From IMG/VR virus record IMGVR_UViG_3300012007_000016, positions 7,381 to 71,380 of that record: a stretch of 64,000 nt of DNA. One strand, written 5' to 3'. The first letter of the stretch is position 1. Each line of letters opens with the position of its first letter. Shown in pieces: positions 1 to 64,000 of the stretch. Position numbers and translations under genes: made by a program. The DNA comes from a virus. Its lineage: Duplodnaviria > Caudoviricetes. The notes below the pieces were generated by a model. The model saw only the letters and a program-made list of their open reading frames with translations, had not been told where the DNA came from and ran no database searches.

Positions 1-16
1 TAAATTGTAAAGTTTT

Positions 17-637
17 ATGAAAGTTACTTTATATATACCTTTTGCAAATGGTGATGCTGTTAATGGGTTTAACTATGAGGGTGAAGAACTGACAGCACCA
101 AAGTATGTAAAAATGGAAGAAAATGAATATTATGGTCATAAAGATGGCGTTGACCATATGGTTGTCACAAGTTTGGGAAATAACATGGCATATAACCCAT
201 ATAAGAAAAGGAAAATAAATGTTAAGAATCAGAGTTATGCTTTTCATAAATGTGACGGAAATATAAGAAACATTAATGGAAGTGAGATAACAGTTACCCA
301 ACTTGATAGGTTATGGGCAAATAAAGAACAGTTTGGATTATTTATATATTTGAATGAACAGGAATTTATAAGAAAACCAGATTTGGAAACCGATTTGAAA
401 ATGTGGATTCAAGATAGTCAAAAAATCATGAATATTGCAAAACTGAGTGATGAGGAAAAAATGTTTCATCTTCCAAAAAAGGATTTCAAAATTGATTTTG
501 ATAATGGAAAAAGTCATGCTGTTTTGAAAAATTGTAAATTTGCAAAACTTTTATCAAGTATTAAAAAGGCAAATGGAGAACCCATGATTACTTCTTTTGC
601 AATGATTATTGAAAGAATAATATTTACAAAAAATTAA
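17..637 (+). CDS. Hypothetical phage protein at the start of the tail block
   Basis: 206-aa ORF, 3-nt gap to the next gene; no motif recognised. Confidence 0.6.
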   Translation: MKVTLYIPFANGDAVNGFNYEGEELTAPKYVKMEENEYYGHKDGVDHMVVTSLGNNMAYNPYKKRKINVKNQSYAFHKCDGNIRNINGSEITVTQLDRLWANKEQFGLFIYLNEQEFIRKPDLETDLKMWIQDSQKIMNIAKLSDEEKMFHLPKKDFKIDFDNGKSHAVLKNCKFAKLLSSIKKANGEPMITSFAMIIERIIFTKN

Positions 638-640
638 AAT

Positions 641-2317
641 ATGGCAGATAATAATAGATTTATGTCTAGTCAAGAAATAGAGGACGAAAAGAGAAAACGC
701 CAATTGGCCATTGTTAAGGCTTCCAACCAAATGTTGAATGAAGCAATGGAAAAAGCATTGGATAATACGTCAGACCCTGTTAGGAGAAGTGAATTGCAAG
801 AGAGATTTAATGTTGCAATAGAACAGAATGATGCATTTGCACAATCTTATCTTCACGCTTCAAAAGATGAAGTTGAGAAATCAACATTTAGAGACGTTGA
901 CCCGTCTGAAGTTACAAAATACAATGAACGTCTTAAAAAGAGAGGATTGACTGATGAGGAAGTGCATAGAAAGGATATGGCAACAGTTACAGTTGGTAAA
1001 AATGGCGAAAAGGCTGCACCAATAAGAAGACGTAGACGTGGTGCTAAGAAAGATTTGGGTGATGATTATCAGAAACTTGACATTGAAGATGAATTTATGA
1101 AGCAGACATTAGTAAATGACGATATTCAAATTCAAAAACACATAGAGAAAAACAAGGAATTTGAGGAAGAAATGAGAAAACAAGGGAAAGATATTATCAG
1201 TAAGATTGTAAAACCTCTTGAAGATGAAAATGCAAACAAAAAAATAAGTATGGAAGAAAATATTCAGTCTGAAAGAATTGAAATTAATAATAAACCACAA
1301 GAGGATACTAAGGAAAAGAAAGAGAAAATTCATGAAGTTAAAAGTGCTGAAGTAAAAGAAGTCAAAAAGAAAACAAAGAAGACAGAAGAGGTTTTGACTT
1401 ATGATTTTGATTTCTCTTCAGTTCCGAGTTATGTACAGTTTGACGTATTACCATTACCCTCAAATGGACAATGTTATCCAAAGAACTCACCATTACGTTG
1501 TGGTCGTATACCTGTGGCTTATTTAACGGCAGCAGATGAAAATATTATTGCTTCTCCAAACGTTTATCGTGACGGAAAACTGCTTGACATTATTTTGGAT
1601 AGGAAAATCCTTGATAAGAGAATTAATGTCAATGATTTATGTAGTGGTGACAGAGACGCAATTATTTTATGGCTCAGAGGAACATCTTATGGAGAGGATT
1701 TCCCAATTAGTGCGACAAATCCGGAAACTGGAAAACAATATAATGTATCAATTAGTTTATCACAGTTTGATTACAAGAAATTTGATTTAGAAGGTGATGA
1801 AAACGGTTTGTTCGACTTTGAAACAAACAACGGTGATTTAATCAAATTCAAATTCTTTACAAATAATGATGAGGAACAACTTAGGAAAACTATTACCTCA
1901 CAAATTACCAATATAAATAAATTCGATGTTCTTAGGGGAATTACTGAAATAGCCAATTTGTTGAACGGAATTAGTTTCACGGAAGAAGAGGTGACAATGC
2001 TTAATGAAGACATTGATGAAATAAAGGATATTGTTGGTAGTGATTTGGAAGAAAATACAGAAAATCTTTATCCGAATACGATTACTGAACAAATGTTTAT
2101 GCATACGGTTTCAATAAATGGAAATAAGGATAGGGAATTTATTAAGAACTACGTTGAAAACATGCGTACAAAGAGTGCGATGGATTATCGTAATTATTTT
2201 GTAAATAATTCTCCAGGTGTTGATTTTAATTTCACTGTAAATATTCCCGAGTCAGATGGAGGTGGCTCGTTTAGTACCTTTCTTAGAATCGATGATACTA
2301 TTTTCATTAACTTCTAA
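641..2317 (+). CDS. T4 gp26-like baseplate hub assembly/tail chaperone protein with long charged N-terminal extension
   Basis: Motifs LPSNGQCYP, YLTAADENIIASPN, GDRDAIILWLRGTSYG typical of gp26-like proteins; lies two genes before the tape measure gene. Confidence 0.7.
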   Translation: MADNNRFMSSQEIEDEKRKRQLAIVKASNQMLNEAMEKALDNTSDPVRRSELQERFNVAIEQNDAFAQSYLHASKDEVEKSTFRDVDPSEVTKYNERLKKRGLTDEEVHRKDMATVTVGKNGEKAAPIRRRRRGAKKDLGDDYQKLDIEDEFMKQTLVNDDIQIQKHIEKNKEFEEEMRKQGKDIISKIVKPLEDENANKKISMEENIQSERIEINNKPQEDTKEKKEKIHEVKSAEVKEVKKKTKKTEEVLTYDFDFSSVPSYVQFDVLPLPSNGQCYPKNSPLRCGRIPVAYLTAADENIIASPNVYRDGKLLDIILDRKILDKRINVNDLCSGDRDAIILWLRGTSYGEDFPISATNPETGKQYNVSISLSQFDYKKFDLEGDENGLFDFETNNGDLIKFKFFTNNDEEQLRKTITSQITNINKFDVLRGITEIANLLNGISFTEEEVTMLNEDIDEIKDIVGSDLEENTENLYPNTITEQMFMHTVSINGNKDREFIKNYVENMRTKSAMDYRNYFVNNSPGVDFNFTVNIPESDGGGSFSTFLRIDDTIFINF

Positions 2318-2489
2318 TTTTGAGAAGAATCTTAGACATGAATTGTGGCTTTGTCATAAAAATATGGATTTAAGTATGGAAGAATTATATAATATGACGG
2401 TTGCCGATAGGAAAACATATATTACAATACACAATAAACAAGTAGAAAAGGAAAAAGAAAGACTACAAAGTATGAGAAGAAATAAATAG
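2292..2489 (+). CDS. Small gp51-like tail/baseplate assembly chaperone (65 aa), overlapping the end of the gp26-like gene in the +1 frame
   Basis: ELWLCHKNMDLSMEELYNMTVADRKTYI helix pattern; canonical position between chaperone and tape measure; ATG 2292 preferred over the ORF-track start at 2256. Confidence 0.6.
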   Translation: MILFSLTSNFEKNLRHELWLCHKNMDLSMEELYNMTVADRKTYITIHNKQVEKEKERLQSMRRNK

Positions 2490-2539
2490 TTCCTTGTCAA
2501 AACAGATTTGGAACTATTTATTTTTATAATATTATAAAA

Positions 2540-5500
2540 ATGTTCGTTGTTATGGCAAGTTCAACAGATACAGATAAAAAATTAGACCAACTGATACAAT
2601 CTATTAATACATTAGCCTATATCATTGAGAGAAGGGGAAGGACAGATAGTAGTACTCCCCACTCTGGTGATACATTTTATTATAGAGGAACTAGTCAAGA
2701 CAAACAAAATGAATTTTTAAGAAACTTGGGTGGCTTTAATAATACAGATTTTGTTAATCTGATGAATGAAGCGATGAAGGATTTAGAAAAACAAGCAAAA
2801 GCAGCCACCAAGTTAAGAGAAGAAATTGAACAACAATTAAAAGATACGACATTAACAACAGAACAAAGAAGAAAATTAAATGACGAATTAAATGATGCAA
2901 TTGGCAAAGAGATTGAATTACAAAACGCACAAAATAACACGTTAAAAGAAGAATTTAAGAGAAGACAAAAAATAGAGGAAGAAAAACTCAGAAAAGAATA
3001 TCAAAGTTTTGTTGATGAAAAAAAGAAAATTTACGGAAATGAAGAAAATTATGTAAATTACAAAATAGGACAGGCTGATTTTGCTGGTGCAACTGCTAAT
3101 AGAAATGAAGCAAGTAGAATGATTGCAGAAAGCGGTTTTGGAAATACTGCCGTTGGAAGATATGCCCAAACAATGATTGGAAGACAACAAAGAATTGATA
3201 ATATTGCTAATTTTGGCGATAACTTACAAATGGGTGGTGCGCAACAAATTGCACAAGCAATGGGCGGTGGTAAAATGATGGCTGCTGCATTGGGTGGACT
3301 TGGAAAGGGTATTGGAATTGCAACAAAATTTTTAGGACCGTTTGGACAAGGTTTACAAATGGCTATTGATGGTGTTAAACTTTTTGCAAAGGTATTGGGT
3401 TATGCAAATGCATATATAACAAGACTTGTTAACTTACAAACAGATTTGAACGAAATGTCATTCCAAAAAACGGTTGACATTACCAATTTAATTAATGAAA
3501 GACAAGCAGAAGCAGCAAAGTACATTGGTGATTTACATTTAAAACAAGTTGAAATCGAAGGTCAAAATCTTTTACAAGCCGTTGAGATTCTTACAAAACA
3601 GTTTGTAAAAGCAACGGAAATTGCTGTTGGCCCACTTACAAAAGGTATTAATGAAAGTGCATACGATGCAGCAAATGCATTTATTGAATATCAAACAGAT
3701 ATGGCAAAATTTGCCTTGGAGCGTGGTCAGCGTGAGAAGCAATATGAATATTTTCAAGGTAAAAGAGGTATTGAGTATGAAAATTTCCAAAATGTAAGTT
3801 CAAGAGAAGAAGAACGAATTCAAGGAAAATATAAATTCGATTCAATTTTGAAAACTCTTGAGGGTGCTGGTGCTGCCTACAACGATATTATTGGAAGAAA
3901 GATTAATGAATGGGTTCCGGATTGGATGCTTGGCAAAAAAGATGCCGAAAAAACATTAGAAAAAGAATCAATGTCACAACAACGTTTACCAAATGGTGAA
4001 TATAGTGATAATATGGCTAGTGTATTGAATAAAAACCGAAATGAATTTAATGATTTAAAGGGTTTACGTTATAATTGGTTTACTGATTTTTTTGGTGCGG
4101 GTAATAAAGAGAAAAATGAAGCAATTGCTCGTAATAGATTACAACCAGAATTATTTGGCGTTGAATGGGACAAACAACTTGCACAATGGCATTCAAATGT
4201 AACTAATACGGTAGCCGGAATACAAGAACAAGCAGCCAATAAACAAATCGAAATTGCAACAGATGTTGCCAAAAAGTATATAGATGCAAACGCAGAAGTT
4301 AAGAAAATGTGGTTGCAACTTGCACAGAAGACAGAACAATGGTTAGATAAATTTGACCAAGTTACAAACGATTTGGGGGTTAATTTGGGTTATACCTCAA
4401 AAGATAAGTTGGAAGCATTTCAAGACACAATGTTTGAAACAGCGAAAACAGCAGCAAAATTTGGTAAGAGTTTTGAAGATGCCGCAAAAATGCAACAAGC
4501 GTTTATTGAAAGTACCGGAAGAAATCGTATAATGGGACAACGTGATTATGGTAATTTATTCGGTTTAGGTAAATATCTTGGTGATGACGGACTTGCCGCA
4601 AATTATGCTTCTGAAATGGAAATATTCAATGCGGGTGTTTCCGATTCTGTTGATATGCTTCATGAAACATTACAAGATGTGAACAGAATAGGTTTGAATG
4701 GCAGAAAATATACTAAAACACTTGTTGATAATCTTAAATTAGCACAGAAATTCCAATTTAAGGAAGGAACTAAAAGTTTGAGAAATATGGCAAAGTGGGC
4801 TGAGAATACACGTTTTAATCTTGCCTCACTTAGTGGTATGTTGGATAAAGTACAAGAGGGTGGTCTTGAAAATGTAATAACAATGGGTGCTCAATTCCAA
4901 GTACTTGGTGGACACGCAGCAATGAATGCAGACCCGATTGCAATGATGTATGAAGCATTCGCAGACCCAGAGGCTTATGCAAAGCGTATGCAAGATATGA
5001 CAAAGGGTTATGGACAAGTTGACAAGAAGACCGGTGAAACAAAATTCAGTGTAAATGAAATGATGATAATGCGTCAACTTGCCAAAATACAAGGACGTTC
5101 TGTTGAGGAAGTTGAAAATGAAGCACGTGCAAGAAACAAGAGGGAAATTGTTGCAAAACAGTTAAGAGGTAGTTTTAATGAAGAACAACAAGCATTAATC
5201 TCGAACAACGCAACATATAATAAACAAACCGGACAATTCCAAGTCAAAGTAAAACGTGGTAATCAATATGTTGATACTGATGTAAGTCAGTTGACTCAAG
5301 ATGACATTGATAAACTTATGCCAGAGAAACATAATGAGCGTATGGAGGATTATATGACAACCGTTATTGATTATTTAGCAAAAATGACGGGTGAAGAAAA
5401 TCTTCAGAAAACAATGATAGGTCAAGAACTTAGTGAAGACCGTAAAGAATCTTATTTAACAAGATTGCAGACAGCACACGAAAACTTTGTTGATAATTTT

Positions 5501-6193
5501 GAAACTTATGCAACAAATGCAAGAGAGGGTATGCGTTTGGCAAACGAAAAATTCAGTGACTATATTGAAATGTGGCAGAATAATGCAGATGCACAAGGTC
5601 CTGGCTTAGACCAAATTAATGCAGCAACAAGTAATATTGCTTCTGCATTGGGTGATACAGCAAATGTTATTGCCACAGCAAATCAAAAAATTGCTGATTC
5701 TATTGACAGAGCAAAATTTGGTGCGAGTGGTGTAACCGGAAAAGACGAAACCTCTTATAATATGAGTATTTACAATGCAGGAGGTAAAATACCAAAACCA
5801 GAATGGATGCCAGATGGTATTATAAGTGGTAATAATAAGCCAATTGTTTCTGCTGCTTCTAATGTTACAAAGATAAATGACGGATTGGTACAATCAGACC
5901 CGAAAGACGTTGCAATATTTGCAAAAGAGGGTGGTGTAATTGGAAACTTCCTTAACGACTTATATAATGATGTACATTCGGCTAACAGTGGTACAATCAG
6001 TTTAGATACCGTAAATGTTACAATCAGTGGCAGTTTAGACCTTTCTTCTGGCGGACAGAGTGTTAATATTATAAATGAGTTACAAACCAATCCGATGTTA
6101 TTAAGGTCATTGTCGAGAATGTTGGCACAACAAATATCTTCTGCAATGAATGGCGGTAGAGGAACATCATCAATGGGAATAGGCAGTGTTTAA
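2540..6193 (+). CDS. Tail tape measure protein
   Basis: 1217 aa, helical A/Q/G/E-rich, glycine-rich amphipathic stretch (ALGGLGKGIGIATKFLGPFG); follows chaperone genes. Confidence 0.8.
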   Translation: MFVVMASSTDTDKKLDQLIQSINTLAYIIERRGRTDSSTPHSGDTFYYRGTSQDKQNEFLRNLGGFNNTDFVNLMNEAMKDLEKQAKAATKLREEIEQQLKDTTLTTEQRRKLNDELNDAIGKEIELQNAQNNTLKEEFKRRQKIEEEKLRKEYQSFVDEKKKIYGNEENYVNYKIGQADFAGATANRNEASRMIAESGFGNTAVGRYAQTMIGRQQRIDNIANFGDNLQMGGAQQIAQAMGGGKMMAAALGGLGKGIGIATKFLGPFGQGLQMAIDGVKLFAKVLGYANAYITRLVNLQTDLNEMSFQKTVDITNLINERQAEAAKYIGDLHLKQVEIEGQNLLQAVEILTKQFVKATEIAVGPLTKGINESAYDAANAFIEYQTDMAKFALERGQREKQYEYFQGKRGIEYENFQNVSSREEERIQGKYKFDSILKTLEGAGAAYNDIIGRKINEWVPDWMLGKKDAEKTLEKESMSQQRLPNGEYSDNMASVLNKNRNEFNDLKGLRYNWFTDFFGAGNKEKNEAIARNRLQPELFGVEWDKQLAQWHSNVTNTVAGIQEQAANKQIEIATDVAKKYIDANAEVKKMWLQLAQKTEQWLDKFDQVTNDLGVNLGYTSKDKLEAFQDTMFETAKTAAKFGKSFEDAAKMQQAFIESTGRNRIMGQRDYGNLFGLGKYLGDDGLAANYASEMEIFNAGVSDSVDMLHETLQDVNRIGLNGRKYTKTLVDNLKLAQKFQFKEGTKSLRNMAKWAENTRFNLASLSGMLDKVQEGGLENVITMGAQFQVLGGHAAMNADPIAMMYEAFADPEAYAKRMQDMTKGYGQVDKKTGETKFSVNEMMIMRQLAKIQGRSVEEVENEARARNKREIVAKQLRGSFNEEQQALISNNATYNKQTGQFQVKVKRGNQYVDTDVSQLTQDDIDKLMPEKHNERMEDYMTTVIDYLAKMTGEENLQKTMIGQELSEDRKESYLTRLQTAHENFVDNFETYATNAREGMRLANEKFSDYIEMWQNNADAQGPGLDQINAATSNIASALGDTANVIATANQKIADSIDRAKFGASGVTGKDETSYNMSIYNAGGKIPKPEWMPDGIISGNNKPIVSAASNVTKINDGLVQSDPKDVAIFAKEGGVIGNFLNDLYNDVHSANSGTISLDTVNVTISGSLDLSSGGQSVNIINELQTNPMLLRSLSRMLAQQISSAMNGGRGTSSMGIGSV

Positions 6194-6264
6194 AATTGAT
6201 TTTTGTTTTTAAAAAGTTAAAAAATATATAATTATAGGTTAAAAGATAAATATATTGTTTAGAT

Positions 6265-9200
6265 ATGGATTTTAAAGATACCGTAAATGCAATTAAGAAT
6301 GTTGACAACACACTTAGAAATATTGTTCCTATTACTGAGCACGTTGTCAATAAAGTTAGGAGAAATACAGGTGGTTGGGGTTTTGATGCAATGTTAATGA
6401 CACCAATCAGTGACTATTGCCTTGTTGATATGGGTGATTGGCAGATGAGAAAGGCTATGTTTCTTAACATGGCTGAAAAGGACATTACTCTTGATTTAAT
6501 TGCTGATAGCGTTACAGGTATTAGTAATAAAGTATCTGATGAATCATACAAATATGATTATAGTTATGCACAGGAAAACAATTATTTAAATAATTATCAA
6601 AGAGAAGCAAAATACACAACAACAAGGGAAGGTAGAACAGATAACAATATACAAAATTACATGAATCATAATGAACTTTATGGTCAAAGTGTAAATGTCT
6701 ATCCTGATGAGGATAATACTGGAACCGTAAATTTCACAGAAGATAGCAAATGGAATTTTTATGATGCAAACAGAAACAGAAACAGTATTATATATAAGAC
6801 AAAAAAATTGTTTAATGAAAGAAAAATAAATACAATTATAAGCAGATTCCATACAGACCCCGATAAATTGGATTTATATGACGATACAGAAGCAAAAAGT
6901 GTATATGGTTTATCTCATGGAAGAAATCTTTTGACATATGATGCCGAGAGAAATGGCATAAGTTATGACAGAAACGGTTATGATAACCCTTATTGTCGTG
7001 TATGGACACATCATCACCAATATAGTGAAGTTAGGGCAAGGCTTATAAGACCTTTTACAATTGAGGATGAAAATGGTAATATAGAACATGTTAAAAATTC
7101 TGATATTCATAAATGGGGAGGTTTTAATAATGTAAATTATAAAAAATGGGATAAAGAATATCATGATAAGGATGGAAAAGTCATTGACCCAAATGTAAAA
7201 TGGGGTTGGAAAGATAGCGGTAAAGATGGATGGGATATGTCGGTTCTTGACAAAGAAACTGGTTTGGTAAATATTGCACCAAAATTCTTGGGTGGTGCTG
7301 AAAAGAACATTCACACAAAGGATTGTATGTTTTCCATTGAGAATCTTGCATGGCAAGGATATGACCCATATTCATTTGAAAGAGCATTATCTTGGGAACA
7401 ACGTGGACCGTTTGGTGGTAGAATTATGTGGTTTCCACCATATGGTTTAAGATTCAGTGAAGACACAAGTGTCAATTGGAATGAACATAGTTTTATCGGT
7501 AGGGGCGAAAACGTGTTTACTTATACAAATACGTCAAGAAGTGGTACGCTTGAATTTATGATGGTGGTTGACCATCCTTCAATTACTGACTATGCAACAT
7601 GGTATGGTAAATCACAACCTGACCAATTACCAAAAGATACTGATGTTCTGCGTTTCTTTGCTGGATGCGGTGTTGGTAAAGACGGTGTTAGTAGTGGTGA
7701 AAGTGATGGAAGCGGAAGTAATGGTGGTGGAGGAAGTCTTTTGTCATTTGTTAAACCGACACCACTTACTGATGAATATTTAAAAAAAGATGTTTCGCCA
7801 CAAGCGGTAAAAGTTACAGAAAATAAAAAACCAGAGCCTCCAACTCCGCCACAACCTGAGGTTCCTGCTCCTGATGAAGAGATAGAATTGACTTTTTATG
7901 TCTTTTATCCGAATAACTATAGCGGATATTATGATAATAATGAAAGTAGTAAAGTTAATCCAATTGCTTATTTGTTATATGGTAAAGGAGCACAATGGAA
8001 GTGTAATGATTCAGACGTGACGAAATCTGAAGTTCTTCCACTTGATTTCGAAGATACAAGTAATGATTCATTCGTTGGAAATGGTTATGAAATGTTAAAT
8101 AGTAAAAGTGATGTTGGAAGTCAGAATAGTTCACATAACTATATAATCGGTACAGGTTATCCTGGTAGTTATGGCAAGACGAAATATATACCAACAAATT
8201 CGAAAAAGTGGTATTATAGAATTGATGGTGAATATGTTCCAAACATAAATTATTCTTCCGTTAAAAATACTTTTGGACAGACGTTAAGAAGTACAAATAG
8301 TTATCAAGATATGAAAACATTACAGTTGAATTGTAATGTTGAAAATGTTAAAAAGAAGTTTCCTGAAGAAAAAGACAATAAACGTCTTTACTCTTTGGCC
8401 GAAATTGCTTATGCCTTGAAACATAACTATGAGAATGAAAATTCGAGTGAAACAGCAGACCAAGTAAGAATTAAAAGAAATTCTGGTAGTCTTAATGAAG
8501 ATAGAATAAAAGAATTGGTCGAAATGTTTGATACGAGAGATAGTTCTCCATATAAGGTAATTGAAGTACATGGTATTGGTTTTTCCAACTCGCATGGTAC
8601 TAATTCAAAAAGAGATACAAATACTCAACGTAATCAATTTTTGGCCGAACAAAGATGTAAGACCGCAATAAGATGGTTTATTACAAATTATGGTCATGGC
8701 AGTACAACAATAAACACAGGTAGTGAACTTTCAGAATATAGTGTAAAAGTAAGCAAGGAAGATTTACAAAATGAAAGTGGTGATACTGCTAAAATGTATC
8801 GTTCGGCAAAAATGAAGATAAAAATCAAGAAAAGTGCCGTTCTCAAACCAAAAGAAATGAATCAAGAGTCTGAAACATCTCAAGAACAGCAAGAAACACA
8901 ACCATATAAGAGATTTGATGACTTTAAGGAAGTTGAAAAAACCGAAGATGGTATACAACTCTATGAGGCGGTAAATCAAAATGACATACAAAAAAAAGGT
9001 ATAAAATGGTATTATGATGAAAAAACACAAGAAATGAAAGTATGGAATCCAGAAATTGTTACTTTGGGCAGATGGACGAGTGAAGATAAAAAAAATATGC
9101 CTCTTGATAATGAAAAGGATGAAAATGGAGAAAGAATAAATGCTAATAAAAATAGCCTTAGATATGACCAAGAGTATCATTTCTTCAAGAAATTACACGC

Positions 9201-9747
9201 AGACCATCCAGATGTGTTTGATTCTCTTGTCACAAAGTTACAATATTTTGACCCTGCTTTTCATAGCATGACACCTGAAGGATTTATGGGCAGATTGAAT
9301 TTCTTACAACAGTGTACAAGACAAGGTAATACTATTGGCGCATCTGATAAAAATGGCCATTCAGCAAATAATCTTGCATTTGGAAGACCGCCATTCTGTA
9401 TATTAAGGTTAGGTGATTTTTATTATCAAAAAATTGTGATAAGAAATATAAATATCACATATGACCCGCTTGTTCTTGATTTGAACAATGAGGGTATTGG
9501 CGTTGTTCCATTGATAGCAAATGTTACTATTTCATTCAATTTTATTGGTGGTGGAGATTTGAGTGGACCTGTAAGAAGATTGCAGAATGCAATGAGTTTC
9601 AATTATTATGCAAATGGCAGATTGTATGATAATCGTGCTGACAGAATTAAACGAGAAAACACCAATTGGGAAACAATGGGTGCGATGGGTCATGATAAGA
9701 TTGAATTTGATAAATCTTATTTCCATGATGTTAAAATGGCAAAATAA
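6265..9747 (+). CDS. Baseplate/tail-tube initiator-like protein with two tube-fold-like regions and an internal OmpA-like domain
   Basis: YGLRFSEDTSVNWNEHSFIGRGENVFTYTNTSRSGTLEF and FGRPPFCILRLGDFYYQKIVIRNINITYDP segments; HGIGFSNSHG...NQFLAEQRCKTAIRW resembles OmpA_C; between TMP and LysM gene. Confidence 0.55.
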   Translation: MDFKDTVNAIKNVDNTLRNIVPITEHVVNKVRRNTGGWGFDAMLMTPISDYCLVDMGDWQMRKAMFLNMAEKDITLDLIADSVTGISNKVSDESYKYDYSYAQENNYLNNYQREAKYTTTREGRTDNNIQNYMNHNELYGQSVNVYPDEDNTGTVNFTEDSKWNFYDANRNRNSIIYKTKKLFNERKINTIISRFHTDPDKLDLYDDTEAKSVYGLSHGRNLLTYDAERNGISYDRNGYDNPYCRVWTHHHQYSEVRARLIRPFTIEDENGNIEHVKNSDIHKWGGFNNVNYKKWDKEYHDKDGKVIDPNVKWGWKDSGKDGWDMSVLDKETGLVNIAPKFLGGAEKNIHTKDCMFSIENLAWQGYDPYSFERALSWEQRGPFGGRIMWFPPYGLRFSEDTSVNWNEHSFIGRGENVFTYTNTSRSGTLEFMMVVDHPSITDYATWYGKSQPDQLPKDTDVLRFFAGCGVGKDGVSSGESDGSGSNGGGGSLLSFVKPTPLTDEYLKKDVSPQAVKVTENKKPEPPTPPQPEVPAPDEEIELTFYVFYPNNYSGYYDNNESSKVNPIAYLLYGKGAQWKCNDSDVTKSEVLPLDFEDTSNDSFVGNGYEMLNSKSDVGSQNSSHNYIIGTGYPGSYGKTKYIPTNSKKWYYRIDGEYVPNINYSSVKNTFGQTLRSTNSYQDMKTLQLNCNVENVKKKFPEEKDNKRLYSLAEIAYALKHNYENENSSETADQVRIKRNSGSLNEDRIKELVEMFDTRDSSPYKVIEVHGIGFSNSHGTNSKRDTNTQRNQFLAEQRCKTAIRWFITNYGHGSTTINTGSELSEYSVKVSKEDLQNESGDTAKMYRSAKMKIKIKKSAVLKPKEMNQESETSQEQQETQPYKRFDDFKEVEKTEDGIQLYEAVNQNDIQKKGIKWYYDEKTQEMKVWNPEIVTLGRWTSEDKKNMPLDNEKDENGERINANKNSLRYDQEYHFFKKLHADHPDVFDSLVTKLQYFDPAFHSMTPEGFMGRLNFLQQCTRQGNTIGASDKNGHSANNLAFGRPPFCILRLGDFYYQKIVIRNINITYDPLVLDLNNEGIGVVPLIANVTISFNFIGGGDLSGPVRRLQNAMSFNYYANGRLYDNRADRIKRENTNWETMGAMGHDKIEFDKSYFHDVKMAK

Positions 9748-9768
9748 CTGAATGTAGTTTTTTAAAAT

Positions 9769-10080
9769 ATGGCAAATTATTACGATAGATATAAGAGTTT
9801 CAGATTAGATGGTAATTTTATGAAAATACCATTTATAGATATAAAAAAAGAAAGTACAGACTTATATATAGAATTTGATAAGTCAAAAATGCGTTTGGAT
9901 ACATTGTCATATAAGTATTATGGTGATGCAAACTATGGTTGGTTAATAATGATGGCCAATCCACATTTGGGAAGTATGGAATTTGAAATTCCTGACAAGG
10001 TTTTAATGAGAATACCATATCCAATAACAACGGCATTAACGAGATATGAGAACAAAGTTAACGAATTGGTTTCATCTTAA
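9769..10080 (+). CDS. LysM-like baseplate wedge protein (T4 gp53 / P2 gpX-like)
   Basis: RLDTLSYKYYGDANYGWLIMMANP...MRIP motif, 103 aa. Confidence 0.75.
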   Translation: MANYYDRYKSFRLDGNFMKIPFIDIKKESTDLYIEFDKSKMRLDTLSYKYYGDANYGWLIMMANPHLGSMEFEIPDKVLMRIPYPITTALTRYENKVNELVSS

Positions 10081-10099
10081 CATTTTTTAACTTTAATTA

Positions 10100-10131
10100 T
10101 TTGGTTATTTCAAAAATTTGTTTTACTTTTG
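10100..10131 (+). promoter_or_regulatory. Bacteroidota-type sigma promoter (-33 TTTG, -7 TACTTTTG)
   Basis: TTTG 10100-10103, 20-nt spacer, TACTTTTG 10124-10131; 31 nt upstream of ATG 10163. Confidence 0.65.
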
Positions 10132-10162
10132 TGAACTAAAACAAGGTAAAACATTTTTTTTT

Positions 10163-10993
10163 ATGAAAAGGATTATATTATTTATTATTTTATTTTTTAG
10201 TGCATTAACTATTAATGCACAAGTCATGAATAACAATGGTGAAAAAGTTATTCGTAAGATAGAGGTATATGCTGAGACTTCATTAAAACCATATGCGGTG
10301 ATGGCTTTTAATTATAATAATGATTTGGAGTTAGAGGAAATTGTTGTTAATATTCCTTTAACTTGTAAATTTCGTTTAAAAAGGCAAGGTAATGCAATTA
10401 GTAGAAGTGATTATGATGCAAATGGAGTCATCAATAACAAAGTGAGATATCAATATAGTTTAAAGGAAGGTTTGGTCAATGACTGCCAAATTGATAATAT
10501 TGGTGTGGATAACAGTGTGTTGAGATTTGATTATAAATATTGTTATGACAATGAGGGTAGATTAAAGACAATCAATAAATTTGAATATTTCAGAGAAGAA
10601 AACAATTCCTTTAAAGAATTATCTGATAGATATAAAGAGATATTTGAATGGGATGAAAAATATAATGTATATACAACAGGAGAAAATGGTTGGAATTGGA
10701 AGTTAAATCAAGAATACGACTATGATATTCAATATAAAACGAGAGAATATTATCCCGATTTACATAATGAGACAAATATTGATTTGTCAAAATTATGTTT
10801 AAATACAACTGATTATAATAGGATTGAAACAGTAACAGAATGGTTTGGTAAACATTCAAAACATTATATAGAAAATAATAACAACTATCATTTTGAAATT
10901 ATATATGGAAATAGTAATGTCAGCGAGATAGTTGTTTATAGTCCACATAAATATGTGGAGAAAAAATACAAAATTTACTATTGGGAAGAGTAA
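10163..10993 (+). CDS. Secreted (Sec signal peptide) Tyr/Asn-rich protein; moron-like insertion in the tail block
   Basis: N-terminus MKRIILFIILFFSALTINA|Q; own host-type promoter; beta-hairpin-like Y/F-x-Y-D/N repeats. Confidence 0.7.
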   Translation: MKRIILFIILFFSALTINAQVMNNNGEKVIRKIEVYAETSLKPYAVMAFNYNNDLELEEIVVNIPLTCKFRLKRQGNAISRSDYDANGVINNKVRYQYSLKEGLVNDCQIDNIGVDNSVLRFDYKYCYDNEGRLKTINKFEYFREENNSFKELSDRYKEIFEWDEKYNVYTTGENGWNWKLNQEYDYDIQYKTREYYPDLHNETNIDLSKLCLNTTDYNRIETVTEWFGKHSKHYIENNNNYHFEIIYGNSNVSEIVVYSPHKYVEKKYKIYYWEE

Positions 10994-11061
10994 CTTAGTA
11001 TTTGAAATCCAAAAAAGAACTAATTATGTTTATATGACATAATGTATATCTTAAAAAAGGG

Positions 11062-14000
11062 ATGGCAGATACTAATGAAATAAAAAAACAACAACGAATA
11101 ATTTATGTTGAACCAAATGATGTTTTTGACAAAGAAGCGGAAAATGCCCAACAAGGTTTGTCTTTAACACCAAAATATGAGGATTTCTGTATATCATTTA
11201 ATTTAATTATTGAAGCATTCACAAGATTTAAGACGGATGCTACTTCTAATGGTATTGGTGGCAATGGTAATACACAAAAATTTTCTATACAATGGGGTTT
11301 AACCAAAGAAGACATGGTTAAAAGAAGAACTTCTGTTTTGCAAGGAAACAGGGGTAATAATGTTTTAGTGAATGAAGACGGAAGTTATGGTTATTCTGAT
11401 TCTAACTATAATTACCTTACCACTTATTATACGGATTTAACATTTGATTCATATAAAGATAAAACACAAATAGAAGGATTAGGAGTTGAAAGTGTTCAAG
11501 TTTCCTATGAAAGTTGGTATACTCCTACTGTTACAATTAAATTTGTTGATTTACGTGGTTCTGCTATATTTGGCAGGGAAGAAGCCATACATATTGATGA
11601 GAAATTAACTGCTGAAAATATATTCGGTTGTTTCTTTACTATGCCGTATCCTTTATTTAGATTACAAGTTAAAGGTTTTTTGGGCAAACCTGTAACATAT
11701 CAACTTACTTGTTCAAGTTTTAAGGGTGAGTTTAATTCACAGACAGGTAATTTTGAGGCTGTTGCAACATTTATTGGTTATTCTTGGAGTTTAATGACTG
11801 ATATACCGTTTACTTATTTGATTGCAGCCCCTTATGCACCTTATATTGGTGCTGAATATTGGAACAGAAACAGAACATCAGCAAGATGGGGTTTATGGGA
11901 CGATGGCAACACACTAAGACCACCAATGAGATTGTATGATTTATTTATGAATATTAAGGCTGCATTGGCTGGCGGTGATTACGGTAAGGCAACTGAGGAA
12001 CAGAGTGCCGAATTAGATTCAATGTCAAATGAACGAAAGGAACTCAATATTTTAAGTGAGCATCTAAACCTTTTTATTAAATCCTTAAGAGAAAAAGTTG
12101 ATGGAAAATGTCTTGTAACGTATGACGAGGAAGCACAAAACGAGCAATTATTACTTTTCAGTGACAGCAATTCTTTAGCATTGACCGAAGAAATAATTAA
12201 AAACTATGAGGATTTTTATAATGCTCTAACTGTATATACCACAAGTGGTTATGATAAGAGTAAGGAATTAAATACTAATATTGCGCCTAACAAATGGGAT
12301 AAATGTCCTCAAAATATTACTTTTTTGGATAAATTTACTATTACAACAGACACTGAAGGAAATTCAATGTCTATACATGTTAATGATGTCAGTGAAGTTA
12401 CAGTAGAAAGTTTACAAACAGTTGTATTTAATGAGGTTAATGGTCAAAATAAGTTAACAAATTCAATGGCCAATATTATTTTTGAAAATATTACTGGCGA
12501 TTATAGAAATACAAATATTAAGAAATATGCTTATCTTTTAAATTGTAATAATATAACAAGACTTATTACTGATAGGCTAAAAGAGATTGAGAAACGTGAG
12601 GAACAAATTCTTATAGAGATTAATGAAAATATAAATTTGAACATTATTCAATTACTTAGTACAAAAAGTGGTGATGTAAGTCAGAATGACGGTTTTAAGC
12701 CATTTATCGGTAATGTTTTCAAATTAATTTTCTGTCACTTAGAAACATTTTGTCATATAATGTTTGATTCTGCCGATGAAATCTATGCACAAATGAAGTC
12801 AGGCTATAGAAAACCTGAAATGTTAGGTATTGATATGGGTGCAACTGACATTAAAAAAGGTGCTGTTAAAGATGTTACTCCTTGGCCTGCAATTTTCAAT
12901 CATGGAATAGAGACATCAGAATGTGGTTATAAATCAGACCAAAGTGAGATATATGGATGGGTAGGTGATTTATCAACACATCGTTTTATTGAAGAAAAAG
13001 TTGTTTATTCTTTACAAGAAGGTATACAAAAAATAATGCCGGAAAATAATAACGATAATGATTCACAAAAATTTAACGGCTTTCCAATATTACCGTCAGA
13101 TTTTTGCATGAATAATAATGTTTTTGGTGCAGCACCTTTAAATGATGTGTCTGAACTTAGTGGTCATTTAGCCACAAGAATAACCAATATATTAGGTGTT
13201 ACTTGTGGTAATAATATTACAAGTGATTTGTCAAAGACGATTGGTAAATTAGATGCATATAATTTATATAGGAGACTTGGTTCTATTACTTCTTTGTCAA
13301 CATTAATGAAAAACATAAGTGATAGGATTTTAGAGGGTATAATGTATTGTGAAAACAAGAAAGAGTATCAAGATTATGCAAAACAAAGTTTTCCTGGTAA
13401 TGAAAATCTGAAACATTATGAATTTGAGACAAGAAAAATTAAATATAACAAAGAAGGAAGACAACCTTATTTTATTGATAATGGAAACAATGCCGTTTAT
13501 GTTCATTTTTATGATAAAAACGGTCTGAATTATACACCATGTACTTTAAGGGATTTTATGTATTATGCCAACAGACCATCAAATGGCGATTTCACATATA
13601 GTGGTACTTCCATAGAAAATGCATATTTCACACCGAATACGAAAACCAATTCAGATGGACAATTGGAAAGTTATGATTGGCTTTATATAAGTGATTCTTC
13701 GAAAATAGATGAAATAAAACAAGCAAGGGAACAATATGTCAACAAATATATGTTTAATATTGTTACCGATGATTCTATTGTTAATTCAATTAAAAACAAA
13801 TATTTGCAATTAAAGGGTGGTAATTTGAAACTTGGTGAATATGAGGTAAAAGATGATTTAACCGAATATATAAATAAGTTTATCAAAGTTGGAAACCAAT
13901 ATAAAAGCAAGTTTTTCAAAAATGTATTGTATATGTTGAGTGGAAACAGCGAAAAACTTGGACTTTTAAAACAAAACTTTTTACCGGACGATAACAATAA

Positions 14001-16968
14001 CAGTAAAACACCTGATAAATTAAATTATTTTGATTGGTATGAGAATAAGAGTGGTAACGTTAAAAATAGAGTTAAGGTTAATGAAGACGGTGAATTATTA
14101 TTAAATGACGAAAAGACAAATTTATCAGAACTTGTAATACAACAGTTTAAGGTTGAATATCTTGGCAATGAATGTAATATATTTGGTTGCCCTTTCTATT
14201 ACATGCAAGGAGAAAAATTGTCTGGCGAAACTGACGAACAGTTTACATATAGAAGTAACAGAGTAAAAGCACTTTTGTTTTTACATACTTTCAAGTATGA
14301 TTATATCGGAACAAACTTAAATGTTTTTGATAGGAATAAAAGAAACGGTTTAATTGAAGAAGTACCAAAGGGATACCTTTTATTCCTTGGAGCGATGTTG
14401 TGGAGAAAAAGATATTATAAGAATATTGGTAAAGACCCTATTATATTTTCACATGGTAATGAAAAGTATGCAAGTTGTAGTACTGATTACACATTGTTTA
14501 CTTCTTTTGGAACATATGTCAAATTCTTTATATACAAACAAAATGCAAAATACAATTATGCAGTGAACAATTTATTTGATGGAATGAACAATATTGATTA
14601 TAATATTGAAAACCAGTTGATTGCACTTTTTGAGAATTTTGCAAAGACAACTTTTAACTCAATATCTAAGAGATATGAATTAATTGATTTGGAAAATGGT
14701 AAAGAAAGTAGATATACTTTAAGTGGTTTAAAAAAGGATATAGGAATTGTACGTAATTTCTTTAAAAATGAGGGTAATGGTAAACAGATAACAGTAACTT
14801 CTCCACCGACATTACCTTGGAACGTTGAATCAAATCCGTCAAATTTTATTAATTGGCTTAATAGATACGGTTTTAAAGGATGGCTTGGAAGATATAGTTT
14901 GATAAGTGTTTATCCGTCCACAGATGCTAATGTACAAGGTCTTAGGCTGATGTTTAATGAAAAAGATGAACAATATCAGAATATTTTCAAGGATTTATAT
15001 TTTAACTCTTATATTGTAACTGATAGTTGTTACAGAAGAATGGGTAAAAACACTGAAGCAGTCAATGAAAATGACAAAATAAAGGTTAACAAAACTTTAT
15101 TAAAAGCATATCTTAGTGGTTTCAAAAGTGCCTGTGACATATTAATAGGAGAAGAGACTGTGAGTATTGGCGGAACTGAAGGAATTTCGGTGTCAAGGGG
15201 GACATTGAAAAATAGGGATGTTAGTTTGGCAATATATTATTATCTTAAAAATCTTTGGGATAAATGGTTGGTGATTGCTGACACAAAAAGTTTTGATGTC
15301 GATGAGTTTTTCATGAAGAATTTTGTCTTTATTGATTCTTTTTATAAAAATACATATCATTTGTTAGCTATAAATTGTCAGAAATTATTGGAGGCTTGGA
15401 CACAATTGGCAGATAATGGTAGCCTTTTCCATTTCTTATCAAGAATTGTAACCGACCACGGATGTATTTTTATGCCAGTTCCGGATTATATTGGATTTAA
15501 TGGACAGACACAACAACAAGATATTGAAACAATGGAAGACTTATTCAGACCAATGCCTTATAATTCAATTGAAGCACCTTCAAATAATAATAAATTTGTT
15601 GTTATATATACACATAGTCCTTCCCACATTAAGACAGAGGATAATGGTTACAAACCGGATTCATTTGATATATGGTCACATGATTTAAAAGAACCGACAG
15701 AAGATGCAAAAAATAGGTTTTCGACTACAAATGATTTGGATTTTGACAGAACATTGGATATTGCAACAAGAGAAGGTTACAATGTACCGTCATTTGGTGT
15801 ATCGTTTGGAAGACAGAACAACCATATATTTAAAAATTTGAGGTTGACTATGGATAATCCTGTAATGACGGAGCAAGCAATTAAGGCAATGTCTAATATT
15901 GCTTTAAAAGGCTCTTCAAGTACACACTCAATACAGTTTATAGGACAAGATACATTTAATGTGTTTACGAACTATTCTTATTCTGTTGATGTTGAAATGA
16001 TGGGTAATGCCCAGATATGTCCTCTTATGTATTTCCAATTGACGAATGTACCAATGTGGAGAGGTACATACATGATTTATAAGGTTATACATAATATGAC
16101 ACCGGGTAACATGACAACAACTGTTACTGCAATGAAATTGAACAAGTATGCACAACCATTTAATACAAGTTTCTTTGTTGTTCATGAATTACCACCAAGA
16201 AATAACAATGATAATAGTTTGGAAAGTGATTGTGAAAATGCAAATGATAATAGTGATACAGTATCAAGCAATGATACCGATAACGGTGTAACAACAAGTG
16301 GTGTAAGTGTTCAGAACTCTAATTCATATAGACACCTGTTACCTTCAACAAATGTTAAATCTGCTGATGGAAAGTTCAAAATTGGAGAAGCATTTGAAGT
16401 TATTTATGACAGAAGATATGCTCTTATTAACGGTAAGAAAATTCAAAATGAAGTAATCGGAAATATATATAATGTTTATAATGGAAAATGTACAAGAGGT
16501 CCTGAGATTGTTCTTCGTAAGGCATTTGGCATGGAAATGATAGGTAATAATTCAGACCGAGGAAATATTATTAATATAATGTCAAAACAAGGGTTTAAAC
16601 TTAAATTTTATGGAAAATTGCATCATAAAGGAGGTTCAAGAGAAAATGGAGGTATTAACAAAAATAAAAGTTTGGTAAATGAAAACATACCGACAATTAT
16701 TAATGGTGTTAAATTACAAGTCGGTGACGTTGCTTATACTGATGGCGGTGCAGGACACTGGGCAATATGGTCCGGAAAAGCATGGGTTTCTGATTGTTGG
16801 CAAGCAACGATGGCGGTTCATCCCAATGTGACTGAAAACTTTTGGGTTTGGAGTTATCAATATAAAGGTTTTCCAATAAATGTAACACCGAATGGAAACT
16901 CTAAAATGAATTGCAAATATTTTAATAATTATGCTTGGACAGAAAATAATTACTTTAATAGAAATTAG
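11062..16968 (+). CDS. Large baseplate hub protein (gp27/late-control-D-like) with C-terminal CHAP/NlpC-P60-like amidase domain
   Basis: 1968 aa; VEMMGNAQI...GTYMIYKVIHN hub-like motif; C-terminal GKCTRG (Cys 16489), GDV...GHWAIWSGKAWVSD (His 16756). Confidence 0.6.
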   Translation: MADTNEIKKQQRIIYVEPNDVFDKEAENAQQGLSLTPKYEDFCISFNLIIEAFTRFKTDATSNGIGGNGNTQKFSIQWGLTKEDMVKRRTSVLQGNRGNNVLVNEDGSYGYSDSNYNYLTTYYTDLTFDSYKDKTQIEGLGVESVQVSYESWYTPTVTIKFVDLRGSAIFGREEAIHIDEKLTAENIFGCFFTMPYPLFRLQVKGFLGKPVTYQLTCSSFKGEFNSQTGNFEAVATFIGYSWSLMTDIPFTYLIAAPYAPYIGAEYWNRNRTSARWGLWDDGNTLRPPMRLYDLFMNIKAALAGGDYGKATEEQSAELDSMSNERKELNILSEHLNLFIKSLREKVDGKCLVTYDEEAQNEQLLLFSDSNSLALTEEIIKNYEDFYNALTVYTTSGYDKSKELNTNIAPNKWDKCPQNITFLDKFTITTDTEGNSMSIHVNDVSEVTVESLQTVVFNEVNGQNKLTNSMANIIFENITGDYRNTNIKKYAYLLNCNNITRLITDRLKEIEKREEQILIEINENINLNIIQLLSTKSGDVSQNDGFKPFIGNVFKLIFCHLETFCHIMFDSADEIYAQMKSGYRKPEMLGIDMGATDIKKGAVKDVTPWPAIFNHGIETSECGYKSDQSEIYGWVGDLSTHRFIEEKVVYSLQEGIQKIMPENNNDNDSQKFNGFPILPSDFCMNNNVFGAAPLNDVSELSGHLATRITNILGVTCGNNITSDLSKTIGKLDAYNLYRRLGSITSLSTLMKNISDRILEGIMYCENKKEYQDYAKQSFPGNENLKHYEFETRKIKYNKEGRQPYFIDNGNNAVYVHFYDKNGLNYTPCTLRDFMYYANRPSNGDFTYSGTSIENAYFTPNTKTNSDGQLESYDWLYISDSSKIDEIKQAREQYVNKYMFNIVTDDSIVNSIKNKYLQLKGGNLKLGEYEVKDDLTEYINKFIKVGNQYKSKFFKNVLYMLSGNSEKLGLLKQNFLPDDNNNSKTPDKLNYFDWYENKSGNVKNRVKVNEDGELLLNDEKTNLSELVIQQFKVEYLGNECNIFGCPFYYMQGEKLSGETDEQFTYRSNRVKALLFLHTFKYDYIGTNLNVFDRNKRNGLIEEVPKGYLLFLGAMLWRKRYYKNIGKDPIIFSHGNEKYASCSTDYTLFTSFGTYVKFFIYKQNAKYNYAVNNLFDGMNNIDYNIENQLIALFENFAKTTFNSISKRYELIDLENGKESRYTLSGLKKDIGIVRNFFKNEGNGKQITVTSPPTLPWNVESNPSNFINWLNRYGFKGWLGRYSLISVYPSTDANVQGLRLMFNEKDEQYQNIFKDLYFNSYIVTDSCYRRMGKNTEAVNENDKIKVNKTLLKAYLSGFKSACDILIGEETVSIGGTEGISVSRGTLKNRDVSLAIYYYLKNLWDKWLVIADTKSFDVDEFFMKNFVFIDSFYKNTYHLLAINCQKLLEAWTQLADNGSLFHFLSRIVTDHGCIFMPVPDYIGFNGQTQQQDIETMEDLFRPMPYNSIEAPSNNNKFVVIYTHSPSHIKTEDNGYKPDSFDIWSHDLKEPTEDAKNRFSTTNDLDFDRTLDIATREGYNVPSFGVSFGRQNNHIFKNLRLTMDNPVMTEQAIKAMSNIALKGSSSTHSIQFIGQDTFNVFTNYSYSVDVEMMGNAQICPLMYFQLTNVPMWRGTYMIYKVIHNMTPGNMTTTVTAMKLNKYAQPFNTSFFVVHELPPRNNNDNSLESDCENANDNSDTVSSNDTDNGVTTSGVSVQNSNSYRHLLPSTNVKSADGKFKIGEAFEVIYDRRYALINGKKIQNEVIGNIYNVYNGKCTRGPEIVLRKAFGMEMIGNNSDRGNIINIMSKQGFKLKFYGKLHHKGGSRENGGINKNKSLVNENIPTIINGVKLQVGDVAYTDGGAGHWAIWSGKAWVSDCWQATMAVHPNVTENFWVWSYQYKGFPINVTPNGNSKMNCKYFNNYAWTENNYFNRN

Positions 16969-16971
16969 TTT

Positions 16972-17565
16972 ATGAATTCTTGTTATAATAATATTTCTTC
17001 TTATACAGCCACAATTGATGTAAAACCTGCAAATATTAATTCTTTGCCCAAAAATTTGGAAACCGTTTTCAAACAAAAGGCACAAAAATATAATATTGAT
17101 TGGAAATGGTTGGCAGCAATAGCGTGGGTTGAATCTAAATGGAGAACTAATGCAGTAAATGATGATGGTTATAGTGGTTTGTTTCAATGGCATAAAAACT
17201 GTAAAGAAATAAACAGTTTTTTAGACAAAAAAACAACAAATATATTTAATGTAGAAGACCAAACAGAAGCAACAGCAAAAAGATTTCGCAATAATGTAGC
17301 ATCAGCAAATAAAAAGGGTCTTCATGGTGAAGATATATTTCTTTATGCCAGTATATGTCATAATGCAGGCGAAGGTGGCGCACAATTAATCTTAAATAAC
17401 TCACAGCCCAAAACTGTCCGTCAGATGTCACAAACAATTTTAGTTTTGCCTTCTTCTAAAATCACTTGGAGTTGGATGAGAACTTCAGAAAAAAGAAAAG
17501 AGATATCCGAATATCCTTTTTTAGTAAAATCTGCCTATAAAAGTATTAGTGCAAAATATTCATAG
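16972..17565 (+). CDS. SLT-family lytic transglycosylase
   Basis: KYNIDWKWLAAIAWVES (catalytic Glu), GLFQ and HNAGEG motifs. Confidence 0.85.
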   Translation: MNSCYNNISSYTATIDVKPANINSLPKNLETVFKQKAQKYNIDWKWLAAIAWVESKWRTNAVNDDGYSGLFQWHKNCKEINSFLDKKTTNIFNVEDQTEATAKRFRNNVASANKKGLHGEDIFLYASICHNAGEGGAQLILNNSQPKTVRQMSQTILVLPSSKITWSWMRTSEKRKEISEYPFLVKSAYKSISAKYS

Positions 17566-17569
17566 TAGT

Positions 17570-17600
17570 TTTGATGTTTCATTCTTTTGAACTATATTTG
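17570..17600 (+). promoter_or_regulatory. Bacteroidota-type sigma promoter
   Basis: TTTG 17570-17573, 19-nt spacer, TATATTTG 17593-17600, upstream of ATG 17627. Confidence 0.65.
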
Positions 17601-17626
17601 TTAGCAAAAGTAAACAGACACATTAA

Positions 17627-18247
17627 ATGAAAAAATTTATAGGTAATGTAATAGTAAGAAAATCAAACTTTAAGGTTGAGGATTGTTTTAAAAAATGTCT
17701 GTCTATGACAGAAATTAATACATCTTTACCTACATTGATAATCGGTTTGGAAAATGCAAAGACAAATATTGATAATTTTAACATATTGGTAAAAAGATAT
17801 GAAAATGATTTGTTATGGTGGACATTCAATAAGACTGAGAGACGTGTTGACTATGAGAAAGACATAATAGATTTCCGTAATTTCTGCATTAGAAATGTAA
17901 CGAAGAATTTTTGTTACCATAATATCAATCTAATTGAAACCAAATACAGCGATGCAAAGAAATATATTGAATTTATTAAGAGTATTGAAGAAAAATACTA
18001 TTTTATAGATAAAGATAAATTTGTATATATATACTGTATAAATCATAATGAAAATATTAAACATATTTATGGATTTTCGTTGAATACTGCTTCTTTTTTT
18101 GGTATTAGAAAAGATAAAATAATAAAACTCATAGAAAACAATCCATTTAATAGAAAAATTAATAATTTTTATGCAATACCAAACAATATACGTAATTTGG
18201 TGAATGATGATATACCGTCTGAAATGATACTACTTGAATATTTTTAA
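17627..18247 (+). CDS. Hypothetical protein
   Basis: 206-aa ORF behind a host-type promoter. Confidence 0.65.
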   Translation: MKKFIGNVIVRKSNFKVEDCFKKCLSMTEINTSLPTLIIGLENAKTNIDNFNILVKRYENDLLWWTFNKTERRVDYEKDIIDFRNFCIRNVTKNFCYHNINLIETKYSDAKKYIEFIKSIEEKYYFIDKDKFVYIYCINHNENIKHIYGFSLNTASFFGIRKDKIIKLIENNPFNRKINNFYAIPNNIRNLVNDDIPSEMILLEYF

Positions 18248-18300
18248 TATTTTAAACTATTTATATGATAGGAGAATAAGATATTATAAAATATTAGTTT

Positions 18301-18600
18301 ATGGCTATAAAGTTTATGGGTAAAAATTTTCCAAGAAAGGTTGTAAGACAAATACCCAATAGAAAATTTTTTCATAAAATAGGAGAAACTGTAAAAGAAG
18401 AAAAACTTGAAGAAAATAAAGAACCTAAAACAGATAAAGAAATGGCTGATGAAAGAATTGAAAAGATTGAAAGTATAATCGGTACAAAAGCACCAAAACG
18501 TAAAGTAAAGGTGGAGAAAAAAGATAAGGGACTTATTGAACGTACTGAGAATAGTACAATTTTGTTGACAGAAGATAACAAAATGGTGCTTACAGACTGA
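18301..18600 (+). CDS. Small basic hypothetical protein
   Basis: 99-aa ORF, Lys/Glu-rich; TATTTAT motif upstream at 18258. Confidence 0.6.
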   Translation: MAIKFMGKNFPRKVVRQIPNRKFFHKIGETVKEEKLEENKEPKTDKEMADERIEKIESIIGTKAPKRKVKVEKKDKGLIERTENSTILLTEDNKMVLTD

Positions 18601-18633
18601 AAATAATTGAGATTAAATATTTTTGACTTAAAA

Positions 18634-19506
18634 ATGGACAAGAATTTTATAAAAGACAATAATCTCAATGAAGCAGTTAAGCGTTTTAAACAGATTGCTG
18701 AATATAAATCGCCAAGACAATCATTAAAACAACTTAATGAATTTACTTTTATCACTAATTCACAAGTTGATGAAGATGATAATGATGATAATATGCAGCA
18801 ACAACAAAATGCTGATATGAATCAACAGCCACAAGGAATGTCACCAGAGCCTCAAAATCAAGATGGCAATATGAATGGTCAGATGGATGGAAATATGCAG
18901 CCACAAGCCTCAGAAATGCCTCAAAATGGAATGGAAATGTCACAGGATAATAATGCTATGGCACAAGATGGCGGAAATATGCAACAAGGTGATGAAGAAA
19001 TGTCTATGGGCAATGATGATATGGGGTTTCCGGGCGTTGAAGAAGACGGTGTAGAGACAGAGGAAATGGAACCTGAGGATGAAGTTATCGATGTTGACGA
19101 ATTAACGCAATCACAGGAAGCCACTGAATATAAGATAGACGGTGTTGATGACAGACTTTCACAAATTTTCGCTGTTGTACAGAAGTTCAGTGACCAATTA
19201 GATAGACAAGAAGCTGAAATTTCTTCGTTAAAAGATGAATTTACCAAGAGAAATCCAACACCTGAAGAAAAACTTAATATACGTTCACAAAGTTCATATC
19301 CTTATACTGAATTACCAAGGGATTATTGGACTGAGAAATCAAAAGAGAACCCAAATTATAACGTAATGTTTGATAATGAAGTGTCACCGTCTGATGAACA
19401 AGACAAATTTGAGATTAAAAAAGGTGATATAAGTGGTTTGGACATGAAGAATATATCTGATACGCTCAATATTGACCAAAAATTAAGCGATTATATTGGT
19501 TTTTAG
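18634..19506 (+). CDS. Acidic low-complexity protein, possibly scaffold/head-associated
   Basis: N-terminal LNEAVKRFKQIAEY, Q/N/M/G-rich and D/E-rich middle, C-terminal coiled coil; ATG 18634 preferred over TTG 18607. Confidence 0.55.
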   Translation: MDKNFIKDNNLNEAVKRFKQIAEYKSPRQSLKQLNEFTFITNSQVDEDDNDDNMQQQQNADMNQQPQGMSPEPQNQDGNMNGQMDGNMQPQASEMPQNGMEMSQDNNAMAQDGGNMQQGDEEMSMGNDDMGFPGVEEDGVETEEMEPEDEVIDVDELTQSQEATEYKIDGVDDRLSQIFAVVQKFSDQLDRQEAEISSLKDEFTKRNPTPEEKLNIRSQSSYPYTELPRDYWTEKSKENPNYNVMFDNEVSPSDEQDKFEIKKGDISGLDMKNISDTLNIDQKLSDYIGF

Positions 19507-19534
19507 TGTAATTTTTTGATATAAAAAGATATTT

Positions 19535-19579
19535 ATTGTAGAGAGTTAACAAATGTTAAAATTCTCTACAATTTTTTTA
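19535..19579 (+). terminator. Probable intrinsic terminator hairpin
   Basis: ATTGTAGAGA (19535-19544) / TCTCTACAAT (19563-19572), inner TTAACA/TGTTAA pair, followed by T-run. Confidence 0.65.
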
Positions 19580-19586
19580 TGTAAAA

Positions 19587-19618
19587 TTTGGTTTGATACC
19601 GGTTTTGTACTATATTTG
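19587..19618 (+). promoter_or_regulatory. Bacteroidota-type sigma promoter
   Basis: TTTG 19587-19590, 20-nt spacer, TATATTTG 19611-19618, upstream of the SSB gene. Confidence 0.7.
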
Positions 19619-19660
19619 TAATGTAAAGTTAGGAAAACATAATAATATATAAAATTTATA

Positions 19661-20725
19661 ATGAAAATGGAAGATAATGTTAGATTTGCAGGAGTAAACA
19701 CAGATGCAAAGGCATTGGAAGAACAAAATGAAAAATTAAAAAAGACCGTTAATGACGGACAGAATCCGAAAAAGAACAGTTTTGACCCAAAAAATTATTT
19801 GGACCTTAAATTAAAAGAACATGAAGCCACAAAGACAGTAAAAGTAAGATTTTTACCAATTTCTTCTACTGATGGCACAGTTTTTTATGAAATCATAACA
19901 CATGCTTTGAAAGTTGATAAGGAAATCGCCAAAAGTGGTTTCAAGTCTTATGTATGTTTGAACTCAAAGAATGTTGAAACTGAGGAAGAGTGCCCAATTT
20001 GTAAGAAATCAAAAGAATTATTCGACAAGGCTGCTCAAGCACGTAAGGAAGGAAATGAAATGTTGTCGAAATCTTTGTTTAAAGAAGCATGTTCTTTAAA
20101 AAAGAAACGTACATTTATTACACGTGTAATTGACAGAGACCATGAGGACGAAGGAGTGAAGTTTTGGCGTTTTAATGAAAATTCAAAAGGTGAGGGAATT
20201 TATGACAAACTTATGAGTTTGTTTAAGACAAGAAAAGAAGAAGCCCTTGAAGATGGAGAAGAAGATTATAACATATTTGACCTTTATAATGGCAAGGATA
20301 TCATTATAAATGTAAGTAAGTCAATGATTCCTGATGGTTTTGGCGGAATGAAAGAAACAATTGCCTATAATATTACAGATTCTGGTAATAGAAAACCATT
20401 ATCAAAAGATATTGACAAAGCTAATGAATGGTTAAATGACGAAAAAACATGGAAAGATGTATATAGTCTTAAATCAGCAGAATATCTTGCACTTGTTGTA
20501 GATGGAAAAATTCCGGTTTATGACAAAGATTTGCACAAATATGTTGAAAAGGTTGAATATGACGCACAAGCGAAAAAACAAGAAGAAGAAGCAGCAACTG
20601 AGATTTTGAAAGAAAAGAATAATGTGAATAAAACAAGTGAAACATCTGTTGTTACACAAAATACAGTTGTTAATGAAACGGTAAATAATAATGTTGCCGA
20701 GGTTGAAGATGATTTACCTTTTTAA
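19661..20725 (+). CDS. T4 gp32-like single-stranded DNA-binding protein
   Basis: VRFLP, H...C...CPIC zinc motif, VIDRD..EGVKFW, acidic C-terminal DDLPF tail. Confidence 0.8.
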   Translation: MKMEDNVRFAGVNTDAKALEEQNEKLKKTVNDGQNPKKNSFDPKNYLDLKLKEHEATKTVKVRFLPISSTDGTVFYEIITHALKVDKEIAKSGFKSYVCLNSKNVETEEECPICKKSKELFDKAAQARKEGNEMLSKSLFKEACSLKKKRTFITRVIDRDHEDEGVKFWRFNENSKGEGIYDKLMSLFKTRKEEALEDGEEDYNIFDLYNGKDIIINVSKSMIPDGFGGMKETIAYNITDSGNRKPLSKDIDKANEWLNDEKTWKDVYSLKSAEYLALVVDGKIPVYDKDLHKYVEKVEYDAQAKKQEEEAATEILKEKNNVNKTSETSVVTQNTVVNETVNNNVAEVEDDLPF

Positions 20726-20739
20726 CGGTTTATATGTAA

Positions 20740-20785
20740 TGGAATATGTCTGAAATTTTAGTTTTTGACATATTCCAGATTTTTT
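20740..20785 (+). terminator. Possible terminator hairpin
   Basis: TGGAATATGTC (20740-20750) / GACATATTCCA (20767-20777), then GATTTTTT; long loop. Confidence 0.45.
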
Positions 20786-20816
20786 GAATAAAATAAAAAA
20801 CGTCAGAATTATTATA

Positions 20817-21413
20817 ATGAGTAAGTTTTATTTTAGATTTTCACCTATGGAAGCTGGTAAGAGTGCCATGCTTTTAATTGAAGCATATAACTTTGAAAAA
20901 CGTAATATAAACATACTATGTATGAAGCCATCCGTTGACAATAGGGAGAGTATTGATAAGATTTCTTCGAGAATAGGCATAGAGAAAGAATGTTTTGTAA
21001 TATATCCAAATTATGATATTTATGCAATTGTCAAGAAGATAATTTCATTAAATGAATATAACAATAAATTACAATGGATTTTAGTTGATGAAAGCCAATT
21101 TTTAACAACCGAACAAGTAGAACAGTTTAGGGCAATAGTTGATGATTTTGATATTAATGTTATTTGTTATGGACTGAGGACAGATTTCCAAACACATTTG
21201 TTTGAAGGTTCAAAAAGATTACTTGAATTGGCTGATGATATTGATGAGTTAAAAATATCATGTTCTTGTGGTAGAAAAGCAATATTTAACGCAAGATTTA
21301 ATGAAAACGGTGAACTTGTTGTAAATGGAGAACAAATTCTTATTGGCGGAGAAGATAAATATAAACCAATGTGTAGCAAATGCTATAGGGAAGAACTAAA
21401 TAAGATGAAATAA
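20817..21413 (+). CDS. tdk: Thymidine kinase
   Basis: AGKS P-loop, DESQF, GLRTDF, CSC...CSKC zinc motif; ATG 20817. Confidence 0.92.
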   Translation: MSKFYFRFSPMEAGKSAMLLIEAYNFEKRNINILCMKPSVDNRESIDKISSRIGIEKECFVIYPNYDIYAIVKKIISLNEYNNKLQWILVDESQFLTTEQVEQFRAIVDDFDINVICYGLRTDFQTHLFEGSKRLLELADDIDELKISCSCGRKAIFNARFNENGELVVNGEQILIGGEDKYKPMCSKCYREELNKMK

Positions 21414-21433
21414 AAAATTAATGTTAAATAGAT

Positions 21434-22654
21434 ATGGCAAAACAAGCGATAAAAAAAGGAAGTGTTATAAAGAAGAGTGGTTTAGCCGCTTTTAAGGAAA
21501 AAATCGGTTTAAATTCAACAAGTGGTGTGGTAAATACTACTATTAGTAATGCCAATAAGACACAATCTTGGATTCTAATGCCAAAAGCGTTTCAAGAAGC
21601 AACGAAATTACCTGGTATTCCTGAATGTACTGTTGTATCAGTGATTGGACACTCAAATGTGGGTAAAACAACCTTGTTGAATCATGCAATTGTTTCAGCG
21701 CAAAGACAAGGATTAATACCGGTAATAATTGATACTGAAAATTCATTTTCATTTCAATATGCAAGGAATATGGGTTTTAAGGCAGAACCTATTTACGGTG
21801 ATGTTGAGGTTGAAGAGATAGATGTTGAAACAGGTGAAATAAAAACACATACAGAGAATCAATTAATACATTGGGATGGGGATTTTATCTATTATAATAA
21901 TAGATTGTTATGTGAACGTTTTGGCGATATTAATTACATAAAAGGTATAAAGACAAAAGAAAAAAGAAAAATTGCCGTTGTTGAAGATGTTGCAGCGTGT
22001 ATAAATGAATTGCTTGATGCACAAGATAGCGGTGAAATTGAACAAGGTTTTCTGTTTGTGTGGGATAGTATCGGTTCAATTGGAAGTTATAAAGAATATA
22101 ACAGTGAGGCAGGAACTGGTAAGATTGGAAATCCAATGTGGACTGCCGCTGCAATTAGTGCTGCATTTAATTTAATTGTTAATGATAGGATACCAAGTTC
22201 TAGAAAAGTTTCATCTAAATATAATAATACATTTTTATATGTAAATAAGGTATGGATGGATGCGATGACAAATCCTGTTGGTCCTGCTATAATGCAAACA
22301 AAGGGTGGTAAATCAATGAAATATGCCACACGTCTTGAAATATTATTAGGTGGACAGTTAACAAGTGGTATTAAACGTCTTACTGCTTCTTCAAAGGGAG
22401 TGAATTATAGTTACGGTATTGAAACTAAAATTAAAGTGCTTAAAAATCACCTTGATGCGCCACACAATGTTTGTTATGAAGGAAACATGATTGCTTCTGA
22501 TATGGGTTTCATTGCACCGGATGACCTTGATGTTTATAAGAAAGAACATATTGGAGATATTCTTAAAGAATTAAATAAACTTGCTGAAGGTAAATTTGAA
22601 ATCAATGCTTCTGATGTAGAATTTAATGAAACAGAAGATGAAATTGTTGAATGA
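21434..22654 (+). CDS. recA: RecA/UvsX-like recombinase
   Basis: Walker A GHSNVGKT, IDTE, WDSIGS, VNKVW, TKGG motifs. Confidence 0.85.
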   Translation: MAKQAIKKGSVIKKSGLAAFKEKIGLNSTSGVVNTTISNANKTQSWILMPKAFQEATKLPGIPECTVVSVIGHSNVGKTTLLNHAIVSAQRQGLIPVIIDTENSFSFQYARNMGFKAEPIYGDVEVEEIDVETGEIKTHTENQLIHWDGDFIYYNNRLLCERFGDINYIKGIKTKEKRKIAVVEDVAACINELLDAQDSGEIEQGFLFVWDSIGSIGSYKEYNSEAGTGKIGNPMWTAAAISAAFNLIVNDRIPSSRKVSSKYNNTFLYVNKVWMDAMTNPVGPAIMQTKGGKSMKYATRLEILLGGQLTSGIKRLTASSKGVNYSYGIETKIKVLKNHLDAPHNVCYEGNMIASDMGFIAPDDLDVYKKEHIGDILKELNKLAEGKFEINASDVEFNETEDEIVE

Positions 22655-22657
22655 TTT

Positions 22658-22689
22658 TTTGGTTTAATAAAAACTTTGTATTATATTTG
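22658..22689 (+). promoter_or_regulatory. Bacteroidota-type sigma promoter
   Basis: TTTG 22658-22661, 20-nt spacer, TATATTTG 22682-22689. Confidence 0.7.
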
Positions 22690-22721
22690 CAAGCACAAAC
22701 ATAAAATTATAAATGAATAGT

Positions 22722-23351
22722 ATGAAGAAAATTTTGATTTTTAGTCTATTGACATTTTTAGTAAGTGGAATGATTAGTTGTTCTTCTTGCAATAAAAATA
22801 AGGAGAAGGAAAACACTGAGGTTGTTACTGACTTAAATGTTGAAAATTGTATCTCTGCCGATAGAGAGAAAATGTTTTTGACGCATGGTAAGGATTATCG
22901 GTGGTTTGAAACGTGTATGAGATTGAAGAGTTATCTTGATGAAGATAATGATGGTACTTTGGAGGAACTTGTAAACATATTCCAAGTTATTATTGACAGT
23001 GAAAGCGGATATGATACAAAAGTTTATAAATTTCAACATTTTAGTGATGGAGTGATTGCTCAAGATTCAACTATTGGTTTTTGGGTAGAGGACTCCCCTC
23101 TTGAAACTGAGGCAATTAAAATTACTTACAAAGAGGCTTTTGATAAGTTAATGACAACTAATCTCCCAAAGCCACACTCACGTTATTGTACACTTCGTAA
23201 ACAGATTGGTCCAAAACCATGTAATGCACAATATGTATTTGGAAATACCAAATCACAAATCTATGTAGATGCTGTTAATGGTAACGTTAGTGATAAAAAT
23301 CCTGCATTTGAGGGTGGTGGTTTCAAAATGCCACTTGGAGAATGGCCTTAA
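22722..23351 (+). CDS. Predicted lipoprotein with PepSY-like C-terminus
   Basis: MKKILIFSLLTFLVSGMISC signal II-like peptide; C-terminal YVF...IYVDAVNGNV pattern. Confidence 0.65.
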   Translation: MKKILIFSLLTFLVSGMISCSSCNKNKEKENTEVVTDLNVENCISADREKMFLTHGKDYRWFETCMRLKSYLDEDNDGTLEELVNIFQVIIDSESGYDTKVYKFQHFSDGVIAQDSTIGFWVEDSPLETEAIKITYKEAFDKLMTTNLPKPHSRYCTLRKQIGPKPCNAQYVFGNTKSQIYVDAVNGNVSDKNPAFEGGGFKMPLGEWP

Positions 23352-23374
23352 TTTGATTTTAGTATAACATATTG

Positions 23375-23496
23375 AAAAGTTCGCCAAGTAAGACCTAACT
23401 TACTAAGAACCTTGGATGACCTACCAGGAGAAAATAACGGGTGAAGTTTGACGGGTAATGCTGTGAACATTAGTCGGGGAGGCAAGGTGAACTTTT
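23375..23496 (+). ncRNA. Candidate structured non-coding RNA of unknown class
   Basis: Intergenic; 53/122 G+C versus very AT-rich flanks; 11-bp terminal stem AAAAGTTCGCC/GGTGAACTTTT; internal hairpins AGTAAG/CTTACT and TAATG/CATTA. Strand assumed from G-U pairs and trailing U-run. Confidence 0.5.
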
Positions 23497-23544
23497 TTAT
23501 TTTATTAAATAATATAAAAGTATATAGTTAAAAGAAAGGGAAAT

Positions 23545-23862
23545 ATGAAAGTAAAACTAATTAATGTTGCAGAGTATAATATTAAAGAAGACAAAGTAAG
23601 TGAAGTACCGTTTGAAACTTTTGTTAATCTTTGTGGTGGTGTTGGGACAGGTAAAACAGAAGATTTGCCAAAAGTACGTTTATTTAAGACGATGGGAGAG
23701 TTTATAAATCTTTCAACAACAGAAATGGAGGAAATAGACCAAAACGAGAGTATTAGACTACTTCAAAATGGTCAGTTTCTTGTGTTTCTTAAAGGATGGA
23801 ATAAAAAAGAGGATATTACCACAACTGAGACAAATGCCACAACCAATACCGAAGAGAATTAA
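23545..23862 (+). CDS. Hypothetical protein
   Basis: 105-aa ORF overlapping the start of the exonuclease gene. Confidence 0.55.
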   Translation: MKVKLINVAEYNIKEDKVSEVPFETFVNLCGGVGTGKTEDLPKVRLFKTMGEFINLSTTEMEEIDQNESIRLLQNGQFLVFLKGWNKKEDITTTETNATTNTEEN

Positions 23863-24997
23863 AGAGAATAAACCAGAGTTGTGTAAAAAAAGTTTTAATA
23901 CACTTCTTATAGATGGTTCTAATATATTAGAATTATCCTCGCTTGGTGATAATACGGTATCAAGTGATGGTAAACCAATAGGTGGTGTTTTTCAGTTTTT
24001 TTTACAATTAAAACTTCTGCTTCAAAAAGGAAATTTTCGTTATGTTTATGTATTTTGGGATGGTAAAAACAGTGGTCAATTAAGATATAATCTTAATCGA
24101 GATTATAAAGCAAACCGTGACAAAGATTTTGAAGAAGAAGGTCTTTCTGATTATATGAAAGAAGTTAATAAGAGGATTGGTTATATGTATGACCGATTTA
24201 TAAAAAAGGAAGACCCTGTTAAACTTCAAGAAAAACAAAAGCATAAAGAAATTTTTTATTGGCAAAGGGATATAATAATGCAAATGTTGGAAGAACTATT
24301 TGTCAGACAGTGCGTTTGTGATGAAACAGAAGCGGATGATTTTATAGGATACTATGTATCACATAAAAAACCAAATGAAAAGATAGTAATTGTTTCTAAT
24401 GACAGAGATTTAACCCAACTTATTGCTGACGATGTTATTGTTTATGTACAATCATTGAAAGCGTTTGTTAATACAAAGAATCACACAGATATTATGGGTT
24501 ACAATTATCAGAATGTTGTGCTTAAAAAGATGATATGTGGTGATAGTTCTGATAATATTAAAGGTATTAAAGGAGTAGGTGAGAAAACACTATTAACTAA
24601 TTTTGATGAAATCAAAAAAAGAAAGGTTACTTTGGAAGAGGTAATAGAAAAAGCAAAATCTATCAATGAGGAAAGGGTAAAAAATAAGAAAAAACCATTA
24701 AAATGGGCTGACAATATTGTAAATAGAGTAACAGATGGTTGTCAAGGTGAAAAAATATATGAAATCAATGAAAAAATCATAGATTTAAAAAAACCTTTAA
24801 TGTCAACGGAAGCAAAAGATTTGTTGGAAAGTATAATGTATGCACCGATTGACCCCACTGATAGAAATATGGAGAATTTATATAATATTATAATTGAATA
24901 TAATATTGATAAATTGAAAGACCCAACGACTTTTGGTAATTTCTTTTTGGAATTTATGTACTTAATAGATAAAGAGAAGAAAAATTTAGCTGTTTAA
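23834..24997 (+). CDS. 5'-3' exonuclease / flap endonuclease (T4 RNase H / PolI N-terminal-like)
   Basis: LLIDGSN, WDG, YKANR, EADD, SNDRDLTQL, GDSSDNIKGIKGVGEKT; ATG 23834 preferred. Confidence 0.9.
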   Translation: MPQPIPKRIKENKPELCKKSFNTLLIDGSNILELSSLGDNTVSSDGKPIGGVFQFFLQLKLLLQKGNFRYVYVFWDGKNSGQLRYNLNRDYKANRDKDFEEEGLSDYMKEVNKRIGYMYDRFIKKEDPVKLQEKQKHKEIFYWQRDIIMQMLEELFVRQCVCDETEADDFIGYYVSHKKPNEKIVIVSNDRDLTQLIADDVIVYVQSLKAFVNTKNHTDIMGYNYQNVVLKKMICGDSSDNIKGIKGVGEKTLLTNFDEIKKRKVTLEEVIEKAKSINEERVKNKKKPLKWADNIVNRVTDGCQGEKIYEINEKIIDLKKPLMSTEAKDLLESIMYAPIDPTDRNMENLYNIIIEYNIDKLKDPTTFGNFFLEFMYLIDKEKKNLAV

Positions 24998-24998
24998 A

Positions 24999-25030
24999 TT
25001 TGGAAATTAAAGAAAAATGAAGTATATTTG
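24999..25030 (+). promoter_or_regulatory. Bacteroidota-type sigma promoter
   Basis: TTTG 24999-25002, 20-nt spacer, TATATTTG 25023-25030. Confidence 0.7.
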
Positions 25031-25084
25031 CAAATACAAATGAGTTATGATTTAGTTTATGTTTAATTTTTAAAATTAGAATTA

Positions 25085-26053
25085 ATGGAAGATAAAATTA
25101 AGAAAGAAAGTAAATTTGTTGACAATGTAGCATATAAGAGTAAATTCCAATTTCTTATATGGGTAAATGATAACGTAATTTGTCAACGTTATTTTAAAAT
25201 TAATGGGTTTAATGAAGAATCTGTCTATACAGAAGAGTTTAGTAATTGTATGAATGGTATTGTGGAATCAATACAAAAGGATTTGGAAAGTAAGAGCCGT
25301 ATTTTCATATGGTACACCAATACTAAAGAACCAATGAAGTTGCAAGGTTTTATACGTAATGATGAAGTTGAAAAATATGGACGTGAATTTTTGTCAATTC
25401 TAACCGATAGTAGTATAAGGGGTAAAATTGAAGCACCTGATGGTAAGATATACAATAAGGAATATATCAATTATAATGAAAATGTAACTAATGATTATGG
25501 TGAATTGGAAAGGCCGAATGATGGTGAATTTATTTTCAAGTTTTCATTCTTGATTGATGACAATACAGTTTTTGAGAAAATTTGGGATGGAAATGTTTAT
25601 CCTAAATTTGTTAGAAATGGTGTAGATTTAACAAATAATTATGCACAATATGATAATAAAGACACGTCTTCATTAAGTTTCAGTGCTGCTATTATCCGTT
25701 ATATGCAGAATGGCAAAACTAATCTTATCAGTGATTTTATACGTAGAATTTGTGAAACATTAAGTAATAGTTTTAGTGAAAAATATACTTACACAAAACA
25801 AATGGAATACAATAACAATGAAGTTATTGATGATGACAGACGTAAGGCAGCAATTGCATATTATGGGGTTATTAAACCAGTTGTAACTGGACATACTGAT
25901 ATTAAAGCTGAGAATAAGAAGTACAATTTTCTTTCTTCTATTGAAGACTACAAGCAATCATGGAAAAAGTCTGTAAGAAAAAAGACACAGGATTATTTTG
26001 ATAATATTTATCCTTCAAACAGACAGATTGAGTATATTGAGAAGTACCTTTAA
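25085..26053 (+). CDS. Hypothetical protein in the replication block
   Basis: 322-aa ORF between exonuclease and helicase genes. Confidence 0.65.
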   Translation: MEDKIKKESKFVDNVAYKSKFQFLIWVNDNVICQRYFKINGFNEESVYTEEFSNCMNGIVESIQKDLESKSRIFIWYTNTKEPMKLQGFIRNDEVEKYGREFLSILTDSSIRGKIEAPDGKIYNKEYINYNENVTNDYGELERPNDGEFIFKFSFLIDDNTVFEKIWDGNVYPKFVRNGVDLTNNYAQYDNKDTSSLSFSAAIIRYMQNGKTNLISDFIRRICETLSNSFSEKYTYTKQMEYNNNEVIDDDRRKAAIAYYGVIKPVVTGHTDIKAENKKYNFLSSIEDYKQSWKKSVRKKTQDYFDNIYPSNRQIEYIEKYL

Positions 26054-26062
26054 ACTCAGTTA

Positions 26063-26098
26063 ATGCCGTTTGAGTAAGTTCTTGAACGGCATATTTTA
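26063..26098 (+). terminator. Probable terminator hairpin
   Basis: ATGCCGTTTGAG-TAAGTT-CTTGAACGGCAT followed by ATTTT. Confidence 0.55.
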
Positions 26099-26140
26099 TA
26101 TCCAATAACATAAAAGTAAAAATACGATGTAAAGTAAAAT

Positions 26141-27592
26141 ATGAGTAGAACTAATAGTATAAAAACTGATATGGGCTATCTTGGCGAAAATTATCAGTAT
26201 CTTCTTGTAAAATATTTTATAGAAAACCCAAAATTCTTCATTGGTTTAGTATCAATTATAGACCAAAATATGTTTACTGAGGAACATCTTAGAAGAATTG
26301 TCGGCATGATGAAGGATAGATATACAAAAAATGGTTTATGCCCAAATTATTATGATATTGAATTACTTATTCGAACAACTGTTACAGATAAGATAACGGT
26401 TGACTTAATGATTGAAAAATTGAATGTCTTAAAATCCAAACAATTTGATATTGACATTGATTTGCTGACTTCTAATGCTGAAAAGTTTTTTAAACAACAG
26501 AATCTTGCAAAGGCAATTAATAAATGCACTGAAATATTAAAAAGAGGCAATGCTGACAATTATTTCAACATGGAAGAGTTGATTAAAAAAGCATTGGATG
26601 TAAATATGACAACCAATTTAGGTTTTAGGTTGTTTGATACACTTGAAGACGATTTGAAAGAAGATTATAGATGTGCAATCCCAACAGGTGCTGATAAACT
26701 TGATGAGAGTTTATATGGTGGTCTTGGAAAGGGTGAACTTGGTATTATAGTGAGTCCTATGGGTGTTGGAAAAACATCTTGTACAACAGGTTTTTGTGCT
26801 AATGCGGCCACCACGAAAACAAGGGATAATAATGGCATGGGTTATAAGGTACTGCATTTTTTCTTTGAGGACACTGAAGTAGCAATTAGAAGAAAATACT
26901 ATGGATATGTAACGAATATTGATGCATGCGATTTGTCTGACCCAATTAACAGACCAAGAGCATTGGAAATTTTGAAAGACAATAACAATGAGTTGAGAAA
27001 TATGTTGGCTCAGAATGTTATTTGTCAGCGTTTAACGACAGGAGAATATTCTGCAAGCGATATTAAATACCTTATACAACAATATATCAGTAAAGGTTTT
27101 ATTCCTGATTTAATTGTAGTTGATTATTTTGAATGTTTAAAATCTGAAAAAAATATTGATGGTAATACTGACACAGAATGGACACGTGAGGGTATTACTA
27201 TGCGTAAATTGGAGAGTATTGCCAAAGAATTTAATGCGGCTTTATGGGTTCCGGTACAGAGTACAAAAGATGCTATTAATCAAGAATATGTTAGTATGTC
27301 ACAAGCTGGTGGCTCTGTTAAAAAGACACAAATTGGACATGTGGTTTTACAGTTGGCACAAACGCAACAGCAGAAAGAAGACGGAAAACTTAGTGTCTAT
27401 ATCGGAAAATTACGTGCAGTAAAAATAGGTAGAACATCTTTCCCTAATATAAGATTTAATAATGGTACTTGTAAGTTTGATATGTCAGACTTGGATTCAA
27501 TTGATAATGAGGCAATAAACACCTCTGATAATAAAAACGTTAATAGTTCTATCTATCAAAATGCAAGGGAAATCGCCAAAAAGACAAAATAA
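26141..27592 (+). CDS. dnaB: DnaB/gp41-like replicative helicase
   Basis: GLGKGELGIIVSPMGVGKTS Walker A, VVDYFE Walker B, WVPVQ, KKTQIGHVV. Confidence 0.88.
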   Translation: MSRTNSIKTDMGYLGENYQYLLVKYFIENPKFFIGLVSIIDQNMFTEEHLRRIVGMMKDRYTKNGLCPNYYDIELLIRTTVTDKITVDLMIEKLNVLKSKQFDIDIDLLTSNAEKFFKQQNLAKAINKCTEILKRGNADNYFNMEELIKKALDVNMTTNLGFRLFDTLEDDLKEDYRCAIPTGADKLDESLYGGLGKGELGIIVSPMGVGKTSCTTGFCANAATTKTRDNNGMGYKVLHFFFEDTEVAIRRKYYGYVTNIDACDLSDPINRPRALEILKDNNNELRNMLAQNVICQRLTTGEYSASDIKYLIQQYISKGFIPDLIVVDYFECLKSEKNIDGNTDTEWTREGITMRKLESIAKEFNAALWVPVQSTKDAINQEYVSMSQAGGSVKKTQIGHVVLQLAQTQQQKEDGKLSVYIGKLRAVKIGRTSFPNIRFNNGTCKFDMSDLDSIDNEAINTSDNKNVNSSIYQNAREIAKKTK

Positions 27593-27760
27593 ATGGTTAT
27601 TAAATAGTATATTATAGTGGTTTTTTTACTAAAAATAAAATAAAAAAATTTTCCCCTTTATTTACAATAGTTTACAGATTTTTGGGTAAAAAAATGAAGT
27701 AATTTTGAAATTTGAGGACTACATATAATATACTAATAATAAAATAAAGTCAATATAAAT

Positions 27761-29956
27761 ATGAATGTAAGAAAAACAGATGGTTCTTTTCAGGAATTTG
27801 ATTCTGAAAAAATAAAACATGGTATTTGTGAAGCTTTTGCCTCTGTTGGTGAAGTATGTAATAATGGCTTAATTGAAGCATTGATTAAAAATCTTTTTAT
27901 TTATGAAAAGATTAGTTCACAAGAAATAAGAAGACAGGTTGAAGAATCTTTAATGTCAATTAATAAAAAAGTTGCAAAATCATATATTCAGAAATATGAT
28001 GAACTTAGGAATAATGACAAAATATTAAAAAAAGACGATGATTTTGTAAAACAGTATATTAGTGCATCCAACGCTTCAAGCGGTTCAAAATATGATGCTA
28101 ATGCCAATGTGGAAAATAAAAATATTGTTACATTAGGGCAGGAGTTGCATAAGGGTAAGAATATTCAGCAAAATAGATATATAATGCATAATAAAATTAA
28201 ATCATTATATACTAAGAAATTAGCAGACCAATATATTAAAGACCTTGAAAGCCATGTTCTTTATAAACACGATGAAAGTGGTACTCCTGGTTATCCGTAC
28301 TGTGTTGCAATAACAATGTATCCGTTTCTTGTGGATGGCTTACAAAAGTTAGGGGGACAAAGTGTTGCTCCAACTGATTTAAAATCATTCTGTGGTGAAT
28401 TTATTAATCTTGTGTATTCGGTTTCTTCACAATTTATGGGTGCTGTTGCAACTCCGGAGTTCTTGATGTATATGGATTATTTTATTCGTAAAGATTATGG
28501 TGATGATTATTTAACAATATTAGACAAACAAGTAGAGTTAAACAGGAAAGGAAGAACATTGGAACAAGTTATAGAGAATTGTTTCCAACAAGTTGTACAT
28601 TCAATGAATATGCCAGCTGGTAATCGTGGTTATCAGACCGTTTTTTGGAATGTTGGGTATTTTGATAAGAACTATTTCGATGGTGTTTTTGGTGATTTTA
28701 AATTTCCCGATGGTACAGCACCAAAGTGGGAAACTTTATCTTGGTTACAGAAGAAATTTATGAAATGGTTTAATAAAGAAAGAACAAAATATATTCTTAC
28801 ATTTCCAGTTGAAACAATGGCAATGCTTACTGATGGACATGACATTGTTGATAAAGAATATGCTGATTTTACAGCAGAAATGTGGGCAGAGGGACATTCA
28901 TTTTTCTGTTATCTCAGTGATTCACCAGATTCATTGAGTAGTTGTTGTAGGCTAAGAAATTCATTAAAAGACGTAGAAGATGAAGAACATAATCACACAA
29001 CTCATCAATTCTCAATGGGTACAGCCTCCGTTGCCACAGGCTCAAAGAGTGTTATGACAATTAACCTTAATAGAGTTATTCAGAATGCAACGAGAAAATT
29101 CCTTAAAGATAAAGAAAATTATGAACTTGAAGACGGTAAACAATATTTTGTCTCAAACATCGGGAAACATAAGACAGAACTATATGAATACATTTCAAAC
29201 GCTATAACTGAAATCACTGAAAGGGTACATAAATATCAGAGGGCGTTTAATGAAATAATTAAGGATTTCTATAATGCGCACATGTTGGATGTTTATAGTG
29301 CTGGTTTTATTTCACTTAAAAAACAATATCTTACTGTTGGTGTTAATGGTTTGACGGATGCTGCCGAGTTCCTTGGAATTGAACCGAATTTGAATGATGA
29401 ATATGAAGAATTTGTAAATCTTATCCTTGAAACAATTAATAAATCAAACAAGAAAGATAAAACAAGGGATTGTATGTACAATACAGAGTTTGTTCCGGGT
29501 GAAAATCTTTCAAACAAAAACTATAATTGGGACAAGAAGGACGGATATTATGTTTCACCAAAGCATATTATGTACAGCAGTTATTTCTTCAATCCTGAAG
29601 ATGTAAATTTGTCACTTTTGGATAAGATGAAACTACACGGAAATAGATTTGTTAAGTATTTGGATGGTGGTCAAGCAGCTCACCTTAACATTAATGAACA
29701 TTTATCATTTGAACAATATAGACAATTGTTAAAAGTTGCTTCTGAATATGGGTGTAGTTATTACACTTTTAATTGTAAGAATTCAGTATGTAATGACTGT
29801 GGTCATATCAGTAAAGATACTCTTGATACTTGTCCTAAGTGTGGAAGTCATAATATAGATTATCTGACACGTATAATTGGTTATCTTAAACGTGTTTCAT
29901 CATTTGCAGAAGCACGTCAAACAGAAGAAAAAATGAGATATTATAATAATAATTAA
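27761..29956 (+). CDS. nrdD: Anaerobic (class III) ribonucleoside-triphosphate reductase with N-terminal ATP cone
   Basis: VRKTDG ATP cone, SSCCRL active-site loop, CNDC...CPKC zinc site, TRIIGY glycyl-radical motif. Confidence 0.95.
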   Translation: MNVRKTDGSFQEFDSEKIKHGICEAFASVGEVCNNGLIEALIKNLFIYEKISSQEIRRQVEESLMSINKKVAKSYIQKYDELRNNDKILKKDDDFVKQYISASNASSGSKYDANANVENKNIVTLGQELHKGKNIQQNRYIMHNKIKSLYTKKLADQYIKDLESHVLYKHDESGTPGYPYCVAITMYPFLVDGLQKLGGQSVAPTDLKSFCGEFINLVYSVSSQFMGAVATPEFLMYMDYFIRKDYGDDYLTILDKQVELNRKGRTLEQVIENCFQQVVHSMNMPAGNRGYQTVFWNVGYFDKNYFDGVFGDFKFPDGTAPKWETLSWLQKKFMKWFNKERTKYILTFPVETMAMLTDGHDIVDKEYADFTAEMWAEGHSFFCYLSDSPDSLSSCCRLRNSLKDVEDEEHNHTTHQFSMGTASVATGSKSVMTINLNRVIQNATRKFLKDKENYELEDGKQYFVSNIGKHKTELYEYISNAITEITERVHKYQRAFNEIIKDFYNAHMLDVYSAGFISLKKQYLTVGVNGLTDAAEFLGIEPNLNDEYEEFVNLILETINKSNKKDKTRDCMYNTEFVPGENLSNKNYNWDKKDGYYVSPKHIMYSSYFFNPEDVNLSLLDKMKLHGNRFVKYLDGGQAAHLNINEHLSFEQYRQLLKVASEYGCSYYTFNCKNSVCNDCGHISKDTLDTCPKCGSHNIDYLTRIIGYLKRVSSFAEARQTEEKMRYYNNN

Positions 29957-29967
29957 AAACAAACATT

Positions 29968-30228
29968 ATGAATTATAAAGTATTAAAGTTTGGTGCAGAT
30001 TGGTGTGGACCTTGTAAGGTTTTAAATAAAAAATTGGAAGACTTTACTGATTGTGAAGTTGTTAAATATAATGTTGACGAGGTTGAAGACGATTTATTAC
30101 AAAAATATCAAATAAGAAATATACCTGTTACAATATTAGTTGATAAAAATGAAAATGAAATACAAAGATGGATTGGTGTTTTCAACGTGGATGAAATAAG
30201 TGATAAAATTAGGGATATAAATGGTTAA
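29968..30228 (+). CDS. trxA: Thioredoxin
   Basis: WCGPC active site, IRNIPVT cis-Pro motif; 86 aa. Confidence 0.85.
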   Translation: MNYKVLKFGADWCGPCKVLNKKLEDFTDCEVVKYNVDEVEDDLLQKYQIRNIPVTILVDKNENEIQRWIGVFNVDEISDKIRDING

Positions 30229-30706
30229 ATATTATAATGCAATGGTAGTCTTTGAGGAAATACCCGATGAGATTACCCTTGCAATTAACATAACAAATTG
30301 TCCGTGTCATTGTGTTGGTTGTCATTCCAAATTTCTATGGGAAGATGTTGGCACAGAACTGACATTTGAAGAGTTAGAACGATTGATAAAGGAAAATGAC
30401 GGAATCACTTGTGTTTCTTTTATGGGCGGTGATGCAAATCCGAAAGAAATAAATGATTTGGCTACATATATTAGTGCCAAAAATATGTGTGGCTATAAGT
30501 CTTTAAAGATTGGTTGGTATAGCGGAAAGGATGAGTTATCAGAAGATATTGATATAAGTTTATTCAATTATATTAAACTTGGCCGTTATGACGAGAAATT
30601 AGGTGGTTTGAATAAAGAAACAACGAATCAGAAAATGTACGAAGTGTTTGTAAATGAAAATAAAGAGTTTGATTTAAGGGATATAACAAGTAAATTTTGG
30701 AAGTAA
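30221..30706 (+). CDS. nrdG: Class III RNR activating enzyme (radical SAM)
   Basis: CPCHCVGCHS CxxxCxxC, FMGGD, YIKLGRY...TTNQ. Confidence 0.92.
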   Translation: MVKYYNAMVVFEEIPDEITLAINITNCPCHCVGCHSKFLWEDVGTELTFEELERLIKENDGITCVSFMGGDANPKEINDLATYISAKNMCGYKSLKIGWYSGKDELSEDIDISLFNYIKLGRYDEKLGGLNKETTNQKMYEVFVNENKEFDLRDITSKFWK

Positions 30707-30711
30707 ATAAT

Positions 30712-31110
30712 ATGAAAAATGTAGTATTAAAATACGGTTATTATGATGATTATGGGTTTTTTAGCCATGTTTATTATGTAGATTGTGATTACTGTTTTAA
30801 TGAAAAAAATGTAAATGAAATTATAGAATTTGTAATGAATGAACCACTGAATGATGTGTTGATACATACAAATGATTTAAGTCATGAAATAATCGAAGTT
30901 GTAAAGGAAATATCAAAATTTAAAAAGGTTTGGCTGCAAACACAGACATTTCTATTCGAAGATTTTGCAGTAATGAAAGAAGAAACATTGAAAATTTTAG
31001 GTTTTGATAAAATAGATGTAATGATAGATGCTTTGGGTGATATAATTGATGTAAAAGAATCATTAAAGGAAGAAAAATTAGTAGAGTTTAATAAGAATGT
31101 ACCATTTTAA
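30712..31110 (+). CDS. Degenerate NrdG-like protein (only CxxC retained)
   Basis: DCDYCFN resembles the CxxCFN end of the radical-SAM motif; KKVWLQT..FED and IDVMID..IIDVKESLKE resemble an NrdG C-terminus; first Cys absent. Confidence 0.45.
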   Translation: MKNVVLKYGYYDDYGFFSHVYYVDCDYCFNEKNVNEIIEFVMNEPLNDVLIHTNDLSHEIIEVVKEISKFKKVWLQTQTFLFEDFAVMKEETLKILGFDKIDVMIDALGDIIDVKESLKEEKLVEFNKNVPF

Positions 31111-31122
31111 TGGTTTAATAAG

Positions 31123-31160
31123 AATGCACCACTAATAACAGTGGTGCATTTTTTGTTTTT
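31123..31160 (+). terminator. Intrinsic terminator ending the replication/RNR block
   Basis: Perfect 11-bp stem AATGCACCACT/AGTGGTGCATT, 6-nt loop, T-run. Confidence 0.85.
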
Positions 31161-31215
31161 GTTAAAATAAAAGTTTTTCTTTATATTTATTGGAAATGGT
31201 TTATATGTTAAAAAC

Positions 31216-31605
31216 ATGGCAAAAGAACAAAAATGTGGCATTAAATTTCCAATAAACGTATCTTCTGATGATAAGACATTGTTTGACTTGAATCATACAA
31301 GAGCTGAAGAAATTAAGTCTGAAATAATGCATTTAATTTTTACGCCAAGCGGACAAAGGCTTAGAAAACCTAATTTTGGTACGAGGTTAATACAATTTAT
31401 TTTTAATCCGGACGATTCTGAAAGTTGGGGTGATATTGTTAGTGAAATTAAGGAAACTGTTAAAATGTGGATACCAAATTGTAATATTAAAAATGTTGAA
31501 GTTGCTGAATTTGAAGATGGTCTTACATTATATGCTAAAATTTCGTATACATTCACTGAATTAGACGGAAAAGCAAGAAATTATGAAATAATAACTAAAT
31601 TATAA
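31216..31605 (+). CDS. Baseplate wedge / sheath initiator, gp25 (GPW_gp25) family
   Basis: LIFTPSGQRLRKPNFGTRL motif, 129 aa. Confidence 0.85.
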   Translation: MAKEQKCGIKFPINVSSDDKTLFDLNHTRAEEIKSEIMHLIFTPSGQRLRKPNFGTRLIQFIFNPDDSESWGDIVSEIKETVKMWIPNCNIKNVEVAEFEDGLTLYAKISYTFTELDGKARNYEIITKL

Positions 31606-31615
31606 TAAAATTTAA

Positions 31616-33646
31616 ATGGCTGAAAATAAACTTTCCTACTTAAACAGGAATTTTGACGATTATAGACAAAGTATTATAGATATTACTAGACAGTATTATC
31701 CAGATGTTTTTGAAAATCTTAATGATGCGTCTGTTGGTGCTTGGTTAATTGATATTTTATCCGATATTGGTGATAATCTTAATTATCATATAGATAGAAA
31801 CGTACAAGAAACATATTTAGATTCTTCAAAGGAATTTACTTCAATCCAAAATATTGCACGTACTAACGGTTTGCGTATTCCTTATAAAAAGGCCGCTTTG
31901 GTTGAAATTGAATTATCTTGTAGATTACCTTTGTATCAGCAGGGAAGCGAAGGTGATGGGGATATGATGGCGGATGAGACATATTGCCCATATGTTAAAC
32001 GTGGAACATTATTTTCAAACGGAACAACAACATTTGAATTGGTACATAATGTTGATTTTAAAGAACAATTTAATGAAGATGGTTTATCAGACCGTCAAAT
32101 TGTTCCAAATCGTGACAGTAATGGAACAATTATTTCTTATACATATAAGAAATTGGCGATTGCTTCAGCAAGCCAAACAAGAGTAATGAAAAAAATTGTT
32201 TCTTCTAATGAAATCACACCATTTATGGAAGTAATGATTAATGATTCTAATGTGTTGGGTGTTGATAGTATTATAGTAAAAGATGGAACTAACATAAATA
32301 CAGACCCGCAATTTAATGAGTTTTTCATTGACGAAGAAACTTATAATGATAATAGTGGTAAACCAGTTGATAGATTTTTTGAAGTTGATAATTTAATCGA
32401 CCAATATAGATTTGGGTATGTAATTGAAGATGGTGAGAATGGTAAATATAATCCTGAATGGTCAGAAGAGGAAGTTGCGGAGATTAAGGATGAACAAGGT
32501 GCTGTTATAGATACTGTGGTATTAAGAAAAATTGCAAAGGGCAAATGGAAACGTTTGAAAAATAAATTTATTACAGAATATACAGATGATTGGAAACTTA
32601 AAGTAATTTTCGGTGCAGGTATAAGAAATGAATATGGTGATATTCCACAAGATGCAAAAAAATTTACACAATATCAAATGTCAAGAATGTTAGCCAATGA
32701 TTATATGGGTGTGTTACCAAAAAGCGAAAGCACTATGTATATTCTTTACAGAATTGGTGGAGGTGAAATTTCAAACATTGCGGCAGGTACGTTAACTAAT
32801 ATTATTAGTCTTAATATTGAAATAGAGGGTAATCCAGAAGATAGTCTTTGTTCCGAAAAAATAAGAGATGTGAGGAAAAGCATGACTGTCACTAATACAA
32901 CACCTTCATATGGTGGAAAAAATGAGCCGACAACTGAGGAAATACGTTATATGATTAAATATAATGCATCTTCACAAAATAGATGTGTCACTTTGAAAGA
33001 TTATATATCAAGAATAAGTAAAATTCCTGCAAAATTTGGATGTCCGTTCAGACATAATGCTATTGAAGAAAATAATAAAATCGTTATATATACATTAGGT
33101 CTTGATTATGAGGGACATTTGACAAATTTCTTATCAGAAACAGTCGCAAACAATATTAAAAATTATTTGTCACAATATAGAATGATAAATGATTTTGTTG
33201 AGATAAAATCAGGAAAAATAATCAATTTGGCGTTCAGACTTACCGTTTATCTTGATAAGTCATATGATAAGTCGGAGGTTACAAAAAGAATCATTGATTT
33301 AGTATATGACTATATGGATATTAGGAAACATTTAATGGGTGATGATATATTTGTTGGGGATTTGGAAAAAGAAATTTCAAAACTTGATGGTGTCATTAAC
33401 CTTGTGAAAATGAGAATGTTTAATAAGGTTGGTGAAGGATATTCAACAGATAGGAGCACTCAACAGTTAGTTAATGTTTCAGATTGTGATTTTGAAGAAC
33501 TTGATGCATATGATAGACAAATAGAAAATCAAAATGAGATTAATTTGGAAAAAAGCGATTATATGCTGTTTAGTGAAGCAGATAGTATGTTTGAAATAAA
33601 GTATAAAAATCGTGACATTGAAGTTATTGTCAAGACAAGGAATTAA
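31616..33646 (+). CDS. Baseplate wedge protein (T4 gp6 / baseplate J-like)
   Basis: YLNRNFDDYR start, IARTNG, GG..EPTTEEIR, QNRCVTLKDY motifs; follows gp25. Confidence 0.8.
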   Translation: MAENKLSYLNRNFDDYRQSIIDITRQYYPDVFENLNDASVGAWLIDILSDIGDNLNYHIDRNVQETYLDSSKEFTSIQNIARTNGLRIPYKKAALVEIELSCRLPLYQQGSEGDGDMMADETYCPYVKRGTLFSNGTTTFELVHNVDFKEQFNEDGLSDRQIVPNRDSNGTIISYTYKKLAIASASQTRVMKKIVSSNEITPFMEVMINDSNVLGVDSIIVKDGTNINTDPQFNEFFIDEETYNDNSGKPVDRFFEVDNLIDQYRFGYVIEDGENGKYNPEWSEEEVAEIKDEQGAVIDTVVLRKIAKGKWKRLKNKFITEYTDDWKLKVIFGAGIRNEYGDIPQDAKKFTQYQMSRMLANDYMGVLPKSESTMYILYRIGGGEISNIAAGTLTNIISLNIEIEGNPEDSLCSEKIRDVRKSMTVTNTTPSYGGKNEPTTEEIRYMIKYNASSQNRCVTLKDYISRISKIPAKFGCPFRHNAIEENNKIVIYTLGLDYEGHLTNFLSETVANNIKNYLSQYRMINDFVEIKSGKIINLAFRLTVYLDKSYDKSEVTKRIIDLVYDYMDIRKHLMGDDIFVGDLEKEISKLDGVINLVKMRMFNKVGEGYSTDRSTQQLVNVSDCDFEELDAYDRQIENQNEINLEKSDYMLFSEADSMFEIKYKNRDIEVIVKTRN

Positions 33647-33668
33647 TTAGTTATGTAAATTATATGAC

Positions 33669-33700
33669 AAAGGACAAGCGTTCATGTTTGTCCTTTTTTT
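33669..33700 (+). terminator. Intrinsic terminator
   Basis: AAAGGACAAGC-GTTCAT-GTTTGTCCTTT plus T-run. Confidence 0.8.
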
Positions 33701-33754
33701 ATTAAATTTAATGCAAGAAAACCCATTAATCTTCAGTTAATGGGATGAATTGCA

Positions 33755-33849
33755 TCAACCTTGACCCTCAATATACTTTCTAATAGTATCAGGATTTGCT
33801 TCACCAATAGAGCATACAAAATACCCATATCAAAATATTTTTTTTTTTT
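33755..33849 (-). pseudogene. tnpA: Remnant of IS200 Y1 transposase C-terminus
   Basis: Reverse strand reads KKKIF*YGYFVCSIGEANPDTIRKYIEGQG*, matching FWSDGYF...IRKYIE.Q with the catalytic Tyr; rest of gene deleted. Confidence 0.8.
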
Positions 33850-33925
33850 ACAAAAATAGAAACTTTTTGTAAATTATTTGATATTTATTATTGAAAAGTG
33901 TTTAGTTTTTAACTATATTTTATAT

Positions 33926-35122
33926 ATGAAAGTGATTTTAAAGACATATAAGTACAGAATGTACCCAAATAAGGAGCAAGAACAAATGCTTGCAAGGTAT
34001 TTTGGGTCTGTTCGTTTTGTCTATAATCACTTCCTTGCTGAAAGAAAACAACAATACACAGAGAATGGAAAAAGCGATAATTACTATGCACAAGCAAGTA
34101 CACTTACCAAATTAAAGAAACAAGAGGAATACTTGTGGTTAAAGGAAATCAATTCACAGACACTTCAATTCGCACTTAGAAATCTTGAGACTGCATATAC
34201 AAACTTCTTTAGGGGTAATGCAAGATTCCCAAGATTTAAGGCAAAGAAGAACGGTGGTAGTTTTCATATACCACAACATTGTTTTATTGAAAATGGTAGG
34301 ATATATATTCCAAAATTTAAAGGTGGTATAAAGATAGTAGAACACAGACCATTCAAAGGTGGTGATGTTAGAAATATGACAATCTCTGTCACACCAAGCG
34401 GTAAATATTATGTTTCAATTTTAACCCAAATTTCATATGAACCATTGCAGAAAACCAATGCAAAGGTTGGTATTGACTTAGGGTTGAAAGACCTGGTAAT
34501 TACAAGTGATGGCAAGAGGTATTCAAGTAACAAATTCATCAAACATTACTCAAAGGAACTTGCAAAAGCGCAAAAGCACTTATCAAGGAAGCAGAAAGGT
34601 AGTAATAGTTGTGACAAGCAACGAATAAAGGTTGCAAGAATACAAGAGAAAATTCATAACTGTAGGTTTGACAAACTACATAAAATTAGTACTGACTTAA
34701 TCAGAAACTATGATGTAATCTGTTGTGAGGATTTAAACGTCAAAGGTATGCAAAGAAACCACAGACTTGCACAGAGTATATCAGATGCGAGTTGGGGAGC
34801 ATTCCTTTCAATGCTTACATATAAAGCGGTTATGAATGACAAACAAGTAGTGAAGATAGACAGATACTATCCATCTTCAAAAACTTGCCATTGTTGTAAT
34901 TATATAAAAGAAGACTTACAACTGAAGGATAGACAATGGGTTTGCCCTAATTGCGGAGAAGTTCTTGACAGAGACTTTAATGCTGCAATGAATATCCTTT
35001 CAGAAGGATTAAGAAATATATCGGCAGGAACTGTCGATTACACTGATGGAGCAGATGTAAGACCCTTTCAAGGGCAATCAACAATGAAGTCAGAAGCCCA
35101 CAAGTCTTCAGCTTGTGGGTAG
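33926..35122 (+). CDS. tnpB: TnpB RNA-guided endonuclease (IS200/IS605 OrfB)
   Basis: HTH N-terminus YKYRMYP; RuvC residues GIDLG, CEDL, DRDFNAA; CHCC...CPNC zinc finger. Confidence 0.95.
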   Translation: MKVILKTYKYRMYPNKEQEQMLARYFGSVRFVYNHFLAERKQQYTENGKSDNYYAQASTLTKLKKQEEYLWLKEINSQTLQFALRNLETAYTNFFRGNARFPRFKAKKNGGSFHIPQHCFIENGRIYIPKFKGGIKIVEHRPFKGGDVRNMTISVTPSGKYYVSILTQISYEPLQKTNAKVGIDLGLKDLVITSDGKRYSSNKFIKHYSKELAKAQKHLSRKQKGSNSCDKQRIKVARIQEKIHNCRFDKLHKISTDLIRNYDVICCEDLNVKGMQRNHRLAQSISDASWGAFLSMLTYKAVMNDKQVVKIDRYYPSSKTCHCCNYIKEDLQLKDRQWVCPNCGEVLDRDFNAAMNILSEGLRNISAGTVDYTDGADVRPFQGQSTMKSEAHKSSACG

Positions 35123-35162
35123 TTCACATATGTATTGTAAGATATTAAAAAAGTCATAAAAT

Positions 35163-35420
35163 ATGGGATGCAATTGCAAAAATAAGGTAGATGCTATAAA
35201 TCAAAAATATGGTGATGGTGGAAAATCAGAAAATACAAAGGTAAATCCACTGTTAAAAATCTTAGAAATTATAATGCAAATAGGTTTTGGAATTATCTGT
35301 GGAGCGATAATTATAGTTATGATAATTCCAATGTTAGTTTACATCATTTTCTGTATAATGTTTGGAAAGCAAGCAAATTTCAGAATAAAAGATGTTAACA
35401 AGTTTTTGAATAAGGAATAA
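35163..35420 (+). CDS. Small membrane protein with N-terminal CxC
   Basis: MGCNCK start; long hydrophobic segment IIMQIGFGIICGAIIIVMIIPMLVYIIFCIMF. Confidence 0.6.
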   Translation: MGCNCKNKVDAINQKYGDGGKSENTKVNPLLKILEIIMQIGFGIICGAIIIVMIIPMLVYIIFCIMFGKQANFRIKDVNKFLNKE

Positions 35421-35435
35421 TTTTTTGCATTAATA

Positions 35436-38400
35436 ATGGAAGATACAAATAGAGTATATAGAATTAGAACAACAGTTGGGGAAGATGCACCAAATGTGAT
35501 ACATGTTCCTCTTAAACAATCATATGATATGTTTGAAATACTTAGTCTTAAATTAGACCAAACAAATTCATATAAAACGTATGAAAGTGATTATGGTGTA
35601 ATTGTAGGACGTGTTACGGCAAATGGTGGTTTTGGCGTACCGAATGCAAAAGTAAGTATATTCATTGAAGTATCTGATGATGACGCACTTAAAGATAGAC
35701 TTCTATATAACTTTACTTCCACGTCTGATACTGATAATAATGGTGTTAGATATAATCTTTTACCTGACTATGTAGATGATGCATGTCACCAAGATGTTGG
35801 TACTTTTCCAAACAAAAGGCTTGTTCTTGATAATAATGACATAATTGAAATGTTCGACAAGTATTGGAAATATACTACTACAACAAACCATGCAGGTGAC
35901 TATATGTTATTTGGTATTCCAACAGGTTCACAACAGTTGCACGTTGATGTTGATTTAAGTGATTGTGGTATATTATCACAACGCCCACGTGACATGATTG
36001 GCAAAGGTTATAATGCCAACATGTTTGAAAGTCCGAATAAGTTTAAATCTTCTACAAACCTTAATTCACTTGCGCAAATAATTTCGCAAGATAGGGGGTT
36101 ATATGTTTACCCATATTGGGGAGATGTAAGTGACGGTGATGATAAATTCTCAATTACAAGATGTGATATTAACCTTGAATATAAATTTGAGAGTTATGCT
36201 GTCTTTATGGGTAGTATAGTAACCGATAAAGGTTCAAATGCTATTGGTAAGAACTGTACAGGAACTGAGCAAAATGGTAAAATGTCAGACCTTATTGCGG
36301 GTGAGGGTACTATTGAAATGATTAGGAAAACTATTGACGGTAAAGTTGAGGAATTTCCAATCATGGGTAACAGACTTATTGACGGTGACGGTGTTTGGTG
36401 TTACCAAATTCCTATGAATCTTGATTATGTTACAACTGATGAATTTGGCAATTTAGTACCAACAGATAATCCAGATAAAGGTATTGCAACAAGAACAAGA
36501 GTTAGGTTTAGGATATCTTTGGACGAAAACCCAAATGATGCAACAGCAAGAAAAAGAGCAAGATATCTTGTACCTAATAATCCAAGACTTGGTGAGGGTG
36601 AATTTGATGAAACACTTGAAGCAGACTATGAATTTGGCTCTGCAACAAGGGAAGAATCATATTGTGACATGTTTTGGAATAAAGTTTATACAGTTAAGAA
36701 CTATATTCCAAAATTGCAGAAAAACAGCAAGGAAACTAATAGGAAACACACAGGTATTAAGTTAATTAATCATTATGGTGATAATAACCCAATGCCATAT
36801 AATGCACTTACCATTAAGTTGAGTTTTACTTATCGTATTATTTGTGTAATAACAAAGGTAATTATTAATTTAATTGAGTTTGTAAATCAACTTCTTAGTA
36901 TTGTTAGTGCAATATTATGTTTGGTAATTAAGATACTTGAATTTCCTGCTGAGATTTTTGAGAAACATATGTGTTTCAAGATACCGGTGATTAATAAAAG
37001 AATATGTCCGTTTAAACCACTTGGAAAACTGTGGAGAAAAATGGTTTCGCCAATCACAGGTCTCATAAGGAAAATTATGCCAAATTGCATCGGTTTGTCT
37101 TCTGAATTTTGTGATGATGGTATTAATCAAGTTACATATTATCCTGGTTGTGGTTATTTCTTATTTAGTTTATTTAAGTTCTCTTCAATTGGTTTGGATT
37201 GTATTTGGGAAGAAACAAAGAAAAATCACACCAAAAATCAATTGAAAATATGTGAAAATGAGAAAAAATCACCAGAAGATTGTGAGATGAGTCTTACAGA
37301 ACCATCTAATGCAACTGCAATGCTTTATAACTGTATTGAAAATCAGTTGGCACAACAAAATGATGCCACTTCATTTAATTTTTATAATGATTGGGTGAAT
37401 GGTGTGCTCTATGCGCCTCTTTGGTATAGAAAAATAACACCGAAGAAAAGATACTTTTTCGGACTTTTTAAGAAAAAAGCAAAAGATGATTGGTGTTCTT
37501 CACAAAGAGAATATCCAGGAATGAGAATTTTACAACATTGTGTTGTTGAAAGGAAACCAGACGGTACATATACAAATTTTGATGGAACAGATGTTGACTA
37601 TATGAGGATTCAAGGTTATGACTGTAAGGGTAAATGTCATAAACAATATACTGAAGTAAAGGGAATGAATGGAGTAATTCATTCACAACAAACAATGTTA
37701 GGACAAACTGTATATTATTATAAGGCAGTTGAATATGATGCTTCATTACCCAAAAACCGTTATGTTTCTTCACAAAAAAATGGTGATATAAAATTTATGT
37801 TTGCTACTGATATTGTATTATTGGGTAGTTTAAATGAATGTGATACTCAAGGTATTCCACAATTTTTTAAATCACTTGAAAGTACAACATATAATATGCC
37901 AACAGACATTCTTTTTACTGATTATGATTTTATTTTGACAGTAAATGATACTACTGGTGAAAGTGAAAGAATGGAATATACTATAACAGACCTTGTTAAA
38001 ACTTCTGAAATGGCCGGTTGTGATTGGGGTAATCCTAATGAGTTTGATAAATATGATGGTGGTTTATTTTACAGTATTGGATGTTCAAGTGCAGGTATTA
38101 AACTTGATACTAAAAGTTGTGTAAATTTATCAAGAGTTTGTGAATATGGTGTTTCATTGGATGAAACAAAAGAAGTTGCTGACTTAGATAATCTGGAAGA
38201 AGCAAGTGACGAACAGATAGATGTTGATTCTAAATATTTCCAAAGACTTATTACTGATGGATTTATATCTTGGGATGAACTTTATAATTTAGATGAAAGG
38301 AGTATGTTTGCTACTTTAAACGGAAATAAACTTCATACTAAATTAAATAATAAGAATGGCTTATATGAGTATGATTTCCGTTACTTATATCCGGAGAATT

Positions 38401-41400
38401 TTGATGGTTCGTTAAAAGAAATAATGGAGCAAAGAACCAAAAGATATAGTGAGGATATAAATTACAAAAATAACTATAAATTAGAGGAAAAAAGTAGAGA
38501 TTATTATATTTTTAGAATGGGTAACGCACCTTATTATTATGATAAGGCTTGTTCTTTCCCACGTTATGAAAATTCATTCTATTTCTATTTTGGTTTGAAA
38601 GCCGGAAAAACAGCAATTGAAAAATTTAATTCAAAATATTTTGCGGAATGTATTAACGAAAATGTTGAAAATCAAATTGGTATCAAATTTAAGGCAAATA
38701 GTTGGTGTTCAATGATTGGTAACAATCAAAATGACGGTTATCTTGCTTTGGATTTTACATCAGTGGCAACACCTTATTCTTTATTAATCAATGGTGTTTC
38801 AAACGGTGAATATTCAATTGAAATAAATGATATAACGGAAGAAAAAATCATTTTTATAAATGATGTTAGTAAAAAACCTTCTTCATTGTCAGAATATGTC
38901 CAATTAAAGGGTGAATATGATACCGAGAGTGACATGTGGAGTTATAAATCAGATGGAATTACAATACCCATGATGGATAATGGCGGTTATCAAGCAGTTC
39001 TAACTGATAATGAGGGAAATATAACAGAGTTTACTTTTAATATATTAGGTACTTATTTGTCATATAAGTTGAATACAAACAACTTTGAGCAGCCAAATAA
39101 TGTACTGATGGAAATGTTTGATAATGATTATAATAAAATTGCAAGTGATAAAGAAGATTCTCACGCTGAAGATGATGAGTATAAAAGTTATAACAGAGAA
39201 ATCGGTGGTGTTGTAACAATTTATGACATTTTCATGAATGGTGAGAAGTTGGATAGTTATAAACTTACGTTGGAAGCAAAATACGGCACTCCATTATCTA
39301 ATAGTAATTATACTGGTGTTGATTTAATTTATAATAATGGTTCTATAACATATATTAAAGGCCAACCAACGTTAATGATACCGGATGTGCAAAGTAGTAT
39401 GGAACATTATGCATTTGGTTTACCAAAGGGTCGTGCAGAATATACAGTAACAATTACTGAATTATGTAATGGTATAGAAAGTGGTAACAGTATAAGTAAG
39501 GATTTTTTTGTTGATGAACCAATTCCATATAAAATGTATATTAATGATATTGATTATGATGTTATTAAACATTTTGATAATTATACTGGATGGAATTTAA
39601 GTGGCTCAATTTCTTCTCATGGTGCTTCAGAAGGTACATTAAATATGTCTAATCCTTGGTTTAAAACGGATAATATATATTATAATGAATATTTGATTAC
39701 AAATATTGAAAATGATTTAATAAATGAATTTATAGTTGAAAAAGATGACAATACTTTTCAAATATATGCTGTTTTAGAAAATGGAAATCAATATCAAGTT
39801 GATAGTCCTATAAGATTAAAAGAAGAATTTTGTACTAATAATAAAGGTCAAAATGATGTATATTATAACTGGGTTGATGACTATATTGTAAACGATGAAA
39901 ATATAAATTGGAGTGATTCTAATGACGTATATGAAAAAATAGACCAATTTATTACCGATGTTAACCGTGTTTTCAATTTACGTAAGGAATTACGTGAAAT
40001 GATGAAAGATACTTTCTTTTTAAACTGTGAAGATGATAGCAAAACAATACTTGTAAGAGGTAAAACTGATAAATTACCTTGTACGCAGACAATTGTTTAT
40101 CATCCTGAAAAGGCCGTTGAATATGAGAACTATAATGTATTGGATGGAAATTCTCTCATAGATGAAGATATTAATGAAATAACTGATATTCGTATACCAA
40201 CAATTTCATATAGAAGTAGTGAGAAGTATGGTGATGGCAGTGATAATGACGAACCATGTCTTGTAACTGTTGAAAATAGCAAAAAGAAACCATATTCATG
40301 TGGTATAATGAATAATAGCGGAATTAGTATTCCTAAAAAAGATAATGGTCAGCCTTTTGACTTTGTAGAACGTGACAATGCAAAATATATTAATCATTCT
40401 TCTACACAACATAATGATTTATTCAGTTTCCCAATTATTGATAAAATTTTGACAACTGATTATATTGCTTGGTCAGCATTTGTTAAAATGCCACAATACG
40501 GTTATGATAATAGCGGTAATTCGAGGGTAAACATCATTAGTATGAATGGTCTTTTATCTGGTGTTGTATTTAATGGTAATGTTGTTAACAATAGGTTTGA
40601 TACACAAACGTTAAATGATATTGAATTATTATTGAGTAATAACATATGTGATGAAACAACAACATATATTGAAAAACGTGTCATTTTGGGTTATAACTAT
40701 GAAGAAGTTGGAAGATGGGTGATTTCGTTTTTACGGAATATTAGTAATAATATAACAAGTGATACAATAAGTGCTTTAAATAGAATTTTGCCAATTTCAA
40801 TAACAGAAGAAAATATTGGAAATATATTCAATTCATTTACGGTTGATGGTGAAAATATCAAATATCAGAATACAAGTATTAGTATCCAAACGCTTATTAG
40901 TAATATTTTAAGTTTTACAAATTATATTACACTTAATGATAATAGTTTAGCAAACTATAGACAGCAATATGCGTTTGTTTTACCAATGGAAACAAGTTTA
41001 ATGTTGCAAGATGAACGACAATGTGGGACACAGGTAGAAATTGATGGTACAATGGCTGTTAAGTTGGCCGACACATCAGTTAATGATTGTCGTACTGGCG
41101 GTCAAAAAATACTTGAAGTAGATACTGATGTGGACACATATTATTCTATTTTTAAAACAGATATAAATGGAACCGGTTATCCATTGAACCTTTGTGAAAA
41201 CAGTGGTATATTATGGCAAATACCAAATCAAATATATGGCATATACAGTCAACCACAATCACAAAACCTTTTCTCTTATCAAATGAAAACCAAATATTTC
41301 AGAGGGGAAGGAAATTTAATAGATACCAATTTCAAATCACAAGTTGCAATTGAAACTGAGGGCGAAGAAGAACAATTCGAAGATACAAAAGGATATGGTA

Positions 41401-44400
41401 CAACAGGCAAATTTGTACCAGAAAATAATTTTTCATACCCAATTTTCATCGTTGGTGAAAATGAATATAATGTAAGAGCATTAAGTCCGGTTTATGATTA
41501 TTCTAATGTGCTTGCCTTGGTTAAATTTGGTATTTTGGAACGCAAGGAAAGCGTACAAACAGGCGGTGATACCGAGGGAGCAGAAGCAACAACAGAAATA
41601 CAGACAATAAAAGATTATAAGTTTGGCGTTGCAATCAAAAAGTCTGATGATGATTATCAGCAACAATTTTATCTTGATAACTATGAATATACTTTGTCAG
41701 CAATTTGTAATGTTGACAGTATTAATAGGATTGAAGTATCTCAAGGTACGTTATTTGCTCCTGGACAATTCTTGTTTACAACAATAACGGAAGCATTGTA
41801 TAAAACATTGAAATCAAAAATGAATCCGTTTGGCTTGTTGCAACTTATTCCAAACACTACGGTTACTGCATTTGACTATACAAATTTGAAACATATTTGT
41901 GGAATCAACATGGAAGATTTTGAAGAAACAAAATGGTATACTGTTTCATGGTATGCAAATATTCCTGACAATTTACCGGCAAATGAAGCAAATGGTGGTA
42001 TTTTGTATAAACAAAATTATTTTGATTACATCGAGTTTAATTATGAGGAAGGCGATGAAGTAGAACCAATGAATTGTGAACCGGGAAGAACACTTGGTTT
42101 TGCATTTTTGGGTTGGTCAGAAAATGAACCAAATAAAAATGCTATTGTAACACCGATTACTACGGCAACCGAGAGTAAAATATATTTTGCTAATTGGGAC
42201 ATACCGTTACCGAAGATTATTGTTCGTTTCCTTGATAGTGACGGTACAACAGTGCTTGAAACACAACAAATAGAAGAAGGTGGAGTAACAAATGGTCCAA
42301 CTGATACATCACTTTCAGAGTATAGTTGGTATCTCAGTAGTGACGCAACTCAATCAGAAGTTGAGTTCCCACAAACAATTACACAACCAACGGATTATAT
42401 TAAGGTTAAAGAATTTACAGTTAATTGGTATGATACTGACGATACACTTGAGCCACCTAAGTTCACTGTACATTTCCGTCTTACGGAAAATGACACACAA
42501 GATATGGACACACAAGAAATAACGGCAGGTGAAAAAGTTTCATTGCGTGGTGAATGTGTAAATTATACTTGGTATGTGATGGGTGATACTGAGAAGAAAC
42601 AAGTCCAATTCCCATATACCGTTAATAGTGATATTACATTTATTGCACACAAGAAGTATAAGGTGAAATGGGTTGATAATGGTGAACAAATACCACCTTC
42701 AGGACAAGAAGAGGACGTTTATGTTTTCGAAAGTATTAGCCCAACTCAGACAACAATAGCATATGATGTTTCACATACTAATTTTGTAATTAAAACAACA
42801 TTGAATGGCTATTTGCATAATTTCACGGCAACCGTTACACAAGGAGAAGATTGGCTAAGTGTCGAGAACGTTGGAAGTGCTGATGCACAAAATGGTACAT
42901 TGACCCTTAAAGTAATGTCCTATGCTAATACAAACCATGAAAATAGAACAGGTATTTTAACATTGGTACAAGATGATAGTAATAATACAATTACTTTGCA
43001 AATTACACAAGAGGGTTTGCCTCAAACAGATGGAATAATTAACGTAAGGGTAAAAAATTCCAGAACAAGTGGTGTACCAATAGATAGTGCTCAAATTACA
43101 TTCAAAGTAAATGGTGCTGATATAATAGCCGGTGTTGGTGGTGGTATTACAAGTGGACATGACCGTGTTACAACAATTACAATCAATGAAGAACAAAAAG
43201 GACAGGATATCATAGCAGATAGTGTTTACATACAGCCACAAATGATAAATGCCAATTTTGTCCAAACACCAAATCCTTATAAATATAATGGAGTAGGACA
43301 AGACGGTGCTATTGAATTGTTCATTGAGATACTTGATGGTGAAAAACAAACAGAAAATCAATATTTTGAGCCAATTACGGAAAATACGACTGGTGCACCC
43401 TCTCTAATATTAAGACAATATGGATTGTCAACCGATAATAATTTTAGACTTGCAGCAAATTTTGATAAAGACAAATATACATTTAAAAAATGGCCATTTA
43501 GTACTGCCGGAATAGTTTATGCTGAATTTGAAAAAAATAATACAGGTGGCATAACGGTGAGCGGAAGCAGGTCTGACTATTCAATGCTTGATGATTATGG
43601 TATGTTTTTTATGAGGACAAGAGGATATGGTTCATGGCAAGGAGGTAGTACAAGTAATGCCTCATATGGAGGAACTTTTACAGTTTCAACAGTAAATGAC
43701 ACTTCATTACAGCGAAAAGTAGAATTTGATGGAAGAACTGATGAAAATAATGTTATATTATTACGTGGTGAAATAGTTAGTAAAGCATTAAGAGTTCCAT
43801 CGAGTGGTTTCAGTGGTACTATACAATTATGGCAGTATCCATATACATTTGATACTGATGTCTTTTTTACAGACCCTAAAATGATTTATATAACTAAGAG
43901 TGGTGAACAAGAACTAACGGTAACAACCATTGATAATAATATTTTGCAAGTAGAAGGTATTAGTGGAAATATACAGAACATCAATGATAATTGTTTAGAT
44001 TATGAATTTTCATATAATATTGAAAAAAATAATGTTAATGACTATAAATATCATATTATAGTATTAAGTAATAGCGCACTTAATACTACTGCTTTGAAAT
44101 ATGGGTTTGATGGAAGTAGGTCGGGGGTAATGTTACATTTCATACAAGAATATAGAGTTAAAAATAGGATATATTATGGAAATGGCTTTATTAATTCCAA
44201 AACATTTGATGACAATTATAATCTAACACAAACAGAGAAATATTATTATCATTCTTGGTTCGAGACATGTTCAAGTAAAATATTAACAGAAGACAGTTTT
44301 ACTATTGATATACAAGCAACAACAGTTGCATATCCTAATTCTGATGTTTTCGAATATGAAATTAGTACCAGTAATGGTGACAACTTAGAAATTTTAGACA

Positions 44401-44480
44401 ATAACTATGTATGGGGTGATGAAACATATACAATTGTTAAATTACCTTCAGGAAATAGGGCTATATTTACCAAGAAATAA
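35436..44480 (+). CDS. Giant structural/tail fibre protein A (3014 aa); C-terminal B-repeat-like, BACON-like, Ig-like and tip domains
   Basis: N-terminal GVIVGRVTANGGFGVPNAKVSIF; GFAFLGWSE...YFANW InlB B-repeat-like unit; DWLSV...GTLTL...RTGILTLVQ...LQITQ BACON-like unit. Confidence 0.7.
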   Translation: MEDTNRVYRIRTTVGEDAPNVIHVPLKQSYDMFEILSLKLDQTNSYKTYESDYGVIVGRVTANGGFGVPNAKVSIFIEVSDDDALKDRLLYNFTSTSDTDNNGVRYNLLPDYVDDACHQDVGTFPNKRLVLDNNDIIEMFDKYWKYTTTTNHAGDYMLFGIPTGSQQLHVDVDLSDCGILSQRPRDMIGKGYNANMFESPNKFKSSTNLNSLAQIISQDRGLYVYPYWGDVSDGDDKFSITRCDINLEYKFESYAVFMGSIVTDKGSNAIGKNCTGTEQNGKMSDLIAGEGTIEMIRKTIDGKVEEFPIMGNRLIDGDGVWCYQIPMNLDYVTTDEFGNLVPTDNPDKGIATRTRVRFRISLDENPNDATARKRARYLVPNNPRLGEGEFDETLEADYEFGSATREESYCDMFWNKVYTVKNYIPKLQKNSKETNRKHTGIKLINHYGDNNPMPYNALTIKLSFTYRIICVITKVIINLIEFVNQLLSIVSAILCLVIKILEFPAEIFEKHMCFKIPVINKRICPFKPLGKLWRKMVSPITGLIRKIMPNCIGLSSEFCDDGINQVTYYPGCGYFLFSLFKFSSIGLDCIWEETKKNHTKNQLKICENEKKSPEDCEMSLTEPSNATAMLYNCIENQLAQQNDATSFNFYNDWVNGVLYAPLWYRKITPKKRYFFGLFKKKAKDDWCSSQREYPGMRILQHCVVERKPDGTYTNFDGTDVDYMRIQGYDCKGKCHKQYTEVKGMNGVIHSQQTMLGQTVYYYKAVEYDASLPKNRYVSSQKNGDIKFMFATDIVLLGSLNECDTQGIPQFFKSLESTTYNMPTDILFTDYDFILTVNDTTGESERMEYTITDLVKTSEMAGCDWGNPNEFDKYDGGLFYSIGCSSAGIKLDTKSCVNLSRVCEYGVSLDETKEVADLDNLEEASDEQIDVDSKYFQRLITDGFISWDELYNLDERSMFATLNGNKLHTKLNNKNGLYEYDFRYLYPENFDGSLKEIMEQRTKRYSEDINYKNNYKLEEKSRDYYIFRMGNAPYYYDKACSFPRYENSFYFYFGLKAGKTAIEKFNSKYFAECINENVENQIGIKFKANSWCSMIGNNQNDGYLALDFTSVATPYSLLINGVSNGEYSIEINDITEEKIIFINDVSKKPSSLSEYVQLKGEYDTESDMWSYKSDGITIPMMDNGGYQAVLTDNEGNITEFTFNILGTYLSYKLNTNNFEQPNNVLMEMFDNDYNKIASDKEDSHAEDDEYKSYNREIGGVVTIYDIFMNGEKLDSYKLTLEAKYGTPLSNSNYTGVDLIYNNGSITYIKGQPTLMIPDVQSSMEHYAFGLPKGRAEYTVTITELCNGIESGNSISKDFFVDEPIPYKMYINDIDYDVIKHFDNYTGWNLSGSISSHGASEGTLNMSNPWFKTDNIYYNEYLITNIENDLINEFIVEKDDNTFQIYAVLENGNQYQVDSPIRLKEEFCTNNKGQNDVYYNWVDDYIVNDENINWSDSNDVYEKIDQFITDVNRVFNLRKELREMMKDTFFLNCEDDSKTILVRGKTDKLPCTQTIVYHPEKAVEYENYNVLDGNSLIDEDINEITDIRIPTISYRSSEKYGDGSDNDEPCLVTVENSKKKPYSCGIMNNSGISIPKKDNGQPFDFVERDNAKYINHSSTQHNDLFSFPIIDKILTTDYIAWSAFVKMPQYGYDNSGNSRVNIISMNGLLSGVVFNGNVVNNRFDTQTLNDIELLLSNNICDETTTYIEKRVILGYNYEEVGRWVISFLRNISNNITSDTISALNRILPISITEENIGNIFNSFTVDGENIKYQNTSISIQTLISNILSFTNYITLNDNSLANYRQQYAFVLPMETSLMLQDERQCGTQVEIDGTMAVKLADTSVNDCRTGGQKILEVDTDVDTYYSIFKTDINGTGYPLNLCENSGILWQIPNQIYGIYSQPQSQNLFSYQMKTKYFRGEGNLIDTNFKSQVAIETEGEEEQFEDTKGYGTTGKFVPENNFSYPIFIVGENEYNVRALSPVYDYSNVLALVKFGILERKESVQTGGDTEGAEATTEIQTIKDYKFGVAIKKSDDDYQQQFYLDNYEYTLSAICNVDSINRIEVSQGTLFAPGQFLFTTITEALYKTLKSKMNPFGLLQLIPNTTVTAFDYTNLKHICGINMEDFEETKWYTVSWYANIPDNLPANEANGGILYKQNYFDYIEFNYEEGDEVEPMNCEPGRTLGFAFLGWSENEPNKNAIVTPITTATESKIYFANWDIPLPKIIVRFLDSDGTTVLETQQIEEGGVTNGPTDTSLSEYSWYLSSDATQSEVEFPQTITQPTDYIKVKEFTVNWYDTDDTLEPPKFTVHFRLTENDTQDMDTQEITAGEKVSLRGECVNYTWYVMGDTEKKQVQFPYTVNSDITFIAHKKYKVKWVDNGEQIPPSGQEEDVYVFESISPTQTTIAYDVSHTNFVIKTTLNGYLHNFTATVTQGEDWLSVENVGSADAQNGTLTLKVMSYANTNHENRTGILTLVQDDSNNTITLQITQEGLPQTDGIINVRVKNSRTSGVPIDSAQITFKVNGADIIAGVGGGITSGHDRVTTITINEEQKGQDIIADSVYIQPQMINANFVQTPNPYKYNGVGQDGAIELFIEILDGEKQTENQYFEPITENTTGAPSLILRQYGLSTDNNFRLAANFDKDKYTFKKWPFSTAGIVYAEFEKNNTGGITVSGSRSDYSMLDDYGMFFMRTRGYGSWQGGSTSNASYGGTFTVSTVNDTSLQRKVEFDGRTDENNVILLRGEIVSKALRVPSSGFSGTIQLWQYPYTFDTDVFFTDPKMIYITKSGEQELTVTTIDNNILQVEGISGNIQNINDNCLDYEFSYNIEKNNVNDYKYHIIVLSNSALNTTALKYGFDGSRSGVMLHFIQEYRVKNRIYYGNGFINSKTFDDNYNLTQTEKYYYHSWFETCSSKILTEDSFTIDIQATTVAYPNSDVFEYEISTSNGDNLEILDNNYVWGDETYTIVKLPSGNRAIFTKK
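42222..43338 (+). repeat. Copy 1 of a ~1.1-kb direct repeat shared by the two fibre genes (partner 60694-61747)
   Basis: Patchy near-identity; identical 50-bp (43203-43252 = 61612-61661) and 72-bp (43267-43338 = 61676-61747) tracts. Confidence 0.95.
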
Positions 44481-44481
44481 C

Positions 44482-45426
44482 ATGTATACGGAAAAGAAAT
44501 TTGCAAATAATTATGCATTAGCTGGCTCAAAAGCATTATTATATAATGTACATCATGATAAATTTTTCGATACAAACGGAAAAATAAAAGATGAATATGT
44601 TAATAATATTATTGATATTGGTTTTGAATGGAAACAATCAACAATACAAACTTGGACAAGGGTTTCTCTTAAAAAAACAACAAAAACCTATATTTCTTTA
44701 ATAGACGAACTGAAAAATTATAATGATGAAATTGCAGAACAGTATATGTGCGAACGTTATAGTCCTAGTAAAATACGTGGTGTTTATCCAACAAGAGTAT
44801 TGATAAAAAATCTTATGCAAGGGATGACATATAGTGTACGTAGTTATTATATAACTTCTGAACAAACAGAACCGGTGTATTATAATGAACAGACAATACA
44901 GTTATTTAATAGTGTTAGTACAATAGCATTTTCAGAACCAAACTTTACAACAAGTGCTAAAAACACAGATAATATTAGTGAAGAAGAACTTCAGTCTTTT
45001 ACTGATACAGTTCTTCAATGTTGCAGCGAAGTGGTTGAGATTTATAAAATGTTTGCACCTGGTTATACAACACAAGTAAGTCTTACAATTGACTATGATA
45101 GTAACGGAAATTGGGCAGCAAGTGCTGGTAGTGGTCATGTTACATATAATTCAGCATATAGAAATGAGTCTTCAAATGGTGTCAGAAGTGTTTTAATACA
45201 CGAAATGGCACATAATTTTATGTTAAAAGACAATAATGCTCCAAACCCCACATATAAAGATAAAATAATAAAATTTATGGAATTTGCAACAAATGCACCA
45301 TATGCAATGTGGAAATGGCAAGCCTCACATAATTATCCTGTAATTAGTAGTGCAAGATATACTTATATGGATGATTGCCTTGTTGTTGCTGCTTGTCAAT
45401 TAAGTCAAGAAATGCATAATAGTTAA
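44482..45426 (+). CDS. FN3-like + HExxH zinc metallopeptidase-like protein (copy 1, 314 aa)
   Basis: IKNLMQGMTYSVRSY FN3-like motif; HEMAH at 45199; KFMEF downstream; paralog of 62872-63816; ATG 1 nt after the fibre A stop. Confidence 0.7.
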   Translation: MYTEKKFANNYALAGSKALLYNVHHDKFFDTNGKIKDEYVNNIIDIGFEWKQSTIQTWTRVSLKKTTKTYISLIDELKNYNDEIAEQYMCERYSPSKIRGVYPTRVLIKNLMQGMTYSVRSYYITSEQTEPVYYNEQTIQLFNSVSTIAFSEPNFTTSAKNTDNISEEELQSFTDTVLQCCSEVVEIYKMFAPGYTTQVSLTIDYDSNGNWAASAGSGHVTYNSAYRNESSNGVRSVLIHEMAHNFMLKDNNAPNPTYKDKIIKFMEFATNAPYAMWKWQASHNYPVISSARYTYMDDCLVVAACQLSQEMHNS

Positions 45427-45439
45427 AAATGATTAAAAC

Positions 45440-47083
45440 ATGGCAGAAGTAATACTTAAAGAAGAAGATGTTATTGATGGTGAAAAAGCACGTTGGCCGT
45501 ATGCAAATGATTATGATGAACCTTCAAAAGATGGTTATTCCTTTGAGGGTTGGAAATATAATAATAGGATTTATCGTAAAACTGAATATCAAAACGAGCA
45601 AAACAATCCATTTGGTCCAATCAATAATGATAGTACAATTTCGGCAATGTGGGATAAAATGCAAATACATGCGGATACTAATCACACATTGATTTCCGGT
45701 GACGGTGATTCAAATACTGACATGACCAAACTTACAGGTTGGCTTACATCAGATGGTGGTAAATTTACCGGTGAAAATGTTTTTATTTATGATGAACCGC
45801 TTAATGAGGGCGAAAATAGAATAGTTTGGAGTACTGAAGGTAGTGGTATTGAAAATAACAAGTCTTTTGTTCTTAAAAAAGCATTACCAAATGATATAAA
45901 TCAATCAAGATATTATAGGTTTAAAGCAAAAACATCACAATATGGTGGTATGGAGAGTGATGTTATTGAAATAGAACAGGTTGGTGTTGACCAAACAATT
46001 TTACCGGATTTTGATTTCCTTACATTTAGATATAATTGGTCTGATACTGACGGTCATGATTTAGATACTGGAACATTTGTTGTCGGAAGTAATATACCTA
46101 TTGGCAGTGACGGTAAAACATTGCAAGATTATCCTGTTGGTTTTTCTTGTAAGGGGAGTAGTGGTATTGACCCTGACTATTCTACAAGCAGTAGTAATCC
46201 AGAACTTTTTAATGAAGTTAGTAAATATATTAAAGGTGGTGGGGATAATTTACAATCAGGAAATGAAACAGCACTTGTTAATTGGAAAGAAATATGTAAT
46301 AGAGATTTAATTTCACAAGGAATAAACAAGATATATTGTGAATTATTTGCTAATTGGTACGGAGAAAGAAGAAATGGTAATTGCAACGTAACATTTTCAA
46401 CATTCAGAACAAATAGTGGAAATGGCAGTATGCAATTGGATAGAGACGCAGAAGGTAAGACAACATTTACTTTTTCACCAACGGGTGATACACAACTTGT
46501 TACAGAATTAACAATTAGTGGCAATGTTTATGCTTCTTCTGCACAAAATTCAAGTAGTGTTAATAAATCTTTGACACAGCCTTATTATTCTCATGTTGCA
46601 ACTCTTGTATATGATATAAGAAGCAAAACAGCAAAACTCATAAATACAATGGATAATAATCCGACAGGAAGAAATTTACGTTATCTTGCTTCTGTTAATA
46701 ATATTACTCAAGAACTTGAAGGCAGTAGTGTTAGTTTCAGTTTTAAGTTTGAATATGAATATAATGATACAAGTGAAGAAACATTTACAATTGATAGAAA
46801 TATACTCTATATAAATGGTGTTGCAAATGAGATATCATTAATGAATACTGACGAAGAAATTTCAAATTCAATGAAATACATTAAACAAGGTGATGAGGGT
46901 GGATGGGTAAACCTCGTTTCTGTTAATAGAAAGAGTGATGGAAGTATTAGTTCAATAACATTAAAAATAAATTCGGTAAATACAACAGGAAATTTAAGAG
47001 AGATGGATTTATCATTAGGAAAAACTATTAATGATGCATATTGTAGTTTACGTATAGAGATATATCAAAAGTCACAAACATAA
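45440..47083 (+). CDS. Putative adhesin/fibre accessory protein 1 (B-repeat-like N-terminus, DLD/GGDN domain, BACON-like C-terminus)
   Basis: ARWPY..GYSFEGWKY..NPFGPI; DGHDLDT, GGDNLQSGNE, ANWYG shared with 47105-48874. Confidence 0.6.
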   Translation: MAEVILKEEDVIDGEKARWPYANDYDEPSKDGYSFEGWKYNNRIYRKTEYQNEQNNPFGPINNDSTISAMWDKMQIHADTNHTLISGDGDSNTDMTKLTGWLTSDGGKFTGENVFIYDEPLNEGENRIVWSTEGSGIENNKSFVLKKALPNDINQSRYYRFKAKTSQYGGMESDVIEIEQVGVDQTILPDFDFLTFRYNWSDTDGHDLDTGTFVVGSNIPIGSDGKTLQDYPVGFSCKGSSGIDPDYSTSSSNPELFNEVSKYIKGGGDNLQSGNETALVNWKEICNRDLISQGINKIYCELFANWYGERRNGNCNVTFSTFRTNSGNGSMQLDRDAEGKTTFTFSPTGDTQLVTELTISGNVYASSAQNSSSVNKSLTQPYYSHVATLVYDIRSKTAKLINTMDNNPTGRNLRYLASVNNITQELEGSSVSFSFKFEYEYNDTSEETFTIDRNILYINGVANEISLMNTDEEISNSMKYIKQGDEGGWVNLVSVNRKSDGSISSITLKINSVNTTGNLREMDLSLGKTINDAYCSLRIEIYQKSQT

Positions 47084-47104
47084 AGAAAAAAAAAATAAAA
47101 TTAT

Positions 47105-48874
47105 ATGGCAAATATAAAACTATTTACAGAGAAAATAAAAGGAACAGGTAAAAAGGCACGTTGGCCTTATGATACTTCTCTCAGTAGTTCAGAGTTGTAT
47201 AACACTGTTATGACCAACCTTAAACAACAAAAAGTCGGGTATATTTTTGAAGGTTGGAGATATAATGGGCAAATATATGCTGAACCTTTTGATGATGAAA
47301 GTACGAATCCTTTTGGTCCGATTACTGAAAATACTGACATATATGCAGTATGGTCTAAAATAAATGTTTATTGTACAACTGATAAACCTGTTGTTGTGTA
47401 TGAAGGTGATACTGTTAAAGTGTTTTATCATGCTGTTACAACAGAGATTGTTACTTCAAATGAAGTGAAATTATATGTTGACGAGGCAAATACAACAGTA
47501 TCTTATACAAGAAGTCCAAATGAAACCGTTGAGGGCAATGAAAGAGTCTGTACATTTACTATTAACGAAAATACAAGTCAAGACGGTAAAAACCTTGTTG
47601 TATATGCTGAGTATAAAGGCGTTAGGTCAGAAAACTTGATTATTTATCAAAATAACCCATATGAGTATGTAATTCCAGATTCCGATTATTTTGTATTTAA
47701 TTATGAATGGAATTTTGATGATAAAGGAACTTCTACAACTACTGATGATGTTGGTGATGGAATAGACCTTGATTCATTAACAGTTATATATGTAGAAGAT
47801 GCACAAGGAAATGTGGTTAACAAATCATTTACAGCTATTCCGGTTGGATATAGAAGCGGATATGCAAATAAGTCTTATAGTCATTATCAAGTTGCTTCAC
47901 AAAATGGTTTACTTTGTATGAAACATGGTGGTGATAATAGACAAAGTGGTGCAGAAGGTGCTATTATATGTTTAACAAACATTGCCAATTCTGGTGAAGT
48001 AAATAATTTGGAAACAATAAAAATTAAAATTTATGCAAACTGGTATGGTAGAAGAATGGATGGTAATATGACTATAAATTGTAAAGGATATAAATCAAAA
48101 GAAGGAAGTAGTGGAAGATATGAAGATGATATTATAGAAGTTAGTCATGGTAATTGGAAAACATTTGAGGTTAATGAGAATAATTGTGAAGTATCATGGG
48201 AAGGATTTTCAGAAACAATGAACATTAAGGCTCATGGTTCAGATAATGCACGTTTTGAAAATGAATTTATTGAGCATATAGGCACTATATATAGCAATGT
48301 TTGTACAGTGTCATTCAATATTGGTACTGGACGTAAAAGTTATTTGAATAGAACTGAAGATAATGGTATTAATCGTGATACAAAACCGGTCTATTTTAAA
48401 AATGACCGTGATAATGGAACACAATTTACTTTATCAACACAAAGGCAAGCATTTGATTTAAATAACATTTATTTTGATTACTGGGGTGAAAATGGGTATA
48501 TGTTTACTAATGATAAAGACTACATATATTTAGAATACTACTACATTTATGTAAAAAAAGATGACCCAACACAATTTATTCATTCAGAGGATTATAATGC
48601 ATTGACAAACGAAGAAAAAAATAATTATACAAAAAAACAACCAATAACAATTAAGAAAGAAGATTTAAATAAAATTTTTACTCTTGATGAAACTGCATTC
48701 CTTGAAAATTTAACTTTTACACAAGGTTCAGATAAAAAATTAAATATTAGTTTTACATTAACTGATAGTAATGGTAAAAAACAAGATGTTGATTTCTTTT
48801 TTATTAAATTTTTTGATGATGGAATTCGTCCGGCCGTAGAAGAACGAGTTGTTATTTTACAACAAGATAATTAA
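47105..48874 (+). CDS. Putative adhesin/fibre accessory protein 2, tandem paralog of 45440-47083
   Basis: ARWPY..GYIFEGWRY..NPFGPI; DGIDLDS, GGDNRQSGAE, ANWYG. Confidence 0.6.
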   Translation: MANIKLFTEKIKGTGKKARWPYDTSLSSSELYNTVMTNLKQQKVGYIFEGWRYNGQIYAEPFDDESTNPFGPITENTDIYAVWSKINVYCTTDKPVVVYEGDTVKVFYHAVTTEIVTSNEVKLYVDEANTTVSYTRSPNETVEGNERVCTFTINENTSQDGKNLVVYAEYKGVRSENLIIYQNNPYEYVIPDSDYFVFNYEWNFDDKGTSTTTDDVGDGIDLDSLTVIYVEDAQGNVVNKSFTAIPVGYRSGYANKSYSHYQVASQNGLLCMKHGGDNRQSGAEGAIICLTNIANSGEVNNLETIKIKIYANWYGRRMDGNMTINCKGYKSKEGSSGRYEDDIIEVSHGNWKTFEVNENNCEVSWEGFSETMNIKAHGSDNARFENEFIEHIGTIYSNVCTVSFNIGTGRKSYLNRTEDNGINRDTKPVYFKNDRDNGTQFTLSTQRQAFDLNNIYFDYWGENGYMFTNDKDYIYLEYYYIYVKKDDPTQFIHSEDYNALTNEEKNNYTKKQPITIKKEDLNKIFTLDETAFLENLTFTQGSDKKLNISFTLTDSNGKKQDVDFFFIKFFDDGIRPAVEERVVILQQDN

Positions 48875-48902
48875 TATTAAATAAAAACAATATTCTTACA
48901 AA

Positions 48903-51818
48903 ATGCAAGAGGAATATATAAGATTAACAAGTACTGATTCAGTAAATTCAGTTAATAAGGAAGCCTTTGTTAATGTTGAGTTACAGCAACATACAAAGGT
49001 GTTCCCATTTCCGTCAATTAGTGAAACGATTGACCAAAGAGAGGTTTTTGAACAGGAACGTGAAAATTCCACAAAATATCGTCTTATCTTGACAATAAAC
49101 CCATATTGTACCAATGTTTTGTTTAACGCTGTTACTGAAATTGTACAGCATGAGGGTACAAATGAAAATGGTAAATTGATTATTGCAAGTGATAGTGGTA
49201 TTACACCAAGTATCAAGAATTATACAATACAAGGTAAGGCAGATGATGTAACAAATACTGATATGGTTAGGAATACAGAATATGCTAATGGTGATGACCC
49301 TTTCGTGTATCATTGTGGCTATGATATATTTAACAATCATATATTAAGAAACCAATCATTTAAACTTGTTAATCCTTTAACCGGTAATAGTTATAAATTT
49401 CAAAACACTACTGACAGAAATAAAATTAAGAATAACTTTAATACCATCCGAGATATAATGAGATATAGTGATGGTAAGGAAATTAAATTGACAAGACGAA
49501 CAGATGTCAAAACAATACAAGGTGTAGAAAATTTCGATTCACAGAATTATGCAAGACATCTTTATTTAAAGGATGATATTTTGTCACTTATTGACAGTAT
49601 TAACGTTAATACGTCTGAGCAGAATGGTTGGTGGGGTTTCTACAACCGTTCTTCTATTGCTTCTTGTGACTTTAAGGAAAATGAATGGAAGGATATGAAA
49701 ATATCCAAAATTTTCAATGGTAAATATTTTGATGGTTCACAAGAACAAGAACATATGGCTTGTGAATTTATTGAAATGTATCCTGATAGTACTTTATATT
49801 CCTTTAATCCAAAATATAACGTTTTACAAAATAGAGAAGAGCAAAATTGGGATATATGTATAACATATCCTTATGATAAGGATGAAGGAAAAGACAAGAT
49901 TTTGATTAATGGCAGTACTGATGAATTAGATAGTAATGGTGATTTAATATATGTTAATGGCTTGTTGTTGGCAAACTATAAACAAACGAAAGGTACTTCA
50001 GGACAAGATATATTATTATTCCGTTCACTTGTTAAACATAATCTTAAAGTGGGTGACAAATTTAAACTTTTTTATAGTCCAAGAAATAATGATGCAGAAT
50101 CACATTTCAAAGAAATAAAAGACAGACAATTTGAAGTCGTTAATATTGGTAATTTGGAGGGTGATTATTTGGATTATTATTTCTATATAAATGATATAAA
50201 TGATTTGAAAGAAATTTTGGGTTATGGAGATGATGAGAAAATTAAGTCGGAAGATTTTTATTTCCGTTTTATAAAAGTGATAAATGATAGAGATTGTAAA
50301 TATTATTACCGTAAATTCAAAAAATTGCCAAATTTTAAATTCAAAAAAATGGAACTTACGGAAGATGTTGCTTCTGATAAGCAAAAGTTTGAAGAGTATG
50401 TTAGTGCAAACTGTAAAGATTTGAATAATAATGGTATGTTATTATTTCAAAAGGAACAGTATCCTCTTGCTTTTGCTAAAACCATATATAATGATAGTAT
50501 AACTCAAGTTACGTTCACTGACACAATAGAAATTGACAAGATTAAGGATAACCTTGGAAGACCTTTAACTGAATTATTTGTAACAATTATAAAAAGGAAC
50601 AAGGGTCATGAGTTGTGGTATAAGAAGTCAAAAACAAAAAAGGATTTAGAGAATATTGAGTTTTCACATTGTTTTGGGAAATTAAATAGTGGCTTGGAGA
50701 TTCATACTGAATGGAGTGATGATGTTGTTTTAATGGATACAAGGTCAAGAATAAGTGATTGTACAGTAATTACCACAACTGACGGTGAATTGTTAGATGA
50801 AGATATTACAATTGAAGATGACGTTTTCTATGGTGATGTTGTTGAATTGGATACATATAACATGGTTGAAAATGTTTTATCGGATGTACATTTCCGTTTT
50901 AACACAGAACAGAGAGAACACGATTTCAGTGGTAATGAACTAAATTGTGGAAAATTTATATATGATGAAATCATGGGTGATGATTATGACCATGATAGGG
51001 AAAATAAAAATCATAATAAGAGTGGTTGGGATTGTGTTGAAAATGATATGGATGATTTAAATGTTAAACCAACAACATATAGACCAGAGGGTTATCATTA
51101 TAAAGCACATTATCCAATAAAGGTAAGGGAATTTGGGTCGATGCGACAAGGTTCTCATAAGGATATTACAATATCTTCTTGCAGACCAAGGCAAGCGGGT
51201 GGTATGTTTATTGAGGTCGTATCCACTTTAAGAAGTGGGGCAAATAGTGGTAATATTGTTTATCTTTGTGATGATATGAAACAGGAAATGATACCATTAA
51301 CCATCAATAGCGTTTTAAGCAATGTACGTTTTTTGGTGAATCCAATGAAACCAAGTGATGAAAATTATAAAAATATTTTTGAAATTTGTAACGGATTATT
51401 ATATTCAGAGCGTACAATCAAAGAATTTATGGAAAAATGGGTCGATGAGGATGGAAATGAACATTTCGCAGAAGAGGATGAAATTGGTACAATTATCAAG
51501 GATTATAGTATGCCGAAATATATTTTACGTTTGAAGAATTATGACATTCCATCTTATGCTTATAAGGTTGCCACTAATGTTTATTTGTGGAGAGATGTAT
51601 TAAATGTAGGAAATAAAGATACCGTTGAACTTACGGAATACCCGTTTGCTAATGGGCATTTCTATATTAACAAAGATATTAATTTCTTTTTAAAAAGACA
51701 AGACCCATTTGGTGATAATGGACTCTATTCAGAATCAAAAAATCCAAATGACATTTATGGAAATGTCAAGAAAACATCTAATTATGAATATAAGGATGAG
51801 GAAAACAGAATATGTTAG
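48903..51818 (+). CDS. Hypothetical structural protein (971 aa)
   Basis: Long ORF within the baseplate/fibre operon; overlaps the next gene. Confidence 0.65.
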   Translation: MQEEYIRLTSTDSVNSVNKEAFVNVELQQHTKVFPFPSISETIDQREVFEQERENSTKYRLILTINPYCTNVLFNAVTEIVQHEGTNENGKLIIASDSGITPSIKNYTIQGKADDVTNTDMVRNTEYANGDDPFVYHCGYDIFNNHILRNQSFKLVNPLTGNSYKFQNTTDRNKIKNNFNTIRDIMRYSDGKEIKLTRRTDVKTIQGVENFDSQNYARHLYLKDDILSLIDSINVNTSEQNGWWGFYNRSSIASCDFKENEWKDMKISKIFNGKYFDGSQEQEHMACEFIEMYPDSTLYSFNPKYNVLQNREEQNWDICITYPYDKDEGKDKILINGSTDELDSNGDLIYVNGLLLANYKQTKGTSGQDILLFRSLVKHNLKVGDKFKLFYSPRNNDAESHFKEIKDRQFEVVNIGNLEGDYLDYYFYINDINDLKEILGYGDDEKIKSEDFYFRFIKVINDRDCKYYYRKFKKLPNFKFKKMELTEDVASDKQKFEEYVSANCKDLNNNGMLLFQKEQYPLAFAKTIYNDSITQVTFTDTIEIDKIKDNLGRPLTELFVTIIKRNKGHELWYKKSKTKKDLENIEFSHCFGKLNSGLEIHTEWSDDVVLMDTRSRISDCTVITTTDGELLDEDITIEDDVFYGDVVELDTYNMVENVLSDVHFRFNTEQREHDFSGNELNCGKFIYDEIMGDDYDHDRENKNHNKSGWDCVENDMDDLNVKPTTYRPEGYHYKAHYPIKVREFGSMRQGSHKDITISSCRPRQAGGMFIEVVSTLRSGANSGNIVYLCDDMKQEMIPLTINSVLSNVRFLVNPMKPSDENYKNIFEICNGLLYSERTIKEFMEKWVDEDGNEHFAEEDEIGTIIKDYSMPKYILRLKNYDIPSYAYKVATNVYLWRDVLNVGNKDTVELTEYPFANGHFYINKDINFFLKRQDPFGDNGLYSESKNPNDIYGNVKKTSNYEYKDEENRIC

Positions 51819-53686
51819 AATATAGAGTAAACACTAAAAAATTTGATAAGACAAAAGTTGAGTTAAACATTGAGAATATATCATTTGTTGACTTGGCAAA
51901 TCTCGTTGATGAAGAAAATGAAACATTAGAATATGATGGTTTTAACAAAGATAAAATCATGTTAATTTGTGAATGTAAGGATATTGATAAAGTTAACAAC
52001 GGTGGTTTCGTTAAAACTGAGAATACATTGTATCTTGATTATGGTACTGAGCAAGTACCCGAAATAACCGAATATAATTTTGTAAAGGACTATCAAATTA
52101 GTGGTGTAAATAAAAACAATAAAAGTTTTTCCATCTATATTGATAAATATTTTACTCTTAATCAAGATAAGATTGAAAAAATTATATATAATGACACTTT
52201 AGGTATTGAGGAAAGCCAAAATATTTTTTTACATTTCAATGATTATCATTATTTTGATGTGAATGATAAAGAGATACCAATATATTTTAACACATTTGAC
52301 GAGAATGGTGAATTAACTGTTAAAACTATTTTATTTGGATATTATTCACAGAAAGTTTTGGTTGGTTCTATTGATAATTTTTACAATGCGGATGCGGATT
52401 TTCTATTTAAGAATATATTTGGCATTGATATAAATGTTGATGGTCTTAATGAAAAATATATAGAAGGTGATTTAAGTGGAATTGAAATATATCGTGATAA
52501 TTTCTTATTTGGCGAGAAAACAAATTATACATTTAGTTTTGAAAGACCTGTTGTTAATATAAATGTCCCAATTGTTAATACATTTGAGACAAATTTAATA
52601 CAAATGGAACTGCTTAACGAATATTTTGTAGAAGCAGAAAAGAAAAAAGCAATTAATAGGATTACCGATATTGAAAAGGATGTATATTATCCTTGCATAC
52701 CAAATAATAATAGTTTTGATGATGTTTATACGATAAAATTTAATCTTCATTTCAGAGAACATAGAGGTGACGATTGGCTTGTTGAGAATGAAAGTTTTTG
52801 GAATTGTATTGAACAATCGTTTGATGAAAATAATAAGCCAATAGAGAGTAGTGCAAAAATTATCAATACCCCACAGAAAATGACAACAGATAATAGGTCC
52901 GATTTATTGAGTTTTCTTGGTTTTACAAATGAAGATGTACACTTTCAAAAAAATAAACTTAAAAAATCATTTTTACGTTTAATGTATTTTGATTCAACAA
53001 ATCCTGCAAATCAGAATATGATTGGTTATTCGACTATTTTCTTTGATACGGGTGATATGTTTGCCAAATATATCAAATATAACGAAGAAAAAAATTACGT
53101 TGCTGTTAACATGAATAAAAATCAATATGGTGTATATAATATTTCTGAAGGAAAAACAGGAATAAGGGTTAACAGGGAAAGTTTTAATGAAAAGACAAGA
53201 TTAAGTTCGCAGTTTGTGGTGAAAAGTAAAAACACTTCAAAGGCTTCAAGTGAGGGATTTTATCTTTATATTTGGAAAGATAACAGCACACCTTTGCCAC
53301 AAGATTTATATATGAAAGTTGAGTTTAATCACGCTGGTTATGGAAGGACAATACCCTTTATGATGCCTTATTGGGATTCTAAAAAGTGGGGCGGTAAAAT
53401 TGGCATTAAAACCTTTGACGAAATTTTAGAAGATTGGAAAGATATAAAAGAAGAAGAACTTGACCAACATGGTAGAGTATCTTGGATACATAATACAGAT
53501 GGACATTATGGCATAAGACAATATACGAAATTTTCTTATATACATCTTAAATATATGTATGATAAAGAAACCGACAAACATATTTACTATCTTGACCCAG
53601 ACACTTATGGAAATATTACTTATCCAACAGGCGATGATGGTAACAAATATATTGAAATAAACTTATATGAAGCAAAAGTAGAGTAA
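51812..53686 (+). CDS. Hypothetical structural protein (624 aa)
   Basis: Long coupled ORF; TAATG stop/start overlap with the next gene. Confidence 0.65.
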   Translation: MLEYRVNTKKFDKTKVELNIENISFVDLANLVDEENETLEYDGFNKDKIMLICECKDIDKVNNGGFVKTENTLYLDYGTEQVPEITEYNFVKDYQISGVNKNNKSFSIYIDKYFTLNQDKIEKIIYNDTLGIEESQNIFLHFNDYHYFDVNDKEIPIYFNTFDENGELTVKTILFGYYSQKVLVGSIDNFYNADADFLFKNIFGIDINVDGLNEKYIEGDLSGIEIYRDNFLFGEKTNYTFSFERPVVNINVPIVNTFETNLIQMELLNEYFVEAEKKKAINRITDIEKDVYYPCIPNNNSFDDVYTIKFNLHFREHRGDDWLVENESFWNCIEQSFDENNKPIESSAKIINTPQKMTTDNRSDLLSFLGFTNEDVHFQKNKLKKSFLRLMYFDSTNPANQNMIGYSTIFFDTGDMFAKYIKYNEEKNYVAVNMNKNQYGVYNISEGKTGIRVNRESFNEKTRLSSQFVVKSKNTSKASSEGFYLYIWKDNSTPLPQDLYMKVEFNHAGYGRTIPFMMPYWDSKKWGGKIGIKTFDEILEDWKDIKEEELDQHGRVSWIHNTDGHYGIRQYTKFSYIHLKYMYDKETDKHIYYLDPDTYGNITYPTGDDGNKYIEINLYEAKVE

Positions 53687-55413
53687 TGAAGACGATTGAA
53701 TATAAAGTGTCATATGAAAAGATGATTTCAAGATTGCCGGGCTTGTTCGCTTATTTGGAAAGTGACGAGTTTGGCAATATGTCATTACATAAGGCCACTG
53801 ATAGTTTGGATGGCTGTTGGGGAAAAATTGTTGAAAACATTAGTTTACCAAGTGGAGTTAGTCTTAAAGATATTTTACATGGTGGTGAAACATATTCGTT
53901 TAGAACCATCATTGATTATTATTACCAATATAGGGAAGAATTGGGTGAAGACAATGAATTTGTAAAATTTATCGAAAAAGCAATAGGTAAAATTAGTGTT
54001 GATTTTGAAGGTAAAACAGAAATGTCACCAAAATTTATCTACTTAGCAAATGCAAAGAAACTATATAATGAACTTGTGAAAATGGGTAAACAATGTGAAT
54101 TTTATAATCAAAATAAAGAAAAATTTGATACTGATGAATATTTGTGTTGTTTATGTGAACGTTATGAGAATATTGGTGGCAATAAACTTAGGGACTACGT
54201 AGGAAGTTTGATACCACAAGCAGAAACTATTGCAAATGAATATCTTGGATACGCCAAAGGAAATATGGTTTTAGATTTTGATATTGATTTAACCTCAACA
54301 TATCAAGATTTTGGTATAATATCCCCATATGTGCCAATATGGATACCGGGCAAAAGGTATTTTGTTGGTGATAAAGTACAATATGACGGAGAATTGTATA
54401 AATGCTTAAGGGAGAACAATGGTAAGTGGGACGAGGATACCTTGACTATTATCTTTGATTCCGCTAAATTTGAAAAATGTAGAGTTACTGAACTTAACAA
54501 GGTAGAATATGATTTACCATATACCATAAACGGCACAACAGATTCAAAACTTACAGATTTAAGAAGATTTGTAACATATTATAATGATGATAATGTTGCT
54601 GAAAGACCTGCAAATGGTTATGATTGGCTTTTTTATTATAGAAAGGGTGAGGTTGTTAATATTAAGACTGTAAACAATAAGTTGGGAAATGTGGTAAAAT
54701 TATCAGATTTGGAAAATACAAGTATCAATTCCGATGATTTAGATTCATGTGAAGATAAAGATGATTTGGCTGCATATGGAGACGTTATATATGATATAAC
54801 GGCAAATCCCGATGAACACACAATAACCTTTACTTATATTATGGGTGTGCATTTGAAAAGCAACGATAATAGGACAATTGTTTATGATGATGACAATAAC
54901 AAAATAATCAAATGGGATAAATTTGTGTGGGATGAAAATGAAAAAATTGGTATAAAATACCAAGAAACATATAATTATGAAGAAGAGAGTGATTTAGATA
55001 AGTTAATTAAAGGACAGTTTATATTAGAAGGTGTAAATGAGACATTTACTTTTGAAAAATACATAAATGGAGAATATAATAAACAACTGCCCACATATAA
55101 ATTTGAATTTATAACATATAACAATTCGTTTAACTACAATAAGACAATTGCACACCAAGATGTAAATATAGTATCAATATTAACAGATTTTGAAACAAAT
55201 AGAAATAGTTTTGAGGAATATACACAATCTGACTTTTATAGGGAAGATTATTTTAATGGAATTACATATCAACCGAAGAAAAACATTGATGTAAATATAC
55301 AAAGAGGCACGACTTCTGTATTTGACAGACATATTGCTTTTGGTGAGATAAAAACTATGGATGACATGGAAACATATAAAAATGGTTCTTTTTTTAAGAT
55401 GAATGTTAGTTAA
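53686..55413 (+). CDS. Hypothetical structural protein (575 aa) with a possible short carbohydrate-binding (CBM5/12-like) motif
   Basis: WIPGKRYFVGDKVQYDGELYKC resembles a ChtBD3/CBM5-12 repeat. Confidence 0.6.
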   Translation: MKTIEYKVSYEKMISRLPGLFAYLESDEFGNMSLHKATDSLDGCWGKIVENISLPSGVSLKDILHGGETYSFRTIIDYYYQYREELGEDNEFVKFIEKAIGKISVDFEGKTEMSPKFIYLANAKKLYNELVKMGKQCEFYNQNKEKFDTDEYLCCLCERYENIGGNKLRDYVGSLIPQAETIANEYLGYAKGNMVLDFDIDLTSTYQDFGIISPYVPIWIPGKRYFVGDKVQYDGELYKCLRENNGKWDEDTLTIIFDSAKFEKCRVTELNKVEYDLPYTINGTTDSKLTDLRRFVTYYNDDNVAERPANGYDWLFYYRKGEVVNIKTVNNKLGNVVKLSDLENTSINSDDLDSCEDKDDLAAYGDVIYDITANPDEHTITFTYIMGVHLKSNDNRTIVYDDDNNKIIKWDKFVWDENEKIGIKYQETYNYEEESDLDKLIKGQFILEGVNETFTFEKYINGEYNKQLPTYKFEFITYNNSFNYNKTIAHQDVNIVSILTDFETNRNSFEEYTQSDFYREDYFNGITYQPKKNIDVNIQRGTTSVFDRHIAFGEIKTMDDMETYKNGSFFKMNVS

Positions 55414-55439
55414 TAATAAGTAAAACATATAATACATAG

Positions 55440-55730
55440 ATGGAATTATTAGTAACAGAGCAACAGTTAAGAAATCTAAACGAAGACACAAATCCATATA
55501 AGAAAAGATGGACAGCAGAAAGGTCTTCGCTTAAAAAATATATTGTCAATTATGGAGAAACTATGATTTCAAGAGAAAATGGAAAGGAATATAAAGTTAT
55601 TCTGGATAGTTTCTTAACAAATTTATTGGGTATAAATTTTTGTGTCTGCATTCAATGGGATAGTATGACAAATATTCCTGGGGAAATTATTTATGTAAGG
55701 GCATATGATAAGTTCAGTAAATTAAATTGA
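55440..55730 (+). CDS. Small hypothetical protein
   Basis: 96 aa, N-terminal LLVTEQQLRNLNED. Confidence 0.6.
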   Translation: MELLVTEQQLRNLNEDTNPYKKRWTAERSSLKKYIVNYGETMISRENGKEYKVILDSFLTNLLGINFCVCIQWDSMTNIPGEIIYVRAYDKFSKLN

Positions 55731-55781
55731 TTAAAAGTCAAAAAACAACTATTATTATAATAAGAAATTTAGATTTTAAAC

Positions 55782-56720
55782 ATGAACAATACATACGGAA
55801 ATGTTAAAAGCGCAGTAATAAATCCTCTACATGATGTGGAGATTTTTTATCATTACAGACCGACATTAAACAGTGAGGATGCAAGTTATAGAAATTTTCA
55901 TAAAATTGAGGATATTACTTCAGTTTTTACAACAGTTAATGTATCAGAAGATTCAAAAAATTATCCGTCACAAAATCAATTTCCTGACCCTATTTTACCA
56001 GGAATGTACAATTTGTCATTGCCTGTTAATATATTTGGTAGAAAAGGCTTTTATACGCTTTTTATAAGACCAAAAGAGATTTATTGTACAATCAAAGATG
56101 TTGGTGCATTGGGTGCTTATCCGGACATTAGTGGTATTATAGTTGATATGAATAGTGTTAACACCGATAGGTCACTTTTTGGTAGCGATAATCTTACGGG
56201 TTATAGAGTGGAATATCTTCAATATGAAGACGGTGGTTTGAGAAGACAAGATTATTATCGTCTTATAACAAGTTGTAATTTTGCAGAACCAATCACTCAG
56301 AATTTAACTTCAGCAAATACTAATTCAAATGCATATAGGTTTAATGAAAGTGGTACTTTGTCATTTATAACACTTACACCAAGCATTGCTCCAAGTTTTA
56401 AGCCAAATGCAAAACCTTATATCGGTAGTCCAAATCAACAAATAATAATTTCAAATACGAAGTTTGACCCTGTTTGTTTAAGAATAGAAATATGTGAAAA
56501 TGACTTTGATACTCTTGCAACATCAATTGATGGAAATCAGATTAGAGCATTGGATAATGGTATTCTTACAACTTATAATAAAGACCTTGAAATTTATAAA
56601 CAATGGGAGTTCTACACCCTCAAAGACAATTATAATAAAAATGTCAGATATGAGGTTAAAAGGGAACGTACTGATAATATTGATAATACTGCTGATGCAA
56701 ATGATATCTTTGCACAATAA
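55782..56720 (+). CDS. Hypothetical structural protein (312 aa)
   Basis: ORF directly upstream of fibre B. Confidence 0.65.
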   Translation: MNNTYGNVKSAVINPLHDVEIFYHYRPTLNSEDASYRNFHKIEDITSVFTTVNVSEDSKNYPSQNQFPDPILPGMYNLSLPVNIFGRKGFYTLFIRPKEIYCTIKDVGALGAYPDISGIIVDMNSVNTDRSLFGSDNLTGYRVEYLQYEDGGLRRQDYYRLITSCNFAEPITQNLTSANTNSNAYRFNESGTLSFITLTPSIAPSFKPNAKPYIGSPNQQIIISNTKFDPVCLRIEICENDFDTLATSIDGNQIRALDNGILTTYNKDLEIYKQWEFYTLKDNYNKNVRYEVKRERTDNIDNTADANDIFAQ

Positions 56721-56745
56721 ACAAATTCATTTATGATTTTTAACA

Positions 56746-59700
56746 ATGGCACAATATATAAAACATAATAGCAACTACATAAAAACTGTTGAACACCAAC
56801 ATTTAAAAGACGGTTCTACCATCTTTGAAAGAGATTGGGTTACAATAGGCAGTCAACTTAATTTCGGCCCAGGCAAAATACCATATTATAATGATGGCAA
56901 TTTTATTTTTACAACAAGCCCAACACCTTTTTTCCAGAAAAGATATAAAAACGGTGTTACTGTTGCTACATGGACTTATGAAGATGTAAAGGAAGCAAGT
57001 TCAACAGTTAATCAAATACAATTTGATGAATATACAGAAGATATACGTAGTTTTGTATATTATGGCTCATGTGTTGAATTGTTACGTGCAACAATTGAGA
57101 AAATTATATATGAATTTCCGGGAAATATAAAAGTTTCTGACGAAGAATTAGGTGTTTATAAAAGTGTTGAGGAATTTGAATGTGAGGAAGAAAATAAAGA
57201 GGAAAAATATGTACCATTACATGATGTTGGCGAAAGTGATAATGAACAAACTCTTTGGACTTTAAAAAATCCATTTGATATTAATTTTTTCCTCCAAAAT
57301 GTACAACTTACAAAATATGATAATCCTTTACGTTATTTGACATATTCATGGAAGGACTATTTGGTTTCAACTGGTGGTGAATTTAATGAAATAACAAGTT
57401 ACGAGGTTGTCATGCGTCAAATGTATGAAAAGGAAGCAGAACCTTGTGTTGAAACTGTTAAAGTTTATGAGAATACTGTTACAATTGGAAATAAAACAGA
57501 AACAAAGCCATTAAAGTTAAAAGCCGGTAATTATTTTGTTATTTTAACTGATAATGAAGGAGAAGGACAAAAAGTAAATAATTGGGAAGATTTGTGTTAC
57601 CAATCAACAGATAGAAAATATTGTACAATAGATGAAGATGCTTCTGAAATTGTAATAAAAGATGTTGGCGGTGGTGTTATTAATGTTAAAGTAAATGGAA
57701 AAACCATTTATGATAAACAATGGGAAGAGGATGCAATAATGGTTTTTTATCGTGAAGTAAAAATTCCAAGAACATATAAGTATTATCAAATGTTTTCTGA
57801 AGAGGAATATAATAATACATTTTCTCAGCAAGGATGGGTAAAAAGCGATTGCATTATGAAGTTTTGGCTTCCTGATAGTGTTTTCCTCAATAGATGTGAC
57901 GAGTTTCAAAGAAATATTCTTTACAGTGAAGAAAGTAACATTGGTAAAAATCAAGCAGTATATACAGTCAAAATTAATAATGATATTATAATTGAGGGCT
58001 ATATATATGATGGTGAAGTTATTCCATTAGTTAGAAATAAAGACAAGAATCTTGTAATACAACCAAAGGAAGAAATAATCGAAACATATTTTAACGGTTT
58101 AAAAGGTTTTGAAAAACAATTACTTACAAGAAAAACTAATCCTTTATATACGAATAAATTTATAACACCAATAGAATATAATTTAGGTTATCTATATTAT
58201 AATAGAACATATACTTGGCCGTCTGATGGTTATTGCATTGACATAACTTCAACAAAATATATTGATTTCATCAATAAATTGAGTAACATGGCTGAGTTGT
58301 ATGACGAATTATGGACTGACAACCTATGGAGAAGAATGACCCATGAGGCAATCAAAAACTATGATTGGACATACACAAGAGAGTTTATTGATGGTGATGA
58401 GGAAGACAATGTTGATGGCGGTGAAAGAATGCATAAAGTACTTAATATTATCGGACGAGTGTTTGATGATATTAAACTCTCAATAGATACTATTAAAAGA
58501 CAAAACAAAACAACATATAACGGTGACAGAAATGTACCAAATGCATTATTAAGTGATAAATTAGAACTGTTTGGTTGGGACATTTATTCAACTATTCCGA
58601 CTTATAAGAATGAAAATGATGAAACTGTTTCTGCAAGTGAGGAAACCATAACACAAGAGGTACTTGATAACATTGAAAATGAAGTAGAGGTTAACGGTAA
58701 GAAAATTTATCCTGATAAATGGTATCCAACTTCTAACCCTAACAAAATTACGTTTGGTGATGCTGATGTTGAATTTATGAGAAGACTTTTGTTATCGACA
58801 AGACGTATTTTTGAAACAAAAGGCACAAGACAATCTATTGACATGATAATGGGCTTGTTTGGCTACGGTGATACTGATTATACAATTACAGAACATTATA
58901 GAACAGTTACACCAAGGGAATATGATGAAGTTATTGACCAAGAAACTAATGAAACGTTAGGTGATAGGATTGTAAGGTTGAATAATCAGGAAAAACAAAT
59001 GGAGTTACTTTATGAAGAAGATGCAAGTGGTATACCAGTTGCCTCTTTTATAGGCGGATATGACGAACAAGGAAACACCAAAACATATCTTATACCATAT
59101 TATGACCAAACGAAAATGTATGACGGAAACCTTTATTTCCAAAATAAAGGTGGATGGTTCTATAAAAAAGATGATGAGTCAACAGAAATTGATTTCTCGA
59201 AATGGACTGAAACTTTGTCTTATTTGCATGTAGTTTCGCAAGTAAAAGATTTAATGAATGTTAACCCATTTGAAATTAAAAATGGTGATATATATTATGT
59301 TGCTAATTTAAGTGATTATATAGATTATACTGAAACTACTGATACTTTATACAGTCATTTTTTTGCCTTGAAAAATGAATTAATGCCAGAAGAGTTTTCT
59401 TCATGGGTTAATATTAATTTAGAGGATGGCTTTTATGAAGGAAGCATTGACTATACAGACGAAGAAGCAACTTTATATGATAGTTATGCAAAGAAAGCAA
59501 AATATCTTGAAACCATTATACCTTATAATATAGGTAATAATCCGCATGTTGGTTATGGTGAGTATGATATGGGTAATGAGTTTTTTGAATATATGAAAAA
59601 ACCATTTAAATATGCTCTTGACAAATATTATTTTACATCCCCATACTATGAGGAAGCAAATGATGCAAAATTAGAATTTGACGTTTCAGACAGAATAGAC

Positions 59701-62700
59701 GCACAATATGATATTGAAAATGAGGATGACAATGATAAAAAAATAAAAAGAATAAATAATAATGATACATATTATTTAAATGACAAAGTTATCATCTTTA
59801 AGAACAATATTAACAATGATGAATATAAAAAATATTTTAAGACAGTAATCATTAATTATCTTATGCAAATAATACCATCAACCGCAATTTTTGTTTTGGA
59901 AAATTTTGCGCTTAATGGTGATAAAGATGAAGATGATAGTGATAAATTTTCAGTTACTTTTAAATTTAACAACGGCAGTCAAAGAACTGTTAAGATAAAA
60001 GGTGGTGCAAGCGTAAATTGCCCATCAAATACGAAATGGAATTTACAAGGTGGCGGTAATACTATATATGAACAAGGAAATGGATTCCCATATGTAGTTA
60101 ATCAAGATACTACTTTTATTGAATATGTTATTGTATATTATACCGTTCGTTTCTATGAGACTGAAGGTGGACAATTAATACGAACGGATTCTATTGAAGG
60201 TGGAAAAACTGTAAATGCAAGCGGACAATGGTATCGTTTGGGTGATGCAAATAAGGAACAAATCACATTCCCATATAAGGTTGATAGTAATGTGGATTTT
60301 GTAAAACTTGTCAAATTCAATATTAAATGGTATGAAAACGCTGATGATACAAATCCGACAACACAACAAGTTACACGTGGTGACAACATAACGCCACTTG
60401 AGTCTGACCAAAGATATTATCGTAAGAATGACAGTAGATATACAATAGTATCATTCCCGATTAGAGCACAACAGAATGAGGAATTTGTAAAAGTTACAAC
60501 ATATACAGTAAAATGGTATCAAAGCGAGGATGACACTAATCCGGAAGTACAAAATAATGTAATTTACGGACAAAGTGTTACCAAATCAGGCCAATGGTGC
60601 TTGAAGGGTACACAAACAATTATAAGACTGCCATATCGTATTACGCAGAACACTGATTTTGTAAAATACGTTGAGCCGACTGTTTATTACACGGTTCGTT
60701 TCCTTGATAGTGATGGTACAACAGTGCTTGATAGGCAAGAGATTGAGGAAGGACAAAGTGTTAGTCTGAGAACTGACCTTGAACAGTATAGTTGGTATCT
60801 CAGTGGTGAGGCAACCCAATCAGAAGTTAGGTTTCCATACAGTCCGATTAATGGTCCAACAGATTTTATAAAGGTTAAAGAGTTCAATGTTAACTGGTAT
60901 GATACTGACGATACAGTTGAGCCACCTAAGTTCACTGTACAATTCCGTCTCACGGAGACAGCAGAGCCTATGGACACGCAAGAAATAACGGCAGGTGAAA
61001 AAGTTTCATTAAGGGATGAATGCATAAATTATAAGTGGTATCGTTTGGGTGATGCAAATAAGGCACAAGTCACATTCCCATATGAGGTTAATAACAATAT
61101 TACGTTTATTAGAATCGTTAGTTACACATATGTTTTCGAAAGTGTCAGCCCAACTCAGACAACAATAGCATACAATGTTTCGCATACTGATTTCGTTATC
61201 AGAACAACGCTTAACGGACAATTACACAATTTCACGGCAACCGTTACACAAGGAGAAGATTGGCTAAGTGTTGAGAACATTGGAAGTGCTGATGCACAAA
61301 ATGGGACTTTGACTCTTAAAACAACTTCGTATGTCAATACAGATAGCCAAAGGACGGGTACTTTAAAGTTAGTACAAGATGACAGTAATAAGACAATTAC
61401 ATTACAAATCACACAAGATGCTATACCACAAACAGATGGTGAAATTACACTAAGAGTAAAAAATTCCAGAACAACTGGTGTGCCAATAGAAAGTGTTCAT
61501 ATTACATTTAAGATTGGTGATGTTGACAAAATGGTGGTTGTAGGTGATAATATTCCAATCAACGGTGGTGAACGTAGCACAACATTTACTATAAATAATA
61601 CTCAAAAGAGTCAGGATATCATAGCAGATAGTGTTTACATACAGCCACAAATGATAAATGCTAGTTTCACACAGTCACCAAATCCTTATAAATATAATGG
61701 AGTAGGACAAGACGGTGCTATTGAATTGTTCATTGAGATACTTGATGAACCAGAACCTGTTACACCTTCTTTTGAATTATATCCGGAAGTTCTAGCACAT
61801 AATACTAGTACCTTACAACCAAATATTAGTAATTCATCCACTTCATATACAATTCCTTTATTATATTTCCAAGGTAATATTAACTTTTTTATGAGGGTTG
61901 AACAAACAAATGCGGGTGAAGTTACGGTAAGTCATAGCCGTTTTACTGGAATGGATTATGTATATAAAATTGATGATTATGGTTATGGTTTCTTTAGGGC
62001 TTCTTCTTGGGTTGGAGGTGGTGGTAGTTTGTATAATCATACTACCGACATTAGTTTAATACCTTCAAATGATACAACTTTGGCAAAAACATTAAGAATA
62101 ACCGCACAATATGATGAAAATAATACGGTGTTCTTCAAGGATTTTTATACGGCTAAATTAATTAGAATACCTTTCAGTGGGTTAGAAGACAGTTTGACTG
62201 TTGAGTTTTTCCCATATACATTTACTGATGAATATTTCTATTTGCCGGCTAAAATGTGTAAAATTGATGTTTCAAATATTGGTAATACTATTGATGGTGA
62301 ACTTATAAAACACCCAATTATTACAGAAATTCCTTCTGAGGGGGATAATGGAACTTTTGTTAATATAAATATTACTAATTCTGATGAACATTCTTCTATT
62401 AACTATAATGTTGGTGTAAATAATACCGGAAAATATAGGTATGCCTTTTTTCATATTTCAAGAACGTCTTCAACTATGAATTATAATAATTTAAATGGTG
62501 TTCAAGTACATTTTATACAAGAACCATTCTCACTAAATAGAATATATTATGGTAATGTTCCTAAAGACCCATCACATTGGGAAGCATATATGAGAGATAA
62601 ATCAGACAACTTAAAATATCATACCTATTTCCAATTTGCAAATAGCGAAATTGTTACTTCTTCAAAGGAAATTAGTGCATTAAAAAGTAATAATAACAAT

Positions 62701-62868
62701 AATCGTGTAAATGTGTTGTGCGTACCAACTACTTTGGCTCACACTATTACACCAACCATTAGTACAAACGATATTATAACAAATAATTATATGTGGGGAA
62801 ATCAATCATACATTATATATAAATTGGCTTCTTCCGAAGATACAACATATACAATTAACATTACTTAA
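56746..62868 (+). CDS. Baseplate wedge-like/tail fibre protein B (2040 aa); C-terminal repeat array, BACON-like, Ig-like and tip domains
   Basis: RIFETKGTRQSIDMIMGLFG wedge-type motif; about six ~55-62-aa repeats (YTVRF...FPY...DFVK); C-terminal ~720 aa paralogous to fibre A. Confidence 0.7.
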   Translation: MAQYIKHNSNYIKTVEHQHLKDGSTIFERDWVTIGSQLNFGPGKIPYYNDGNFIFTTSPTPFFQKRYKNGVTVATWTYEDVKEASSTVNQIQFDEYTEDIRSFVYYGSCVELLRATIEKIIYEFPGNIKVSDEELGVYKSVEEFECEEENKEEKYVPLHDVGESDNEQTLWTLKNPFDINFFLQNVQLTKYDNPLRYLTYSWKDYLVSTGGEFNEITSYEVVMRQMYEKEAEPCVETVKVYENTVTIGNKTETKPLKLKAGNYFVILTDNEGEGQKVNNWEDLCYQSTDRKYCTIDEDASEIVIKDVGGGVINVKVNGKTIYDKQWEEDAIMVFYREVKIPRTYKYYQMFSEEEYNNTFSQQGWVKSDCIMKFWLPDSVFLNRCDEFQRNILYSEESNIGKNQAVYTVKINNDIIIEGYIYDGEVIPLVRNKDKNLVIQPKEEIIETYFNGLKGFEKQLLTRKTNPLYTNKFITPIEYNLGYLYYNRTYTWPSDGYCIDITSTKYIDFINKLSNMAELYDELWTDNLWRRMTHEAIKNYDWTYTREFIDGDEEDNVDGGERMHKVLNIIGRVFDDIKLSIDTIKRQNKTTYNGDRNVPNALLSDKLELFGWDIYSTIPTYKNENDETVSASEETITQEVLDNIENEVEVNGKKIYPDKWYPTSNPNKITFGDADVEFMRRLLLSTRRIFETKGTRQSIDMIMGLFGYGDTDYTITEHYRTVTPREYDEVIDQETNETLGDRIVRLNNQEKQMELLYEEDASGIPVASFIGGYDEQGNTKTYLIPYYDQTKMYDGNLYFQNKGGWFYKKDDESTEIDFSKWTETLSYLHVVSQVKDLMNVNPFEIKNGDIYYVANLSDYIDYTETTDTLYSHFFALKNELMPEEFSSWVNINLEDGFYEGSIDYTDEEATLYDSYAKKAKYLETIIPYNIGNNPHVGYGEYDMGNEFFEYMKKPFKYALDKYYFTSPYYEEANDAKLEFDVSDRIDAQYDIENEDDNDKKIKRINNNDTYYLNDKVIIFKNNINNDEYKKYFKTVIINYLMQIIPSTAIFVLENFALNGDKDEDDSDKFSVTFKFNNGSQRTVKIKGGASVNCPSNTKWNLQGGGNTIYEQGNGFPYVVNQDTTFIEYVIVYYTVRFYETEGGQLIRTDSIEGGKTVNASGQWYRLGDANKEQITFPYKVDSNVDFVKLVKFNIKWYENADDTNPTTQQVTRGDNITPLESDQRYYRKNDSRYTIVSFPIRAQQNEEFVKVTTYTVKWYQSEDDTNPEVQNNVIYGQSVTKSGQWCLKGTQTIIRLPYRITQNTDFVKYVEPTVYYTVRFLDSDGTTVLDRQEIEEGQSVSLRTDLEQYSWYLSGEATQSEVRFPYSPINGPTDFIKVKEFNVNWYDTDDTVEPPKFTVQFRLTETAEPMDTQEITAGEKVSLRDECINYKWYRLGDANKAQVTFPYEVNNNITFIRIVSYTYVFESVSPTQTTIAYNVSHTDFVIRTTLNGQLHNFTATVTQGEDWLSVENIGSADAQNGTLTLKTTSYVNTDSQRTGTLKLVQDDSNKTITLQITQDAIPQTDGEITLRVKNSRTTGVPIESVHITFKIGDVDKMVVVGDNIPINGGERSTTFTINNTQKSQDIIADSVYIQPQMINASFTQSPNPYKYNGVGQDGAIELFIEILDEPEPVTPSFELYPEVLAHNTSTLQPNISNSSTSYTIPLLYFQGNINFFMRVEQTNAGEVTVSHSRFTGMDYVYKIDDYGYGFFRASSWVGGGGSLYNHTTDISLIPSNDTTLAKTLRITAQYDENNTVFFKDFYTAKLIRIPFSGLEDSLTVEFFPYTFTDEYFYLPAKMCKIDVSNIGNTIDGELIKHPIITEIPSEGDNGTFVNINITNSDEHSSINYNVGVNNTGKYRYAFFHISRTSSTMNYNNLNGVQVHFIQEPFSLNRIYYGNVPKDPSHWEAYMRDKSDNLKYHTYFQFANSEIVTSSKEISALKSNNNNNRVNVLCVPTTLAHTITPTISTNDIITNNYMWGNQSYIIYKLASSEDTTYTINIT
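59950..61125 (+). repeat. Intragenic tandem array of about six degenerate ~55-62-aa beta-repeats (InlB B-repeat-like)
   Basis: Recurring Y/F-T-V-x-F/W...W-Y...F-P-Y/I...D-F-V/I-K; 54-bp DNA repeat 60229-60282 vs 61036-61089 with 3 mismatches. Confidence 0.8.
60694..61747 (+). repeat. Copy 2 of the ~1.1-kb direct repeat shared with 42222-43338
   Basis: Begins GTTCGTTTCCTTGATAGTGA, ends with the 72-bp identical tract ...GAGATACTTGATG. Confidence 0.95.
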
Positions 62869-62871
62869 AAT

Positions 62872-63816
62872 ATGACAGACATAAAAGCAATTGCAAATAG
62901 AAACAGTATTGTTTTAAAGATAGACACGTCATTTTTTAAAACAAGGTCAAAAACAACTTATTCATGGGCTTATGCTGATTATACTGTAAATACTTCTGGA
63001 CAATATTCAGATATAGTAAATCTTGGGGTTTGTTATTATACCACAAACAGTAATCAAGTTACTTATATACCTTTTGATAGTACACAAATGTTACATTCAA
63101 GCGATTATAAAACACATTCCGTAACATCAACATGTGTTAAAGTTGGTGATTTAACTGTGAAAGTGAGAATGGTCCCAACTTTTCCTATATTTTGTCTATT
63201 AGAAGGTCTTACAAGTGGTACTACCTATCATATAGGTGGGTATTATGAATCTTCCAATTCATCTAAAACACCTTTAGGATATAGTGTAGTAACTACAAAA
63301 CCGTCAAGAGATACATCAGAGACAGGATTAAAATTTAATGACGTTAATTTTAATACTGATAGGATTGATACAACAGAAAAAGAAAATAAAGCAACATTAA
63401 TGAAAAATGATTTGCAACAAATATTACCATTAGTGACTGATATGTTTAATGATACAACTAATGTAAATTTCGAATATTCACCAAAGATTACTTATGAATC
63501 TTCTAATTGGTATGCCAACAGTGGAATGAATTTTAATTGTTATAGTTATAATACAAGTGATATAGAAAATCTGAGAAGCAGTACAATTCATGAGTTGGAA
63601 CATAATCATTTTAAGTCATATATTAACAGATTTATAAATAATTTTAGTACAGAGCCTAAAGTTATTAAATTTATGGAATTTGTCACTGATTGTGAACGTG
63701 CTACATGGGGACAGATACAAAGTCATTTTTACCCAATAATCAGTTCTGCTAGATATGATTATTTGGATGATTATTTAGTGTGTATGGCTACAGATGTAGA
63801 TTATTTATTTGAATAA
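62872..63816 (+). CDS. FN3-like + HExxH zinc metallopeptidase-like protein (copy 2, 314 aa)
   Basis: LEGLTSGTTYHIGGYY FN3-like motif; HELEH at 63589; KFMEF...SH.YP.ISSARY.Y.DD.LV shared with 44482-45426. Confidence 0.7.
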   Translation: MTDIKAIANRNSIVLKIDTSFFKTRSKTTYSWAYADYTVNTSGQYSDIVNLGVCYYTTNSNQVTYIPFDSTQMLHSSDYKTHSVTSTCVKVGDLTVKVRMVPTFPIFCLLEGLTSGTTYHIGGYYESSNSSKTPLGYSVVTTKPSRDTSETGLKFNDVNFNTDRIDTTEKENKATLMKNDLQQILPLVTDMFNDTTNVNFEYSPKITYESSNWYANSGMNFNCYSYNTSDIENLRSSTIHELEHNHFKSYINRFINNFSTEPKVIKFMEFVTDCERATWGQIQSHFYPIISSARYDYLDDYLVCMATDVDYLFE

Positions 63817-63857
63817 GTGAAACATTATTTAATAATTTTCTAAAACATTATTATTAG

Positions 63858-64000
63858 ATGAATTTATATACAATTGATTGTAAAACATATATTCTGAATG
63901 GTACAGAAAAGACATTTGGTGAGGAAAAGACGGTTGAAACCGATAATAAAGAGATTCGTGCAACTTTCTTCATTGAATGTAATAATGTGCAAGATAATTT
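63858..64000 (+). CDS. Partial ORF running off the window end
   Basis: ATG 63858, MNLYTIDCKTYILNG..., no stop before 64000. Confidence 0.5.
   Translation, partial: MNLYTIDCKTYILNGTEKTFGEEKTVETDNKEIRATFFIECNNVQDN

Follow-up and report, generated by a model that had tools for sequence, protein, structure and literature searches.

The window analysed here, a stretch of 64,000 nucleotides, comes from the genome of a large tailed phage of the ruminant gut that has not been cultured and covers only part of it; completeness estimates of related fragments are 21% and 66%. Matches to a baseplate hub, wedge, UvsX, DnaB and NrdD in the window do not fit the crAss-like comparison drawn in a preliminary description of this DNA, and on the strength of these matches we rejected a crAss-like origin. 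Two loci on the plus strand each combine a very long gene (A or B), whose context suggests a giant tail protein, with a 314-residue gene directly downstream (pepA or pepB) that encodes a zincin-like protein, called the zincin below. Each long product can be divided into a scaffold, a stalk containing repeats and a BACON-like domain, and a C-terminal tip, as follows.

35436–44480, plus strand: gene A, 3,014 aa, a giant scaffold, repeat/BACON stalk and tip (open reading frame and translation)
42222–43338, plus strand: exchanged stalk block in A, with two repeats of ~65–80 aa, a BACON-like domain and one further beta-rich domain (nucleotide identity)
42732–43013, plus strand: BACON-like domain of A, residues 2433–2526 (Pfam and PDB)
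43341–44480, plus strand: tip domain of A, residues 2636–3014, from an unnamed tip family (family alignment)
44482–45426, plus strand: pepA, 314 aa, an FN3-like N-terminal half and a small HExxH...E zincin-like domain (open reading frame and homologues)
56746–62868, plus strand: gene B, 2,040 aa, a different scaffold, about six repeats, BACON stalk and tip (open reading frame and translation)
60694–61747, plus strand: exchanged stalk block in B, the partner of 42222–43338
61240–61416, plus strand: BACON-like domain of B, residues 1499–1557 (below the Pfam cut-off; aligns with the BACON-like domain of A)
61748–62868, plus strand: tip domain of B (the tip HMM covers B1660–2037)
62872–63816, plus strand: pepB, 314 aa, the second FN3-like and zincin-like gene (open reading frame and similarity to pepA)

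A and B have only their last ~760 residues in common. BLASTP returned a single colinear match between them, from A2251–3012 to B1305–2036 (47% identity over 787 columns, E = 8e-178); the only other matches were to extra copies of the ~65–80-aa repeat in B1081–1274 (24–26%), and A1–2250 showed no similarity to B1–1060. The preliminary description had presented 42222–45426 and 60694–63816 as colinear paralogous blocks joined to unrelated N-termini. Both points held: the open reading frames, the protein match and the C-terminal strings are as described, and the N-termini are still without BLAST-level similarity. Orthologues of A occur in L004 (55%, over A1–2331), P0209 (65%), P0208 (60–68%) and P0207 (94%), and the scaffold of A has no match in PHROGs, NCBIfam or deposited phages. 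B has no match in deposited phages and no orthologue in the two related virus records examined, and both scaffolds are blank in PHROGs, NCBIfam and lenient Pfam searches.

At the nucleotide level, similarity between the two loci is limited to two segments of the stalk, 42222–42644 with 60694–61110 (78%) and 42720–43338 with 61129–61747 (81%), so the tips and the downstream genes are alike only as proteins. The 3' edge of the stalk block contains exact runs of 50 and 72 nt, and past 43338 and 61747 nucleotide identity drops abruptly to ~40%. Such step-like edges with exact tracts point to recombination rather than gradual decay. The stalk of A has 69% amino acid identity to the B block and 91–93% to P0208 and P0207; in P0208, the stalk is 91% identical and the flanking scaffold only 47%. 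The stalk is largely absent from the A orthologues L004 and P0209, where just the first repeat (A2263 to ~2352) is retained. On these comparisons, the stalk is a younger segment that has been exchanged on its own, from one locus to the other as well as across related phages.

Within the stalk, the BACON-like domain of A scores 26.4 bits against Pfam BACON (PF13004/PF19190; cut-off 25) when segment 41436–43340 is scanned alone, with 22.3 bits for BACON_2, and the same residues match PDB entry 2mqc (E = 0.002). The earlier BACON assignment is thereby sustained for A; the domain in B, at 20.4–22.4 bits, stays under the same Pfam cut-off, and the B stalk has no PDB match. The repeats of A and B did not match the Listeria-Bacteroides/InlB B-repeat (PF09479) at E values up to 0.1, and none of the libraries searched confirmed the 'B-repeat' and 'Ig-like' labels given previously. 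The sole PF09479 match (E = 0.036) lies in a neighbouring 547-aa open reading frame.

The tip is a domain of ~370 aa that carries the conserved motifs RIPSSG, FPYTF, HFIQE..NRIYYG, SSKI and YxWG in the family alignment, the best-conserved of them in its C-terminal half. The tips of A and B are ~29–32% identical, and each has a closer relative elsewhere: L004 for the tip of A (56–57%) and L013 for that of B (41–42%). The family has no match in Pfam (lenient searches included), PDB, PHROGs or NCBIfam.

The start codon of pepA lies 1 nt past the TAA of A, and that of pepB 3 nt past the TAA of B; the 314-aa length of pepA assumes the ATG at 44482. Their products are 31% identical over the last 224 aa (E = 5e-23), or 26% in the family pairwise comparison, and their nearest relatives are the corresponding proteins of L004 for pepA (51%) and of L013 for pepB (46–48%). 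There are 53 metagenome homologues of pepA, among them P0006 at 94% identity. The putative metal-site residues are located as follows.

45199–45213, plus strand: HEMAH motif of pepA, residues 240–244 (H, E and H invariant in the alignment)
45280–45282, plus strand: Glu267 within KFMEF of pepA, a candidate for the third ligand of zinc (invariant in two alignments)
63589–63603, plus strand: HELEH motif of pepB, residues 240–244 (alignment and motif count)
63676–63678, plus strand: Glu269 of pepB in KFMEF (alignment and motif count)

Residues that are invariant in all 37 aligned zincins, an alignment that spans 25–63% identity, include H240, E241, H244, E267 (in an invariant F265-M-E267-F), H283, Y285 and P286. 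The HE..H motif is present in 109 of the 115 family sequences examined; the six without it comprise two fragments or partial matches (P0017 and P0118), three sequences that cover part of the profile (P0141, P0173 and P0191) and one full-length member (P0113). The longer pattern HE..H-(8–45)-[FLIMV][FLIMV]E[FYW] occurs in 99 of the 115. In the two window copies, the KFMEF glutamate lies 22–24 residues past the second histidine (22 from H244 to E267), a position from which we infer that it may act as the third metal ligand. No Pfam peptidase match to the family reaches its cut-off, and the sub-threshold matches are to zincin families only: SprT-like (8 of 37 members, best E = 2.5e-4), BSP (18.5 bits; cut-off 23.8), M78, M48 and M60 (PF13402; one member of the 37, 16.4 bits; cut-off 25.8). 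The best PDB matches, both non-significant, are projannalysin (4jix, E = 0.08) and the WLM protease Wss1 (5jig, E = 0.19), and the protein has no family in NCBIfam or PHROGs.

Evidence for an FN3-like fold in the N-terminal half is indirect. The family profile matches fibronectin chains at E = 0.028–0.045, library matches to profile positions ~100–165 reach E = 4e-22, and all five of the sampled multi-stretch matches are fn3-repeat proteins above the Pfam cut-off; pepA and pepB themselves have no direct Pfam fn3 match. Of the earlier designation as an FN3-HExxH gene, the HExxH part holds and the FN3 part has this indirect backing. Some family members carry C-terminal fusions, to BspA-type LRRs (P0134) or a Fib_succ_major/Lcl_C lectin-like domain (P0090), and in P0081 the C-terminal partner is a complete tip domain (tip HMM E = 2e-54). 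These fusions, four predicted metagenome proteins in which read-through artefacts are possible, lend support to exposure of the zincin on the particle.

Tip and zincin are linked well beyond this phage. At all ten loci with a readable upstream open reading frame, that frame ends in a tip homologue, and the tip stop and zincin start either overlap as ATGA (6 of 10) or are separated by a spacer of 1–3 nt (4 of 10). The pair occurs on at least three phage backbones. Its carriers include the A-type giants (A, L004, L003 and P0207–P0209), the B-type giant and stand-alone tip genes of 390–475 aa, which adjoin a collagen-like tail-fibre gene in L008 and lie near a portal gene in L005; in relatives, the tip is usually a separate gene. 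Pairwise identities of tips and zincins are correlated at r = 0.90, a value reached by none of 9,999 permutations. The nearest neighbour is the same for tip and zincin in nine of ten cases, and the two trees have six of seven splits in common; in each of them, L004 is the partner of A and L013 that of B. A portable, cognate unit of tip and HExxH gene had been proposed, for which the congruence of tip and peptidase trees in relatives was the suggested check; adjacency and coupling at all ten loci, the variety of carriers and the agreement of the trees all bear this out, and none of the observations named beforehand as refuting the proposal was made. By sequence comparison, the ~370-aa tip and its zincin gene are an old, co-inherited and exchangeable module.

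The history of the two loci, as reconstructed from these alignments, is one of two layers and not of one duplication. The two tip-plus-zincin copies are old paralogues (25–31%), each inherited as a pair; each is closer to a module of another phage than to its sibling here. The single duplicated block 42222–45426 of the preliminary description is therefore not upheld: its stalk, at ~80% nucleotide identity, was exchanged separately. One could still suppose a single duplication of the whole 3.2-kb block of stalk, tip and zincin, followed by very rapid divergence of all but the stalk, which stayed similar. Fibre tips do evolve fast, and the colinear order and the identical length of the zincin genes (exactly 314 aa) agree with such an event, but the tip and zincin of A are closer to those of L004 (56% and 51%), and those of B to those of L013 (42% and 46%), than they are to each other (32% and 26%). 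The step-like edges with their 50- and 72-nt tracts, the missing stalk in L004 and P0209 and the disparity between stalk and neighbouring scaffold in P0208 likewise argue against a single recent duplication, which is disfavoured and in our judgement highly improbable. Exchange also appears to concentrate in the tip region. Compared with A, P0207 has 98% identity in its scaffold and 93% in its stalk but 73% in its tip, and a 3,895-nt contig (run X6) matches the gene that follows pepA at 97% and patches of the tip at only ~80–86%, with no alignment across pepA at 85%; both observations support the view that this region behaves as a hot-spot.

We propose that the zincin works as a protease attached to the fibre tip, at the outer end of the fibre, where it would open a surface layer of the host; we assign this reading a probability of roughly 45%. 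The tail/baseplate region carries two copies of this putative fibre-end module, each a tip with its coupled FN3-like/gluzincin-type (HExxH...E) protein. The zincin would be made in step with its tip, dock on it through the N-terminal FN3-like part and travel on the virion as the outermost fibre element. Tip and stalk would hold a surface glycan or protein, and the cell would become accessible once the zincin had cut a proteinaceous layer (an S-layer, a surface glycoprotein or a coat like mucin), which would make the zincin a proteolytic counterpart of tailspike depolymerases. A more detailed scheme, which we advance only tentatively and as a whole, would have each tip hold its cognate FN3-zincin at the distal fibre end, so that the pair would bind and cut a host protein or glycoprotein layer or gut mucin, with the BACON stalk as a handle that grips glycans and can be exchanged. 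Such a system would amount to a version of the BACON/M60-like glycoprotein peptidases of Bacteroidota that is split in two and borne on the virion, and one particle would display two devices of different specificity.

Several observations weigh against a docked protease. All peptidase-family matches fall below curated cut-offs, and the full-length member P0113 has no HExxH. Co-variation and adjacency would be equally expected for a fibre with an assembly chaperone of the gp37/gp38 or Stf/Tfa type, and the conservation of the C-terminal part of the tip would be as compatible with a surface for docking or folding as with a receptor binder. The main rival accordingly casts the zincin as a dedicated assembly or maturation factor of the tip, a chaperone-protease that acts in trans, helps the fibre end to fold inside the infected cell, perhaps trims the tip and is not on the virion. 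We regard this as possible though doubtful. A gene that follows the fibre end immediately, is translationally coupled to it at all ten loci and co-varies tightly with the tip would suit such a factor; processing would need a strictly conserved active site, and the extreme C-terminus and C-terminal half of the tip are the most conserved, as would be the case for a chaperone or cleavage site. Yet the zincin has no similarity to the Tfa, gp38 or S74 families in Pfam, PHROGs and NCBIfam, an FN3-like domain and fusions to LRR, lectin-like and tip domains would be hard to explain in a cytoplasmic helper, and no truncated or processed form of the tip is visible from sequence.

The zincin might instead serve entry or lysis as an enzyme that acts on the cell wall or envelope, or be ejected as an effector, and share an operon with the tip without being specifically paired with it. 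Small HExxH enzymes are known from phage tail and lysis modules and from contractile-system spikes, reportedly including T6SS VgrG2b, and the zincin gene of L008 is the last of a plus-strand run. This explanation appears distinctly unlikely given the tip homologue adjacent at 10 of 10 loci on three backbones, the ATGA overlaps at six of them, the trees that agree despite two copies in one genome and the zincin–tip fusion in P0081; moreover, two copies per genome, each diverging in parallel with its tip, would be unexpected for a general lysin.

The arrangement of a tail-fibre end and a downstream partner gene is familiar from gp37–gp38 of T4/T2, Stf–Tfa of lambda and the fibre–Tfa pairs of Mu/P2. 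On the maturation reading, the zincin would be a trans counterpart of T4 gp38/gp57A, lambda Tfa or the C-terminal chaperone domains that cleave themselves from certain fibres; in T2-type phages, the partner protein sits on the tip as a distal adhesin. As in gp37–gp38 and Stf–Tfa, a variable fibre C-terminus is followed here by a small co-varying gene, and the pair is exchanged as a unit. Unlike gp38 and Tfa, the partner is FN3-like and HExxH zincin-like and has a metal-site motif that does not vary, and the tip family is also unnamed.

Work by Nakjang and colleagues in 2012 reportedly associated BACON domains with M60-like/enhancin peptidases of Bacteroides. Here too, BACON and an HExxH-(8–28)-E zincin occur in one gut-associated system, and the 22-residue spacing fits, but the two lie on separate polypeptides and BACON falls outside the conserved module. 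To our knowledge, protein-cutting enzymes at the receptor-binding ends of phages are barely documented, and glycan depolymerases dominate. Virion-associated depolymerases and branched tailspikes likewise place an enzyme at the receptor-binding end to breach a surface layer. With those systems, the present one has in common the exchange of modules between phages and several fibre ends per particle; the known depolymerases are overwhelmingly glycan-cleaving and part of the spike polypeptide, whereas here a candidate protease-type zincin is encoded by a separate, coupled gene. Such systems are the subject of the reviews PMC5380687 and PMC6966330 and, for phiKp24, of PMC9700779.

BACON domains occur in tail-type proteins of crAssphage and other gut phages, and contigs with BACON domains from cow and sheep rumen are recorded in PMC6949934, in which the word 'peptidase' does not appear. 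In contrast to the BACON arrays of crAssphage, the stalk here has a single BACON copy, in a phage that is not crAss-like by its baseplate genes. DUF4157/eCIS_core of extracellular contractile injection systems is, according to PMC8213781, a small HExxH domain that is conserved among machines derived from phage tails, where it is coupled to cargo that varies; there it goes with toxins, and the zincin here goes with fibre tips. The Pfam DUF4157 match (E = 0.0038) involves only 2 of 37 family members. The resemblance to minigluzincins (projannalysin, 4jix) and SprT/WLM zincins (Wss1, 5jig) concerns the ~150-aa catalytic part, in the helix-sheet-HExxH region, and their biological contexts are unrelated to the tip–zincin pair.

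Neither the block nor pepA or pepB was found among 50,697 deposited phage records by megablast and tblastn, and GTDB prokaryote reference genomes contained no tip or zincin. In the papers searched, no fibre tip was described together with an HExxH gene coupled to it; the conserved pair of tip and putative protease is undescribed by the database families and papers searched. If active on host envelopes, such zincins would determine host range in a way that forms a new class, and specific proteases for surface proteins could be drawn from them. The mosaic of three parts, scaffold, stalk and tip plus zincin, with its exact-match edges, offers a clear natural example of fibre-end re-targeting and is useful for host-range prediction in rumen viromes. 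When the zincin family is clustered at 50% identity, at least 64 clusters score at E values up to 1e-30, and several studies of gut metagenomes from goats, cattle and sheep contain the tip–zincin pair.

The window has a G+C content of ~30% and carries all its long ORFs on the plus strand; the virus record it comes from, of which it covers bases 7381–71380, spans 71,380 bases without a terminal repeat. Besides the structural genes and transposase listed here, PHROG matches in the window include a UvsX-like recombinase, an exonuclease, a DnaB-like helicase and NrdD. The PHROG matches point to a complex tailed phage rather than a crAss-like one. A related virus record of 74.5 kb is 21% complete by CheckV estimate, and both it and the window probably represent parts of much larger genomes, very large in size.

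641–2314, plus strand: baseplate hub (PHROG match)
31616–33643, plus strand: gp6-type baseplate wedge subunit (PHROG match)
33878–35122, plus strand: transposase (PHROG 506, full-length match over 33878–35119, E = 4e-135)
35436–44480, plus strand: gene A, 3,014 aa, next after the transposase
44482–45426, plus strand: pepA, 314 aa, downstream of A
56746–62868, plus strand: gene B, 2,040 aa, separated from pepA by six large ORFs
62872–63816, plus strand: pepB, 314 aa, downstream of B

The transposase gene lies between the baseplate wedge gene and gene A, within the phage structural module. Segment 43341–45426 is present, with at least half of the sampled words, in 11 run rows, one of which may be the source sample; their labels read goat, bovine or sheep gut metagenome, or (gut) metagenome. 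The ten non-source rows represent eight coded studies, among them the source's own. Contigs 95–99% alike to the window occur in all four runs compared.

The preliminary description proposed that repeats, a BACON domain, an Ig-like domain, a tip and an FN3–HExxH gene form a duplicated cassette on two unrelated giant proteins. Consistent with that account, BLASTP aligns A and B colinearly only at their C-terminal ends (A2251–3012 with B1305–2036; 47% over 787 columns, E = 8e-178) and finds no similarity between A1–2250 and B1–1060; B1081–1274 holds extra copies of a ~65–80-aa repeat, 24–26% identical to the repeats of A. A 314-aa gene indeed follows each tip closely, with ATGs 1 nt (pepA) and 3 nt (pepB) past the A and B stops, and the two products share 31% identity across their last 224 residues (E = 5e-23). 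The domain labels fared less well: the BACON-like domain passes the Pfam cut-off of 25 in A (26.4) but not in B (22.4), and no library bore out the names 'B-repeat' and 'Ig-like'. PDB chain 2mqc (105 residues) matches the BACON residues of A with an E value of 0.002.

At the DNA level, similarity between A and B is limited to 42222–42644 with 60694–61110 (78%) and 42720–43338 with 61129–61747 (81%), within the repeat–BACON block, here called the stalk, that separates scaffold from tip (42222–43338 in A, 60694–61747 in B). The identity profile of a MAFFT alignment has step-like edges. The edge next to the tip carries exact matches of 50 nt (43203–43252) and 72 nt (43267–43338), and just beyond them identity falls to ~40%.

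Table. Identity to A of metagenome protein relatives (P0207–P0209) and of B, by region: scaffold (A1801–2262), stalk (A2263–2635) and tip (A2636–3014)
P0207: scaffold 98%; stalk 93%; tip 73%
P0208: scaffold 47%; stalk 91%; tip 72%
P0209: scaffold 54%; stalk, only the first 90 aa align (45%); tip 52%
B: scaffold none; stalk 69%; tip ~29%

P0209 has only ~75 residues from scaffold to tip. Among metagenome loci with zincin homologues, L004 lacks A2332–2635, and L003 has a different stalk and is ~30% identical to A over stalk and tip together. These patterns in P0207–P0209, L004 and L003 indicate that the stalk is optional and that its transfer between phages is uncoupled from that of its flanks. 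It forms a separate, younger layer, and exchange has also taken place between the genome's two loci. Tips, as exemplified by P0207, either change faster than the scaffold or swap independently of it. A 3,895-nt contig from metagenome run X6 is 97% alike to the window over 45440–47095 and ~80–86% alike in three tip patches, and at a threshold of 85% it skips 44479–45240, which is the greater part of pepA, with about equal overall length; the pattern is like that of P0207 and, as a single metagenome contig, gives a weak hint. The window's allele is present on a second X6 contig (4 differences in 1,225).

Gene B contains a 58-nt repeat (60229–60286 and 61036–61093, 93%) that pairs an upstream repeat unit with a unit in the exchanged block; B's protein repeats are undergoing continued homogenization at the DNA level. 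In A, residues ~455–505 (36798–36950, plus strand) form a long run of hydrophobic residues, …LSFTYRIICVITKVIINLIEFVNQLLSIVSAILCLVIKILEFP…, that the orthologue in L004 also conserves; unusual in a fibre protein, it may be a membrane-inserting segment.

The products of pepA and pepB, hereafter zincins, combine an FN3-like N-terminal half with an HExxH…E domain. Searching with a zincin alignment yielded 12 loci in JGI metagenomes, two of which are also the only ones in IMG/VR; searches of 185,579 prokaryote reference genomes and of 50,697 deposited phage records yielded none. Of these 12 loci and the window's two copies, ten have a readable ORF immediately upstream (A, B, L003, L004, L005, L006, L007, L008, L011 and L013); L009 and L012 (too short), L010 (TAG-recoded, with a short upstream flank) and L014 (in-frame stop) were left out. 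In all ten, a tip homologue terminates the ORF upstream of the zincin gene, with its stop overlapping the zincin ATG as ATGA (six loci) or spaced 1–3 nt from it (four loci). The aligned tips have in common the motifs RIPSSG, FPYTF, HFIQE..NRIYYG, SSKI and YxWG; neither Pfam nor PDB gave a match for this family.

The carriers of the tip are diverse. It is fused in A-type giants in A, P0207 (2,787 aa), P0208 (2,913 aa) and P0209 (2,849 aa); the start of L003, a fragment, is 45% identical to A2091–2254, and B's tip sits on a scaffold different from the A type. The L004 tip occupies a separate ORF (468 aa; called as a 449-aa gene, P0059) that overlaps a 2,366-aa A orthologue by ~58 nt in a different frame (L004:8570–8628), where P0209 and A have a single ORF; the two ORFs may be genuinely split, or a frameshift or programmed slippage may account for them. 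In L005 the tip gene (471 aa) lies two genes past a portal gene (E = 2e-145), and L006, L007, L008 and L011 have tip genes of 390–413 aa, that of L008 directly 3′ of a 139-aa collagen-like tail-fibre gene (PHROG tail fibre, E = 3e-18). From this company of the tip in L008 and from the neighbourhood of the two genes, we infer that A and B are tail or baseplate proteins. A tip profile search returned 14 stand-alone proteins of 180–564 aa, 4 of which are reported on contigs equal in size to those with zincin homologues.

Pairwise identities of tips and zincins correlate closely (r = 0.90) over a small sample of ten gene pairs (45 comparisons), in which relatives lie mostly on short metagenome contigs; none of 9,999 label permutations gave a value as high. 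Nearest neighbours agree in nine of ten cases, the exception being L005, whose tip is closest to that of L004 and whose zincin is closest to that of A, within one clade. FastTree trees of tip and zincin have six of seven internal splits in common (support of the disagreeing split, 0.52), and both contain the clades A, L004, L003 and L005; B and L013; and L006, L007, L008 and L011. In both trees A and B thus fall in different clades, so neither the tip nor the zincin of one copy is the nearest relative of its counterpart in the other. Each tip–zincin pair has remained together since before the divergence of these phages. Apart from the A/B contrast, such congruence is also expected from vertical descent, as kin share history, and is no proof of physical cognacy.

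A collection of 5.8 billion proteins yielded 53 pepA homologues (172–550 aa, all metagenomic), one of which has a source name ('hypothetical protein'); the full-length ones have no precomputed Pfam domain. A family profile built from 37 members and run against 1.84 billion representatives gave 476 matches at E ≤ 1e-3, 105 at ≤ 1e-10 and 64 at ≤ 1e-30. Strong matches are full-length (~275–340 aa); most weaker ones cover only positions ~100–165, repeatedly per protein, and all five such multi-match proteins scanned are fn3-repeat proteins over the Pfam cut-off. These matches, together with a match of the profile to fibronectin chains (E = 0.03), suggest that the N-terminal half holds an FN3-like domain.

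Invariant residues among the 37 aligned members (25–63% identical to pepA) include H240, E241, H244, F265, M266, E267, F268, H283, Y285 and P286. Of 115 family sequences examined, 109 have the HE..H motif, and in 99 of the 115 it is followed 8–45 residues on by [FLIMV][FLIMV]E[FYW], which is the gluzincin pattern. The six sequences that lack HE..H are P0017, which aligns to pepA only N-terminally, P0118, an N-terminal fragment, P0113, which is full-length, and P0141, P0173 and P0191, which the profile matched only in part. All Pfam matches of the family are to zincin families and below cut-off (BSP, M78, M48, M60, WLM, eCIS_core and SprT-like, the last in 8 of 37 members with a best E value of 2.5e-4). 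The best PDB chains for a ~150-aa profile of the catalytic part are projannalysin (E = 0.08) and a WLM protease (E = 0.19), and PHROGs and NCBIfam returned nothing for the zincin.

On a 2.9-kb metagenome contig, L010:968–1930 is a zincin homologue with eight in-frame TAG codons read as Gln, one of them at the conserved Q of AACQV, so the family also occurs in TAG-recoded phages. P0046 is of the same TAG-recoded type, fused to a further domain. In a pepB-type homologue at L014:2210–3244, whose N-terminal sequence is MTNIKAIANRRSLVLKID..., a single stop codon interrupts the frame between HExxH and KFMEF; the gene may be a pseudogene or recoded, or the stop may be a sequencing error.

Conservation of the metal-site motif far exceeds that of the remainder of the zincin. 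FN3 domains are frequently spacers in extracellular enzymes. Several relatives carry additional C-terminal modules: the predicted zincin P0134 extends into BspA-type leucine-rich repeats (247 bits), P0090 has Fib_succ_major/Lcl_C-type domains and P0141 and P0191 have Lcl_C (all below cut-off), and the C-terminal domain of P0046 begins with the motif LPNGYTQVEYI. In the predicted protein P0081, residues 314–671 form a complete tip domain (tip HMM, E = 2e-54). Metal-site conservation, the FN3-like domain and the C-terminal binding-module fusions suggest that the zincin is an enzyme and exposed; adhesin-type domains would be expected of a distal fibre component and not of a cytoplasmic helper.

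On these sequence features, we favour the zincin as a putative tip-docked, virion-borne protease acting with the tip, at a probability of about 45%. Its proposed position on the fibre is like that of T2 gp38, and its proposed role is depolymerase-like. The main rival, a trans-acting chaperone-protease for the tip, is somewhat less likely; it would account equally well for the coupled genes, their co-variation and the conservation seen in the tip's C-terminal half, and only the predicted fusions and the FN3-like domain speak against it.

Fibre ends whose coupled partner genes co-vary with them are known in kind, as are enzymes at fibre ends. Neither tip nor zincin reaches a Pfam cut-off or has a PHROG, NCBIfam or significant solved-structure match, tblastn detected neither in deposited phage genomes, and a full-text literature search found no description of a fibre tip with a coupled HExxH gene. 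By these searches both families are new, and the module is well supported with a clean mosaic history. BACON domains occur in diverse gut phages, rumen contigs included (PMC6949934); that paper makes no mention of a peptidase. Another orphan HExxH domain is tied to the phage-tail-like eCIS machines, where it goes with toxins (PMC8213781), whereas the zincin goes with a fibre tip.

Two plus-strand ORFs, 45440–47083 (547 aa) and 47105–48874 (589 aa), both match PHROG 24956 and open with an ~80-aa unit resembling the N-terminal end of L004's stand-alone tip ORF (37% and 31%, respectively); the 547-aa ORF also has a weak Listeria–Bacteroides repeat match. They may be further fibre ends with a common attachment unit. 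In L004, no ORF of either size lies between the zincin gene and a 977-aa ORF. At 47710–47755, the window's allele was not seen in the four runs compared, and contigs of all four have 44 bases replaced by an identical 8 letters. A 575-aa ORF of this gene block at 53686–55413 (plus strand) matches the carbohydrate-binding module CBM_5_12 with 26.5 bits, against a Pfam cut-off of 26.2.
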